Part shown: positions 1 through 45,346 of the stretch, in pieces
Layout of the letters: each line of letters begins with the position of its first letter
How positions within the stretch are numbered: the stretch's first letter is position 1
Made by a program: the position numbers and the translations under genes
Assembly: GCA_021731495.1 (NCBI GenBank)
Contig: JAKFXG010000024.1
Span: forward strand, 1-45,346
DNA length: 45,346 nucleotides
DNA from: Candidatus Parcubacteria bacterium
GTDB lineage: Bacteria > Patescibacteriota > Minisyncoccia > Phycocordibacterales > Phycocordibacteraceae
Reading direction: 5' to 3'
The notes under the pieces: generated by a model
The model's input: only the letters and a program-made list of their open reading frames with translations
What the model was told of the DNA's origin: nothing
The model's database searches: none

Positions 1-74
1 AAGCAATCCTACGCTCAGTTCGTCCGTTAAATCTCGAGGCTTGAGAAGCGTAATAAACAGGCAACGTTTATTGT

Positions 75-1358
75 ATGCACATCCTCACACAATTCGGGCA
101 TCGCACGTTCGCCTCGCTCAAGGTGCGCAATTACCGTCTCTATTTCTTTGGGCACATTATCTCGCAGGGCGGCTCGTGGATGCAGACCGTTGCGCTCGGG
201 TGGCTCGTGCTCTCGCTCACCGGGTCCGGTGTGCAGCTCGGTACGGTGACGGCGATACAGTTCGTCCCGATGCTTTTTCTGGGGGCCTGGGGCGGTGTGA
301 TCGTCGACAGGTTCAGTAAACTGCGGCTGTTGTACTGGACCAACACTTCGTTTCTCGTGCTGGTGAGCATCATCAGCGTGCTTGTATTCGCTCACGCTAT
401 TCAACTCTGGATGCTCTATCTATTCGCCTTTGCACTCGGGCTTGTTCGCGTGCTCGATAATCCAGCGCGCCAGACGTTCGTATCAGAAATGGTGGGAGAG
501 GCGCACCTTAAAAATGCGATAAGCCTCAATTCGATAGGGAATAACATCATGCGCGCGGTCGGACCCTCAATCGCTGGAGTCCTTATCGTCAGTACCAGCA
601 TTGCTTTCTGCTTCTTCGTGAATGCGCTGTCATATGTTGCAGTACTTTTCATGCTGCGCAAGATACGCACCAACGAGCTCGAATCATCGGTGAGATTGGA
701 AAAGAAATCCGGGCAGATGATGGAAGGGTTCCGCTACGTACTTGAGACGCCGGTCATCCGCAACACGCTCATCATGATGGCGGCCATCGGCACGTTCGCA
801 TACGAATTCCAGGTGAGTCTGCCGCTGTTTGCGAGGAATACGTTCTCCGGCGACGCGACGAGTTACGCGGCGCTACTCGCTGCTATGGGTATCGGTTCGG
901 TCGTCGGCGGACTGTATGCGGCAGGACGGCACACGATAGTGCCGCGCCAGCTGTTCGTCTTTGCGCTTCTCTTCGGCACAAGCATCATCGCAACTTCGCT
1001 CGCGCCGTCGCTTCCGTACGCCATATTCGGCATGCTATTCATAGGGCTCTTTTCTATCAATCTCATATCAATCGGTAATACGATGGTGCAGCTCGAAAGT
1101 GCGGCGCACATGCGCGGGCGCGTCATGGCACTGTGGAGCGTCGCGATGATAGGATCGACGACGATCGGCGGACCTATCGTGGGTACCGTGGGGCAATTCA
1201 TGGGCGCGCGCTGGGGTCTTGCCCTCGGCGGGATCGCAACTCTTCTTGCGGCCGGCATTGCCGCACGCTCGGTCTTTACGTTCAAAGGATTCTTCGTGAT
1301 ACCGCGCCTGATACAAATGCGCAGCGAAGAAGCGTCGACCGAAAATATCAAACTCTAG
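75..1358 (+). CDS. MFS transporter (DHA3/MFS_3-like)
   Basis: 427 aa, about 12 hydrophobic segments, motif A-like GVIVDRFSK, N-terminal FASLKVRNYRLYF and PARQTFVSEMV. Confidence 0.9.
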   Translation: MHILTQFGHRTFASLKVRNYRLYFFGHIISQGGSWMQTVALGWLVLSLTGSGVQLGTVTAIQFVPMLFLGAWGGVIVDRFSKLRLLYWTNTSFLVLVSIISVLVFAHAIQLWMLYLFAFALGLVRVLDNPARQTFVSEMVGEAHLKNAISLNSIGNNIMRAVGPSIAGVLIVSTSIAFCFFVNALSYVAVLFMLRKIRTNELESSVRLEKKSGQMMEGFRYVLETPVIRNTLIMMAAIGTFAYEFQVSLPLFARNTFSGDATSYAALLAAMGIGSVVGGLYAAGRHTIVPRQLFVFALLFGTSIIATSLAPSLPYAIFGMLFIGLFSINLISIGNTMVQLESAAHMRGRVMALWSVAMIGSTTIGGPIVGTVGQFMGARWGLALGGIATLLAAGIAARSVFTFKGFFVIPRLIQMRSEEASTENIKL

Positions 1359-2086
1359 GTCGCGAGTCCGATCTGGGCGAGGAATGTTTTGAGCTCTTCT
1401 CCTTCAATTGCGCGCCATGCTCCCGGTTTCAAATTTTCGAGCCGTACGTTCAGTATGCGCGTGCGTTCAAGTCCGACGACCGTGTTGTGAAGCGCCGCAA
1501 CCATGCGGCGTATCTGGTGCTTTTTCCCCTCAGTAAGCGTGATATTGAAACTCTTGGGTCCCGTCTTACGTACGGTACATTTTTTCGTCAGGTATCCCTC
1601 GATGTCGACGCCCGCTTCCATCGTCTTCTTAAAACTCTCGCGAAGCGTTTCCGCAGTGCGTACTTGATACTCTTTGTCGTGGTCGTAACCAGGGTTCAGG
1701 AGTCGGTCGGTTACACGTCCGTCGTTCGTGAGGATGATGAGACCGCTCGAGTCCTTGTCGAGGCGGCCGACAGGAAACACGTCCGGTCCTAGGGCGGCGC
1801 TCTTTTTAATATCCATTTCGCCGAGCTGTGGTGAGTGCGTAATGACGCCTACCGGCTTGTTGTAGGCATAGTAGAGGAATTTATTGGGAGTTTTCTTGCC
1901 GCGAAGCTCGACCTTGTCGCCATAGTTCACCCTCTCGCCGATAAGGGCGACACGGCCGTTTATGAGCACTTTTCCGCGCGCGATAAGCTCATCCGCACCG
2001 CGGCGTGTCGCAATACCCTCATGGGCGAGGTATTTGTTGATGCGCATAGGATAGGCATCCGTGGCTTCCGGAGCGGTCTTTAGCAT
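1355..2086 (-). CDS. rRNA pseudouridine synthase, RsuA/RluB/RluF family
   Basis: S4 domain RINKYLA...RRGADELI, catalytic GRLDKDSSGL, EGKKHQIRRM; ATG at 2086 lies 6 nt after TATAGT. Confidence 0.92.
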   Translation of the reverse strand: MLKTAPEATDAYPMRINKYLAHEGIATRRGADELIARGKVLINGRVALIGERVNYGDKVELRGKKTPNKFLYYAYNKPVGVITHSPQLGEMDIKKSAALGPDVFPVGRLDKDSSGLIILTNDGRVTDRLLNPGYDHDKEYQVRTAETLRESFKKTMEAGVDIEGYLTKKCTVRKTGPKSFNITLTEGKKHQIRRMVAALHNTVVGLERTRILNVRLENLKPGAWRAIEGEELKTFLAQIGLAT

Positions 2087-2271
2087 GAGGACACTATACG
2101 ATTTTTTCGTTGGTAATCCAACGAGCAAAAATCGTGCCGAAAATCAGCAGATTTTCGGCCAGTGTTTTTTCGTTGGTATTTCATCGATAAAATTCCGCTC
2201 TTGACAGTGGTTGTGCGAGCGAGTTCAATGTGTTCGGAAGCTCAAGGTATCCATTGCGTTCAACCATATAG

Positions 2272-3204
2272 GTGGGAGAGTCGGTTATGACCAAAACGAA
2301 TCTGGCAGAAGCTACCGAGGCGTTGCGCCGCCGCCGTGTGGAAATCGAAGCGGAATATCAGGAGAAAGGAAATCGTCTTACTGAAGACGTGAATACGCTT
2401 CGCGACCGCGTCAAAAGTGACGAGGCAACGACCGGGGACAGGATCACGGACTACCTTCTTGTCATGGGAAACACTCTCGACCCGGATGTTTCGAAGCCCC
2501 TCCGAAATATTGAGAAGCAGATGTCTGGGAAGAAAGGAGAACTTTTCCTCGTTGTCCATCACGAAAAAACACAGACTGTGTTCCGTGGTCCGAACGAAGG
2601 GGTGAGGAGCTCTGACTTTCATCCCATCGTGGAGCATACCATCGGCCTCCTCACGGGCGAAGAGATCATTCTTGATTTCAAGAAGTCTGACACCGGTTTG
2701 CCAACTGACTCGTATGTGGAATTGTCGGGTAGCAAGCAGGTGGACAAGAAACCTGGTCCGTTTCCGTTCGTCGTGCATGGGATTTCCGATTTCCCTCGTG
2801 ACGCTTGGGGTCTCGGTGTGAGAGACAGTCGCCAGGAGCTCTTCGTCGGTGACGAGGCAGTGCTTGGATACTCCCCGCTCCCCAATACGTTTCCTGGAGA
2901 TACTCGTATTCAGGAGTGGGTCGTCATACGCAATCGGGCGATACGGAGCCTCGGGAAAGACATTCCCGAAGCGCCAGAAGAAAAGGCTTTTCGGGAAGAG
3001 TGTCAAAAGAAAGTTCTTGATGATCTCGACCGTGTTCGAGGAGAATATAAAACGGTGGTCAGCCACAGACCTCATTCGCGAGAAGCCGAGAGGCTTGAAG
3101 CGGAACTTCGTGCGCTACTCACCCGGGCTCTCGAACTCGGACTTGATAAAAAACCGCTTGTGCTGCTCGTTATGGAGGAGATGGAAGTCCCTTCAGCATC
3201 ATGA
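2272..3204 (+). CDS. hypothetical protein with N- and C-terminal coiled-coil-like regions
   Basis: 310-aa ORF, TTGACA at 2201 upstream, terminator downstream; no family recognised, start may be 2287. Confidence 0.7.
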   Translation: MGESVMTKTNLAEATEALRRRRVEIEAEYQEKGNRLTEDVNTLRDRVKSDEATTGDRITDYLLVMGNTLDPDVSKPLRNIEKQMSGKKGELFLVVHHEKTQTVFRGPNEGVRSSDFHPIVEHTIGLLTGEEIILDFKKSDTGLPTDSYVELSGSKQVDKKPGPFPFVVHGISDFPRDAWGLGVRDSRQELFVGDEAVLGYSPLPNTFPGDTRIQEWVVIRNRAIRSLGKDIPEAPEEKAFREECQKKVLDDLDRVRGEYKTVVSHRPHSREAERLEAELRALLTRALELGLDKKPLVLLVMEEMEVPSAS

Positions 3205-3218
3205 GAATCGACTGATAG

Positions 3219-3250
3219 AGGGCATCGCGATGCGGTGCCCTTATTTTTTT
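3219..3250 (+). terminator. intrinsic terminator
   Basis: AGGGCATCGC-GAT-GCGGTGCCCT followed by TATTTTTTT. Confidence 0.8.
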
Positions 3251-3275
3251 GTAAGAAGTAGGGTAGGGTAACTCC

Positions 3276-4736
3276 ATGAGCCGAGAAGAAAGCGTTATAC
3301 GCTTCGAGAAAGTGTCATTCCAATATGGGCACAATAAACCGATCATTGATGAGGTGGATTTTCCTATTCGCCGCGGCATGAAGATGGCGGTCATGGGTCA
3401 GAACGGGGCGGGGAAGTCGACTCTCTTTGCGCTCATGACTGGCGAGCTCAAACCAGAATCGGGCGAGATACACGTTTCGCGCGGTATGAAGGTCGCCACA
3501 GCGCCGCAAGTCATTCCGCGCGACCAGCTCACGCTTACGGTCCGCGAATTCTTCCAGAGGTGCTTCAGTGAACCCGTGTATGATATCGATCCGCGTATTG
3601 ATGATGTACTTGAGGTAGTAAACCTAAAGCACCATGAGAAATTACACGACCGGGTCATAAAAAGTTTCTCCGGCGGTCAGCAGGCGCGTCTCCTTCTCGC
3701 TTCAGCGCTCATTCAGAATCCCGATCTGCTCCTCCTTGATGAGCCGACGAACAATCTCGATACCGCAGGCATCGAGCATCTTACAAAGTTCCTCGTCGAG
3801 TATCCGAAAACTTGTATCGTGATTTCGCACGACGCGGAATTCTTAAATGCATTTACGACGGGCGTCTTGTACTTGGATGTCTTTACACGCAAAGTTGAGC
3901 AATACAACGGAAATTACAACGACGTGCAGCGCGATATTCTTGCGCGTATTGACCGCGAGAATCGCAAAAATGCCCAACTCGAAAAAAAGATCCAGGAGAA
4001 TAAAGACAAAGCGAACTTCTTTGCACAGAAGGGAGGAAAGATGCGTCTCGTAGCGAAGAAAATGCGTACCGAAGTGGAGGAAATGGAAGAAGCGAAGGTG
4101 GATGTGCGTAAGGAAGACCGAACCATCCGGCCCTTTACGATCCCCGTACAAGAACATTTAAGCGGTACGGTGCTCGCTTTGACCTCGTATACGGTGCTTA
4201 AAGGCAAGAAGCCTGCGAAAAAGACCGCAAATATTTCACTCCGCAAGAACCAGCACCTTTTACTGAAAGGGCCGAATGGCATCGGCAAAAGCACCCTGCT
4301 CGAGGCGATTGCCAAGGGCGTGGCAGAAGGGGCGAACATCACTGCCGGAGTAAAAGTCGGCTACTATCGTCAGGATTTCTCCACGCTCGACTTTGACCAG
4401 ACCGTGTACCAGGCTCTGGAGCGTGCGATGGGGAAGCCGGACGAGGAGCGGCTCCGCGCGACTGCGGCCGGGTTTCTGCTCACTTCCGATGTCATGCAGA
4501 CGAAGATCGGCAATCTCTCAGAAGGGCAGAAGGGGCTTGTGGCTTTTGCGTCGCTCGTGCTTGAGCGGCCGGGACTCCTCATTCTCGACGAGCCGACAAA
4601 CCACATCAATTTCCGCCACCTGCCCGTCATTGCGAAAGCGCTCGATTCGTATCAGGGTGCGATGATACTGGTAAGCCACGTCCCCGAGTTCGTCGCGCAA
4701 ATCCGCATCGACGAAATCCTTGACTTGGAAAAATGA
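3276..4736 (+). CDS. ABC-F family ATPase
   Basis: two NBDs (GQNGAGKS, FSGGQ, LLLLDEPTNNLD; GPNGIGKS, LSEGQ, LILDEPTNH), helical linker, no TM segments. Confidence 0.93.
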   Translation: MSREESVIRFEKVSFQYGHNKPIIDEVDFPIRRGMKMAVMGQNGAGKSTLFALMTGELKPESGEIHVSRGMKVATAPQVIPRDQLTLTVREFFQRCFSEPVYDIDPRIDDVLEVVNLKHHEKLHDRVIKSFSGGQQARLLLASALIQNPDLLLLDEPTNNLDTAGIEHLTKFLVEYPKTCIVISHDAEFLNAFTTGVLYLDVFTRKVEQYNGNYNDVQRDILARIDRENRKNAQLEKKIQENKDKANFFAQKGGKMRLVAKKMRTEVEEMEEAKVDVRKEDRTIRPFTIPVQEHLSGTVLALTSYTVLKGKKPAKKTANISLRKNQHLLLKGPNGIGKSTLLEAIAKGVAEGANITAGVKVGYYRQDFSTLDFDQTVYQALERAMGKPDEERLRATAAGFLLTSDVMQTKIGNLSEGQKGLVAFASLVLERPGLLILDEPTNHINFRHLPVIAKALDSYQGAMILVSHVPEFVAQIRIDEILDLEK

Positions 4737-5587
4737 ACACACTACGAACGATTGCTACTACTTTCAAAGCGAAAGACGTCCTTGAGGGCGCGGGGGTGCG
4801 GTTGCGCCGCGGATTTTCGAATGTAGAAGCGAAACAATTCGATCCGTTCCTTCTTTTTGATGACTTCAGCTCAACTATTCCGGAGCACTATCTCGCTGGG
4901 TTTCCATGGCACCCGCACCGCGGCATGGAGACGGTCACGTACATTCTCGACGGAGCCGTGCGCCATAAAGACAGTCTCGGAAATGAAGGGGTGATCGAGA
5001 GTGGCGCGATTCAGTGGATGACGGCCGGCCGCGGCATCATTCATGAAGAGATGCCCGAAAGTGCTCACGGCATTCGCGGTTTTCAGCTCTGGGTGAATTT
5101 ACCGAAGAAAGAAAAGATGTCACCGCCTCGCTATCAGGATCTCGCAGGAGCAACCGTTCCGGAAATTGCGCTCGGCCCCGATGCGCGAACGCGCGTCATC
5201 GCCGGTGAAATTGGGGGTGTCATGGGTCCTCTCAAGTCGGTTGCGGGCAATCCGCTCTATATAGATGTCACACTTGAATCAAACGGCACAGTCTCAATCC
5301 CAGTGCCGCCAGGACACACTGCATTTGCATATATCGTTGAAGGCGCTCTTGGTACGGACTCTAGTGAGCCGACTCTGTATGCGCCGGGAACCATTTTACT
5401 TTTTACACGCGAAGGCGACACACTTGTGCTTCGCACCGGCTCTTCTGGTGCCCGGTTCCTCATTATCGCCGGCGCGCCGCTCAATGAGCCGATCGCCTGG
5501 CACGGGCCGATCGTGATGAACACCGACGAGGAACTACGCGAAGCATTTCGCGAGTTGCAGGAAGGCACGTTTATTCGCGTCGGTTAG
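4733..5587 (+). CDS. pirin family protein
   Basis: DPFLLFD, GFPWHPHRGMETVTY, WMTAGRGIIHEE, FQLWVNLP, GPIVMNT; ATGA overlap with ABC-F. Confidence 0.95.
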   Translation: MNTLRTIATTFKAKDVLEGAGVRLRRGFSNVEAKQFDPFLLFDDFSSTIPEHYLAGFPWHPHRGMETVTYILDGAVRHKDSLGNEGVIESGAIQWMTAGRGIIHEEMPESAHGIRGFQLWVNLPKKEKMSPPRYQDLAGATVPEIALGPDARTRVIAGEIGGVMGPLKSVAGNPLYIDVTLESNGTVSIPVPPGHTAFAYIVEGALGTDSSEPTLYAPGTILLFTREGDTLVLRTGSSGARFLIIAGAPLNEPIAWHGPIVMNTDEELREAFRELQEGTFIRVG

Positions 5588-5604
5588 TGGTGCGCGGCAA
5601 TTAT

Positions 5605-6174
5605 TTATACAGCAAGCGATCGAGCGACAAAACCGATTACTACGATACCGAGGAAATTAAAGGCGAACGAGAGCACGGCGAAATACTTTATACGCATTTT
5701 CGAAAAGCCAAGAACGGCGATCCCGAGTTCGTCCGGGAGCGGAGAGGCAAGTATGATCCCGCCTGTGAGAAAAGTTATCCAGCGGAAGAAGCGGCGTTTG
5801 AGCAGCAGGTGGAAGCGCCGCCAGACGCTCTGATGCATTAAGATTTCCGCTACGTGCTCCGAGAAACGGTCGCGGACGAATCGGAAAATGACGAGATCCA
5901 CCAGCATGCTCCCCATTGCTCCGAAGAACGCCGTATAGAAAATGCCTTGCAGGAGCGATACCTCTCCGAGCGCCGCGATAGCAGGTGCCGTCGTAAAAAT
6001 CGATGTAAAGAACATACCTGCGATAAGCGCGCCCCACATCCCCAGCTCTCCTGAAAGAAGGTTCGCAAGCACGTCCGTGCGCACCAAAAGCACTGCGACC
6101 AGTATGCTGAGTACGATCAGCGCGACATCCTGCAAAATACGGCTCTCGTTTTCGTTCTGCTTTTTCATTGCCAT
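5605..6174 (-). CDS. membrane protein (DedA/VTT-like)
   Basis: 189 aa, several TM segments, SPLPDELG motif; TACACT 7 nt upstream. Confidence 0.7.
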   Translation of the reverse strand: MAMKKQNENESRILQDVALIVLSILVAVLLVRTDVLANLLSGELGMWGALIAGMFFTSIFTTAPAIAALGEVSLLQGIFYTAFFGAMGSMLVDLVIFRFVRDRFSEHVAEILMHQSVWRRFHLLLKRRFFRWITFLTGGIILASPLPDELGIAVLGFSKMRIKYFAVLSFAFNFLGIVVIGFVARSLAV

Positions 6175-6248
6175 TCCATACAGTGTACTGCATGTTAGTG
6201 GACGTGGCTTTCTTGCCGATTCCAGTAAAAATTGCGTATACTGGGAAT

Positions 6249-7028
6249 ATGGAACAGAAACCGATCTCGGAACTCATGGACCTTTCGGGGGAAGTCGCCA
6301 TCGTTACGGGTGGTGCCATGGGTATCGGCTATGCGATAGCGAGTAGGCTCGCGGAAGCTGGCGCAAAGGTTCTTGTTGCGGATAAAGACGCGGCTGCCGC
6401 GGAAGCGGCAGCCGCGAAGATTGGCGGGACCGCAGTTTCTGTCGATGTTTCCGACGAGGCGCAGGTTGAAGCGATGGTCGCAAAGGCCGTCTCAGAGTTT
6501 GGCGGCGTGGATATACTCGTTAATAACGCCGGCGTGTATCCGACCATACCAGTCCTTGCGGCGTCGAAGGAAGATTTCGAGAAGATCATCCACGTGAACC
6601 TCATGGGCGCCTTCTTCGCGGCGAAGGCGACGGCAAAGCAGATGATTGCGCAAGGGAAGGGAGGTTCTATCATTAACATCACCTCCATTGATGCTCTGCA
6701 TCCTTCCGCCACAGGGCTTGCATTCTACGATGCTTCAAAGCATGGTCTCTGGGGTTTCACCAAGAACCTCGCGCTTGAGCTCGCGCCGCACAAGATTTGG
6801 GTGAACGCCATCGCGCCGGGTGGCGTGCTCACTCCCGGCACCGGCCTCGGGAAATCTGCGGACCCGGCACTGGCAGAAATCACGGAAACCTTCCTCAAGA
6901 GGATCCCAATGCATCGTATGGCGCACGCCGATGAGATAGGAAAGGTCGCTCTTTTTCTCGCTTCAGGACTCTCCTCCTACATGACCGGCTCGCAAATAGT
7001 GGTTGATGGCGGCGTCTTGCTTGCATAA
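6249..7028 (+). CDS. classical SDR oxidoreductase
   Basis: TGGAMGIG, NNAG, YDASK, VNAIAPG, VDGG; TATACT 6 nt upstream of ATG 6249. Confidence 0.95.
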   Translation: MEQKPISELMDLSGEVAIVTGGAMGIGYAIASRLAEAGAKVLVADKDAAAAEAAAAKIGGTAVSVDVSDEAQVEAMVAKAVSEFGGVDILVNNAGVYPTIPVLAASKEDFEKIIHVNLMGAFFAAKATAKQMIAQGKGGSIINITSIDALHPSATGLAFYDASKHGLWGFTKNLALELAPHKIWVNAIAPGGVLTPGTGLGKSADPALAEITETFLKRIPMHRMAHADEIGKVALFLASGLSSYMTGSQIVVDGGVLLA

Positions 7029-7079
7029 AATTCTCTCTGTTGTATATTGAACGCACCGGCCTCGCGGCCATTTTTATTT

Positions 7080-8864
7080 ATGGAAATCAGGAACATTGCC
7101 ATCATTGCGCACGTCGACCATGGGAAGACGGCTTTGACTGACGCTATCCTCAAGCAAACGGGCGCATCTCCCGAGGGCACCTCAATGGACAGTAACGCGA
7201 TCGAACTTGAACGCGGCATTACCATTTACGCTAAAAATGCGGCGGTCGAATACAAAGGTACGAAGATAAACATCGTCGACACGCCGGGACACGCAGACTT
7301 CGGAAGCGAGGTTGAGCGCGTGCTGCGCTCAATCGACTCGGTGCTGCTTGTCGTTGATGCACAAGAAGGGCCGATGCCGCAGACTCGTTTCGTGTTGAAG
7401 AAGTCGCTTGAGCTAGGTCTCAAGCCGATCGTCGTTTTGAATAAAATAGACAAACCGGCAGCAAATCCCGCACGCTCTGAAGAGCAGGTATTGGAACTTT
7501 TCCTTGAGCTCGGCGCTTCGGATGAGCAGTCTGATTTCCCCGTTATCTACTCGATCGGACGCGAAGGTATTGCGATCAAGAACCTTGACGACGAGCGCAA
7601 GGATCTCACTCCGCTTCTCGACCTGATCCTCGAGAAGGTCCCGGCGGCGAATGCGAATGCAGACGCAAACGCTCCTCTCATGCTTCAGCCATTCAATCTT
7701 GCCTATGACAACTTCATGGGGCGGCTCGCCGTCGGTCGTATTTATGCGGGCACGGTGCGTCCAAATCAGCAGGTATTTATAAAAAAGCCGGACGGCGAAA
7801 CGCGCGCAGGCCGCACGACGAAGATCTTCACGTTCAAAGGACTCGAGCGTGTCGAGGCGACTGAAGCAGTCGCAGGAGACATTGCGCTTATCGCTGGTCT
7901 TCCAGACATTTACATCGGCGAGACGGTGACGACGGACGAGTCTGCCGCACCGCTCCCGGCGATCGCTGTGGATGAGCCGACCATCGCGCTTAACTTCCTT
8001 GTCAACAATTCGCCCTTTGCCGGCAAAGAGGGGAAGTACGTCACCAGCCGCCAAATCCGCGACCGGCTCATGAAAGAGCTCGAGGTCAACGTCGGTTTGA
8101 AAGTTGATTTTGGAAGCGCAGAATTGTTCCGTGTGTCCGGACGTGGTGAGCTCCACATTGCGGTCCTGATCGAGAATATGCGCCGCGAAGGATACGAACT
8201 GCAGGTCTCTCAGCCGCAGGTCATCATTCGCGAGGAAAACGGCGTAAAGCTCGAACCATTTGAAGAAGTCATCATTGATACGCCCTCTGAATTCCAGGGC
8301 GCTATCATCGAGAAGCTCGGCGCTCGCGCGTTCGTACTTCAGAACCTTACTCAGCACGGCAATACCGTCCGCCTCACTATGGTCGGTCCGACACGCGGGC
8401 TCCTGGGCTATAAAAATATGTTCATCATCGATACGAAAGGAGAGGGCATTCTTTCTTCACGCGTGCTCGGCTTCCAGCCGTATGCGGGCGAGATAAAGAA
8501 GCGACAGGTCGGTTCGATGATCTCCATGGCAACCGGGAAGGCGCTCGGCTATGCACTCTGGTACCTGCAGGACCGTGGCCAGCTCTATATCAAGCCGGCG
8601 ACCGAAGTGTACGAGGGTATGGTCATCGGCAACACAGCAAAGGGCGAAGAGATGCTCGCGAATCCGACGAAAGGGAAGAATCAGTCAAATGTTCGCTCCT
8701 CGGGTATGGATGAAGCGCTCACGCTTGTGCCGATATTTGATCTCACCATCGAGCGTGGCATGGAGATCATGTCGGATGATGAGTATCTCGAAATCACTCC
8801 AAAAAGCGTTCGTTTGCGGAAACAATTTCTTAGCGAGAATGACCGTTCCAAAGCACGACGCTAA
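7080..8864 (+). CDS. typA: translational GTPase TypA/BipA
   Basis: [50 protein letters not shown]. Confidence 0.97.
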
Positions 8865-8875
8865 TGTGAACTGGT

Positions 8876-8914
8876 AAAAAAGCCGCGTCCCTCCAGGCGC
8901 GGTTTTTGCTTTTT
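8876..8914 (+). terminator. intrinsic terminator after typA
   Basis: AAAAAGCCGCGTC-loop-GGCGCGGTTTTT plus T-rich tail. Confidence 0.75.
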
Positions 8915-8922
8915 AATTCTCA

Positions 8923-9002
8923 ATCTCACAGGGTATACCCCGTGAGATACAGCGCAGTCGTGACGGCATACATTTTAAAACCACCATCTCACAGGGTATA
9001 CT
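8923..9002. repeat. MITE-like inverted-repeat element (TACCCCGTGAGAT / ATCTCACAGGGTA)
   Basis: ATCTCACAGGGTATAC at 8923 and 8986; inverted copy TACCCCGTGAGATAC at 8936, identical to 31601-31615. Confidence 0.65.
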
Positions 9003-9008
9003 CTTTTT

Positions 9009-10382
9009 ATGAAGAAAAATCGCTCGCCCTGGCTCCATCAACTGCCCCAAGATCGTGAGCGACATGCGTTGGCAACTGATCTCTCGATTGATGTCGCCAT
9101 TGTGGGCGGCGGCATTGCCGGTATTGCAAGCGCGTTTTACGCACTCAAATACACAAACTCGAATGTCGCCATCTTTGAGCGCTTCAAGCTTGCGCACGGC
9201 GCAACCGGGCATAATGCAGGGCAGATTACGAGCTATTTCGAGTGCGGCTTTGCGCGCCTGGTGGACGAGTTCGGTCTTTCAAAGGCCGCGCGCGGACAAA
9301 AGGCCGTTGAGGATGCGTGGCACCTTCTCGATGAGATGTATACGGATGCCGGCCTTGATATACCGCTCTCGCGGTTCGTTGGGCATGCGGGAATCTCAAG
9401 TCAGGAGCAGGTTTTTTTCCATCTCATGAACAATCAATTTCGCCGTGAAGCGGGACTGGCTCAAGAGTCAATCCGGATCGCTTCCACCGTGGACTTTGTT
9501 TCAAACATACCGGACCTCTACAAGGGTCTGTATTCACTCGTTTTGCCCGAAGACATACGCAACATTCTTGAAACCGCAACTGATGATTTTGTTGCCGTCG
9601 TTTCGTATCAAAAGGGATGTGTTAATAGTGCGCTCTTTACCGAGGAGGTGGCAAAATATCTCAGCCGAGTCTACCCGAAGCGTTTTGCGCTGTATGAGCA
9701 CACGCCCATTCATAAACTCGTGCTCAAGCATGATCATGCGCTCCTTGACGGCGGTGAGCACGAAGTACGCGCAGGGCGCGTTGTCCTCTGCACGAACGGC
9801 TTTGAGCACATCCATATCTTGAATGAGACTGGCCTTGATATCGATGCAAAATACCACCATCTTTTGTCGGGCAAGATCGGGTATATGTCGGGCTACCTCG
9901 AGAAGCTTGATAAGGAACCCATCGCAATCAGTTATTTCACCAATCCAAGTATCGTTGCAGATAATCCTTACTTTTACCTCACCCGGCGCGGATATGAATA
10001 CGAAAAGGGAGTAGAGCACAATTTAGTTTCAGTAGGCGGTCCGGACGTGTCAGTTGAGGAGACGGCGAATTATTCGCTCGAGGAAGATTTCCCTGATGAG
10101 ATGGAAGAAGTGATAGATACGTTCGTTCGCCGCATTTACAACGTTGAGCCGAACAAAACAATCGACTACCTCTTCACGTGGCACGGGCTCATGGGGTATA
10201 CCAAAAATGGCGTCCGCCTCATAGGTCCCGAACCCAAGAATCCGGTGCTACTCTACAATCTTGGTTGCAATGGGGTCGGCATCCTACCATCACTCCATGG
10301 CGGTCGAGAGATCGCGCGGCATTTGGGTGGGGAACAGGTCCAGGAATCGATCTTTGACGTCCCTGAGCGTGATCCAGGATAA
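9009..10382 (+). CDS. FAD-dependent oxidoreductase (DAO/PuuB-like)
   Basis: VAIVGGGIAG, GATGHNAG, LCTNG, WHGLMGYT, GCNGVG. Confidence 0.88.
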   Translation: MKKNRSPWLHQLPQDRERHALATDLSIDVAIVGGGIAGIASAFYALKYTNSNVAIFERFKLAHGATGHNAGQITSYFECGFARLVDEFGLSKAARGQKAVEDAWHLLDEMYTDAGLDIPLSRFVGHAGISSQEQVFFHLMNNQFRREAGLAQESIRIASTVDFVSNIPDLYKGLYSLVLPEDIRNILETATDDFVAVVSYQKGCVNSALFTEEVAKYLSRVYPKRFALYEHTPIHKLVLKHDHALLDGGEHEVRAGRVVLCTNGFEHIHILNETGLDIDAKYHHLLSGKIGYMSGYLEKLDKEPIAISYFTNPSIVADNPYFYLTRRGYEYEKGVEHNLVSVGGPDVSVEETANYSLEEDFPDEMEEVIDTFVRRIYNVEPNKTIDYLFTWHGLMGYTKNGVRLIGPEPKNPVLLYNLGCNGVGILPSLHGGREIARHLGGEQVQESIFDVPERDPG

Positions 10383-10389
10383 AGAAAAA

Positions 10390-10412
10390 GGCCGCGTCCT
10401 TTCGGCGCGGCT
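10390..10412. terminator. hairpin between convergent genes
   Basis: GGCCGCGTC-CTTTC-GGCGCGGCT with an A-run on the left (U-tail on the minus strand). Confidence 0.65.
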
Positions 10413-10426
10413 CCTCAGTGTTCGAT

Positions 10427-10921
10427 TTAAGTGTGAGAGAGGGCTTGAGTGAGTCTGACGAACCTCGAGACATCGTATCCGATGTCCATCGGCCCGATGT
10501 TCACACAACCGCAAAAGGCGCCCACGCTGACGAACGTGCTGCCGCTTACTTCGATGGCTTTTACCATGTTGCGGACGAGGCTTACGTCGGTAAGGGCGGT
10601 GACTACCACCAATACTCTTTTGTTGGTGAGGACTATATCTCCTTTTTTAATATCGAAGTCACCGCTGTCAATATCGATTTCTCCGTATAGACTGACGACT
10701 TTTCTTTTTGTGATTGTGGTCAGATGACGCGCCGTCAAACGCGAGAGTATTGCATCGTCGGGCGCTGCGCCAATAATGACTTCAATATCTGCGTCTTTGA
10801 ATCGGTCGGCAAGTAAGTTGCAGAGTTTTTCTTTTTCGTCTCGATTCAGAAAAATCCCGTTCGGATCAACCAGGGCTGGTCCGCCACGAACTAGAAGTCC
10901 TAAAGCTTGTTGCTCACTCAT
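10427..10921 (-). CDS. degenerate type I phosphoribosyltransferase (OPRT-like paralog)
   Basis: DIEVIIGAA...ILSRLTARHL and KRVLVVVTALT resemble the PRT fold but lack the acidic PRPP-loop residues; SD AGGAGG upstream. Confidence 0.65.
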   Translation of the reverse strand: MSEQQALGLLVRGGPALVDPNGIFLNRDEKEKLCNLLADRFKDADIEVIIGAAPDDAILSRLTARHLTTITKRKVVSLYGEIDIDSGDFDIKKGDIVLTNKRVLVVVTALTDVSLVRNMVKAIEVSGSTFVSVGAFCGCVNIGPMDIGYDVSRFVRLTQALSHT

Positions 10922-11030
10922 AACTATCCTCCTTTTGCTTAGGAACTTGTAATCACGTCCAGGCGGTTTACCCCGGCTAATTACAAGAACGATAGTAGCA
11001 GAAATGTCAATGGAAGGCAAATAAATGAAA

Positions 11031-11059
11031 GGGGCCGCGTCTATTCGGCGCGGCCCCTC
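11031..11059 (-). terminator. terminator after pyrE
   Basis: GGGGCCGCG-TCTATTCGG-CGCGGCCCC; TTTCATTT follows on the minus strand. Confidence 0.7.
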
Positions 11060-11075
11060 GTGTCTTTATGGTGAG

Positions 11076-11741
11076 CTACTGGGTATCAACTCCGTACCGG
11101 TTACGGTATTCGATGATTTCCTCGCGAGATGTCCTTTCCAGGAGTGTCGGTGTCACCTCTTTCCCTAGGACAGTAATGAGATCATCAAGCGTTGCAGCAG
11201 CGTAAACGGGAATTGCGAATTTCTTCTCGAATTCTTGAACCGCTGACAGCGCACTTTCCTTGCCACGCTCCTGCCGATCGAAGGCGATTACGCAGCCGAT
11301 TGGGATTCCGCCATGTGCACGGATTATTTCGACGGCCTCGCCGGACGACTCCCCTGTCGTCATAGCGTCGTCAGTGATAAGAACCTTTTTCCCGGTGATT
11401 AGCGCGCCGACAATACTGCCGCCCTCGCCATGGTCTTTTTCCTCCTTGCGATTGTAGGCATACCCGATGTCACCCCCCATCACTTGCGCGACAGCTGTTG
11501 CAATGGAGATGCCTTTGTACGCGGGACCGAAGAGAACTTCCGGATGGATGTCTCGGTCAATGATCGTTGCATAGTAGGCTCTGGCGAGACGAGCTATTGA
11601 GTCGCCCGTGCAGAAGAGTCCGGAGTTGAAGAAGTGGGGCGAAATTCGTCCACTCTTCAGCTTGCGCCCTTCTGGCACGAGCTCCATTGCTCCAATTCCG
11701 AGCGAGTACTTGATGAACTTTTGGGCGGAAGAAGTCGGCAT
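11076..11741 (-). CDS. pyrE: orotate phosphoribosyltransferase
   Basis: LKSGRISPHFFN, FGPAYKGI, NRKEEKDHGEGG, VLITDDAMTTG. Confidence 0.96.
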   Translation of the reverse strand: MPTSSAQKFIKYSLGIGAMELVPEGRKLKSGRISPHFFNSGLFCTGDSIARLARAYYATIIDRDIHPEVLFGPAYKGISIATAVAQVMGGDIGYAYNRKEEKDHGEGGSIVGALITGKKVLITDDAMTTGESSGEAVEIIRAHGGIPIGCVIAFDRQERGKESALSAVQEFEKKFAIPVYAAATLDDLITVLGKEVTPTLLERTSREEIIEYRNRYGVDTQ

Positions 11742-11768
11742 GATATTTCCTTTCCGTGATTTGCGAGA

Positions 11769-12509
11769 CTAAAGAACTCCAGAGATTTCGGCGACGAACT
11801 TATTCGCCGCCATAGCCGGGTCTGGATCGGCCGTGATGGGCCGTCCAATCACCAGGTAATCAGCACCTGCTCGAATTGCTTCAGCGGCAGCCATCGTCCG
11901 ATTTTGGTCGTCCGGCTTACTGTTCACAGAACGTATTCCCGGTGTGACTTTGAGTAATCCTCTGAGTTCTCTTCGTTTACCGAGGAGCTCGAGCTCTTGT
12001 GGCGAACAAACGATGCCGTCACATCCGGCGAGTTTCGCTTCGCGTGCGAATTGGAGGACTTTTGCTTTAGTCGGCCCACCGAAGCTCAGATTAGCGTCGT
12101 TCTCCTCGCGCGATGTCAGCACAGTAACTGCGAGCACAAGCGACCGGCCTTTATTCTCGACGGCTGCCATCATTGCGTCGATACCGGCCGAAGCGTGCAC
12201 GTTGAACATTTTGACGCCCATTCTAGCAACCGCTTTCGAGGCGCCGGCGACCGTGTTGGGGATGTCGTCGAATTTTCCGTCGTAGAAGACTTTGCCGTTA
12301 AGCAAGTGAAAGAGTTCACGGATCTCCTCAAAAATAATGGATGCTTCCGTTCCGCTTTGGGCCGAAGTCAATTGGGCCAACATCGTGGTAGTGAACTCCA
12401 GTCCGACCTTAAATCCACCGACGTATGGAGCAAGCAGCTTCACGAGGTAAAGCGCTCTCGTAGCCGAGTTAACGTCGAGCGCGACGATAATCCTATCTTT
12501 CGCTTCCAT
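11769..12509 (-). CDS. pyrF: orotidine-5'-phosphate decarboxylase
   Basis: IIVALD, FKVG, DGKFDDIPNT, VTVLTS, TPGIR, DDQNR, VIGRPIT; SD GGAGG upstream. Confidence 0.96.
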   Translation of the reverse strand: MEAKDRIIVALDVNSATRALYLVKLLAPYVGGFKVGLEFTTTMLAQLTSAQSGTEASIIFEEIRELFHLLNGKVFYDGKFDDIPNTVAGASKAVARMGVKMFNVHASAGIDAMMAAVENKGRSLVLAVTVLTSREENDANLSFGGPTKAKVLQFAREAKLAGCDGIVCSPQELELLGKRRELRGLLKVTPGIRSVNSKPDDQNRTMAAAEAIRAGADYLVIGRPITADPDPAMAANKFVAEISGVL

Positions 12510-12629
12510 CTGTAACCTCCCATGAATTGAGAACACGTAACTACTTCTGGACAATCCAGCTAATTACTTGGGACTACACTACGTAAAAGCGGGTATAAAG
12601 TCAAAGCTGGAATATATTATAATTTGGTT

Positions 12630-13082
12630 ATGGAGTACAAGAAAGTACGGAAAATGTCTGGATTAGAAGCTGCATATTTAGCTGGATTGATTGATGGCGA
12701 AGGAACGGTGACTTTGACGAAGAGAGAAAAGAACGCACAGCGGGCCATCACGATTACAATCGCAAATACCGAACGTGAACTCTTAGAGTATCCCATGCGC
12801 GTTATCAGTGCGGGCATTATTTCTTCCAAGCGAACGCAAAAAATACACCACACGCCTTCGTTCGTATATCGGATAACTGGACGACAAGCGCTTTCCGTTC
12901 TACAACAAATTGTTCCCTACTTACATTCTTATAAGAAACAGCGTGCCAAATTCGTTTTGGCTGAATATATCAACATTACGCCACGCAATGGACGATACAA
13001 TCAAGATTTGTTGGAGAGGAAGAAGATCTTCGACGAGAGATTTTTCCAGATAACTGCAAAACAAACAACACCCTCGAAATGA
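12630..13082 (+). CDS. free-standing single-motif LAGLIDADG endonuclease
   Basis: AAYLAGLIDGEGT, ITIANT, PYLHSYKKQRA; TATAAT 6 nt upstream of ATG 12630. Confidence 0.88.
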   Translation: MEYKKVRKMSGLEAAYLAGLIDGEGTVTLTKREKNAQRAITITIANTERELLEYPMRVISAGIISSKRTQKIHHTPSFVYRITGRQALSVLQQIVPYLHSYKKQRAKFVLAEYINITPRNGRYNQDLLERKKIFDERFFQITAKQTTPSK

Positions 13083-13096
13083 AGGTGTTGTTTGTT
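13060..13096. terminator. 13-bp hairpin, probable native tmRNA terminator at the empty att site
   Basis: AACAAACAACACC-11 nt-GGTGTTGTTTGTT, T-rich end on both strands, 5 nt from the outer att core. Confidence 0.75.
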
Positions 13097-13273
13097 AATG
13101 ATGTGGAGACTGATGAATGACGTTAGAACCGCTGTGCGCGATTGCGAAAATAGGCAGTATATACAATCTCTTAAAGAATTTAGTAGCACATGTGAATCGC
13201 GGGTCGTCTAGGGTAGATTGCGGGAATACGTTAGAACCTTTCACTTCCTAGTGTAGAAGAGTATGCTGATCTC

Positions 13274-14170
13274 ATGACGGATGATGAAAACATCAAGGCG
13301 GTGATAACGGCAGAAGATTTCAAAAAAAGATTCAATCTTAAAAACATTGGTTTTCCAGAACCAACCGTTTTTTCTAATGCAGTCGGTATTTCAGTAAAGA
13401 AGGTCTACCCAGATGAACATGCTTCGATGTATGGCGTTGAGATATCTAGGAGGAGGCCACAAACAACACCTTTGTTAAGCCTAGATGCTCATGTTGTCTA
13501 TGGAAAAGACACAAAAGATGGCGTGACGTTGATGATGGACAAGAAACTATCCGAGCCGATAGATTTGGATTTCACAGATGAATTTTCCTTCGATACCAGT
13601 ACAGGCAAGTTTTACCATCGAGGACGACAAATTGAGCCGGAAGAAATCTTCTCAATAATGGATACAGCTCACAAAAAGCCAACAAAGTTAACCGCGGGTT
13701 TACTATTAAGGATAAGGCTGTGGATATGGAGAATATTAATCCCACATACAATAAAGTACCTAGACCTCTTTTTAATAAAAGCACTCTGGATTATTTCCGG
13801 AGAAAAAATCAAGGGAAACATTTGGAGGCGAGTAGTTAATATCTACTCCAGCATAAAGTCCCAGATAGAAGAAGATCAAGATTTTGTGAAATCAAAACCA
13901 ATGGATTTTTTTGGGTATGAGGCAAAAAGATGGTCCGTTGTATTTTACTGCTCTCTTCATTTGGCTATATTCTCTTTCTTTTACTGGAAAGGCATCAAGT
14001 ATACTTTCGTAACTCAGATTCTAGATAACAACTTTCTTGCGCTGTGTTACGTCGTAGTTTCGTTTGCATTTACCGAGTCATGGCTTCCCAGACGTATTAA
14101 ATCGATCATAAACGAAATTACGCCGCGGGTTTTCAGCAATATCTCCAATAGGAAAATTTCCGTAAGTTAA
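13274..14170 (+). CDS. hypothetical membrane protein
   Basis: 298 aa, soluble N-half, hydrophobic segments in C-half; TATGCT 6 nt upstream; AT-rich. Confidence 0.75.
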   Translation: MTDDENIKAVITAEDFKKRFNLKNIGFPEPTVFSNAVGISVKKVYPDEHASMYGVEISRRRPQTTPLLSLDAHVVYGKDTKDGVTLMMDKKLSEPIDLDFTDEFSFDTSTGKFYHRGRQIEPEEIFSIMDTAHKKPTKLTAGLLLRIRLWIWRILIPHTIKYLDLFLIKALWIISGEKIKGNIWRRVVNIYSSIKSQIEEDQDFVKSKPMDFFGYEAKRWSVVFYCSLHLAIFSFFYWKGIKYTFVTQILDNNFLALCYVVVSFAFTESWLPRRIKSIINEITPRVFSNISNRKISVS

Positions 14171-14248
14171 TTACGGACCCAGTAGAACCTCCAATCCGTT
14201 AAGACGCGCAAAACGGAACATGGAAGAACGTGAATAATATATACCGAT

Positions 14249-14362
14249 GTGGACATCTCGGCAGAAAGTTGGAACTCAATTCAGGACTTCGTGTTCGGTT
14301 GGTACGAAGCGCTACATGGCGCAGGGATGGTGCCCAACGGCGCAAAATTGGCTCACGTTTAG
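14249..14362 (+). other. inner att junction encoding a detached recombinase C-terminus
   Basis: GTGGA-N5-CGG matches 23274 GTGGA-N5-CGG in codon phase; open for 37 codons, VDISAESWNSIQDFVFGWYEALHGAGMVPNGAKLAHV*. Confidence 0.7.
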
Positions 14363-14399
14363 CGTCCTGGAGTCACATGGTGGTAATTGAGTATATGGG

Positions 14400-14951
14400 C
14401 TAAAGGGGTTGAATTGAGGCAAGACACTCGTCGAATTGTTCGGCTGTGAGAACAAGCGCATTATCCGTTCGAAAGGTATTCTTTCCTACTCCTGCGAGAT
14501 AGCGAAGATATACACGCTGTCGAAGAAATGCGTTAAAGGCTTTCTCCGATCGGGCTACGAGTACTCCGATCCTGCCAAGGGCAGATGCATTTACCAGATC
14601 CCCAAGACAATGTTTTTTGCTGCCGCTATCTTCGACCTCGATGCAAAGGAGGCAACGTGCGTTTTCGTTGAAATACATTATTCGATCAAGTGACGTGCGA
14701 TCCTCGGCGTCCTCAACATTTCGATTGTGTCTTTCAATCAGCATCTCAATAAATTCGCGTGTTTCTTCGAGAAGTTCTGTGTACCGTGGCCCGTATCTAC
14801 CTTCGATAGCGAAGGGACCTACGGCTATATCCACCACAGGGGCATAGATTTGTCGTCCCTGCCCTCGGAATGGATACCATTGGACTTCGACATCTTCGTA
14901 TATTCGGTCGAGGAGAGTCTTCGCAGCATTTTCGTACTCGCGTTCCGTCAT
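14400..14951 (-). CDS. PD-(D/E)xK restriction-endonuclease-like protein
   Basis: EVEVQW...VVDIAVGP...CIEVEDSGSKKH pattern. Confidence 0.6.
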   Translation of the reverse strand: MTEREYENAAKTLLDRIYEDVEVQWYPFRGQGRQIYAPVVDIAVGPFAIEGRYGPRYTELLEETREFIEMLIERHNRNVEDAEDRTSLDRIMYFNENARCLLCIEVEDSGSKKHCLGDLVNASALGRIGVLVARSEKAFNAFLRQRVYLRYLAGVGKNTFRTDNALVLTAEQFDECLASIQPL

Positions 14952-15030
14952 ACAAGAATATTCTCACATCAACACTCTTCTTGCTACGGCAAAACTCGAC
15001 CGCGCAAATGCGATACAATGGCAGTATATT

Positions 15031-15891
15031 ATGAATGCGGTAACACAAGGTGCGTTTCTCCTAAGGATCAAGACGCTAACGGGAATCGCTTTCCAGGACT
15101 TTCTTAACGAGTTGTATACGGCGGCCTACGGATCATCCTTTGTATCTATCAAGCAAAAGAGGGATAAGGGATGTGACGGAATACTGAATGGTAATACGAT
15201 ACTCGCGGCGTACGCTCCTGAAAAATACGAGCTACGAACCTTCAAGAAAAAATATGGTGAGGACTTTGATTCTTATAAGCAGAACTGGTCTTCGACGCAC
15301 TCAAATTGGCAGGTGGTCTACAATGGTGAGCTACAAGCGAATGGAGCCCAGTATCTAACCGAACTCAAAGCCGACGTACAGATTATTCAGAGAGGCCAGA
15401 TTGTTGCTATAGTTGCATCTCTTCCTTGGGAGAAGAAGCGCTCGCTCGCGGCATATTTGAAAGTGGACGACCAGTTCCTAATCAACGATGCGTTGGAAGA
15501 AATAATCGACGACCTCTCTAAAGAGGTTGCTCCCTCTTCAATCGTGTACGCGAAGCCACTCTATATGCCGGATAAGGTTGCTCTGAATTTCACTCGTATC
15601 GAGGCAGATACAATTTTGGCAGAATACGAATCGTACATGGAGTATTTCATCTCGTTAAAGGGGTTGCTGACTGCCGATGGCGAGAGAGTGGGAAATCTCA
15701 AGTCCAAAATCTGCAGAGATTACGTGGGGCACAGCGGGTCTTGCAACGAAAGACTCACTGCTATGACAGAAGAATACGCTGGAAAGAAGGTCGGGGATGA
15801 CTGGTATCAGAAAATGATTCGAGTTGTACTGGTATACTTTTTCGAGCAATGTCTGATTGGAGAAAAAACACCACACGAATCCCATGCTTGA
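15031..15891 (+). CDS. lmuA: Lamassu/ABC-three-component effector (nuclease-like N-domain plus CTD)
   Basis: FQDF...DKGCDG...AYAPE N-terminus, C-terminal YFFEQCLIGEK typical of ABC-3C CTDs; first of three overlapping genes. Confidence 0.75.
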   Translation: MNAVTQGAFLLRIKTLTGIAFQDFLNELYTAAYGSSFVSIKQKRDKGCDGILNGNTILAAYAPEKYELRTFKKKYGEDFDSYKQNWSSTHSNWQVVYNGELQANGAQYLTELKADVQIIQRGQIVAIVASLPWEKKRSLAAYLKVDDQFLINDALEEIIDDLSKEVAPSSIVYAKPLYMPDKVALNFTRIEADTILAEYESYMEYFISLKGLLTADGERVGNLKSKICRDYVGHSGSCNERLTAMTEEYAGKKVGDDWYQKMIRVVLVYFFEQCLIGEKTPHESHA

Positions 15892-16114
15892 TTTACACCC
15901 AGAAAGCGATTTAACTCTCAGTCCTGTTGTCCTTGGGAGTGCCATAGCAACTTCACTCAGTCCAAGTAAGTATGAGTTCATCGACTCTGTCATGAAAGAG
16001 TTTCTTAGTGCTGACCCTCGACGCAGTACAGAGCAATTCATGGATTCGTTAACCATGCTCTATGCACTCGGGCTCGTAGAGTACTTCGGGCACCGAATAA
16101 AGCTTCCAAAATGA
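15884..16114 (+). CDS. lmuC: Lamassu/ABC-3C middle component
   Basis: 76 aa, wHTH-like ...SLTMLYALGLVEY; overlaps both neighbours. Confidence 0.75.
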   Translation: MLDLHPESDLTLSPVVLGSAIATSLSPSKYEFIDSVMKEFLSADPRRSTEQFMDSLTMLYALGLVEYFGHRIKLPK

Positions 16115-17883
16115 TATTTCTTAGAAAACTTTATTCCGAATCTAAACTTTTTGAACCTGTCGAATTTAAGAATGGCATTAATGTGGTTCTTGGACGTTAC
16201 TCTTCAGGGAGTGATAGCAAAGAAATTAACGGTATTGGTAAATCAACTTTCGTAAGACTCATCGACTACTGCCTTGCGTCAGAGGGGTCAAAAAGATATT
16301 TCGATGTCAAAAAGAAAACCTTTTTGAAGGGCCATAGCTGCACACTGGTGGTTGAGATTAATGGTACAGATTATTTAATTCAGCGTTTTTTTGACAAGGC
16401 ATCCATCACTTTTGCTGAGATTGGAGGTGCTGTCGATCCCGTGGAATATACGGATAAAGAATTTCGGAATGTCTTGGGCGCGAAATTCTTTGCACAAGAT
16501 CCTTATGGTGGGGTAATAGAAAGCAACTGGTACCGAACCCTCCTCAACTTTTTTATTAAGGACGACGTCGATCGTCACGAAAGAAACGATCCTCTAAATT
16601 TTCTTAATCCATCGATCCGCAACTCATTATTGCTGGTGTATAATTTTTTCCTTTTGAATCTTCCAAATGGAAATATCTACGATTTCGATAAACATTCCGA
16701 AAAGGCGAGGGATCTTCGTGAGACTAAAACCAGCATTGAGAAACAATCGGTAGAGTTGTCTGGAAAGCGATTAGAGGATCTTGAATCGGAACGCTCTCAG
16801 ATCGAGAAGAAAATAAAACTGATCGAGAAGAGCCTGAAGGAATTCCAATTCATCGATAACTATAAAGACATACAAAACAAACTTGTGGAGCTTTCGGTGG
16901 CAATCTCTACGAACCTGCAAGAATCGAGTTCGCTTAGGAGGCGATTGCAGGCTATAGAAAGTAGTTACGCAATCGATATTTCCGTTGATATTGAGAAGGT
17001 TAAAAGCATCTACGAGTCCCTCAAACAGGGGCTCGGTGAGGCAATTGTACGCCCGGTCAAAGACGTCATTACTTTCAGGAAGGAAATAGCGGAAAATCGG
17101 AGGACTTTCCTGACCACTAAGGAAAGAGAAATCAAAGACGCGATAGGAGTGGTGAATAAGAAAATCATTGAGCTTGAAAGCCGACGAATAACACTCTATA
17201 AAACCTTGGATGAAAAAGAGGCGATGGACAGCATCCGGAACTCATACGAAGAGCTTATAGAGTATCGCTCCCAACTACAGCAGAATCTTGCTGTTACAGG
17301 CAAAATTGCTCAGCTGAATGAGGCGATCGCAGATCTCGATTTACAGATTTCTGGTGACGTCAAAAACCTTGTTGCCCAGCAATTAGTATTCGCCGATAAG
17401 GTAGAAGAGCTTCAGGGGATCTTTACGGACTTCGTTCACACAGTCGTTGGGCAAAGCCAGTCGATCGGATCTGCGTACTTCGATATTAAGACTCGTCCGG
17501 ATAAAAGATCACCTGTGCAGGTGACTATCGAGGTTCCAAAAAGTGCGTCTTTGGGCAAATCACGTTTCAAGATACTGGCTTACGACCTAACTGTTTTCTT
17601 TAACCTTATAGACGATCAGCGAGCCCTACCGCATTTCTTGCTCCACGACGGAGCTTTCCATGGAATCGATATAAAAACGACTATAAACGTTTTGAACTAC
17701 ATTGCTAAACGATCCGAAGGTAGAAGGTTCCAATATATATTCACCGCTAATGAGCATGAAATCGACTCCTCAAGTCATGAGGGGTCTTATGGGCAACTCA
17801 GTTTCAATCTCAAAGATGCGACAATTCTTGTCTTGGAGGATAAGCCCGAGAAGATGTTTCTAAAACGGGAATTTCAATCTTAG
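16111..17883 (+). CDS. lmuB: SMC/Rad50-like ATPase (DUF2326-type)
   Basis: Walker A NGIGKST followed by IDYCL, long coiled coil, SLGK signature, Walker B FLLHDG, FQYIFT. Confidence 0.85.
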   Translation: MIFLRKLYSESKLFEPVEFKNGINVVLGRYSSGSDSKEINGIGKSTFVRLIDYCLASEGSKRYFDVKKKTFLKGHSCTLVVEINGTDYLIQRFFDKASITFAEIGGAVDPVEYTDKEFRNVLGAKFFAQDPYGGVIESNWYRTLLNFFIKDDVDRHERNDPLNFLNPSIRNSLLLVYNFFLLNLPNGNIYDFDKHSEKARDLRETKTSIEKQSVELSGKRLEDLESERSQIEKKIKLIEKSLKEFQFIDNYKDIQNKLVELSVAISTNLQESSSLRRRLQAIESSYAIDISVDIEKVKSIYESLKQGLGEAIVRPVKDVITFRKEIAENRRTFLTTKEREIKDAIGVVNKKIIELESRRITLYKTLDEKEAMDSIRNSYEELIEYRSQLQQNLAVTGKIAQLNEAIADLDLQISGDVKNLVAQQLVFADKVEELQGIFTDFVHTVVGQSQSIGSAYFDIKTRPDKRSPVQVTIEVPKSASLGKSRFKILAYDLTVFFNLIDDQRALPHFLLHDGAFHGIDIKTTINVLNYIAKRSEGRRFQYIFTANEHEIDSSSHEGSYGQLSFNLKDATILVLEDKPEKMFLKREFQS

Positions 17884-17891
17884 AGTAGTGA

Positions 17892-19193
17892 TTATCGCCA
17901 CCATCCGAAGAAGAAAGACTTTAGTTTTTCAAACAGACTCTGTTTCTGAAGAGGCGTAGATTGTGTAGATGGGGCTTGGTTTAGTAGATTACTCGTTGCG
18001 ACCCTAAAAGAAGTCGATGCAATAGGGTCTTCGACATTAGGAACTCTCTTTGACTGTCCTAAGTCATTCGCTCTGGTTGCTTGCATTGCGCCAGAATTAC
18101 CTGCAATTGGCACTACATCGGGCGCCACGCCGTACTTTGCCTGATATTCTGCCCGAGTCATCTTTACTGGTACAGATACACCTCCATTTTTTGCCGCCAA
18201 AGAAGCGTAGTCAGGTGCAGTAGTCTGAATACATTTTGCGGTACTTGTATCCCACTGGTAACCAGTTTCGCATCCGCAGATGACACTTTTATTCACTGAA
18301 TCTACATATGCATCGACCCTATTAGTAGCGCCGATTCCGCTTTCAACTTTGCACCAAACGTTTAGTGGAATGCATTGATATGGGCTATTAGCATCGGGAC
18401 CAAAACCAGTGACACACTCACACCGATTAATTTCGCTATTATAGTAGCCAAACTGACCGTGATCTGTTTTGCAAGACATTGCAGATGCAAGCAAGGATTT
18501 GTAGTAGGCACTCTCCTTTTCTAATCGAGCAAGTTCAACAGCTTTATCGCCAATACTATCCAACGCCTGATTCTGTGTGCTGCTCATGCACTGGTTGTAT
18601 TGGTTTAGCTTCTGTTGGTATGTGTCGATGTCAGATCGGCATTGGCTCAAACGATTATTGCTCACGTCAGTAGCGAGCAATCCGGTAGCTCCATCTGATG
18701 CTCTCATGCTTGAGTACTGGCTTTCTGATGTGCACCCCGAGCTCGAAGGGTAAATGCATTGTACAAAGATTCCCGTCGAATTTTGACGTTGCAATTGGTA
18801 TAACCTCTCATCTATAGTTTTCCGTTCTTGTTCCAGTTTATTTTGAAAATCCTCTTGGGCCTTGAGAAGTTTTTTGGAAGGGTCTGGTAAGGGGACTGTT
18901 TTTAAGCCTCCCGAATTAAGAAGCTTGTAGAGATTCGTGTCACCACTACTTTTAATGCCGTAGTAATTTGAAAGGTATGTGTCGGGATTACCAGAAGTGA
19001 TTTGACCAGTATTGGGATTTAAATTGCCAGGGAAACCGTAGTTGTTGTAGGGATTGCTATCGACGTCGGTTCGGTAGTAAGAACCTACAAATGTGTCTCC
19101 TCGGTAGTACGGACTCACGAGAGTCGCTGCGTGTGAGAATGAAGGGAACCCGACCAGCAAGAAGAGAGCCGCAAATACCAATTTCTTTTCCAT
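17892..19193 (-). CDS. secreted cysteine-rich protein
   Basis: signal peptide MEKKLVFAALFLLVG..SHA, YYRGDTFVGSYYRT..NNY domain, coiled coils, EGF-like CxC..G..C repeats, S/T/P tail, aromatic C-terminus. Confidence 0.8.
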   Translation of the reverse strand: MEKKLVFAALFLLVGFPSFSHAATLVSPYYRGDTFVGSYYRTDVDSNPYNNYGFPGNLNPNTGQITSGNPDTYLSNYYGIKSSGDTNLYKLLNSGGLKTVPLPDPSKKLLKAQEDFQNKLEQERKTIDERLYQLQRQNSTGIFVQCIYPSSSGCTSESQYSSMRASDGATGLLATDVSNNRLSQCRSDIDTYQQKLNQYNQCMSSTQNQALDSIGDKAVELARLEKESAYYKSLLASAMSCKTDHGQFGYYNSEINRCECVTGFGPDANSPYQCIPLNVWCKVESGIGATNRVDAYVDSVNKSVICGCETGYQWDTSTAKCIQTTAPDYASLAAKNGGVSVPVKMTRAEYQAKYGVAPDVVPIAGNSGAMQATRANDLGQSKRVPNVEDPIASTSFRVATSNLLNQAPSTQSTPLQKQSLFEKLKSFFFGWWR

Positions 19194-19220
19194 ACATCCT
19201 ATGTTTTTGGTTGGTAACGC

Positions 19221-19299
19221 AAAACCCGCCACCACGAACCCTTGCGGGTCTACCAAGGTTTCCCTTGGCAACATAGGACATGCCGTGATGACGGGTTTT
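19221..19299 (-). ncRNA. C4-like cloverleaf antisense RNA
   Basis: 79 nt; 16-bp closing stem AAAACCCGTCATCACG/CGTGGTGGCGGGTTTT; three hairpins (GAAA and GCAA loops); complementary targets up- and downstream. Confidence 0.72.
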
Positions 19300-19443
19300 C
19301 TATGTCCTATGATTTCGTAACCATGCCAACGCCTGAGCGGTGGTTTAGGTCAATGCAGTCCGAAAGTGGACTACAGTAGCATCGTATCAGGATTGAGCTA
19401 AAATGGGTATATGAGGCGAATGATCTTAGGGTTTTCAGAATGA

Positions 19444-19995
19444 ATGCTTATGGCGGTAAAAACTACACAAACTAAGCGTCGCGTCAGTTTGGTTGAAAAG
19501 GCTAAAAAGGATAAGGAAGTTGGGGCTGGTGTAGGACGCGGAAACAAGATGGAGAGCACACGAGCAGCTTTCCGAGCGTGGTTACTGAAGCCGCGTATCT
19601 TTTTGGGGAAAGGAGAACACGTGCTTAATCTTTTGGGGATTACGGATGTAGAGACTGTCGAGCTCTATAGCATCCGATCGCAAGGTGAGTTCTCGGAGAA
19701 GTTTGGGGTGGGAGAACCAACACTGTCTCACTGGAAACGAGAGATGCAGAACGGTAACGACTTTAAGGACTTCCAAATTGAGATGCGCGGACTTACAAAA
19801 AATGTGATGGGTGCGCTCTATCGTCAAGCGATGGCCGAGGGTGACGCTCCTCGTGTGAAGCTATGGCTACAAACCGTTGAGGGCTGGAATGAGAGCAGTA
19901 ATTTCAAAGTGGCAATGGGGGTAGAACAAGGTCTCACGGACGAAGAAAAAGCTGCAATTGATCGTATGTTGGAAAAACTCGGAGCACCAACTTAG
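19444..19995 (+). CDS. HTH protein, terminase small subunit-like
   Basis: SQGEFSEKFGVGEPTLSHWK HTH followed by VMGALYRQAMAEGDAPRVKLWLQ. Confidence 0.55.
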   Translation: MLMAVKTTQTKRRVSLVEKAKKDKEVGAGVGRGNKMESTRAAFRAWLLKPRIFLGKGEHVLNLLGITDVETVELYSIRSQGEFSEKFGVGEPTLSHWKREMQNGNDFKDFQIEMRGLTKNVMGALYRQAMAEGDAPRVKLWLQTVEGWNESSNFKVAMGVEQGLTDEEKAAIDRMLEKLGAPT

Positions 19996-20002
19996 TGTAG
20001 AG

Positions 20003-20752
20003 ATGACAAAGCTTTTGAACCCCTCACGACTTGATTGGATAGCGTTTCTTGCTTGTCAAAACGCTGTCCGACTCCATCGTGATGCCATTGCACTGTACAA
20101 AGAAGGACGATATCCATCTGCCTTCTTTTTGTCGATCCTTTCTCAGGAAGAACTTGGCAAGATGCATATGATTAATGATCATTCGTGGCACTTAGGCGAG
20201 TGGCTGAATGACTTATTGGAAATCAAAGATCAGGCAAAACGTGCCGCTATGGATAAGGAGAATGAAAAGTATCAATCTGAAGTTTTCTCATCCTCCTATC
20301 TCCATCCTCTTAAGCAAGGATACTTCGCCCATAATTCTCCTGTAGAGGATTTTGTCTGGTTACGCAAGGCATTAAAGCACGGGGAACCCCGCCAAGATGT
20401 ATGGCAGGGCGTGCTCGACGCAAAGAAGCAGACCGCAGCCTATGTCGGCTTTCCAAAGAAGAAAAGAGGGGTTGATTTTAGTGCTGGCCTGAAACATCCA
20501 TGGCAAATCAAAAAAAGAGATGCACAGAGACAGATAACGAGAGTCAACGATTATCTCTTGGTTTTTGGATTGGGGCTACGATATACATGTTATGTGTTTG
20601 AAAATGAAGACATAATCAACTATCTAAAAAACAAGCGATTTCTGAAAAACATCGGACTCACTTGGCAACACCGAAGTAGATCTGCTTTCAAGCAGATAGA
20701 GTCTCTTCAGGTGGTGCTAAAAGACAAGATCGTTAGAACGACAAAGAGGTAA
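20003..20752 (+). CDS. AbiV-family (HEPN) abortive infection protein
   Basis: NAVRLHRDAIALYKEGRYPSAFFLSILSQEELGK, HPLKQ, KQTAAYVG. Confidence 0.85.
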   Translation: MTKLLNPSRLDWIAFLACQNAVRLHRDAIALYKEGRYPSAFFLSILSQEELGKMHMINDHSWHLGEWLNDLLEIKDQAKRAAMDKENEKYQSEVFSSSYLHPLKQGYFAHNSPVEDFVWLRKALKHGEPRQDVWQGVLDAKKQTAAYVGFPKKKRGVDFSAGLKHPWQIKKRDAQRQITRVNDYLLVFGLGLRYTCYVFENEDIINYLKNKRFLKNIGLTWQHRSRSAFKQIESLQVVLKDKIVRTTKR

Positions 20753-20764
20753 GATAGAGCGATT

Positions 20765-21454
20765 ATGCGTGGTGACACCAAGAGTGACGAACTTTTCTAC
20801 CAGATTTCGCTCGGGGATGTTTTTCAAACGGATGTCAGAAATTGTCGGGATAGATTTTCCATTCCGAAAGACGGATTGGATGCAGAGGATATTCGGCGAT
20901 GGTATATCTCTCTCGGCGATAAATATGGCGAGTTTTTAGATGTGCTTACAGATATTCTGCGACGCTATAAATTAGCGAGTTCTTTTATTAATCCGTTAGA
21001 GGAGTATGTAGTTACCAATGAAACTCAGAATTTATATCCACTTCGGCCACATCCTTTTTATGATATTGATACACCACAAGGTTATTTGGCAGAGCAACAT
21101 AGAAAAGATGCGAAACCGTTCGTAAGTTTATTGATTTATGACTACGCCAGCTTGGACGAGATTCAGGCGTACCTAAAAACCTCATGGAAGTACGTCAAGA
21201 AAGAACTCGATAAACAGCGTGGTGAACCGGCGCACAGAATTCGCAGGTCAACACACAAAGAACGAGATAGAGAAGTTCTTGCGCTCTACGAGAAATCACG
21301 CGAGGAACTTGGACTCAAAAAGGGAGAATACAAAGAGATGGCTGTAGCTCGGATGCTTTCTGGAAAGTACGGAACAATTGATTGGGATCACATTAAGAGG
21401 ATTGTTGCGCGAATGCGAAAGATGAAAAGGGGAACTCATAAACCTCCTGTTTAA
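20765..21454 (+). CDS. hypothetical protein, basic C-terminal HTH-like domain
   Basis: 229-aa ORF; ERDREV...VARML...IKRIVARMRK. Confidence 0.7.
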   Translation: MRGDTKSDELFYQISLGDVFQTDVRNCRDRFSIPKDGLDAEDIRRWYISLGDKYGEFLDVLTDILRRYKLASSFINPLEEYVVTNETQNLYPLRPHPFYDIDTPQGYLAEQHRKDAKPFVSLLIYDYASLDEIQAYLKTSWKYVKKELDKQRGEPAHRIRRSTHKERDREVLALYEKSREELGLKKGEYKEMAVARMLSGKYGTIDWDHIKRIVARMRKMKRGTHKPPV

Positions 21455-21478
21455 GAGTCCTCTACTCATTTGTCTTTG

Positions 21479-21508
21479 AAGGCGACCATTGGCATATGGT
21501 CGTTTTTT
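21479..21508 (+). terminator. intrinsic terminator
   Basis: GCGACCAT-TGGCAT-ATGGTCGT followed by TTTTT. Confidence 0.75.
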
Positions 21509-21574
21509 GCGACCTGGTGACGTCACTGGAACAGCCGGCAGCGTACGTCACCACGCTACCGGCTGTTCCAATTC

Positions 21575-21775
21575 ATGCTTACCTTACAAGAATGCCGAAA
21601 ATACACAGGGAGCGAACTCACCGATGAAAAGTTGGAGGAGGTTCGTAATGTCCTGTATGTCTTTGCTAATAAACTGGTCGACGATTTCTTAAATTTAGAG
21701 GATGAGCCAGTCAGTTCAAACTACCCACATGAGAGGGTTGCAATTGTGTCGATACCAAGGCACAACATCAAGTAA
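21575..21775 (+). CDS. small helical protein upstream of the recombinase
   Basis: 66 aa MLTLQECRKY..LTDEKLEEVRNVLY, ends 7 nt before the recombinase ATG. Confidence 0.65.
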   Translation: MLTLQECRKYTGSELTDEKLEEVRNVLYVFANKLVDDFLNLEDEPVSSNYPHERVAIVSIPRHNIK

Positions 21776-21782
21776 GCTTCGT

Positions 21783-23348
21783 ATGTCACAACTCGCACTC
21801 ATATACGCTCGTGTTTCGTCAGAGAGACAGGCGACAGAAGGTCACGGCCTTGATGCACAGGAACATCGCTGTCGCGCCTACGCTGAGACAAAAGGTTATG
21901 AGATTGAAAAAGTATTCAGGGATAGTTTTAGTGGAGGCGGAGATTTCATGAATCGACCAGCGATGTCTGGCCTACTCGGCCATGTAGATAAATTTGCACA
22001 CCGAAGTTACGTCGTGCTTTTTGATGATCTCAAGAGACTTGCAAGGGATACGGCTTTTTACTTGAAACTCAAGGATGCATTTAGAGTTCGCGGCGTTAGG
22101 TTGGAGAGTCCGAATTTTGTAATGGATGATTCTGATGAAGGTTCGTATGTTCAGCAAATTCTGGTAGGGGCAGCAGAACTGGAGCGCAAGCAAAATAGGC
22201 GACAGGTTATTCAAAAGCAAAAGGCTCGACTTGAGAGAGGGTACTGGTCGTTTTGCCCGCCTACAGGATATCGCTTCGAAAAACATCCTGAACATGGGAA
22301 GCTTCTCGTGCCCATTTCTCCCGACGCCGAACTCATTAAGCTCGCATTAGAAGGTTACGCATCGGACAAGCTATACGATCAAACCGCTGTTCGAGATTTT
22401 CTCAGAATCAATAATTTTAGGAATGGTCGCACTGTTCATATGTCATTGGTACGGCGACTTCTTACTGAAATCCTTTATGCTGGGTACATAGAATATGTTG
22501 GATGGGAAATAGCGAGGCGTAAAGGATATCACCAAGAAATGGTAAGTATTGAGGTGTTTGATCGGGTTCAGGCGAAACTGACTGGTAAGTCATATTTGAT
22601 TTCAAGAAAAGATTACCGTCTCGATTTCCCTTTACGAGGGTTCGCTCTTTGTGAAGAGTGCGGAGGAGCGCTTACGGCAGCTTTTGCAAAGAGGAAATAT
22701 CCCTATTACTGGTGTAAAAGGGCTGGATGTTCATTGAAGAATAAAATGATTTTGAGGGAAGAAATTGAAAAAAGATTTGATGCACTACTTAAAGAGATAA
22801 AACCGCGGCCAGAGGTTTTAGAACTTTCCAATAAGATCCTTCTTGATGTATGGAACGAGCGAGTAAGCAAACTCGAAGGGTATCGTACAGTTCTGCAAGG
22901 AAAGCTACGGATCGCACGCAGTCAAATTGACGGGCTATCGATGCGCCTTGCGAGGGCACAGAACGAAGACCTGGTGGGCGTTTATGAAGACCAGCTCATT
23001 CGCGCTAAGCGCGAAGAACGAACGCTGGCAGAACGCATCGATCGACTCTCAGAGCGCTCAGGGGACTTCGAAGAAGCTTTGAAGCAAATGTTTGCGGTGC
23101 TGCGTAACCCGGCAGCTGTATGGGCAAAACCGGATATAACGCAGAAAAGATCAGTTTTGAAGCTGATCTTTTCTGCGAAATTGCGATATAACCCTGTGTC
23201 TGGGTTTCAAACACCTGAGAAATCCTTAATTTACGGGCTATTTGAGCAAATCTCTGCTCAAAAGTCCCAACTTGTGGAGGTGGCGGAAATCGAATCCGCG
23301 TCCGAATCCGTCTATGAAAGCGAGTCTACGACGCGTAGTCAGCGTTAG
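21783..23348 (+). CDS. large serine recombinase (integrase)
   Basis: IYARVSS catalytic motif, FSGG..RP, DDLKRLAR, PTGY recombinase domain, Zn ribbon CEECG...YYWC...C, coiled coil; last 24 codons are antisense to tmRNA. Confidence 0.95.
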   Translation: MSQLALIYARVSSERQATEGHGLDAQEHRCRAYAETKGYEIEKVFRDSFSGGGDFMNRPAMSGLLGHVDKFAHRSYVVLFDDLKRLARDTAFYLKLKDAFRVRGVRLESPNFVMDDSDEGSYVQQILVGAAELERKQNRRQVIQKQKARLERGYWSFCPPTGYRFEKHPEHGKLLVPISPDAELIKLALEGYASDKLYDQTAVRDFLRINNFRNGRTVHMSLVRRLLTEILYAGYIEYVGWEIARRKGYHQEMVSIEVFDRVQAKLTGKSYLISRKDYRLDFPLRGFALCEECGGALTAAFAKRKYPYYWCKRAGCSLKNKMILREEIEKRFDALLKEIKPRPEVLELSNKILLDVWNERVSKLEGYRTVLQGKLRIARSQIDGLSMRLARAQNEDLVGVYEDQLIRAKREERTLAERIDRLSERSGDFEEALKQMFAVLRNPAAVWAKPDITQKRSVLKLIFSAKLRYNPVSGFQTPEKSLIYGLFEQISAQKSQLVEVAEIESASESVYESESTTRSQR

Positions 23349-23679
23349 TGTCTAAGGCAGGATGCGAGGAACGCAGACGAAACCATTCCTGCCCGATCCC
23401 TTGTTTAGATGTACCGGCCAGGATTCCGGACATCGATCCTACAGATAATTCCGCCCATTCCTCTCGGCTGTAGAAACCCGGAGGATGAACGTCGCGAGGC
23501 GAAGAGCCGTTAGGCTTTCGCGTACGCGAACGCGAAGTCATTCATACCGAAGTATGGCGACTTCACGCTTGCAAGAGTGTTCTTTGCAAGTATGTTTTCC
23601 CGCCAGATTAAAGTGTTGGGCGGGAGTGCACTGCGTCGCACATCTTTCAAGGTACAGACCGTCAAAGCCGGTCACCCCC
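23275..23679 (-). ncRNA. ssrA: tmRNA
   Basis: 5' GGGGGTGACCGGCTTTGAC, 3' GACGCGGATTCGATTTCCGCCACCTCCA with G3-U70; tag ORF 23587-23510; smpB upstream; CCA not encoded. Confidence 0.95.
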
Positions 23680-23682
23680 CTA

Positions 23683-23770
23683 GAACATATCTTGCTGCAA
23701 GATATGTTCGGGCGAACATTTCGTCTGACGAAATGTTTTAGCCGTAAACATACCATCACTTTGGTATGTT
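23683..23770. repeat. three tandem AACAT...ATGTT palindromes
   Basis: 23683-23709 (13-bp arms), 23715-23737 (11-bp arms), 23747-23770 (9-bp arms). Confidence 0.8.
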
Positions 23771-24022
23771 CTTAAGCCAGTCTAGCAGTATCTTCTTTTT
23801 CGTGCGCGCTCCCCAAAGACTTTTGAGAAAACGTTCACGACTGAAAGCTTCTGTTTCCGATTCGAGCTGTTCAGCATGGATGAGATCAAGCGGCCTACGA
23901 TTGGTCGTTGCTGGAACTTGTCCATCCTGATGACGTTTCAGTCGTTCCGAAATATTGCTAGTGCACCCAACATATAACCCGTGGTCTTTATGACTGTAAA
24001 GAATGTAGACCACATAAGCCAT
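23756..24022 (-). CDS. small GIY-YIG nuclease
   Basis: YVVYILYS...LYVGCTSNISERLKRH...T..RRP...AFSRERFLKS. Confidence 0.93.
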   Translation of the reverse strand: MAYVVYILYSHKDHGLYVGCTSNISERLKRHQDGQVPATTNRRPLDLIHAEQLESETEAFSRERFLKSLWGARTKKKILLDWLKNIPK

Positions 24023-24037
24023 GCTCTAGGGGATTGA

Positions 24038-24481
24038 TCAGCGGTTTTTCAAGATGCGTCCTGTTTCGCGAAGCGCATCGCGTTTCTTCAGGTCTTCACG
24101 GCGGTCAGATTTGCCTTTGCCACGAACAATAGCGATACGCGCCTTCACGAACCTTTTATTAGTATACACCTCAAGAGGTATGATTGTCAATCCCTTCTTT
24201 GACTCGGCGTCGAGGAGTTCGGCAATTTCTTTTTTTGCGAGCAGGAGGCGTCGAGGGCGTTCCGGATCATAGCCTTTCGGCATATTTGCGGCTTGGTACG
24301 GCGGAATAGTCATACCGACGATGAATGCCTCGCCGCCGCGCACCACCACCCGCGCGCCGTCGAGCGAGCCAAGCTTGCTACGCAGGGCCTTCACTTCTTG
24401 GCCAAATAGTTCAAGACCCGCCGAGAAACTTTCAAGCGGGGCGAACTTCAAAAAGGCCTTTTTATATTCGACGAGAATCAT
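24038..24481 (-). CDS. smpB: SsrA-binding protein
   Basis: AGLELFGQEVKALR, IPPYQ, RPRRLLL, KGLTIIPL, RGKGKSDRRE. Confidence 0.96.
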   Translation of the reverse strand: MILVEYKKAFLKFAPLESFSAGLELFGQEVKALRSKLGSLDGARVVVRGGEAFIVGMTIPPYQAANMPKGYDPERPRRLLLAKKEIAELLDAESKKGLTIIPLEVYTNKRFVKARIAIVRGKGKSDRREDLKKRDALRETGRILKNR

Positions 24482-24503
24482 ATGAAAGAGTATAGTACTT
24501 TTC
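24482..24503. promoter_or_regulatory. overlapping divergent -10 boxes for smpB and ftsH
   Basis: TATAGT (+, 24491-24496) 7 nt before the ftsH ATG; TATACT (-, 24494-24489) 7 nt before the smpB ATG. Confidence 0.65.
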
Positions 24504-26471
24504 ATGCTAGCTGTATCTCCAAAGAAGTCAAAAAACCTACCTACCGACAGGCAGGTAAAAAAAAGTCCAACCTCTGGTCCGAAAGGAGGTCCCCGCTCCG
24601 GCTGGAAAGGGCTCTTCGGCGGCCCTTCTTTCTTCGGCAATCTCACAACGACCGTCCTCATATTCCTCATTCTCATGAGCGTATACTCACTCATCTCGAG
24701 TTTTGTTCAGCCGACGAATGAAGTCCCGTTGTCTGTCGTCGCAGCAGACGTCGCAGAAGGGAAGATAGAGACGATCAAAGTGAATGGCGACTTGCTTGAC
24801 CTCGTGTATGTCGACGGGGCGACGAAGACTTCGCGCAAAGACCCCTCAGCGGGACTTCCGGAGACGCTTGCGACCTATGGCGTCACCCCTGAGGAGCTGG
24901 CAAAAGTCTCCATCACTATCCAGGGCAAGTCAGGATTCCAATTCTGGTTCCTCACACTGGCACCGCTCCTTTTGCCGCTCCTCTTCATCGGATTCATTTT
25001 CTGGTTCCTCACACGTCAGGTAAAAGGGGCAGGCATGCAGGCTTTCAGTTTCGGACAATCGAAAGCGCGCGTTATTGACCCGGCTGATTCCTCGCAGCGT
25101 GTCACCTTCGCAGACGTTGCAGGCGCGCGCGAAGCAAAGGAAGAGCTTCTCGAGATAGTCGACTTCCTCAAGAGTCCGAAGAAGTTCCTCGACATCGGCG
25201 CGCGTATTCCGAAGGGCATCATCCTGATGGGCGCTCCGGGCACCGGAAAGACGCTCCTTGCGCGCGCGGTCGCCGGTGAAGCTGGTGTTCCGTTCTTTTC
25301 AATCTCGGGTTCTGAGTTCGTCGAGATGTTCGTCGGTGTCGGAGCATCGCGAGTGCGCGACCTTTTCCAGTTGGCGAAAAAAGCCGCACCGGCCATTATC
25401 TTCGTTGATGAGATCGACGCCGTCGGGCGTGTTCGCGGCACTGGTGTTGGAGGAGGGAACGATGAGCGCGAACAGACGCTCAATCAGATTCTCGTCGAGA
25501 TGGATGGCTTCGAGCCCACGGAAAAAGTCGTGGTCATGGCGGCGACCAATAGGCCTGACGTTCTTGACCCTGCGCTTCTGCGTCCTGGACGCTTCGATAG
25601 ACGCGTGACTATCGACCTTCCGGACCGACGCGATCGCGAGGAGATCTTACAGGTACACGCCCGTAAGAAGCCGCTTGGACCGGATGTCGTTCTCGCAGTC
25701 ATTGCTGAGCGTACTCCAGGCTTCTCTGGTGCGGAACTTTACTCGCTTATGAATGAGGGAGCGATTCTCGCGGCGCGTGAGAATCGAAAGGAAGTCACTC
25801 AGTACGATTTAATACGTTCCATAGAAAAAGTAATGCTTGGTCCTGAGCGCAAATCGCACCTGCTTTCGAAGCGGGAGAAAGAGCTTACGGCGTATCACGA
25901 GGCTGGACATGCGCTCGTATCATCCATACTTGAGCATGCCGACCCGGTGCACAAAATTTCTGTCATCAGTCGCGGGAGAGCAGCTGGCTACACGCTGAAG
26001 CTTCCATTCGAGGATCGAAAAATGCAGTCGAGGAAACAGTTTCTTGATGACATCGCGGCCACACTTGGTGGGTATGTTGCTGAAGAGATGCTTTTTGACG
26101 ATGTAACGACCGGGCCAAGTAACGACCTGATGGTCATCACAGCGATTGCACGCGAGATGGTTACCCGTTACGGAATGAGCGAGAAGCTCGGACCAATAGC
26201 GTTTGGCGACCGGCAGCTCGGGAACGAACCATACTCTGAACATGTTGCGGCGGAGATTGACGCTGAAGTTTCTCGCATCATTGAAGAAGCGAAGGTACGT
26301 GCAGCGAAGGTCATTAGTAGTCATCGCGGAGCACTCGATGCGATCGCGAAGGAACTCATCGAGAAGGAAACTGTTGAGCGTGCCGACTTTGAGAAGATAT
26401 TGATCGCAAACGGCATTACACCGAAGAAAAAGGACGAGATAGCGGTGGAGCCTGTCGTCGTTAATTTCTAA
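24504..26471 (+). CDS. ftsH: ATP-dependent zinc metalloprotease FtsH
   Basis: 2 TM segments, [43 protein letters not shown]. Confidence 0.98.
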
Positions 26472-26486
26472 ATACAGGAAATAGAG

Positions 26487-26516
26487 AATGCGCCAACCGT
26501 GAACGGTTGGCGCATT
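26487..26516. terminator. 13-bp hairpin between convergent genes
   Basis: AATGCGCCAACCG-TGAA-CGGTTGGCGCATT. Confidence 0.75.
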
Positions 26517-26522
26517 GCGTCT

Positions 26523-26894
26523 CTACTTCTTAGAAATGGTCACGTAAATAACGCTTCCGGTCAGAGCTGCCACCATAAGATAGCCGACGGCCACCCACCA
26601 GAAGGGGGATTCTATGGAAAATGTCCCTTTGAATTCGGGCAGGTTCATGCTGACGTAAAAGATGGCCCACGCAAGGGGGATTGCGAAAATGAAGCAAATA
26701 GTGCCACCCAGGAGAAGAGAGAACTTTTTCGGGGCCTCTTCAGTGATACCGTGTGCTTCACTCCACAATGTTGCGCCCGCCCAGAGGAATGTAATCGGGC
26801 AGAGTAGGCCAAGAATACACGCATCGAGGGCAACGTTTTGGGACTGCTCAAGGCACGACTTCAAGGAACGGAATGCGGCCATAAGAACCTCCAT
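26523..26894 (-). CDS. hypothetical membrane protein (about 3 TM)
   Basis: 123-aa hydrophobic ORF between two hairpins; start could be 26882. Confidence 0.6.
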   Translation of the reverse strand: MEVLMAAFRSLKSCLEQSQNVALDACILGLLCPITFLWAGATLWSEAHGITEEAPKKFSLLLGGTICFIFAIPLAWAIFYVSMNLPEFKGTFSIESPFWWVAVGYLMVAALTGSVIYVTISKK

Positions 26895-26943
26895 TGCTAC
26901 CTGGACTTGAGTATATAATGTTTTATCACAGCGTCAATCGACA

Positions 26944-26981
26944 AAAGAAAACCCCGCGGCGTCAGACGCCGCGGGATTTTT
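26944..26981. terminator. terminator after pyrC
   Basis: CCCGCGGCGT-CAG-ACGCCGCGGG flanked by A and T runs. Confidence 0.75.
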
Positions 26982-26996
26982 AGTCGGGATGCCGGA

Positions 26997-28097
26997 TTAT
27001 TTCTCGATACGAACGAGGCTGTACTGGACCTGTTCCCCGGCGAGCATCGGGATGACCGTCGTGCTGTCGCTGGTGTATACGGGCGGCACTTCCCATGGCT
27101 TCTCAACGATGAGAACGGAATCCTCTTCGTCAAGATGAAGGCCATAGAAGCGGGGGCCACGAAAGCATGCGAATTCGACGAAGCGATCGAACCAGTCGTC
27201 GTATCCAGATTCTTTGAAGATCTGAAAATAGACGAAGAGCGAAACTGGTTCATTGAACACGCCGCCGGCGCATCCGTGTGGTTTGCTTTTATTAGCTCCT
27301 GGATGTGGTGCGCTGTCGGTTCCTAGAAAGCAGCGCGGACTGTTGATGGCGAACCTGATGAGTTCCTTCCGGTCGGATTCTTTTTTTAGGACAGGGATAG
27401 AATACTTCGCTGGATTCATACCGCCCCGGAACAGCTCGTTGCGATTCCACACCAGATATTGAGGAGCGACTGTTGCCCCGATGTTTTCTCCTGCCGCGCT
27501 GACGAAATCCGCTCCCTTTTTCGTGCTGATGTGCTCGAACACGATTTTAAGGTGGGGGAATCGGTACCTGAGGTGATCGAGAGGCCTCAATGCCTCATCT
27601 TCGCGTTTGAAGACGTCGATTTCGTTTCCATCGTCGGAGATTTGTGGTTCGGCATGAATGAGAAGTAACATGCCACGCTCTTCCATTGTGCCGAACACTG
27701 GATCGAGTTCTTCAAGGTACCGGAAGTCGACGCCCTCGGCACTGTTGGTAGTGCCATTTTTTGGGTAGAGCTTCGCCGCGATGAATGCACCCACGTCGAA
27801 TCCCCGCCGCACAACGTCTGGACTTGTGTCTGGCTCAAGGTAGAGAGGCACGTTTACGTCGAAACGAGGATTTTCTTTGTGTGCGATACCGAGGATTTTA
27901 TTCCGGTAATCGATGGCCTGGTACGGCGTACGAATGCGGTCTTTGCCGAGATTCGGCATTGCAGTCGCGTAACGGTACAGTTCTGCGGTTCTTGGGACGA
28001 CGAGTTCCATCATCCTCTCTTCGAATCTAAGGTGAGTATGTAGATTGACCGGCCAGGGCATCGGCCAACCGCCAAGTTTCTCGTTATATGTTCTCAA
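26997..28097 (-). CDS. pyrC: dihydroorotase (homodimeric type)
   Basis: HTHLR, AMPN, AAKLYP..TTNS, EHIST, FLGTDSAPH; TTG start with AGGAGG; upstream TTGCGA-17-TACAGT promoter. Confidence 0.94.
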   Translation of the reverse strand: MRTYNEKLGGWPMPWPVNLHTHLRFEERMMELVVPRTAELYRYATAMPNLGKDRIRTPYQAIDYRNKILGIAHKENPRFDVNVPLYLEPDTSPDVVRRGFDVGAFIAAKLYPKNGTTNSAEGVDFRYLEELDPVFGTMEERGMLLLIHAEPQISDDGNEIDVFKREDEALRPLDHLRYRFPHLKIVFEHISTKKGADFVSAAGENIGATVAPQYLVWNRNELFRGGMNPAKYSIPVLKKESDRKELIRFAINSPRCFLGTDSAPHPGANKSKPHGCAGGVFNEPVSLFVYFQIFKESGYDDWFDRFVEFACFRGPRFYGLHLDEEDSVLIVEKPWEVPPVYTSDSTTVIPMLAGEQVQYSLVRIEK

Positions 28098-28169
28098 AAG
28101 AGCCTCCTATCAAGGGTGTATTGAATGAGTGTCCTGCGGCACTGTAGCAGAGTGGAAAGGCACTCGCAA

Positions 28170-28207
28170 TAAAATGAAATGCCGCCCCGGGGTTTCCGGA
28201 ACGGCAT
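28170..28207 (-). terminator. terminator after pyrD
   Basis: minus strand TGCCGTTCCGG-AAACC-CCGGGGCGGCA followed by TTTCATTTT. Confidence 0.65.
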
Positions 28208-28235
28208 AAATAATCGGTCTTGTTGAGAGTTAGAT

Positions 28236-29252
28236 TCACCCGAGAAGGTCGTAAGCTCGTGTGATGATGCTCCGAACCCGCCACGGGCGCGCCATTGCAA
28301 CGGAAGCAAAGAATATGGAGTCTTTGCCGCGTCGCAGGCCGCCGTTTTCGACGAGGTAGTCCACGTCCCGTGCATGGCGGATGCCTCCACCGACATTGAA
28401 CGGCTTTTCAACACCCGCCTCGCGTAGCTTCCTGGCGTATCGTGCGACGAGAGGGAGGAGTCTTTGTCCTGAGTAGCCGCCACCGCCGAACTTTTTGTTT
28501 CGTGCCATGAGTGGCGAACCGTCAGGGAAGAGATCCGTCCATGGTACCTGTTCTCGTTGCGACAACCACGGAATTTCCGCGTTGAATGGGAGTGCGTTCG
28601 TGAAGCATAGTGCATCGCACGCAGGGTGTTCTGCGATACGTTTCGCGCTTTCTATCGGCGCAAGCAGGTTGATCTTAACAATGAGCGGTATGCCAAGAGC
28701 ACTTGCGATCGAGAGCATTTCCTCGCCCTCTTCCACGAGATGGCTCGGGTCGAGGCCGGTGTTGGGACAGCTCAGGTTAAGTTGCAGTGCGATGGTTCTC
28801 AGTGACGATGTATGCAGAAGGTACGCCTTAAGTATCGTAACGAATGCTTTTAAATCCCCAAGACGTTCCTCTTTTGTCTTCTTGTTGGACATGAAGGAAA
28901 TCATGGATGGCCCGTTGCTTCCATCGAGTAGTCCATGCTTGATCAACTCCCTCGCGCCTGGACCGGCAAGTCCAACCGAATTGAGTGTGTCTCCACTGAG
29001 CGGATTGATGAAGATACAGCGAGGGATCAGCTCCTTCGGTTGGAACAACACTTCTGCGCCGCCGATAGGCAGGTTGCCTTCATTAGGCTCGAATGTGGTG
29101 GTCTTAGCGACTCGCGTGGAGCCTTTGAAGTCAAGACCGAGAAGACGAATGAGGGGCAGATGATGATACCAGTATCCGTCCTTGCCAAACCACCCACGTA
29201 CGCCGGGAGCGTCCCAGCAGGGTCCGAAGTCGATGTCGCGCAATGTCGTCAT
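28236..29252 (-). CDS. pyrD: divergent dihydroorotate dehydrogenase (catalytic Cys)
   Basis: KTTT, NSVGLAGPG, LNLSCPN, IVKI, FTNA, GGYSG, GGGI; adjacent to pyrC. Confidence 0.85.
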   Translation of the reverse strand: MTTLRDIDFGPCWDAPGVRGWFGKDGYWYHHLPLIRLLGLDFKGSTRVAKTTTFEPNEGNLPIGGAEVLFQPKELIPRCIFINPLSGDTLNSVGLAGPGARELIKHGLLDGSNGPSMISFMSNKKTKEERLGDLKAFVTILKAYLLHTSSLRTIALQLNLSCPNTGLDPSHLVEEGEEMLSIASALGIPLIVKINLLAPIESAKRIAEHPACDALCFTNALPFNAEIPWLSQREQVPWTDLFPDGSPLMARNKKFGGGGYSGQRLLPLVARYARKLREAGVEKPFNVGGGIRHARDVDYLVENGGLRRGKDSIFFASVAMARPWRVRSIITRAYDLLG

Positions 29253-29329
29253 GAACGTTCTCCGGTTAACTGTTTCTTCCAGCGAAACCCTATCACACTC
29301 TTTAAGAACGGTGTAGATTGTTGTATAGA

Positions 29330-29403
29330 CCGTCCCTAGCTCAATTGGTTAGAGCACCGAGCTTATACCTCGGCGGTTCCTGGTTCGAGTCCAGGGGGAC
29401 GGA
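29330..29403 (+). tRNA. tRNA-Ile(UAU)
   Basis: acceptor CCGTCCC/GGGACGG, anticodon arm CCGAG-CTTATAC-CTCGG, T arm CCTGG-TTCGAGT-CCAGG, discriminator A. Confidence 0.93.
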
Positions 29404-31590
29404 CTATTCTAAATGCATCTCTTTGTCGGCAGTGAGCGCGCGGAGCGCGAGGGCAGGATGCTGCTGTAGTTCTGGGTCGCTGGCAACGAGGTGCGCTGCC
29501 TCGGTACGCGCGGCCTCCACGAGTTTAATGTTCTTCAGCGCTTCCATTGCGATGTCGGAGACACCCCACTGTTTGCCGCCAGAAAGTTCTCCTGCACCAC
29601 GGAGCGCGAGGTCATATTCAGCAAGCTCAAAGCCGTTCTTCGCAGTGACGAATGCTTTGAGGCGGTCTTTCGTCGTTTGTCCGAACGATTCGGGGAGTGC
29701 GAAGCAGTATGACTGATGCGTTGAGCGGATGACACGGCCGCGCAGCTGATGCAACTGCGCGAGTCCGAAGCGCTCGGCTCCTTCAATGAGAATGACCGTC
29801 GCATTTGGCACATTCACACCCACTTCGACGACCGAAGTCGCGACGAGAATATCAATTTCTCCTTTTTCAAATCGCTTCATTGTTTCTTCTTTCTCTGCCG
29901 GTTTCATTTTGCTGTGAAGGATGTCTATCGTTGCGTTTTTGAATACTTCACGCGAGAGGCGTGTCGCCTCTGCTTTTACGGATTTTGCTTGAAGTGCGAA
30001 TTCCTTTGCCGGATCCGGTTCGTCAATGCGCGGACAGATGACATATGCCTGATGACCGGCGGCAAGCTCCGCGCGTACGCGCTCGTAGGCAAGTTCGCGT
30101 TTCTCCGGGCCAAGTACTTCGGTGATGATGGGCTTTCTCCCTAGTGGCATCTCGTCAAGGATTGAAAGATCAAGGTCGCCATAAATAGTGAGCGCGAGCG
30201 TACGCGGGATGGGTGTCGCCGTCATCGAGAGTAGGTGCGGCGCAATGACGCCCTTGGTCGCAAGTTTTTGTCGGTGCACGGTACCGAAGCGGTGCTGTTC
30301 GTCGATGATGGCATAGGCGAAGTATTTAAATGAAAGGGACTTCTCTATGAGCGCGTGCGTGCCGATGACAATTGGTATTTCGCCATTGGCGACCATTTTT
30401 TTAAATGCTGCTTTGGAAAGTTTTGCTGACTCTTCGTAGCGTACTTTCGACGGGAATTTCCGGCATTCACTTCCGGTGATGAGGCCGATTGGGATCGGGT
30501 GGTCCTTGAAATAAGAGACAAAGGTCGAGAAGTGCTGCTTCGCGAGGATTTCAGTCGGGCAAAGGTACGCGACCTGGAGTGTGCCGGCAATCCGCCTTTC
30601 GCCCCTAAGGGGCCCCTTCGGGGGGAGCGAAGTCGCGACGAGGTACGCGGTCGCCGCCGCGACCGCAGTCTTGCCGCTGCCCACGTCGCCCTCGAGGAGC
30701 CGAAGCATGGGATGCGTTTTCTCGAAATCATCCACAATGGTATTGATCGCGCGCATCTGTGCGGTAGTTGCAGGGAAGGGGAATGATGCGACGAAGTCGG
30801 CAAGCGCCGTGCGGTCGACCGAGACCGGCAGGGCCTCCTCTTTCAAGAGGGCGCGGCGGCGCTGTTGCATGACAATCTGGAGCGCAAACACTTCTTCAAA
30901 AGCGAAACGCTTGCGCGCTGCCGTTGCGTCATCGAGCTTGCGCGGCGCGTGTATGAACACAAGCGCAGAAGAGAGTGTGGGCAAATTGTATCGCGCGAGA
31001 ATGTCCGAAGGTATAGGGTCGGCAATGTGTTCGTGCACGTTTGTCTCAAATACTTTTCGTACCGCGTGCAGGAACCAGAGCGAGGACACCCCCTGACTCT
31101 CCGGGTAGATGGGGTAGAGCGTCTCGCTCTCTATTTCGGCGCCTTTGGTAAATAATGAGTCGTGTATTTCGTCCGGCGCAATGGGCGACTTATCGATTTC
31201 CGGATTTGCAAGATACATTTTTGCGTCTTCACCAGCTATGCGCCCACTCACTTTTACGACCATGCCATCGTGGAGTGTTTTCGCGATGTAGGGTTGACTG
31301 AACCACATCATTTTTATTTTTCCCGATGCGTCTTCGAGCCATGCTTCGGCGACTGGCCGACGACTCTTCCACGTTCTCCTGATGTCGGGCTTACGCACAG
31401 TGCCGTACAGCGTGACTTCAGTGCCGGCTGTTGCGCCCGCGATCGTTCCTGTCGGACCTGCATTCTCGTAACGGGCAGGGAAGTGATAGAGCAGATCGCG
31501 AATGGTCCGTATACCAAGCTTATGGAGCGCCCGCTTCTGGTCGGGTTTCAGTCGGGTGAAATGGTGTTCGATGGTGTCTTGCAGATTCAC
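29404..31590 (-). CDS. recG: ATP-dependent DNA helicase RecG
   Basis: DLLYHFPARY wedge, EGDVGSGKT, PTEILA, DEQHRFG, MTATPIPRTL, AERFGLAQLHQLRGRV. Confidence 0.97.
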   Translation of the reverse strand: MNLQDTIEHHFTRLKPDQKRALHKLGIRTIRDLLYHFPARYENAGPTGTIAGATAGTEVTLYGTVRKPDIRRTWKSRRPVAEAWLEDASGKIKMMWFSQPYIAKTLHDGMVVKVSGRIAGEDAKMYLANPEIDKSPIAPDEIHDSLFTKGAEIESETLYPIYPESQGVSSLWFLHAVRKVFETNVHEHIADPIPSDILARYNLPTLSSALVFIHAPRKLDDATAARKRFAFEEVFALQIVMQQRRRALLKEEALPVSVDRTALADFVASFPFPATTAQMRAINTIVDDFEKTHPMLRLLEGDVGSGKTAVAAATAYLVATSLPPKGPLRGERRIAGTLQVAYLCPTEILAKQHFSTFVSYFKDHPIPIGLITGSECRKFPSKVRYEESAKLSKAAFKKMVANGEIPIVIGTHALIEKSLSFKYFAYAIIDEQHRFGTVHRQKLATKGVIAPHLLSMTATPIPRTLALTIYGDLDLSILDEMPLGRKPIITEVLGPEKRELAYERVRAELAAGHQAYVICPRIDEPDPAKEFALQAKSVKAEATRLSREVFKNATIDILHSKMKPAEKEETMKRFEKGEIDILVATSVVEVGVNVPNATVILIEGAERFGLAQLHQLRGRVIRSTHQSYCFALPESFGQTTKDRLKAFVTAKNGFELAEYDLALRGAGELSGGKQWGVSDIAMEALKNIKLVEAARTEAAHLVASDPELQQHPALALRALTADKEMHLE

Positions 31591-31600
31591 CTCCGTAGTC

Positions 31601-31705
31601 TACCCCGTGAGATACCACTCACCAATTGTTTGAGTTTCGCCGCATAAATAACTTTCGCACGGTTCCATCGCCCTCCTTTGAGGGTTTTATCTCATGGGGT
31701 ATACT
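31601..31705. repeat. MITE-like element with 14-bp terminal inverted repeats
   Basis: TACCCCGTGAGATA (31601) ... TATCTCATGGGGTA (31688-31701), one mismatch. Confidence 0.65.
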
Positions 31706-31716
31706 GTTGACTCAAC

Positions 31717-32847
31717 ATGGATGCGAAAAAAATACTGGCAACATACAAGAAACAGGGCGCGCGCATAGAGACGAAAGGGCGCGTGAAGCTCAAAGGCAAA
31801 TCCGATTTTTCGCTCTGGTACACGCCGGGTGTGGGCGCCGCCGCAACCCACCTTGGGAAGCATCCGGAAGACGCGCGAAAGATGTCCATAAAGAAGAACA
31901 GCGTCGCAGTCGTTTCTGACGGTTCCGCGGTGCTCGGTCTCGGGAACATTGGTCCTTATGGCGCACTGCCGGTGATGGAAGGGAAGGCGCTTATCTTCAA
32001 AGAGATGGCGAGCATTGATGCATGGCCCGTTGTGCTGGATACTCAGGATCCGGACGAAATAGTGCGGACCGTAAAGGCTATCGCACCCTCTTTCGGCGGC
32101 ATCAATCTCGAAGATATTGCCGCGCCAAATTGTTTTGATATCGAAAAGCGCCTGAGCGAGGAGTTGGATATTCCCGTGATGCATGATGACCAGCACGGCA
32201 CCGCGATTGTCGTGCTTGCGGGACTCATCAATGCGGCAAAGGTTGTGAAGAAAGATATTAAAAAAATGAACGTCGTGATAAATGGTGCTGGAGCCGCAGG
32301 TACAGCGGTTGCGAAGCTTCTTCTTGCCGCAGGCATCACCGATATCATTCTGCTTGATCGGATTGGTACAATTTACGTCGGCCGCGCAGAACTAAATGCT
32401 GAGAAGATCATACTCGCCGCTCTCACGAATCCGCGCAAAGTGCAGGGAGGTCTCGTTGAAGCAATAAAAGGGGCGGACATGTTTATCGGTGTCTCAGGCA
32501 AAGGACTACTCAAAGCCGAGCATGTCGCTTCGATGGCGCCACGTGGAATCGTCTTTGCACTTGCGAATCCTGACCCGGAAATTTTACCTGAAGAAGCGAA
32601 GAGAGCCGGTGCGGCGGTCATCGCGACTGGCCGTTCCGACTACCCGAATCAGATCAACAATGCACTTGTGTTCCCGGGTATTTTCCGCGGTGCGCTCGAT
32701 AAGGGCGTTAAGAAAATTACTGAGGAAACGAAACTGCGTGCCGCCCGCGCACTCGCAGCGCTTGTTTCGAAACCGACTGCCGCAAAAATTATCCCCGACC
32801 TTCTCGACCCGCGCGTGGTAAAGGCAGTCGCGCGGGCGGTGCGCTAG
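31717..32847 (+). CDS. NAD(P)-dependent malic enzyme (short form)
   Basis: YTPGV, SDGSAVLGLGNIG, PVMEGK, INLEDI, HDDQHGTA, GAGAAG, ATGRSDYPNQINN. Confidence 0.95.
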   Translation: MDAKKILATYKKQGARIETKGRVKLKGKSDFSLWYTPGVGAAATHLGKHPEDARKMSIKKNSVAVVSDGSAVLGLGNIGPYGALPVMEGKALIFKEMASIDAWPVVLDTQDPDEIVRTVKAIAPSFGGINLEDIAAPNCFDIEKRLSEELDIPVMHDDQHGTAIVVLAGLINAAKVVKKDIKKMNVVINGAGAAGTAVAKLLLAAGITDIILLDRIGTIYVGRAELNAEKIILAALTNPRKVQGGLVEAIKGADMFIGVSGKGLLKAEHVASMAPRGIVFALANPDPEILPEEAKRAGAAVIATGRSDYPNQINNALVFPGIFRGALDKGVKKITEETKLRAARALAALVSKPTAAKIIPDLLDPRVVKAVARAVR

Positions 32848-33218
32848 GCAGGAGGCAGTCTAGATTCGGTACTTGGCCAGAGAGCAAGTGCGAGCGTCAG
32901 TGTGGCGAGGGATACGTCGCGGAAGAGGACATCCATTTGAGTAGTATTGAACGCGACGATGCTAAGGAGCATACACGTCGCTATCACCGCAGGGACGCGG
33001 ATGTTCCATCCGGAGAGTATCCAGAGCGCGAGCACGACTTCAATCACACCGAAGCCGTGCAGAAGGACAAGCGGGTCGATAGGCAGGGCGCGCACAACAT
33101 GCGGGAAGTAGCCGAGCCACGAAGCCGGATCAAAAACGGCTGCGACAGGCGGGTAGAGAAAGGCGAATGCCGCCCCAGTGCGCAGTATCAGATGCGCATG
33201 ACCTGAATACTCCCGCAT
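32844..33218 (-). CDS. DoxX-like membrane protein
   Basis: ILRTGAAF..., FGVIEVVLALWIL, FRDV. Confidence 0.75.
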   Translation of the reverse strand: MREYSGHAHLILRTGAAFAFLYPPVAAVFDPASWLGYFPHVVRALPIDPLVLLHGFGVIEVVLALWILSGWNIRVPAVIATCMLLSIVAFNTTQMDVLFRDVSLATLTLALALWPSTESRLPPA

Positions 33219-33222
33219 GCTT

Positions 33223-33717
33223 TTAAAGGGAAACGTTTACGCTGGCGGATGCGGCCGAGGTTACGACGACACTACCGAATTGAGATGTACTCACGTGGTT
33301 GTGGTATTTCCAGACCCCTTCTTTTTCGAACGTGAAGGAATATGAGTTACCTGGTCCGATCGCTGCGCAGGCGTCAAACGTCGAGTTCGTCGTATCCGGG
33401 CAATGCTGGCTCAAGCTGCTGCCGCTGTAGACGCTGTGCGTCGGATGCATAGCTGAAGCGACCCACAGATTTCCCGTACTCTGATTGACGAATGTTACCG
33501 TCGTGCCGACCGGTACGGAGACGTCCTTTGGTGAAAATCCCTGATCGCTGTAGGTGACGACTACTCCTGCTGGAGCAGTTGCCGTGGAGGGCGCCGGACT
33601 TTCAGTTGTGGAAGATTGATCCGTCGGGAGAGTGCTCTCAGGGGCTTTCTGAAGCAGGTACCAGCCGCCAACAAGAACGAGAACTACCGCGACGACACCG
33701 ACAATTTTTTCGTTCAT
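33223..33717 (-). CDS. membrane-anchored cupredoxin-like protein
   Basis: N-terminal TM, GFSPKDVSVPVGTTVTFVN, HPTH, PGNSYSFTF..GVWKYHNH. Confidence 0.8.
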   Translation of the reverse strand: MNEKIVGVVAVVLVLVGGWYLLQKAPESTLPTDQSSTTESPAPSTATAPAGVVVTYSDQGFSPKDVSVPVGTTVTFVNQSTGNLWVASAMHPTHSVYSGSSLSQHCPDTTNSTFDACAAIGPGNSYSFTFEKEGVWKYHNHVSTSQFGSVVVTSAASASVNVSL

Positions 33718-33780
33718 AAAGCTAAAAAATGAATAAGCTAATATGTAGATTATAGTAGCACCCCATGATATACTTTCAAC

Positions 33781-34404
33781 ATGGAAACAATCATTATAGG
33801 GCTGCTTATCGTGGTACTTATCGCGAGCGCTTTGTTCGATGCGATTACCTGGTCATTTAATTGGATCGCGGTCGTCGTACTCATTGCGGTGTGGATAGCT
33901 CTTCTCTATAACCGTTTCGTCGGCCTCACGAACCGCGCGAAAGAAGCGTGGGCCGACATCGCTGTACAGCTCAAACGCCGTTACGACCTCATTCCAAATC
34001 TTGTCGAGACGGTAAAGGGGTACGCCGCGCATGAATCAAGCGCGTTTGAGAATGTAACGAAGGCGCGCGCCGCCGCGATGGGGGCTGAGGCGCCTGCCGA
34101 TAAAGCACAGGCGGAGAACATGCTCACGGGCGCACTCAAGACTTTGTTTGCGGTCTCTGAAGCATACCCCGACTTAAAGGCGAATCAGAACTTTCTCCAG
34201 CTACAAAAGGAGCTTGGCGACACCGAAGATAAGATTCAAGCATCTCGCCGCTTCTACAACACGACCGTAATGACGCTCAATACCGCCATCGAGTCTTTCC
34301 CGGGGAATCTTATTGCAACCGCATTTAGGTTTAAGCCGATGAGCCTCTTCGAGCTTGCCGCGTCTGACGCCGCTGCGGCAGAGCCGGTGAAAGTACAGTT
34401 CTAA
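33781..34404 (+). CDS. lemA: LemA family protein
   Basis: QLKRRYDLIPNLVETVKGYAAHE, EAYPDLKANQNF, RRFYN. Confidence 0.96.
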   Translation: METIIIGLLIVVLIASALFDAITWSFNWIAVVVLIAVWIALLYNRFVGLTNRAKEAWADIAVQLKRRYDLIPNLVETVKGYAAHESSAFENVTKARAAAMGAEAPADKAQAENMLTGALKTLFAVSEAYPDLKANQNFLQLQKELGDTEDKIQASRRFYNTTVMTLNTAIESFPGNLIATAFRFKPMSLFELAASDAAAAEPVKVQF

Positions 34405-34407
34405 TAA

Positions 34408-35313
34408 ATGAATCTTTATCAAGAACGTTCTTCAAACATACGTCGGACCTGGGCGCTCATCCTCTGGTTCTTAATCGTTGTTATCGCGATCGGGTACACC
34501 GTCTCTTGGTATCTGGGCAACCCATCCATTCTGTATATCGCGGTCGTTATTGCTGTGGCGACTAATTTTTACGCCTACTGGGCCTCGGATAAACTCGTGC
34601 TTTCTCTGAACCATGCGCGCCCAGCGACGCGAGAAGAATTCTTTGACTTCTATACAGTCACTGAGAACCTAGCTATCACCGCGGGGCTTCCTATGCCCAA
34701 GTTGTACATGATCAATGATTCGGCGCCAAATGCATTTGCGACCGGCCGCGATGAAAAACATGCGGTCGTGTGCGCGACGACCGGGCTCCTTACTATGCTA
34801 ACGCGTCCTGAGCTCGAGGGCGTCATTAGTCACGAGCTTTCGCATATTAAAAACCGCGACATACTCCTCATGACAGTGGCGGTTGTGTTGGCGGGCTTCG
34901 TTGCCATCCTCGCGGACATATTCCTGCGCATGTCCCTTTTCGGCGGCGGGCGCAGTAACGATAATAAAAATGCGAACGCGCTTCTCATGATCCTTGCCGT
35001 TGTCGGTATCGTGCTTGCGCCTCTCGCCGCGAAGCTTATCCAGCTTGCCGTTTCGCGTCGGCGCGAGTTCCTTGCCGATGCCTCGGGAGCGTTGCTTACT
35101 CGATATCCCGAAGGTCTTGCGTCAGCGCTTGAGAAGATCGGTAGTTACGCCTCTCCGATGCGAAGCGCAAATACAGCGACTGCACACCTCTTCATCAGCA
35201 ATCCTTTTGGCGCGAAGGGCGGAGGTGCGGGAGGTTGGATCGAACGGATGTTCTCCACGCACCCACCAATTCAAGAGAGAATTAAGGTACTTCTTGGTTC
35301 CTCCCGGGCGTAA
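34408..35313 (+). CDS. htpX: M48 zinc metalloprotease HtpX
   Basis: PNAFATGR, HELSH, SRRREFLAD, FSTHPP. Confidence 0.95.
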   Translation: MNLYQERSSNIRRTWALILWFLIVVIAIGYTVSWYLGNPSILYIAVVIAVATNFYAYWASDKLVLSLNHARPATREEFFDFYTVTENLAITAGLPMPKLYMINDSAPNAFATGRDEKHAVVCATTGLLTMLTRPELEGVISHELSHIKNRDILLMTVAVVLAGFVAILADIFLRMSLFGGGRSNDNKNANALLMILAVVGIVLAPLAAKLIQLAVSRRREFLADASGALLTRYPEGLASALEKIGSYASPMRSANTATAHLFISNPFGAKGGGAGGWIERMFSTHPPIQERIKVLLGSSRA

Positions 35314-35345
35314 CAGACCTTTTTCTGCTATAACGGTTCTTACAC

Positions 35346-35432
35346 GGAGGCGTCGCATAGTGGTCTAGTGCACCGCCTTGGAAAGGCGGCAGGCTCGAAA
35401 GGGTCTCGAGAGTTCGAATCTCTCCGCCTCCG
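35346..35432 (+). tRNA. tRNA-Ser(GGA)
   Basis: GGAGGCG/CGCCTCC acceptor, CCGCC-TTGGAAA-GGCGG, long variable arm, discriminator G. Confidence 0.96.
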
Positions 35433-35438
35433 CAAATG

Positions 35439-35595
35439 AAAACCGCCGTAAGGCGGATTTTCTTTTGCGGAGGCAAGCCCTGCTGGGAGCAGGGCGGGAG
35501 AGATTTGAAGACCTTGTGAGTCTAAAATTGAGCGTGCGAAAATTTTAGCCACAAGGTGTACTGAAACTGTAAGTTTCGAATCTCGCCGCCTCCGC
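35439..35595. repeat. terminator plus inverted and direct copies of the tRNA-Ser 3' end
   Basis: CCGCC-GTAA-GGCGG hairpin; interrupted inverted copy 35467-35509; direct copy 35575-35595 (20/21 identical to 35413-35433). Confidence 0.8.
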
Positions 35596-35692
35596 TCGTA
35601 GTATTTTTTATCGGACCTATACCCAGACCTTGAGACGGTGGGGCAAATTTGAATAGAGAATGCGCCGACCTTTCGATCGGCGCATGCATGCC

Positions 35693-36349
35693 TCAGAAGT
35701 AAGGGTGTCCGTTGATGTGGATGAGAACGGTATCCGTGAATTGCTCGAGGTGTTTCATCGAGCCCAGTCGCGCCTCGCGCTCCTCTACGCATTTCCGCAC
35801 TAGCTCGCGTATTGAGTGCAGAACCTGCGTAAACACTTTTACGTCAGCGAGTTCGACTTGTAAATCGTTCTCGGAGACACGTAGAAAGGTCGAAACCTCA
35901 GCGACTTCTCGGATTCCGGAACGATGCGATCTGTAGCCAAGGCCGTGCTCGACATAACGACGGTACTTCTGCTGCCACTTAATGAACTCTCCATCCTGAG
36001 TCAAAAGGAGCTCCACCTGCTCCACGTAGTGACAACCGAATCCGCTGCCGGCGGGGTTGTCGTCAGAGGCTTTGTACAAGATCGTCGCCAAGTGCAAGCA
36101 TCGGGTGTGGTCAAAAATAGTAGTTGCAAATTGGATCACCCCGTGGTCCGTTTCGCGCCGATCGTAGTTACCCATGTTCTTGTTCGTCATATCCCGGATT
36201 TCATTGAACCCGGGCATGTACTTTAAGTGCGAAGAGAACCGCTGCCGTAGCTTCAGCATAATGGCGAAACGGTCAGCCACTTCCAAATCCGCAGCGTCCA
36301 CCTTATGTTCGCTGAGAATCATATCAACCGGTCTGATGGGCGTACCCAT
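35693..36349 (-). CDS. hypothetical protein
   Basis: about 218-aa ORF with SD-like GGAG, hairpin ATGCGCCGA/TCGGCGCAT downstream; no family recognised. Confidence 0.7.
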   Translation of the reverse strand: MGTPIRPVDMILSEHKVDAADLEVADRFAIMLKLRQRFSSHLKYMPGFNEIRDMTNKNMGNYDRRETDHGVIQFATTIFDHTRCLHLATILYKASDDNPAGSGFGCHYVEQVELLLTQDGEFIKWQQKYRRYVEHGLGYRSHRSGIREVAEVSTFLRVSENDLQVELADVKVFTQVLHSIRELVRKCVEEREARLGSMKHLEQFTDTVLIHINGHPYF

Positions 36350-36469
36350 TTCCAGACTCCTTCTCAATGTGCTCCAGGTTCATTCCTGGTGCCGGGGCTA
36401 CAATACCACCATTCCTTTAATAATTGCAACAAAAGCAAGACCCTGCCGAGCCCTCGGTGGGGCCGCTCA

Positions 36470-36619
36470 GGAGGCGCTGGAATAGCCTTACGGGGGTTGG
36501 ACACCAAAGGTTGAATCGCCGACACACCGCCAGTTAGGGAGAAAGGCGGCAGGCGACGCCTCGTCGTGCCATTGGGTGCTCGAAAGGGTCTCGCGAGATG
36601 GGTACCCGCAGTACCTTCG
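36470..36619 (+). pseudogene. fragmented tRNA-Ser(GGA)-derived sequence with insertions
   Basis: collinear blocks GGAGGCG, CACCGCC, GAAAGGCGGCAGGC and GCTCGAAAGGGTCTCG identical to the tRNA at 35346. Confidence 0.6.
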
Positions 36620-36621
36620 GG

Positions 36622-36858
36622 TTACGGGGTGGTGTTTGACGTTTCTGAACTGGCGCCTGGAGTTGGAAGGGTGACATTTATATTGGTATCACCTGTTTCA
36701 CTTTCGTTTGGCGTTGGCTCGGTTCCACGCTGGCTCATCCAGTAATATGCACCGATCGCGATAATTGCAAGAAGTATGACAACTGCCACTGCCCACCCGC
36801 TGCCACCTTCTGTTTCTACTACGCGCTCAGGGCCTGGATTATTTACGATTGTGGTCAT
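36622..36858 (-). CDS. small single-TM protein
   Basis: 78 aa, TM WAVAVVILLAIIAIGAYYW, T/P-rich tail. Confidence 0.75.
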   Translation of the reverse strand: MTTIVNNPGPERVVETEGGSGWAVAVVILLAIIAIGAYYWMSQRGTEPTPNESETGDTNINVTLPTPGASSETSNTTP

Positions 36859-36950
36859 AAAGATTACCTATGCTTTTTAATTTGTTAATTAATACTGACT
36901 CCCGCTAGTATACAACGTAACCCAAGCGCAATAAGAGAGAATCCGCTACT

Positions 36951-37442
36951 ATGTGTCTTATGAGATCGTGGCATTTTTACGGGGTCTTGCTGGTCGCCGG
37001 TGTGGCTATTGCGGGAGTGCTCATGTATAGGACAGAATTGGTACCGACAGCACCATCCATGAGGGCGTTTTCGATAGCGGAGTTTGGCAACGTGTCCTTA
37101 ATAATCGAGCATGCGGCAACGGAAGCGGAGCGAGAAGCAGGTTTGGGCGGCCGTGAGAGCATCCCAGGCGATTATGGCATGCTATTTGTCTTTCCTAAAA
37201 ACGATTTCCATGGCTTCTGGATGAAGGATACATTAATGCCGCTCGATATATTTTGGCTGGACGATAAAGGACATGTGGTTTCGATTGCTGAGAATGTAGC
37301 TACCTCAAGTTATCCAAATGTCTTTTATCCATCAGCACCAGCTCGATATGTCCTTGAGACCGTTGCAGGCTTCGCACGCACGCATCGTATTGTAACCGGC
37401 ACTCCGCTGTTGTTGAAAAATTTTCCGACTGTTTCAAAGTAA
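36951..37442 (+). CDS. DUF192 family protein
   Basis: REAGLGGR, GMLFVF, FWMKDTLMPLDIFWLD, ARYVLE..AG. Confidence 0.92.
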   Translation: MCLMRSWHFYGVLLVAGVAIAGVLMYRTELVPTAPSMRAFSIAEFGNVSLIIEHAATEAEREAGLGGRESIPGDYGMLFVFPKNDFHGFWMKDTLMPLDIFWLDDKGHVVSIAENVATSSYPNVFYPSAPARYVLETVAGFARTHRIVTGTPLLLKNFPTVSK

Positions 37443-37532
37443 CACTATCCACAGGGTATTTCCCACAGACAGGAGTATAATTTCCCTAAAGAAGAGCTAT
37501 TCGTCATTACTAATTTATTAACCGCCCTGCTC

Positions 37533-39914
37533 ATGTCAAAGACCATCAAAGTTTCTGCGCGCGCGAAGACCGGAACAGCTGTTGCCGCTTCGGAGACGCC
37601 GGTCTCGAAAGAAACACTTCGCTATCGCGAGATGATTCCAAAAATCGAGAAACGCGATGGACGGCTTGTTGCGTTTGATTTCGATAAAATTGCCACGGCC
37701 ATTTGGAAGGCGATGGCGGCGGCAGAAGAAGGAAGTCAGGACGATGCGAATCTCGTGGCACATCAAGTGTCTGGAGAACTCGGGCGATTTGCGAAGAAAT
37801 ATAAGAGCTTCCTTCCGACAGTTGAAGGCATGCAGGATTCGATAGAGAAGTATCTTATTTTGAATGACTACGTGAAGACGGCGAAAGCGTACATCCTCTA
37901 TCGCGACAAGCGTGCGCAGTTGCGGGCAGCACATGTTGAAGTCCCGGAGCGTGTGCGGAAGCTTGCCGATGAAAGCAAGAAATACTTTGACGGGAATATT
38001 CTCGGTGAGTTCGTTTATTTGCGCACGTACGCAAAGTGGATTCCAGAAGAAGGGCGGCGCGAGACGTGGGTGGAGACCGTCGATCGCTATATGAGCTTCA
38101 TGCGCGAAAATCTCGGCAACAAACTCACCGAGAAAGAGTATGCCGAGGTGCGCATGGGGATCCTAAAACAAGAAGTGATGCCATCTATGCGCCTCATGCA
38201 ATTCTCCGGAGATGCGGCGCGCCGCTGCAACGCGTGCGGCTACAATTGTTCGTTTACCGCGCCGGTCAAGCTCGAAGACTTCGCGGAGATCATGTATCTC
38301 TCGATGCAGGGATGCGGCGTCGGTTTCGCGGTAGAGAGCCAGAATGTGGAACAGCTTCCGCAGATCATGAAGCAGTCGAAGCAGATGTTACCAGCGCACG
38401 TGGTCGCAGACTCTAAAGAAGGATGGTGCGATGCGCTTACGCTTGGTCTCAAGACCTGGTATGCAGGGAAAGACGTCACCTTTGATTTCTCCCAGATCCG
38501 CCCGGCAGGCGCACGTCTCAAAGTGATGGGAGGCAAAGCATCGGGCCCGGAACCGCTTCGATCCCTGCTTGCTTTCGCTCGTGAGAAGATATTCGCGCGA
38601 GTGGGCCGTCGTCTGCGCGCCATCGACGTACACGACATCATCTGCAAGATCGGCGAATGCGTGGTCGCCGGCGGTGTGCGTCGCACGGCCATGATTTCGC
38701 TCTCGGATCTCGATGATGTGGAGATGCGCGACGCTAAAAAGGGCCAATTCTATATGACCGACCCTCATCGTTCCGTTGCGAACAATTCCGCGGTCTATGA
38801 ATCTCAACCGACCAATACCGAACTTATGGACGAATGGGTCGCGCTCATGAAGAGTGGAAGCGGCGAGCGCGGTATCTTCAATCGCGGATCGCTCGCGGTC
38901 ACGCTCCCGAAGCGGCGTGCGGAGTATTTCAAGAAACTTGGCTTTATCGGCGAGGATAGCGTCACACACGGGTCTGTCGGTACAAACCCATGCGCCGAGA
39001 TCATTTTGCAATCCAAGCAATTCTGCAATCTCTCGGAAGTTATCGCTCGCGCACACGATACGGAAGCATCACTTCTGAAGAAAGCACGTCTGGCCTCTAT
39101 TATTGGTACCTATCAATCAACGCTCACAAAGTTCGGCTATATCTCGGAGGAGTGGACTAACAACTGTGCTGCGGAACGGCTTCTTGGTGTATCGATAACG
39201 GGACAGTGGGATTCACCTGTGGCGCGCCAGCCGGAAGTCATGCGAAAAGTGCGCGACGTGGCCGTCAAAACGAATGCGGCGTACGCGAAGCGTTTTGGTG
39301 TCCAGCAATCGATGTCGGTGACCGCCGTAAAGCCTTCCGGCACCGTCTCACAAACTTTCAATTGTGCATCAGGCATCCATCCGCGCCATGCACCGTACTA
39401 CATCCGCCGCGTGCGTATCAGCGCGACCGACTCGCTGTTCAAGATGATGCGTGATCAGGGTGTGCCGTACTATCCGGAAGTGGGGCAGTCGATGGAGGAG
39501 GCGAATACTTATGTGCTCGAATTCCCGGTCAAGGCTCCCGACCACTCAAAGGAGGCGCGATTCAAAGACGATCTCTCGGCGATTGAACAGCTCGAGTACT
39601 GGAAGCGGGTAAAGCTCAATTTTACCGAGCATAATCCTTCCGCAACCATCTCCGTAAGCGAGAATGAATGGATTGCCGTAGTGGACTGGGTGCAGAAGAA
39701 TTGGGACATCATTGGCGGGCTTTCATTCCTCCCGCGCAGTAATCACGTGTACCGCCTCGCCCCATACGAATCAATAACAAAAGAAGAATACGAAAGTCGT
39801 TTGGCTCGGTTCCCCAAGATTGATTACTAAAAGCTTTATGCGTACGAGCGCCAGGATGAAACGGAGATGAAGAAGGAGTTGGCTTGTGCCGGTGGAACCT
39901 GCGAAATAGAATAA
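37533..39914 (+). CDS. nrdJ: class II (AdoCbl) ribonucleoside-triphosphate reductase with N-terminal ATP cone; in-frame TAA at 39828-39830
   Basis: KRDGR ATP cone, RTY, RRETW, PSMR, YNC, GCGVG, VRRTAMI, TNPCAEI, VKPSGT; frame continues after the stop to ELACAGGTCEIE*. Confidence 0.9.
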
Positions 39915-39926
39915 AACGCTTCACGT

Positions 39927-40064
39927 GAGTGTAATTTCGGAGCACGCGTCGTCCTCCCCTGCGGGAGGACGTGCTCACTCTCGGCTCGCAAATTTCGGCG
40001 CGGACCCCTACGGCGCCAAAATTTCCATGCTGCTTCGCCTCCGAGAGTCTCCAAAATTACGCTC
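39927..40064. repeat. nested multi-hairpin intergenic element
   Basis: outer GAGTGTAATTTCGGAG/CTCCAAAATTACGCTC; inner GTCCTCCC/GGGAGGAC and ACTCTCGG/CCGAGAGT. Confidence 0.7.
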
Positions 40065-40091
40065 CCGTTCCGCTAGAGGGGGAGTGGATAA

Positions 40092-40128
40092 GCGAAAACC
40101 CACGCAGGAGCGTGGGTTTTCGCATTTT
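40092..40128. terminator. terminator between convergent nrdJ and rnpB
   Basis: GCGAAAACCCACGC-AGGA-GCGTGGGTTTTCGC. Confidence 0.8.
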
Positions 40129-40132
40129 GTGT

Positions 40133-40479
40133 AGACTGGGCCGATAAGCCGAATTCTGTCGTGGGCGATCATTTATCTGGGCCCGCAATTGCTTGCGAGC
40201 TCGAGCGGCACTCCCCAACGGGGCACGGCCTTGCATGCGAGTAAGGATTTATTCGTTGCACCTTTCCAGTTACCTGGAAAACTCGCCCTGTCAGAGTGAC
40301 GGGGCGCCCTCAGCTTTCGCTTGTGGGCGTCTCTGTAGGCACCTCTATCCTCGCGGACGACGGGCGTTACCCGCTACCTTTCGCGGCGGAAGCTTCTCCA
40401 CCGCGTGCATGTTCGGACTTTCCTCTCGGCACTTTCTAAAAAATCCTAGAAAGTGCCGGGCGATCGCCTAGCCCAGTCC
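40133..40479 (-). ncRNA. rnpB: RNase P RNA
   Basis: P1 GGACTGGGC/GCCCAGTCT, GAGGAAAGTCCGAAC, 3' ACAGAATTCGGCTTAT. Confidence 0.95.
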
Positions 40480-40584
40480 GCGCTCATTATACCACATCTT
40501 TAGGGTGTGAAGGAGTTTCTGGACAAGCGCGTTCGCAGGGTATACTGGCAGTATTATCACACAATTACATCACACACATTCATC

Positions 40585-42957
40585 ATGCCTCCGCAACAGC
40601 CAGTGAGTATTCAGGGTCGCCGTTCGCTTGATACCGTAAGTGTCTGGGCTCTGCTCGTTACGCTTGTTGCGGCTCTGTTCATATTCATACCATCTGCGGC
40701 GCTTGCGTTTACGACAACCAAAACCTTTCTGCTCGCTGCCGGCGCACTTGTCACTCTTGCGCTCTACATCCTCGCGCGTCTCTCACGCGGCAACGTCATC
40801 CTTCCTCCCGCGATACTCATTGGCGCGCTCTGGCTACCCATTGTTGCCTATGCGCTTTCAGCGGCGTTTTCTGGCGTACCGTTCACGAATGCTTTTTGGG
40901 GAACCGCGCTTGAACCGGATACGCTCGGCTTCATGCTCGTCGCGGCATGTCTTGGCACCCTATCTGCACTTGTGCTACGGCGGCCTGAACACTATCGTTC
41001 GCTTCTCCGCGTGGGTGCGTACGTGTTCGGCGCCGTTGTTCTCCTTCAGGCGCTTATTGTCATCGTCGGACAATTTGCTCCAAACACAATCGCGCCGGCG
41101 TTTTCGATCATCGGCTCTTTCGGAGATCTCGCTTCCTTGCTTGGGTTAGGCGTCGTCATTATCCTCATCACGCTCCGATTCATGGAGCTCTCACCGCGTA
41201 CGTATCGTGCACTTCTTGTAAGCGGGGGAGGGGCGCTCTTCCTGCTTGCGATCGCAAACTCTTCGCTTGTGTGGATCCTCATCGCCCTTGTCTCCCTCGG
41301 TCTCTTTGTGGAAGCCATTATGAAGCGTGGGTCAAAGACGGTTGACGCCGATCTCGACGAATCCATCATTATGGATGAAGCGCCGCTCGAGATGGATGAA
41401 GGAAATCATTCCCTCGTCTTACCGCTTGCCGTGCTTGCCGTGGCCCTCTTCTTCCTCATCAGCGGCACGCTTGGCGGCGCACTCGCGAACGCACTTCACG
41501 TAAATACGCTTAACGTCCGTCCTTCCTGGCAATCGACATTCTCGGTCGCGGAGAAGACATACGCTACCACTCCGGTCTTCGGTTCAGGTCCGGGAACCTT
41601 CGGAGTCGAGTGGCTCAAGTATCGTGACGCGTCTCTTAATTCGACGGTCTTTTGGAATATCGACTTCTCTTCCGGCATCGGCTTCATTCCGACGTCGTTC
41701 GTGACGACCGGCATCGTGGGAGCTCTCGCGTGGCTCGCATTCCTAGGGCTTTTCATCGTGTTTGGTCTGCGCATGCTCGTCCTGCGCACACCAGAGGATG
41801 CGCTTGTCCGCTATGTCGCCATAATTTCATTTGTCGGCTCAATGTACCTCTTTACGATCGCCGTATTCGACTTGCCAAGCGCGTCCGTCTTCGTTCTTCT
41901 CTTCATCTTCGCCGGACTCTTCGCTTCGACGATGCGATATGCCGCACATGGTCGGCAGTGGGGCATCATATTCTCGCGAAGTCCGCGAGTCGGCTTCATC
42001 ATCGTATTCTCGCTTACCATTCTCCTGCTCTCGTCCGTTGTCGCCGCGTATACGCTTGTCGCGCGGTACATTGCCGTAACGCAGTCCTCAAACGCGGTAG
42101 CCGCATTCTCCGCAGGAGATCTGGATTCGGCTGAGCGAGCCGCGCAAAATTCGATTTCATTTGCACCTTCGGCAAGTGCCTACCAAATCCAGGCTGGCAT
42201 TGCAAACACGCGACTCAACCTTATAGCATCGTCCTCAAGCATGCCGGTAGCGGCCGCGCAGCAAGCATTTCAGGCGGCACTCTCTGCAGGCATCAATGCC
42301 GCGCTGACTGCTACGAACCTCGATCCTTCTAACTATCAGAACTGGCTCGCGCTTGGGAGTCTCTACGCGCAGGCAGTGCCGCTCGGGGTCTCGGGCGCCT
42401 ATGAGAGTGCCAAGACCGCGTACGAAAAAGCACGGGTGCTAAATCCGACAAGTCCGCAAATTCTCTTTACTCTCGCACAGCTTGAAATCGCAAATAAGAA
42501 CACCGCGGCCGCCGAAGAATACCTGAAAGCCGCAATCGCGCTTAAACAGGATTATACGGCTGCGATCTTCCTCCTCTCACAGCTCTTAGTGCAGGACGGT
42601 AACATACAAGATGCGCTCGCTTCAGCCCTTGCTGCTGCCTACTTCACCCCGAATGACCCGAACATTCTCTTCCAGGTCGGCATCTTGTACGCCGCGCAGA
42701 ACGATCTCGCAAATGCCGCGTCTGCACTCAACGCATCGGTCGCAGCGAATCCGCAATTTGCAAATGCGAGGTACTTCCTCTCCGCTGTGTACGCAAAACA
42801 GGGCGACCTGAAGAATGCGCTCCTGCAGATGCAAGCGATTGCGGACATGTCGAGCGATAATGCACAGGCGGTCGCTTCCCAGCTTGCCGCGCTTATGGCA
42901 GGCAAGAATCCATTCCCTGCGAACCTTCTCTCCATATCCGCGGCTCCAGTACAATAG
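40585..42957 (+). CDS. O-antigen-ligase-like polytopic membrane protein with C-terminal TPRs
   Basis: many TM segments, PVFGSGPGTF, TTGIVG, TPR-like helices ending LDPSN/LNPTS/ANPQFANARY. Confidence 0.8.
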   Translation: MPPQQPVSIQGRRSLDTVSVWALLVTLVAALFIFIPSAALAFTTTKTFLLAAGALVTLALYILARLSRGNVILPPAILIGALWLPIVAYALSAAFSGVPFTNAFWGTALEPDTLGFMLVAACLGTLSALVLRRPEHYRSLLRVGAYVFGAVVLLQALIVIVGQFAPNTIAPAFSIIGSFGDLASLLGLGVVIILITLRFMELSPRTYRALLVSGGGALFLLAIANSSLVWILIALVSLGLFVEAIMKRGSKTVDADLDESIIMDEAPLEMDEGNHSLVLPLAVLAVALFFLISGTLGGALANALHVNTLNVRPSWQSTFSVAEKTYATTPVFGSGPGTFGVEWLKYRDASLNSTVFWNIDFSSGIGFIPTSFVTTGIVGALAWLAFLGLFIVFGLRMLVLRTPEDALVRYVAIISFVGSMYLFTIAVFDLPSASVFVLLFIFAGLFASTMRYAAHGRQWGIIFSRSPRVGFIIVFSLTILLLSSVVAAYTLVARYIAVTQSSNAVAAFSAGDLDSAERAAQNSISFAPSASAYQIQAGIANTRLNLIASSSSMPVAAAQQAFQAALSAGINAALTATNLDPSNYQNWLALGSLYAQAVPLGVSGAYESAKTAYEKARVLNPTSPQILFTLAQLEIANKNTAAAEEYLKAAIALKQDYTAAIFLLSQLLVQDGNIQDALASALAAAYFTPNDPNILFQVGILYAAQNDLANAASALNASVAANPQFANARYFLSAVYAKQGDLKNALLQMQAIADMSSDNAQAVASQLAALMAGKNPFPANLLSISAAPVQ

Positions 42958-43011
42958 TCTTGAAAGCCTGATTTTCTCGCTTAGGGCTGAAAACTGGAGT
43001 AACATACAACG

Positions 43012-44694
43012 ATGGTTCGACAGATTTTTGAGCGCATCGTGGCACCGGTGCGCGGTCTGCATCAGGCCGCGTACTTGCTTGCCGCTCTCACGCTCGCTTC
43101 GCAAATTCTCGCGCTTCTACGGGACAGGACGTTTGCGCACATGTTCGGCGCAGGCCAAACACTCGACCTCTACTATGCGGCGTTTCGCGTACCGGATCTC
43201 GTCTTCGCTCTCGTCTCCTCGCTCGTGAGCGCGTATGTGCTCATTCCGCTCATCACGGGAATGGACAGGGAAGCAACGCGCCGACTCCTTTCGGAGTCGG
43301 CGTCATTTCTTTTCGGCGTCGGAGGACTCATTTGTGTGGTGCTTGCGATTTTCATGCCGCAGTTCCTCGCACTCTTGTATCCAAGTTTTGTCGCATCCCC
43401 TGAGTACGGCGAGTTCGTACTGCTTGCACGCATCCTCCTTCTTCAGCCAATTCTCCTCGGCCTTTCGGGCGTACTTGCGAGCGTGACGCAAGTGCGCCGG
43501 CGCTTCACGCTCTTCGCTCTCTCGCCCGTCCTCTACAATCTCGGCATCATCCTTGGCGCGGTTGCACTGTATCCTCGTTTTGGCCTCCCGGGCATCGGTA
43601 TCGGTGTCGTTATCGGCGCGGTTGCGTACCTCTCCGTGAATATCCCGGTCGTAATGGAGGCGGGTGTACTGCCACGCCTTCGTATGCCCGGGTTCGCTTC
43701 AATGGCCTCAGTAATTCGAGATTCCGCACCGCGCGCGCTTGCGCTTGGTATGGGTTCGGTTACGGCGCTTGCGCTCACCGCAATGGCTTCGAGGCTCGGT
43801 ACGGGCGCGGTTTCTGTCTTTACGTTTGCGAGTAATCTCGAGGCGGTTCCTCTCGCGCTCATCGGGTCTTCCTACGCCGTTGCGGCGTTCCCGGCACTCT
43901 CAGAGGTCTCAACTCCGGATAAGCGCAGTGAGTTCACCCGTATCCTCTCGGCGAGCGCACGGCACATCATTCTCTGGTCGGTCGTCGCGATCGGACTCAC
44001 TGCGGTTCTGCGCGCACATATCGTGCGCGTTGTCCTTGGAACCGGCGCGTTTGATTGGGATGCGACGCGCCTCACCGCCGCCCTGCTCGTCATTCTTGCC
44101 GTGGGTCTTGCCGCCCAAGGGCTTATCCTCCTTTTCTCGCGCGCGCTCTATGCGGCCCGCCAATCCTGGCGGCCGTTTTTCTACCAGTTCGCGGGCGGCG
44201 CGCTCACCGTGCTTCTTGCTGTCGTTTTTCTCCGAATGGAGACAACGGGACTGCCGGCATCGCTTGCAACTTTCCTGAAGGTCGGTGATATTCAAGGGAC
44301 CGCCATCCTGCTTCTTGCGCTTGCTGCAACGCTCGGACAGATTTTCCTTGCGTTGCTCTCCCTCCTTGCGCTTCGCAACATCGCTCCCGGTCTCGACCGT
44401 ACACTCGTCCGACCGCTCATAGACGGCTGTGTTGCGGCTCTTGCCGGCGGTACGGCGGCGTATGTCACGCTCGTACTTGAGGGCGGTATTGCACCGCTTA
44501 CGACGCTTATGTCGGTCTTCACACAAGGATTCATAGCTGGTAGTGTGGGTCTTATCGCGTCAGCGCTTGCGCTCTATTTCGTCGAAAATGAGGAATTTCG
44601 CATCGTAGCGAGTGCGCTGGGCAGACTCATTCGTTTCCCGGGCCATCGCGCTGATGTTCTTGCACCGTCCGCTGACGGGCCGATACAACCGTGA
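43012..44694 (+). CDS. murJ: lipid II flippase MurJ
   Basis: SQILALLRDR, DLYYAAFRVPD, ALSPVLYN, AAFPALS, RALYA. Confidence 0.92.
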   Translation: MVRQIFERIVAPVRGLHQAAYLLAALTLASQILALLRDRTFAHMFGAGQTLDLYYAAFRVPDLVFALVSSLVSAYVLIPLITGMDREATRRLLSESASFLFGVGGLICVVLAIFMPQFLALLYPSFVASPEYGEFVLLARILLLQPILLGLSGVLASVTQVRRRFTLFALSPVLYNLGIILGAVALYPRFGLPGIGIGVVIGAVAYLSVNIPVVMEAGVLPRLRMPGFASMASVIRDSAPRALALGMGSVTALALTAMASRLGTGAVSVFTFASNLEAVPLALIGSSYAVAAFPALSEVSTPDKRSEFTRILSASARHIILWSVVAIGLTAVLRAHIVRVVLGTGAFDWDATRLTAALLVILAVGLAAQGLILLFSRALYAARQSWRPFFYQFAGGALTVLLAVVFLRMETTGLPASLATFLKVGDIQGTAILLLALAATLGQIFLALLSLLALRNIAPGLDRTLVRPLIDGCVAALAGGTAAYVTLVLEGGIAPLTTLMSVFTQGFIAGSVGLIASALALYFVENEEFRIVASALGRLIRFPGHRADVLAPSADGPIQP

Positions 44695-45346
44695 ATCAAA
44701 AACAAATCAGAAATTTTTCTATTATTGCGCACGTTGATCACGGCAAGTCGACGCTTGCTGACCGTCTGCTTGAGCGCACCGGGGCTATTCCCGTGCGTCT
44801 CATGCGCGATCAAGTGCTTGACCGCATGGATCTCGAACGCGAACGGGGTATCACCATCAAAATGCAGCCTGTGCGCATGCAGTACGGCGACTACACGCTT
44901 AATCTGATCGATACGCCTGGGCACATTGATTTTTCATACGAAGTTTCGCGCGCGCTCCACGCGGTCGAGGGCGTGCTCCTGCTTGTTGACTCGACACAGG
45001 GTGTGCAAGCGCAAACGTTGACCACGCTTGCCGCGGCACAGGCTCAGAAGTGCGTCATCATTCCGGTCGTTTCAAAAATAGACTCCCCGGCCGCGCGCGT
45101 GAGCGAAGTGAAAGCGGAACTCGCGAAGTTGTTGCGCGTATCGCCGGATGATGTCCTCGCCGTGTCGGGGAAGACAGGCACGGGTGTCGATGAACTTCTT
45201 GAGGCCATCGTACATCGTGTGCCGCCGCCTCACGAGTCTTCGCCGGAGGCGGGGGAAGAGCCTCGCGGTCTCATTTTCGATTTTTCCTATTCCACACATC
45301 GCGGCGTCGCTGTGTACCTGCGCGTCTTTGACGGCACGTTCAAGAA
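44691..45346 (+). CDS. lepA: elongation factor 4 (3'-truncated by the window end)
   Basis: GTG start, [52 protein letters not shown]; absent from the ORF track because there is no stop. Confidence 0.96.
   Translation, partial: MNQKQIRNFSIIAHVDHGKSTLADRLLERTGAIPVRLMRDQVLDRMDLERERGITIKMQPVRMQYGDYTLNLIDTPGHIDFSYEVSRALHAVEGVLLLVDSTQGVQAQTLTTLAAAQAQKCVIIPVVSKIDSPAARVSEVKAELAKLLRVSPDDVLAVSGKTGTGVDELLEAIVHRVPPPHESSPEAGEEPRGLIFDFSYSTHRGVAVYLRVFDGTFK

Follow-up and report, generated by a model that had tools for sequence, protein, structure and literature searches.

The closest precedent for the locus described here is Mx8 IntP, a tyrosine integrase whose target is reportedly a tRNA gene and which was missing from an earlier note on this DNA. 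The attP site of Mx8 lies inside the integrase coding sequence, and integration gives the recombinant gene a different 3' end and hence a different C-terminus, a change that is reported to alter the behavior of the integrase (PMC6070905). Mx8 and SSV are named in the Islander paper among the integrases that extend across attP (PMC4383910), and in archaeal integrases of the SSV1/pNOB8 type the att site likewise lies inside the integrase ORF, which is changed by integration (PMC7253208; PMC4383910). The present locus shares with Mx8 IntP/IntX an attP within the integrase gene and the replacement of the C-terminus upon integration; however, Mx8 uses a tyrosine recombinase and a long attP, whereas a large serine integrase and an identity block of 5–7 nt are found here, and the trait is common to a whole subfamily with many tRNA and tmRNA targets. 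Kinship with Mx8 IntP is ruled out by the serine rather than tyrosine chemistry, and it is the layout alone that is alike. Integrases of the SSV1/pNOB8 type also belong to the tyrosine family, and their genes are separated into two large halves and inactivated, whereas only a terminal tail is exchanged here; a split integrase of the SSV type is ruled out, since all recognized domains lie in one ORF of 521 aa. In mycobacteriophage BPs, attP is said to lie within the repressor gene, where integration swaps the C-terminus of the repressor and changes its stability; there it is the repressor that is affected, and the integrase belongs to the tyrosine recombinases, whereas here the integrase exchanges its own C-terminus.

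Serine integrases are valued as tools for their strict direction, which is set by a separate factor, and such directionality factors are often encoded directly upstream of the integrase. For phiC31, Bxb1, SPbeta and A118/LI, the factor is described as acting on the coiled coil (PMC3783163; PMC11722253). These canonical large serine integrases resemble the present one in domain order, in fold and in having a small conserved gene adjoining the integrase gene. However, they have att sites outside the integrase gene and mostly target protein-coding genes, whereas the target here is the 3' end of a tRNA or tmRNA gene and the integrase's own tail depends on the integration state. In 2015 it was stated that no serine integrase was known with a tRNA or tmRNA gene as its target (PMC4383910). 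A large serine recombinase is encoded by a minority, 27 of 937, of Tycheposon-like elements (10.1101/2020.12.28.424599); these are also small cargo-carrying islands adjoining tRNA or tmRNA genes, but their host is Prochlorococcus, and in the accessible portion of that report no integrase is mentioned whose gene runs across attP or whose C-terminus changes. A literature search found no serine integrase with such a tail swap.

In this study, a stretch of 45,346 nt from Candidatus Parcubacteria bacterium (GCA_021731495.1 JAKFXG010000024.1:1-45346; hereafter the window) was analyzed together with related loci.

The integrase gene across the tmRNA end

The segment 14248–23272, termed E2, is an integrative defence island of 9,025 bp, integrated at the extreme 3' end of a tmRNA gene. 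Its integrase is encoded at 21783..23348 (+; 521 aa from Met 21783, as in its own record P0001 of 521 aa; the ORF is open from an ATG at 21702). The N-terminal domain is a catalytic domain of the resolvase type that contains the nucleophilic serine (Pfam Resolvase 5.3e-22, residues 32–181), and the R-V-S-S block is invariant in alignments A1 and A3 of the integrases. It is followed by a Recombinase domain (19.2 bits, just below the cut-off of 21.1), a zinc ribbon (Zn_ribbon_recom, 28.9 bits; cut-off 25.3) and an embedded coiled coil. Further matches were obtained to PHROG 95 (integrase, 1e-59) and to the catalytic domain of the TP901-1 integrase (1.5e-12). A structure model of the homolog P0079 contains long helices at residues 346–394 and 398–426 and matches the full-length serine integrase chains 9dxh, 9iu2, 9tep and 4kis with Foldseek E values of 1e-18 to 1e-10. 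By family, and by the predicted fold of this homolog, the protein belongs with the large serine integrases.

The tmRNA gene (23272..23679, −; Rfam RF00023, 105.8 bits, model positions 1–374) was placed at 23274..23679 by ARAGORN, which also reported a tag peptide, and it is complete after integration. As the earlier note had proposed, the integrase ORF runs through the core TGTGGA at 23273, where the frame reads L-V-E-V-A-E-I-E..., and takes 24 codons from the antisense strand of the tmRNA gene, from Val 23274 (codons 23274..23345) to the stop at 23346–48; the ORF is antisense to the tmRNA 3' end over about 75 nt. The frame crosses the core 23273–23279 near its own 3' end, as in the crossover within the ORF of Mx8 IntP. 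Because the integrase gene crosses the attachment site, integration swaps a conserved C-terminal tail for tmRNA-antisense codons.

The detached tail

The core at the right end of E2 (TGTGGAG, 23273..23279, +; attR core) covers the end of the tmRNA acceptor stem, the discriminator and the first trailer bases, and the attL core of E2 (TGTGGA, 14248..14253, +) lies 9025 nt away (23273 − 14248). Of the likeness noted previously between the two sites, the TGTGGA at 14248 is present, whereas the accompanying GTGGA-N5-CGG match adds nothing. The 6-mer alone is at chance level, with five copies on the + strand between 12000 and 24000; the site at 14248 stands above chance because the tail encoded there has homology.

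This tail, detached from the integrase and forming the P' arm of attP, occupies 14249..14362 (+), where an open frame of 37 codons begins at GTG 14249 (14249..14359; VDISAESWNSIQDFVFGWYEALHGAGMVPNGAKLAHV) and ends at a stop. A protein profile made from the C-terminal tails of eight uninterrupted homologs gave its sole match at 14234..14359 (E 4.8e-10; next best 0.52 among 1606 six-frame pieces), and a DNA profile built without the window matched 14249..14320 (E 4.1e-10; next best 1.3). The tail carries the amphipathic-helix motif V-D-x5-W-N-x-[LI]-x2-[WYF]-[VI]-[FL], which is found across 43 unique tails.

The chromosomal junction and the E1 segment

The position 14248 is not the border between chromosome and island, a point missed in the earlier note; the host flank ends at 13102–13108. 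This flank consists of a LAGLIDADG gene, the hairpin of the tmRNA terminator and the final 7 nt of the tmRNA gene (TGTGGAG, antisense; 13102..13108, +), which form a further core copy at the junction of chromosome and insert. The junction is placed at 13102 because it is shown by an empty site in the relative G014, in which window positions 12629–13108 align to 6976–7455 of locus L015 and those from 23273 onward to 7449 onward. The original intrinsic terminator of the tmRNA gene (13040..13095, −; a 15-bp hairpin followed by UUUUG, −26.1 kcal/mol, z −6.05) aligns with the hairpin directly downstream of the tmRNA gene in G014 and now lies 10.2 kb from its gene. The attB site proposed in the earlier note joined the right end of E1 (see below) to the tmRNA gene, whereas the pristine site joins terminator and tmRNA gene, as in G014.

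Between the first two core copies lies E1 (13109..14247, no strand assigned), a segment of 1,139 bp lacking an integrase. Its sole ORF (298 aa, 13274..14170, +) had no family match in Pfam, PADLOC or PHROG, and the segment is missing from 18 tmRNA flanks of relatives. Comparable integrase-less mini-segments occur in L043 and L055, each with its own tail-coding left end; unlike these, the left end of E1 is unmatched by the tail DNA profile. E1 may be a satellite or what is left of an older element. At 14248 the B arm consists of E1 DNA rather than the native terminator flank, so that E2 may no longer be able to excise by itself, which counts against the explanation preferred below.

Like islands of the Islander type, this one brings its own integrase and adjoins a tmRNA gene that is intact. 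However, the far-end mark of that type, a target-gene fragment of some tens of nucleotides, was not found: the tmRNA end recurs over just 6–7 nt at 13102 and 14248, and no longer displaced tmRNA fragment was detected at either position in blastn searches of the tmRNA end against the flanks of relatives or in junction alignments.

The split layout in related loci

In 105 of 155 related loci in which the integrase 3' end is present, the 3' end of a tRNA or tmRNA gene on the other strand falls at one and the same alignment column (tmRNA 33, Ala 40, Thr 11, Tyr 8, others 13), which bears on the 2015 statement (PMC4383910). Of 28 loci of the Patescibacteria type with 9 kb or more of upstream sequence, 23 have a split tail upstream on the same strand, and the integrases of those 23 end in tRNA or tmRNA antisense codons. 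The 60 loci with the proteobacterial type of C-terminal motif yielded no tail by this profile (0/35 with at least 9 kb upstream). An alternative C-terminus is encoded in phase at the other end of the element both in the window (14249..14359) and in 42 of 45 pairs of tail and integrase, which join through a block of 5 or more identical nucleotides that contains an in-frame GTG; over all pairs the blocks measure 4–13 nt, with GTG(G) in every one (GTGGA and variants), which fits the short att sites, with a 2-bp crossover and without a long direct repeat, expected of large serine recombinases. A scan for att symmetry across the family gave only weak peaks; the central 'GG' of GTGGA is flanked by symmetric bases. 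On these comparisons, the split layout is the rule in the Patescibacteria-type serine integrase subfamily that targets tRNA and tmRNA 3' ends.

The expectation that homologs carry a VDxxxxSWN-type tail was borne out: the tail is split in integrated relatives and contiguous in eight of the 120 homologs listed (P0010, P0036, P0068, P0079, P0092, P0093, P0099 and P0119, read as proteins), the longest contigs of which measure 3.1–12.4 kb, against 3.8–10.3 kb for mapped elements. The free contiguous form was seen in none of 162 related loci and in none of 50 matches in 401 order-level genomes. In the tandem arrays L212 and L213 the integrase is contiguous with the tail of the next element; contiguous forms of integrase and tail thus arise also in chromosomal tandem arrays.

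Substitutions in the tail are codon-periodic in the integrase frame only, and pN/pS over tail codons 10–22 is 0.55 in this frame against 1.12 and 1.24 in the others. The frame is open for at least 24 codons in 41 of 43 unique copies. Both AGT and TCT serve as codons of Ser7, and at position 14 five different codons encode W, Y or F. Judged from these substitution patterns, the tail is evolving as protein-coding DNA, in the frame of the integrase, under purifying selection. All 43 tails begin with GTG, which is invariant because this codon belongs to the crossover core, a stretch common to tail and integrase frame.

A gene for a conserved partner of 66 aa immediately precedes the integrase gene, at 21575..21775 (+); it has same-strand homologs in 25 loci (alignment A5) and no library family in Pfam, PADLOC or PHROG. 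In 24 of the 25 relatives with a match, the homolog immediately precedes the integrase: 22 end between −120 and +200 nt from the integrase start, two overlap it by 123 nt and one is 560 nt away. The 66-aa protein is a candidate directionality factor.

Proposed mechanism and alternatives

The best explanation, to which a probability of about 0.8 is assigned, is that E2 is a tmRNA-end island with an integrase frame that crosses the att site, a tail that is stranded by integration and rejoined in phase on the circle, and selection for the tailed isoform. In the integrated state the integrase ends in the 24 tmRNA-antisense codons, with the native 37-residue tail at the other end of the island; recombination of core with core would rejoin the two in phase and give a protein of 534 aa on the excised circle, in line with the restoration of the integrase that was previously predicted for excision of the 9,025-bp unit. 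The RNA gene stays whole, without a duplicated fragment, because the crossover falls in the identity block of 5–7 nt at the acceptor-end Val codon. The tailed isoform, which could be made only from the circle, would be the selected form, most likely for integration. The tail-less isoform may excise with the 66-aa protein, or it may be weakened and the island thereby stabilized. The one indirect sign of a difference in activity between the isoforms is the purifying selection on the tail. Read-through from the tmRNA gene, from which the terminator is now cut off, would be antisense to the integrase message. Four runs, consisting of contigs from what is probably the source study, showed the integrated form only; neither a circle junction nor an empty-site junction of this strain was seen. 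An earlier suggestion that the terminal LAHV acts as a degron found no support, the C-termini of the tails varying among relatives.

For the Patescibacteria subfamily as a whole, it is tentatively suggested, at somewhat less than even odds, that the state-dependent exchange of a C-terminal helix is a built-in control of direction, in which the tailed enzyme, encoded only by the free circle, would insert the element at the last base pairs of tRNA or tmRNA genes and the tail-less form would be turned to excision by the 66-aa protein or stay quiet. If true, an integrase C-terminus that changes with the integration state would be a new, self-contained layer of control and a new way to set the directionality of serine integrases. 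It would also show how RNA genes can be targeted through a 2-bp crossover without carriage of a gene copy, since no gene fragment need be carried when the crossover is so near the RNA 3' end.

A neutral origin of the arrangement is fairly unlikely: the gene would merely overlap attP, the tail would serve folding or solubility, the isoforms would act alike and the 66-aa protein alone would set direction. The conserved small gene directly upstream of the integrase fits such a scheme, as do the integrated-form tails, which differ from one target RNA to another in both length and sequence and therefore appear to be tolerated, and the undocked tail in the model of P0079, where pLDDT is below 50 over most of residues 490–534, so that the tail position is not confident, perhaps owing to the thin alignment there. 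A dispensable tail, however, should decay, and this one is under in-frame purifying selection, with its frame open in nearly all unique copies although it is translatable only within the integrase after excision. Another reading, in which the tail is essential for any recombination and integration disables the integrase and traps the island, so that excision would depend on a tailed enzyme supplied by a further copy (such as a tandem neighbor or an incoming circle), appears improbable. Integrases of the SSV type do split their own gene, as the title 'Pervasive suicidal integrases' conveys (PMC7253208), tandem arrays give the upstream integrase a tail again, and the lack of an excised form in the four runs would agree; but the change is confined to the last 24–37 residues, leaving the catalytic, recombinase, zinc-ribbon and coiled-coil parts intact, and many different tRNA and tmRNA genes are occupied with integrase and tail intact, which implies frequent movement.

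Two further readings concern the tail itself. That the 37-codon frame is an independent small gene, unrelated to the integrase C-terminus, is very improbable: the invariant GTG can start translation, but it is accounted for by the shared crossover core, the DNA upstream is host terminator that differs between loci, and the same peptide is fused to the integrase in the eight homologs and two tandem arrays. Scarcely credible is a chance match at 14248 within a single unit of 10,171 bp (13102 to 23272), the excised integrase of which would end ...LVETDE. The host flank with its 7-nt tmRNA end at 13102–13108 and the frequency of TGTGGA in the surrounding 12 kb would suit it; however, the single unit is contradicted by the tail homology at 14249 in both profiles, the DNA profile has no match at 13103 even at E values up to 100, and a three-residue tail has no counterpart among homologs.

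Cargo of the island

The subfamily offers an entry point, including the conserved 66-aa partner, to the mobile defence islands of the little-studied Patescibacteria. In E2, two cargo ORFs (14400..14951, −; 15031..15891, +) had no Pfam, PADLOC or PHROG match. They are followed by an MC8-like ORF of 85 aa (15857..16114, +; Pfam MC8 1e-4, below cut-off) and a DUF2326/AAA protein (16111..17883, +; Pfam DUF2326 5.1e-23); with PADLOC matches to PDC-M68B (4.3e-68) and LmuB (3.9e-17), the pair at 15857..17883 resembles an ABC-3C defence pair in sequence. Further cargo at 19444..21454 (+) comprises a 183-aa ORF, an AbiV-like HEPN protein (19958..20752, +; Pfam HEPN_AbiV 9.3e-18, PADLOC AbiV 2.8e-6) and a 229-aa ORF. 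A 460-aa ORF with an N-terminal hydrophobic stretch (17892..19274, −) has homologs on related islands (phmmer 5.5e-89 in L090 and L156, weaker in L134 and L148). Its start is abutted by a LOOT RNA (RF03000; 19237..19351, −; 68.9 bits, gathering score 46.4), an orphan RNA found riding on these islands: it occurs in 11 of the 22 related loci scanned and lies within the island wherever both ends were mapped.

Integrase gene and its run into tmRNA

The 9,025-bp island (window 14248-23272) carries a large serine recombinase ORF on the plus strand (21702..23348), which matches Pfam Resolvase (5.3e-22) and Zn_ribbon_recom (28.9 bits) and scores just under the cut-off for the Pfam Recombinase domain. 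It also matches PHROG 95 'integrase' (1e-59), its catalytic domain is similar to that of TP901-1 integrase, and its protein database record has 521 amino acids with the start Met at 21783. On the minus strand, at 23272..23679, is the tmRNA gene, which Rfam matches over the full model (105.8 bits) and ARAGORN also calls. The integrase frame passes through the core TGTGGAG at 23273-23279 as ...S-Q-L-V-E-V-A-E-I-E... and reaches its stop at 23346-48, so that its last 24 codons are read in antisense from the end of the tmRNA gene (3' side). TGTGGA occurs again at 14248, where it is followed by 37 open codons in the same phase. The ORF, the tmRNA overlap, the repeated core and the open frame had been described in an earlier note on this sequence, and all were found to be correct when re-read.

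The detached C-terminus

The hexamer TGTGGA is present in five copies on the plus strand between 12 and 24 kb of the window and alone is no better than chance; the copy at 14248 is set apart by the peptide that it is predicted to encode and not by the hexamer. Of 572 homologs, the 120 best were compared: 96 have tails resembling translated tRNA or tmRNA antisense (for example ...VEMGGIEPP or ...VDPTGLEPATPSLQMRCSTR), while eight are uninterrupted proteins ending ...V-D-[IM]-x4-S-W-N-x-[LI]-x-x-[WY]-[VI]-F-E.... The other 16, some of which are cut by contig ends, follow neither pattern, and two of them (P0077 and P0086) have a related helical tail after a different core. When a protein profile of the eight tails was compared with 1606 six-frame pieces of the window, only 14234..14359 matched (E 4.8e-10; next 0.52), and a DNA profile of 42 tails from other loci, with the window excluded, matched the window only at 14249..14320 (E 4.1e-10; next 1.3). 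A lack of VDxxxxSWN-like tails in homologs, named in the earlier note as grounds for abandoning the idea, is thus contradicted, and the comparison favours the finding because both profiles single out the region at 14249.

The tail is under selection as protein. The 43 unique tails align without gaps, with W8 and N9 nearly invariant, and the codons behind conserved residues vary: position 11 is L or I via five codons, position 14 is W, Y or F via TGG, TAT, TAC, TTT and TTC, and Ser7 is AGT in 21 sequences and TCT in four. Over codons 10-22, which are farther out than an att half-site usually extends, pN/pS (pooled) was 0.55 in the integrase frame versus 1.12 and 1.24 in the other frames; synonymous sites are near saturation, and the Jukes-Cantor ratios were 0.23 versus 1.2 and 1.4. 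Because the ratio is low only in the integrase frame and the codons are varied, the constraint is on the protein, read in the frame continuous with the integrase. Once the element is integrated, the DNA preceding the tail is that of the host terminator and varies among loci; the rejoined gene is the only conserved route to translation of the tail.

Distribution of the split tail among related loci

The related loci comprised 80 from genome contigs and 80 from metagenome contigs, together with two family members from viral contigs. The integrase 3' end is present in 155 of the loci. In 105 of these it meets a tRNA or tmRNA gene of the other strand, whose 3' end occupies the same column of the alignment (offset -2 or 0), the targets being tmRNA (33), tRNA-Ala (40), tRNA-Thr (11), tRNA-Tyr (8) and others (13); 14 of the remaining loci leave the contig and 36 are without an ARAGORN-called gene. 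A tail-coding piece on the same strand upstream was found for 23 of the 28 integrases that have the Patescibacteria-type C-terminal motif and 9 kb or more of sequence before them, and two of the five negative loci give weaker matches. With the same upstream length, the counts were 0/35 for the proteobacterial-type motif and 3/8 for 'other' motifs. In 42 of 45 tail and integrase pairs, a block of 5-13 identical nt (such as GTGGA or TGTGGAC) holds both the GTG that is the first codon of the tail and an in-frame GTG of the integrase. These two points are separated by 3.8-10.3 kb, a range that includes the 9,025 bp found in the window.

Two tandem arrays in chromosomes display the fusion directly in DNA, with the upstream integrase joined to the tail of the next element. 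In the array L212 (G246:C2, 1179-8887) the upstream integrase runs into the next element's tail and the downstream integrase into tmRNA, and in L213 and L214 (G230:C12) the L213 integrase ends ...VEITENEWNQILDFVIRWYNTL, close to the tail of the window. In the latter array, ABC-3C-like and restriction-modification-like genes are found on the downstream element.

Proteobacterial relatives, from Rhodobacterales and elsewhere (many of L056-L111 and L173-L211; about 40% identity), likewise end in codons antisense to tRNA. No tail matching the Patescibacteria profile was found within 10 kb of these integrases, which may have larger islands or different tails.

Host junction and the neighbouring segment

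An empty site is present in a relative's genome (G014), where the order is LAGLIDADG gene (protein identity 76%), terminator hairpin, TGTGGAG and tmRNA. Window 12629-13108 matches the left part of this site and the sequence from 23273 onward matches its right part. The hairpin at 13040-13095 (-26.1 kcal/mol, z -6; UUUUG next on the tmRNA strand) is the terminator of tmRNA and at present lies 10.2 kb away from its gene. The junction proposed in the earlier note as attB joins an integrase-less segment (E1) to tmRNA and is not the native site, because the host junction is at 13102, with E1 in between.

E1 (13109-14247) contains one 298-aa ORF; no family match, integrase remnant or copy in the tmRNA flanks of relatives was found for it. 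A decayed tail at the left end of E1 had been considered from a match by eye of 11 of the 22 bases after 13108 and was rejected, the DNA profile giving no match there even at E up to 100. Such add-ons recur, since integrase-less segments of 0.8-1 kb also lie between host flank and main island in L043 (4949-5783) and L055 (4152-5124), each with its own tail-coding left end, intact or nearly so. These segments may be satellites or deletion remnants. The right end of the L043 segment also contains a 13-nt piece of the tRNA end.

Crossover site

Common to all identity blocks is the G-T-G(-G) of the Val codon; on the RNA strand these positions are the final pairs of the acceptor stem, the discriminator and the base after it. 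The window tmRNA is complete to model position 374, so only the trailer is replaced by the element, and a recombinase with a tiny overlap can therefore use RNA genes harmlessly; CCA is not fully encoded in the window or in G014. Dyad scans gave a best score of 12/22, centred outside the identity block, for a reconstruction based on 13102 (the wrong P' arm for the 9,025-bp island), and 14/22 at a 'CT' that precedes the core by two bases and is outside the shared block, for the reconstruction of that island (99th percentile of the null, 11). Across 37 reconstructions family-wide, the peaks were weak (8.0/24 at -3 and 7.8 at +2), and neither these nor the window reconstructions fixed the crossover dinucleotide by symmetry.

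Free forms

In four sequencing runs of one study, probably the one from which this DNA comes, one contig per run spanned the whole of 12800-23700 with no joints, and no excised form was seen; these data are assembled contigs, which drop rare forms, and are silent on excision. A 195-nt contig (depth 2, 11 differences) is a relative's tmRNA with a hairpin flank. Viral contigs yielded just the two family members, and no contiguous integrase and tail was found in the 80 metagenome loci. In L143, a contig of 5,092 bp whose ends overlap by 94 nt, the integrase frame does not continue into the tail. Matches were obtained in 46 of 401 order-level genomes (a tally that counts the unpublished genome G273, which enters into no other statement), none reaching the tail.

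Proposed working and known systems

The earlier note had interpreted the locus as an integrase that swaps its own C-terminus on integration and excision. The structural part of this interpretation stands, strengthened by tail homology, the family-wide split and in-phase rejoining, and the structural reading of island and tail is given a probability of about 0.9. What the sequences show is the layout of integrase, tail, cores and tmRNA, its generality in the subfamily, the in-phase rejoining and the selection on the tail. The tailed 534-aa integrase would be made only from the circle and would be the form on which integration relies, and after integration the enzyme would have an arbitrary, RNA-coded end. 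The integrated enzyme might act in excision together with a 66-aa protein, or might be weakened, steadying the island. Furthermore, tmRNA transcripts that no longer reach the terminator would cross the integrase gene in antisense and could dampen the integrase further. With this functional part hedged, the statement as a whole is still considered likely, a little less so than its structural core.

Structure prediction adds nothing on this working. An AlphaFold model of the homolog P0079 (48-row alignment) has a mean pLDDT of 84 and a helix drawn at 511-531, with most of 490-534 below 50, which makes it uninformative on docking of the tail. A complex prediction with integrase 140-497, the 66-aa protein and the tail gave a score of 0.02 against a mark of 0.32 and is evidence neither way.

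In mycobacteriophage BPs, integration changes the C-terminus of the repressor. The nearest precedent is phage Mx8, which has its attP within int; integration there replaces the 3' end of that gene and reportedly alters integrase behaviour (PMC6070905; PMC4383910), although the Mx8 enzyme is a tyrosine recombinase, whereas that of the window is a serine recombinase. SSV-type integrases have their own gene split in two (PMC7253208). Serine integrases were described in 2015 as not known to target tRNA genes (PMC4383910), and a 2020 preprint, in its available part, lists 27 large serine recombinases among 937 elements adjoining tRNA or tmRNA genes (10.1101/2020.12.28.424599); that part has no word on an integrase crossing attP. 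No report of a serine integrase crossing attP or swapping its C-terminus was found in open-access papers and bioRxiv. The window enzyme is like Mx8 IntP in its working, and by family it belongs to the large serine integrases. Within the open-access literature and bioRxiv, the attP-crossing C-terminal swap, known for the tyrosine integrase of Mx8, seems to be new for serine integrases.

Island cargo and neighbouring features

The cargo is defence-like: AbiV is present, as is a DUF2326/PDC-M68B protein paired with an MC8-like one. The island gave no matches to structural genes of phages or to conjugation genes. A promoter and terminator scan of 12900-23800 gave counts below the shuffled expectation. 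The 66-aa ORF (window 21575-21775, plus strand) belongs to a conserved family with the motif MLSIEECRKYLG..LTDxQVExLRDALY.., which had no match among library families. In 25 loci a member of the family closely precedes the integrase on the same strand, and in 24 of these the two genes adjoin or overlap; the 66-aa protein is the obvious directionality-factor candidate.

These serine-integrase islands carry the orphan LOOT RNA (RF03000), for which no functional paper was found in the literature. It is present in the window island (19237-19351, minus strand) and in 11 of 22 related loci scanned (L134 4865-4985, L090 8375-8495, L034 9507-9623, L148 1446-1570, L038 7463-7575, L175 3338-3453, L146 7224-7351, L150 7780-7893, L168 5302-5426, L137 3841-3952 and L164 4842-4963). 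Where both ends could be mapped, it always lies between the tail end and the integrase, in either orientation. The window copy abuts the start of a 460-aa ORF with homologs in L090, L156, L134 and L148.

Several further features were observed. The LAGLIDADG homing-endonuclease gene (window 12624-13082, plus strand) is free-standing, low in G+C and adjoins the tmRNA terminator; it occupies the same place in G014 (76% identity) and is absent from another relative (G013), where pyrF is about 510 bp from tmRNA. An 88-aa ORF with a GIY-YIG nuclease domain (23756-24022, minus strand) lies between tmRNA and smpB, and a tRNA-Ile with anticodon TAT (29330-29404, plus strand) is also present in several related loci. 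In L019 and L025 (genomes G023 and G004), a plus-strand stretch some 60-75 nt to the left of the 3' end of tmRNA resembles an acceptor end of tRNA or tmRNA type (for example ...CTCCACCTCCACA), placed just before the shared terminator hairpin and facing the tmRNA or tRNA gene; L014, L037, L060 and L143 also have it. This stretch could be a convergent RNA gene, a scar left by an old element or the attachment core copied in inverted orientation. Two related loci, L035 (11868-12115) and L038 (2050-2309), have matches to group I introns (RF00028) close to the region of the target tRNA.

Follow-up and report, generated by a model that had tools for sequence, protein, structure and literature searches.

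What RNA stands ahead of the cargo gene of a mobile island in a Candidatus Parcubacteria bacterium, and how might it act on that gene? The window, by which we mean the whole 45,346-nucleotide stretch of DNA analysed (contig JAKFXG010000024.1 of assembly GCA_021731495.1), carries on its minus strand a leader in which a preliminary description saw a C4-like antisense riboregulator, a 79-nt cloverleaf whose antisense strands a′ and b′ each have targets upstream and downstream. The motifs it named, the 5′ hairpin included, all lie at the minus-strand places it gave them (Table 1); it overlooked P1 and the family to which the RNA belongs.

Identity and distribution of the leader RNA

An Rfam covariance-model search matches minus strand 19351–19237 to LOOT (RF03000) over the full model (1–121), scoring 68.9 bits where the cut-off is 46.4 (E value 9e-13). 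The P1 internal loop, P2, P3 with its GAAA loop and P4 of the model are all present in the window copy, the sole one in its genome. The stretch in question thus belongs to LOOT, a known orphan RNA family, and precedes a cargo gene carried by a mobile island. The C4 (RF01695) and c4-2 (RF02944) models found no match in the window, whether at the gathering score or at E ≤ 10, and RF01695 matched none of five genomes in a search whose controls gave no match either. With the Rfam match falling to LOOT and to neither C4 model, membership of C4/c4-2 is rejected; what holds of the C4-like riboregulator is its a1–a′–a2 logic, which covaries in the family.

Table 1 Features of the leader and its island, in window coordinates
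Feature	Position	Strand	Basis or remark
Predicted extended −10 promoter TGATACGAT	19381..19389	−	Sequence; predicted transcription start ~19374
Optional 5′ hairpin	19355..19374	−	Different-sequence hairpin at same place in L158 and L159 (by eye)
LOOT match, full model	19237..19351	−	Rfam RF03000
P1, predicted 11-nt GAAA-tetraloop receptor (CCUAAA 19349–19344 / CAUGG 19325–19321)	19319..19351	−	Family letters and covariation
a1 CATAGGACAT, 5′ strand of LOOT helix P2 (state A)	19302..19311	−	Pairs with a′
T5, 5′ strand of long-range helix P0; within P2 loop in state A	19284..19299	−	
a′ ATGTCCTATGTT, hypervariable switching strand	19270..19281	−	Partner of a1 or a2
P3 hairpin, GAAA loop; holds b′ 19256–19251 (paired)	19250..19270	−	98% paired in family
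P4 hairpin, variable tetraloop	19237..19249	−	
T3 (3′ strand of P0) with U-rich tract; together a predicted multibranch intrinsic terminator	19215..19236	−	Beyond Rfam model; −25.0 kcal/mol with T5
a2 AACATAGGATGT, second a′ target, abuts ATG 19193	19194..19205	−	Perfect a1 copy at same place in L158
TACGAA; TTGGTA; TACCAA	19319–19314; 19256–19251; 19216–19211	−	b1, b′ and b2 of the preliminary description
Cargo gene, 433 aa from ATG 19193	17892..19193	−	Hydrophobic N-terminus (signal-peptide-like, by eye), Cys-rich middle
Large serine recombinase of island, divergent from LOOT	21702..23348	+	Runs into tmRNA 3′ end
tmRNA	23272–23679	Opposite to recombinase ORF	Overlap 23272–23348

The locus itself adds one more LOOT copy and a reading at the level of the family weighs more: the analysis gives boundaries and a testable mechanism for an RNA found in about one fifth to one quarter of the genomes sampled by phylum, class and order (30/151, 29/151 and 41/151, respectively, 39 of the last above the cut-off, with the window's own genome included in each). 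The relatives are labelled Patescibacteria (Minisyncoccia; Paceibacterota). LOOT occurred in none of 14 control genomes and in 12 of the 32 viral-contig matches to our search pattern.

The motif reportedly originates from a 224-motif survey (Weinberg 2017). Rfam types it as ‘Gene; sRNA’ and it is listed in the ZWD collection, according to the available part of PMC7779021, while excerpts of the CaCoFold paper (PMC7657543) give 28 unexplained cross-covariations within it. No function is stated in the accessible portions of the Rfam 14, Rfam 15 and CaCoFold papers, and LOOT goes undescribed in the main text of the motif survey (PMC5737381). We found no published LOOT mechanism in the literature; the supplement of the motif survey may already describe part of it. 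The Rfam model itself stops at P4, with T3, the U-tract and a2 falling outside.

At the position of the predicted −10 element, two homologous loci (L158 and L159, described below) carry TGATACCAT; a −35/−10 consensus scan and a classical terminator scan found nothing at the window leader. Upstream of LOOT, a TATAAT-like hexamer is present in 78 of 88 loci, a count made in AT-rich sequence and without a control. Some 7 nt past the −10-like hexamer, ACAA(C/T), probably the transcription start, recurs in 64 of 88 loci (upstream regions of L002–L088) and is absent from the window.

Two competing folds and a predicted tetraloop receptor

The family set comprises the 88 best-scoring loci from the searches, not every match. 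Seven were left out (parsing failed in L007, L028 and L056; P2 was mis-assigned in L024, L051, L058 and L072), and the 81 parsed loci fall into 64 a′ groups, with kinship among loci such that counts overstate independence. The 79-nt piece does form a multibranch fold, at −45.5 kcal/mol (z = −7.1; 0/200 shuffles as good), and its outer helix, P0, pairs T5 with T3. In a sequence-only MAFFT alignment of the 81 loci, from which the P0 columns were also chosen, 90.4% of P0 cells are paired as against 36–53% in slid controls, two-sided changes occur at 13 of the 14 pairs and the highest MIp pair of the entire alignment lies within the helix. Own T5:T3 pairings reach −24.6 kcal/mol compared with −13.6 kcal/mol for non-own ones, placing 73/81 loci in the top 5%, and at least five T follow within 8 nt of the helix end in 77/81. 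P0 and the U-tract together look like a long-range multibranch intrinsic terminator, as far as folding predictions go. Helix P2, formed by a1 and a′, covaries at all 10 pairs, so that the covariation proposed as a check is borne out in relatives, for a1:a′ as well as for the cloverleaf stem.

P2 and P0 would not both be able to form fully, since only 2 nt separate a1 from T5 in the window and the two helices interleave. A two-state leader with conserved competing folds, P2 in state A and P0 in state B, is well supported by the comparison of loci. The median B–A energy is +2.2 kcal/mol, favouring A, and B is the lower in 25/81 loci, the window (state A −54.5, state B −57.9 kcal/mol) among them. 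When the window transcript is lengthened stepwise, A is predicted for ends at 19273–19231 and B from 19225 on. The predicted probability that a′ is unpaired in state B has a median of 0.52 and is 0.40 in the window. A possible extra helix between T3 and the 24 nt past the U-tract (own −10.8 versus non-own −8.0; 15/81 loci in the top 5%; window p 0.5) is commoner where a2 occurs (21/27 versus 28/54 without, Fisher p 0.03), a weak lead to something that could delay refolding.

The core of the RNA points to a tertiary contact. P1 reads CCUAAA/CAUGG in 48/88 loci and CCUAAC/UAUGG in 24/88, its internal loop is conserved across the family and non-Watson–Crick covariation (alignment columns 8–36) marks the position at which these letters differ. 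Within a helix, CCUAAN...NAUGG is accompanied by a GAAA loop at fixed spacing, that of P3, 7–10 nt from a′, a count which is partly circular as GAAA was used in parsing; the P4 loop varies, and GNRA and UNCG loops are seen in the family. The canonical 11-nt GAAA receptor is CCUAAG-UAUGG (PMC1464144, available text), and a CCUAAC_CAUGG variant is discussed in part of bioRxiv 10.1101/2024.03.11.584472. P1 therefore looks like an 11-nt receptor for the P3 GAAA loop in its letters, and we infer that docking of P3 into P1 stabilises state A. Our P1+P3 search pattern also matched group I introns in L098 and L116. The GAAA/11-nt receptor of group I introns has the same order and letters as LOOT P1 except at the G-U position (A/C or C/U in LOOT). 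In LOOT, by contrast, the receptor would favour one of the two folds of a regulatory switch.

Antiterminator and terminator helices that compete at similar energy, beside a conserved P1 internal loop, are also what would be expected of a riboswitch-like or protein-controlled attenuator, in which a ligand or an element-encoded protein bound to the P1/P3 core selects read-through or termination. We regard this as unlikely: the tetraloop/receptor pair already accounts for the conserved letters, the downstream genes have no pathway in common and no regulator family recurs among the 111 scanned neighbours.

The switching strand, its targets and a possible mode of action

In the window, the a′:a1 pairing is worth −13.8 kcal/mol and a′:a2 −12.8 kcal/mol. 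Pairing this strong was reached by 1/2000 shuffled flanks upstream and 2/2000 downstream, so the proposed targets on both sides lie beyond chance. Across the family, all 81 parsed loci have an a1, while a2 is significant both ways (top 5%) in 27/81 loci (window p 0.012 and 0.049), lies at most 4 nt from the start codon in 21 of these 27 and is missing or not significant in the other 54. By identity alone it is found in 23/81 loci as against 2.2% of non-own pairs, with the first seven positions identical in all 23. Differences between a1 and a2 show no G-U bias; six keep the pairing and 20 break it, mostly at the ends. The downstream target was described as masking the SD and abutting the start codon. 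It does abut ATG 19193, but only 3 nt part the window's AGGA from the ATG, and among relatives the a2 box is hypervariable; strict SD masking is therefore rejected, what a2 covers being the start region and not a conserved SD.

The a′ core is more variable than the other stems (family identity 0.32, versus 0.44–0.46 for P3 and T3), and a1 differs between co-resident copies in 4/5 multi-copy genomes, with the same a1 in both copies of the fifth (G016). L158, on the same contig as L160, is an orthologous island at the same tmRNA (~76% DNA identity) and its a2 is a perfect copy of a1, whereas L159, with a cargo gene of the same family (52% identity), has a wholly different but compensated a1/a′ pair and no significant a2 (p 0.23). 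That a2 tracks a′ and is placed at the adjacent start codon sits badly with LOOT as a free-standing sRNA that has its own promoter and terminator and other targets, the adjacent gene being expressed by leak-through, although the Rfam type, the promoter-like sequence upstream and the U-tract downstream would suit one. An ORF of at least 50 aa begins on the same strand within 150 nt of LOOT in 75/81 loci (a count without control), and the genome holds one further a1-like 10-mer, the same frequency as for a control pattern. We hold the free-standing sRNA to be quite improbable.

C4 RNAs have a second antisense strand, b′, with targets b1 and b2, and Rho-dependent termination downstream. For b′ the letters are at the positions named, but the pairings fail. 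In the window, b′ is the 3′ strand of the P3 hairpin and is buried there (unpaired probability 0.02), while b′:b1 and b′:b2 are worth −0.8 and −4.8 kcal/mol. Exact TACCAA occurs in 0.2% of local 20-nt windows, or 10.5% with G-U allowed, and is not conserved. Own and non-own b′ pairings are alike (3.94 versus 4.02 upstream, 4.80 versus 4.76 downstream), and in L158 P3 has changed with compensation, leaving GGCGTA at the b′ position, and the supposed targets have not changed in step. The b′/b1/b2 pairings are rejected on these counts. The Rho-dependent step also falls away, the Rho RNA-binding domain PF07497 being found in 0/5 genomes, the window's own included, compared with 9/14 controls.

Our main reading, to which we assign a probability of roughly 0.45, is that a two-fold leader gates the island's cargo gene and that its own short transcript tips the switch off in a C4/CI-like way. 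State A would form first, with a1 paired to a′ and T5 held in the loop, and would be locked by the P3 GAAA loop in its P1 receptor; transcription would then run on past the U-tract, with the start codon left open. In the alternative, state B, T5 would pair with T3 beside the U-tract, forming the predicted intrinsic terminator, and a′ would be released. Freed a′ may bind a1 of new transcripts, which would raise termination, and may also bind a2 beside the start codon, which would block translation; overall this would amount to negative feedback. Hypervariability of a′ would give each element a separate channel.

The excess variability of a′ and the differences between co-resident copies suggest, indirectly, that it acts in trans. 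Counting against the main reading, a2 is not significant in two thirds of the loci and state B is the lower in only 25/81. Because of the latter, a terminated RNA left unprocessed could go back to state A, with a′ hidden again, so a trans-acting RNA would need 5′ processing, with removal of the leader ahead of a′. As for RNase P, an RCCA is rare, standing at the P0 helix end in only 7/81 loci; RNase P RNA is present.

The main rival, possible in our judgement if doubtful, is a folding timer that works in cis only: state A would permit a burst of translation, after which P0 and a′:a2 would hide the start codon, with some chance termination and no diffusible RNA. It agrees with the order of A before B in the length series, it needs no processing signal, and a′:a2 pairing adds −14 to −23 kcal/mol where a2 occurs, across a U-tract-to-a2 gap of 9–52 nt that, on geometric grounds, the helices could span in cis. 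Yet a timer leaves the variability of a′ and the co-resident differences unexplained, and where a2 is absent, in two thirds of the loci, the timer reduces to mere fixed attenuation.

The reading with a′ acting in trans brings LOOT close to known phage RNAs. As with C4 of phages P1 and P7, the RNA sits in the leader of the very unit that it would regulate, the predicted cloverleaf is of similar size and antisense specificity differs between elements. The two also have in common a variable antisense strand whose targets lie to either side, one of them at a translation start (PMC12197685, in the part available). LOOT differs from C4 in lacking Rfam similarity to RF01695 and RF02944 (c4-2; the c4-a1b1 motif is in the same group), in having one antisense strand instead of two, in the absence of icd/ant genes and in its built-in U-tract helix and tetraloop receptor. 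P4 CI RNA pairs with sites on both sides of its own sequence, upstream and downstream, and thereby terminates transcription prematurely (PMC4825925); it is also an RNase P substrate (PMC5499578), according to excerpts of both papers; partial texts of PMC8198154 and PMC2864571 extend the C4/CI comparison. With P4 CI (seqA/seqC) and Gifsy-1 IsrK, LOOT would share a processed RNA made from the element itself that terminates by upstream and downstream pairing, and it shares an integrative element as its setting, but there is no sequence or model match, and LOOT would control cargo genes where CI controls replication genes. It is likely that LOOT is self-silencing in the manner of the C4 and CI RNAs without belonging to them, and a C4/CI-like mode of action is moderately supported.

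More tentatively, LOOT may be an independently evolved, Rho-free counterpart of C4/CI that is widespread in the integrative elements of ultra-small bacteria. A read-through fold locked by a ribozyme-type tetraloop/receptor contact would be opposed by a long-range multibranch terminator that frees a hypervariable 10-nt antisense strand, and this strand would silence elements of the same code in trans, giving orthogonal immunity channels without a repressor protein. If so, reduced genomes in which Rho is not detected would control incoming defence and surface genes by RNA alone, and the family would be a natural set of orthogonal RNA switches.

Island, cargo and mobility

The mobile-element setting proposed for the leader is borne out. 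The leader lies in a stretch of low G+C (0.39–0.48 over 13001–23000, versus ~0.50–0.59 in most of the rest) that carries the serine recombinase at the tmRNA end, an AbiV-type HEPN gene and a DUF2326/LmuB-like ATPase. No direct repeat was found between the tmRNA end and 12000–16000 as an att site, so the left border of the island is known from G+C alone. To the left of the cargo gene, a run of genes at 15031–17883, with an 85-aa ORF between, ends in a DUF2326/AAA ATPase matching PADLOC PDC-M68B and LmuB and is possibly an ABC-three-component defence system. A divergent operon at 19444–21454 encodes a 183-aa weak-HTH protein, the AbiV-type HEPN protein and a 229-aa unknown protein ahead of the recombinase; the HTH gene has 87% DNA identity to L158, where the HEPN gene is replaced or absent. 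The low-G+C stretch has at its left margin (12624–13082) a free-standing LAGLIDADG-like ORF, divergent from the pyrimidine genes.

Association with recombinases extends to the family. PF00239 was searched for in 44 of ~96 other LOOT-positive genomes, picked mainly for contiguity and holding 64 LOOT copies, and a serine recombinase lies within 10 kb of 43 of these copies, compared with ~4 expected (28 divergent, 14 towards, one otherwise). Tyrosine integrases lie near three of the remaining copies (L123, L125 and L128). So tight a link, together with near-exact direct repeats a1/a2 that show no G-U bias and an a2 ending at the cargo boundary, would fit repeats that work as DNA, as recombination or operator sites for cargo exchange. 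This seems to us the least credible of the explanations, given the G-U pairs throughout P0 and P3, the GNRA/UNCG loops, the RNA tertiary receptor and a one-strand polarity with promoter and U-tract.

As the preliminary description held, the window's cargo gene is not an antirepressor by Pfam, PADLOC or PHROG: apart from a weak N-terminal match, its protein has no family in these, and it does not match the icd-ant family. It has 10 homologues; its start position is shared by the homologues P0003 and P0004. Among 73 downstream proteins in the family, 32 have a Pfam match (zinc ribbon 6, DUF4352 4, SNase 4, DNA methylase 4, SHOCT 3, superinfection immunity 3, T5orf172 2 and others), and none is of an antirepressor family. 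Superinfection-immunity and membrane proteins, both found among the cargo families, are ones that a resident element would more usually express. The switch could result in transient expression after entry, among other outcomes, and this would suit a methylase cargo better than a superinfection-immunity or membrane one.

Several loci (L122, L130 and L133, partly L121, L126, L134, L136 and L138) share a compact block of ParB-methylase, small HTH/terminase-small-like, terminase-large-like and serine recombinase genes, possibly a satellite or reduced prophage family that bears LOOT, with no capsid family among its scanned neighbours. Reverse transcriptase genes lie a few kb from LOOT in two further loci (L123:2012–3235 and L135:12185–13231). 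Elsewhere in the window, positions 29330–29404 hold a tRNA-Ile with a TAT anticodon, which is unusual for bacteria.
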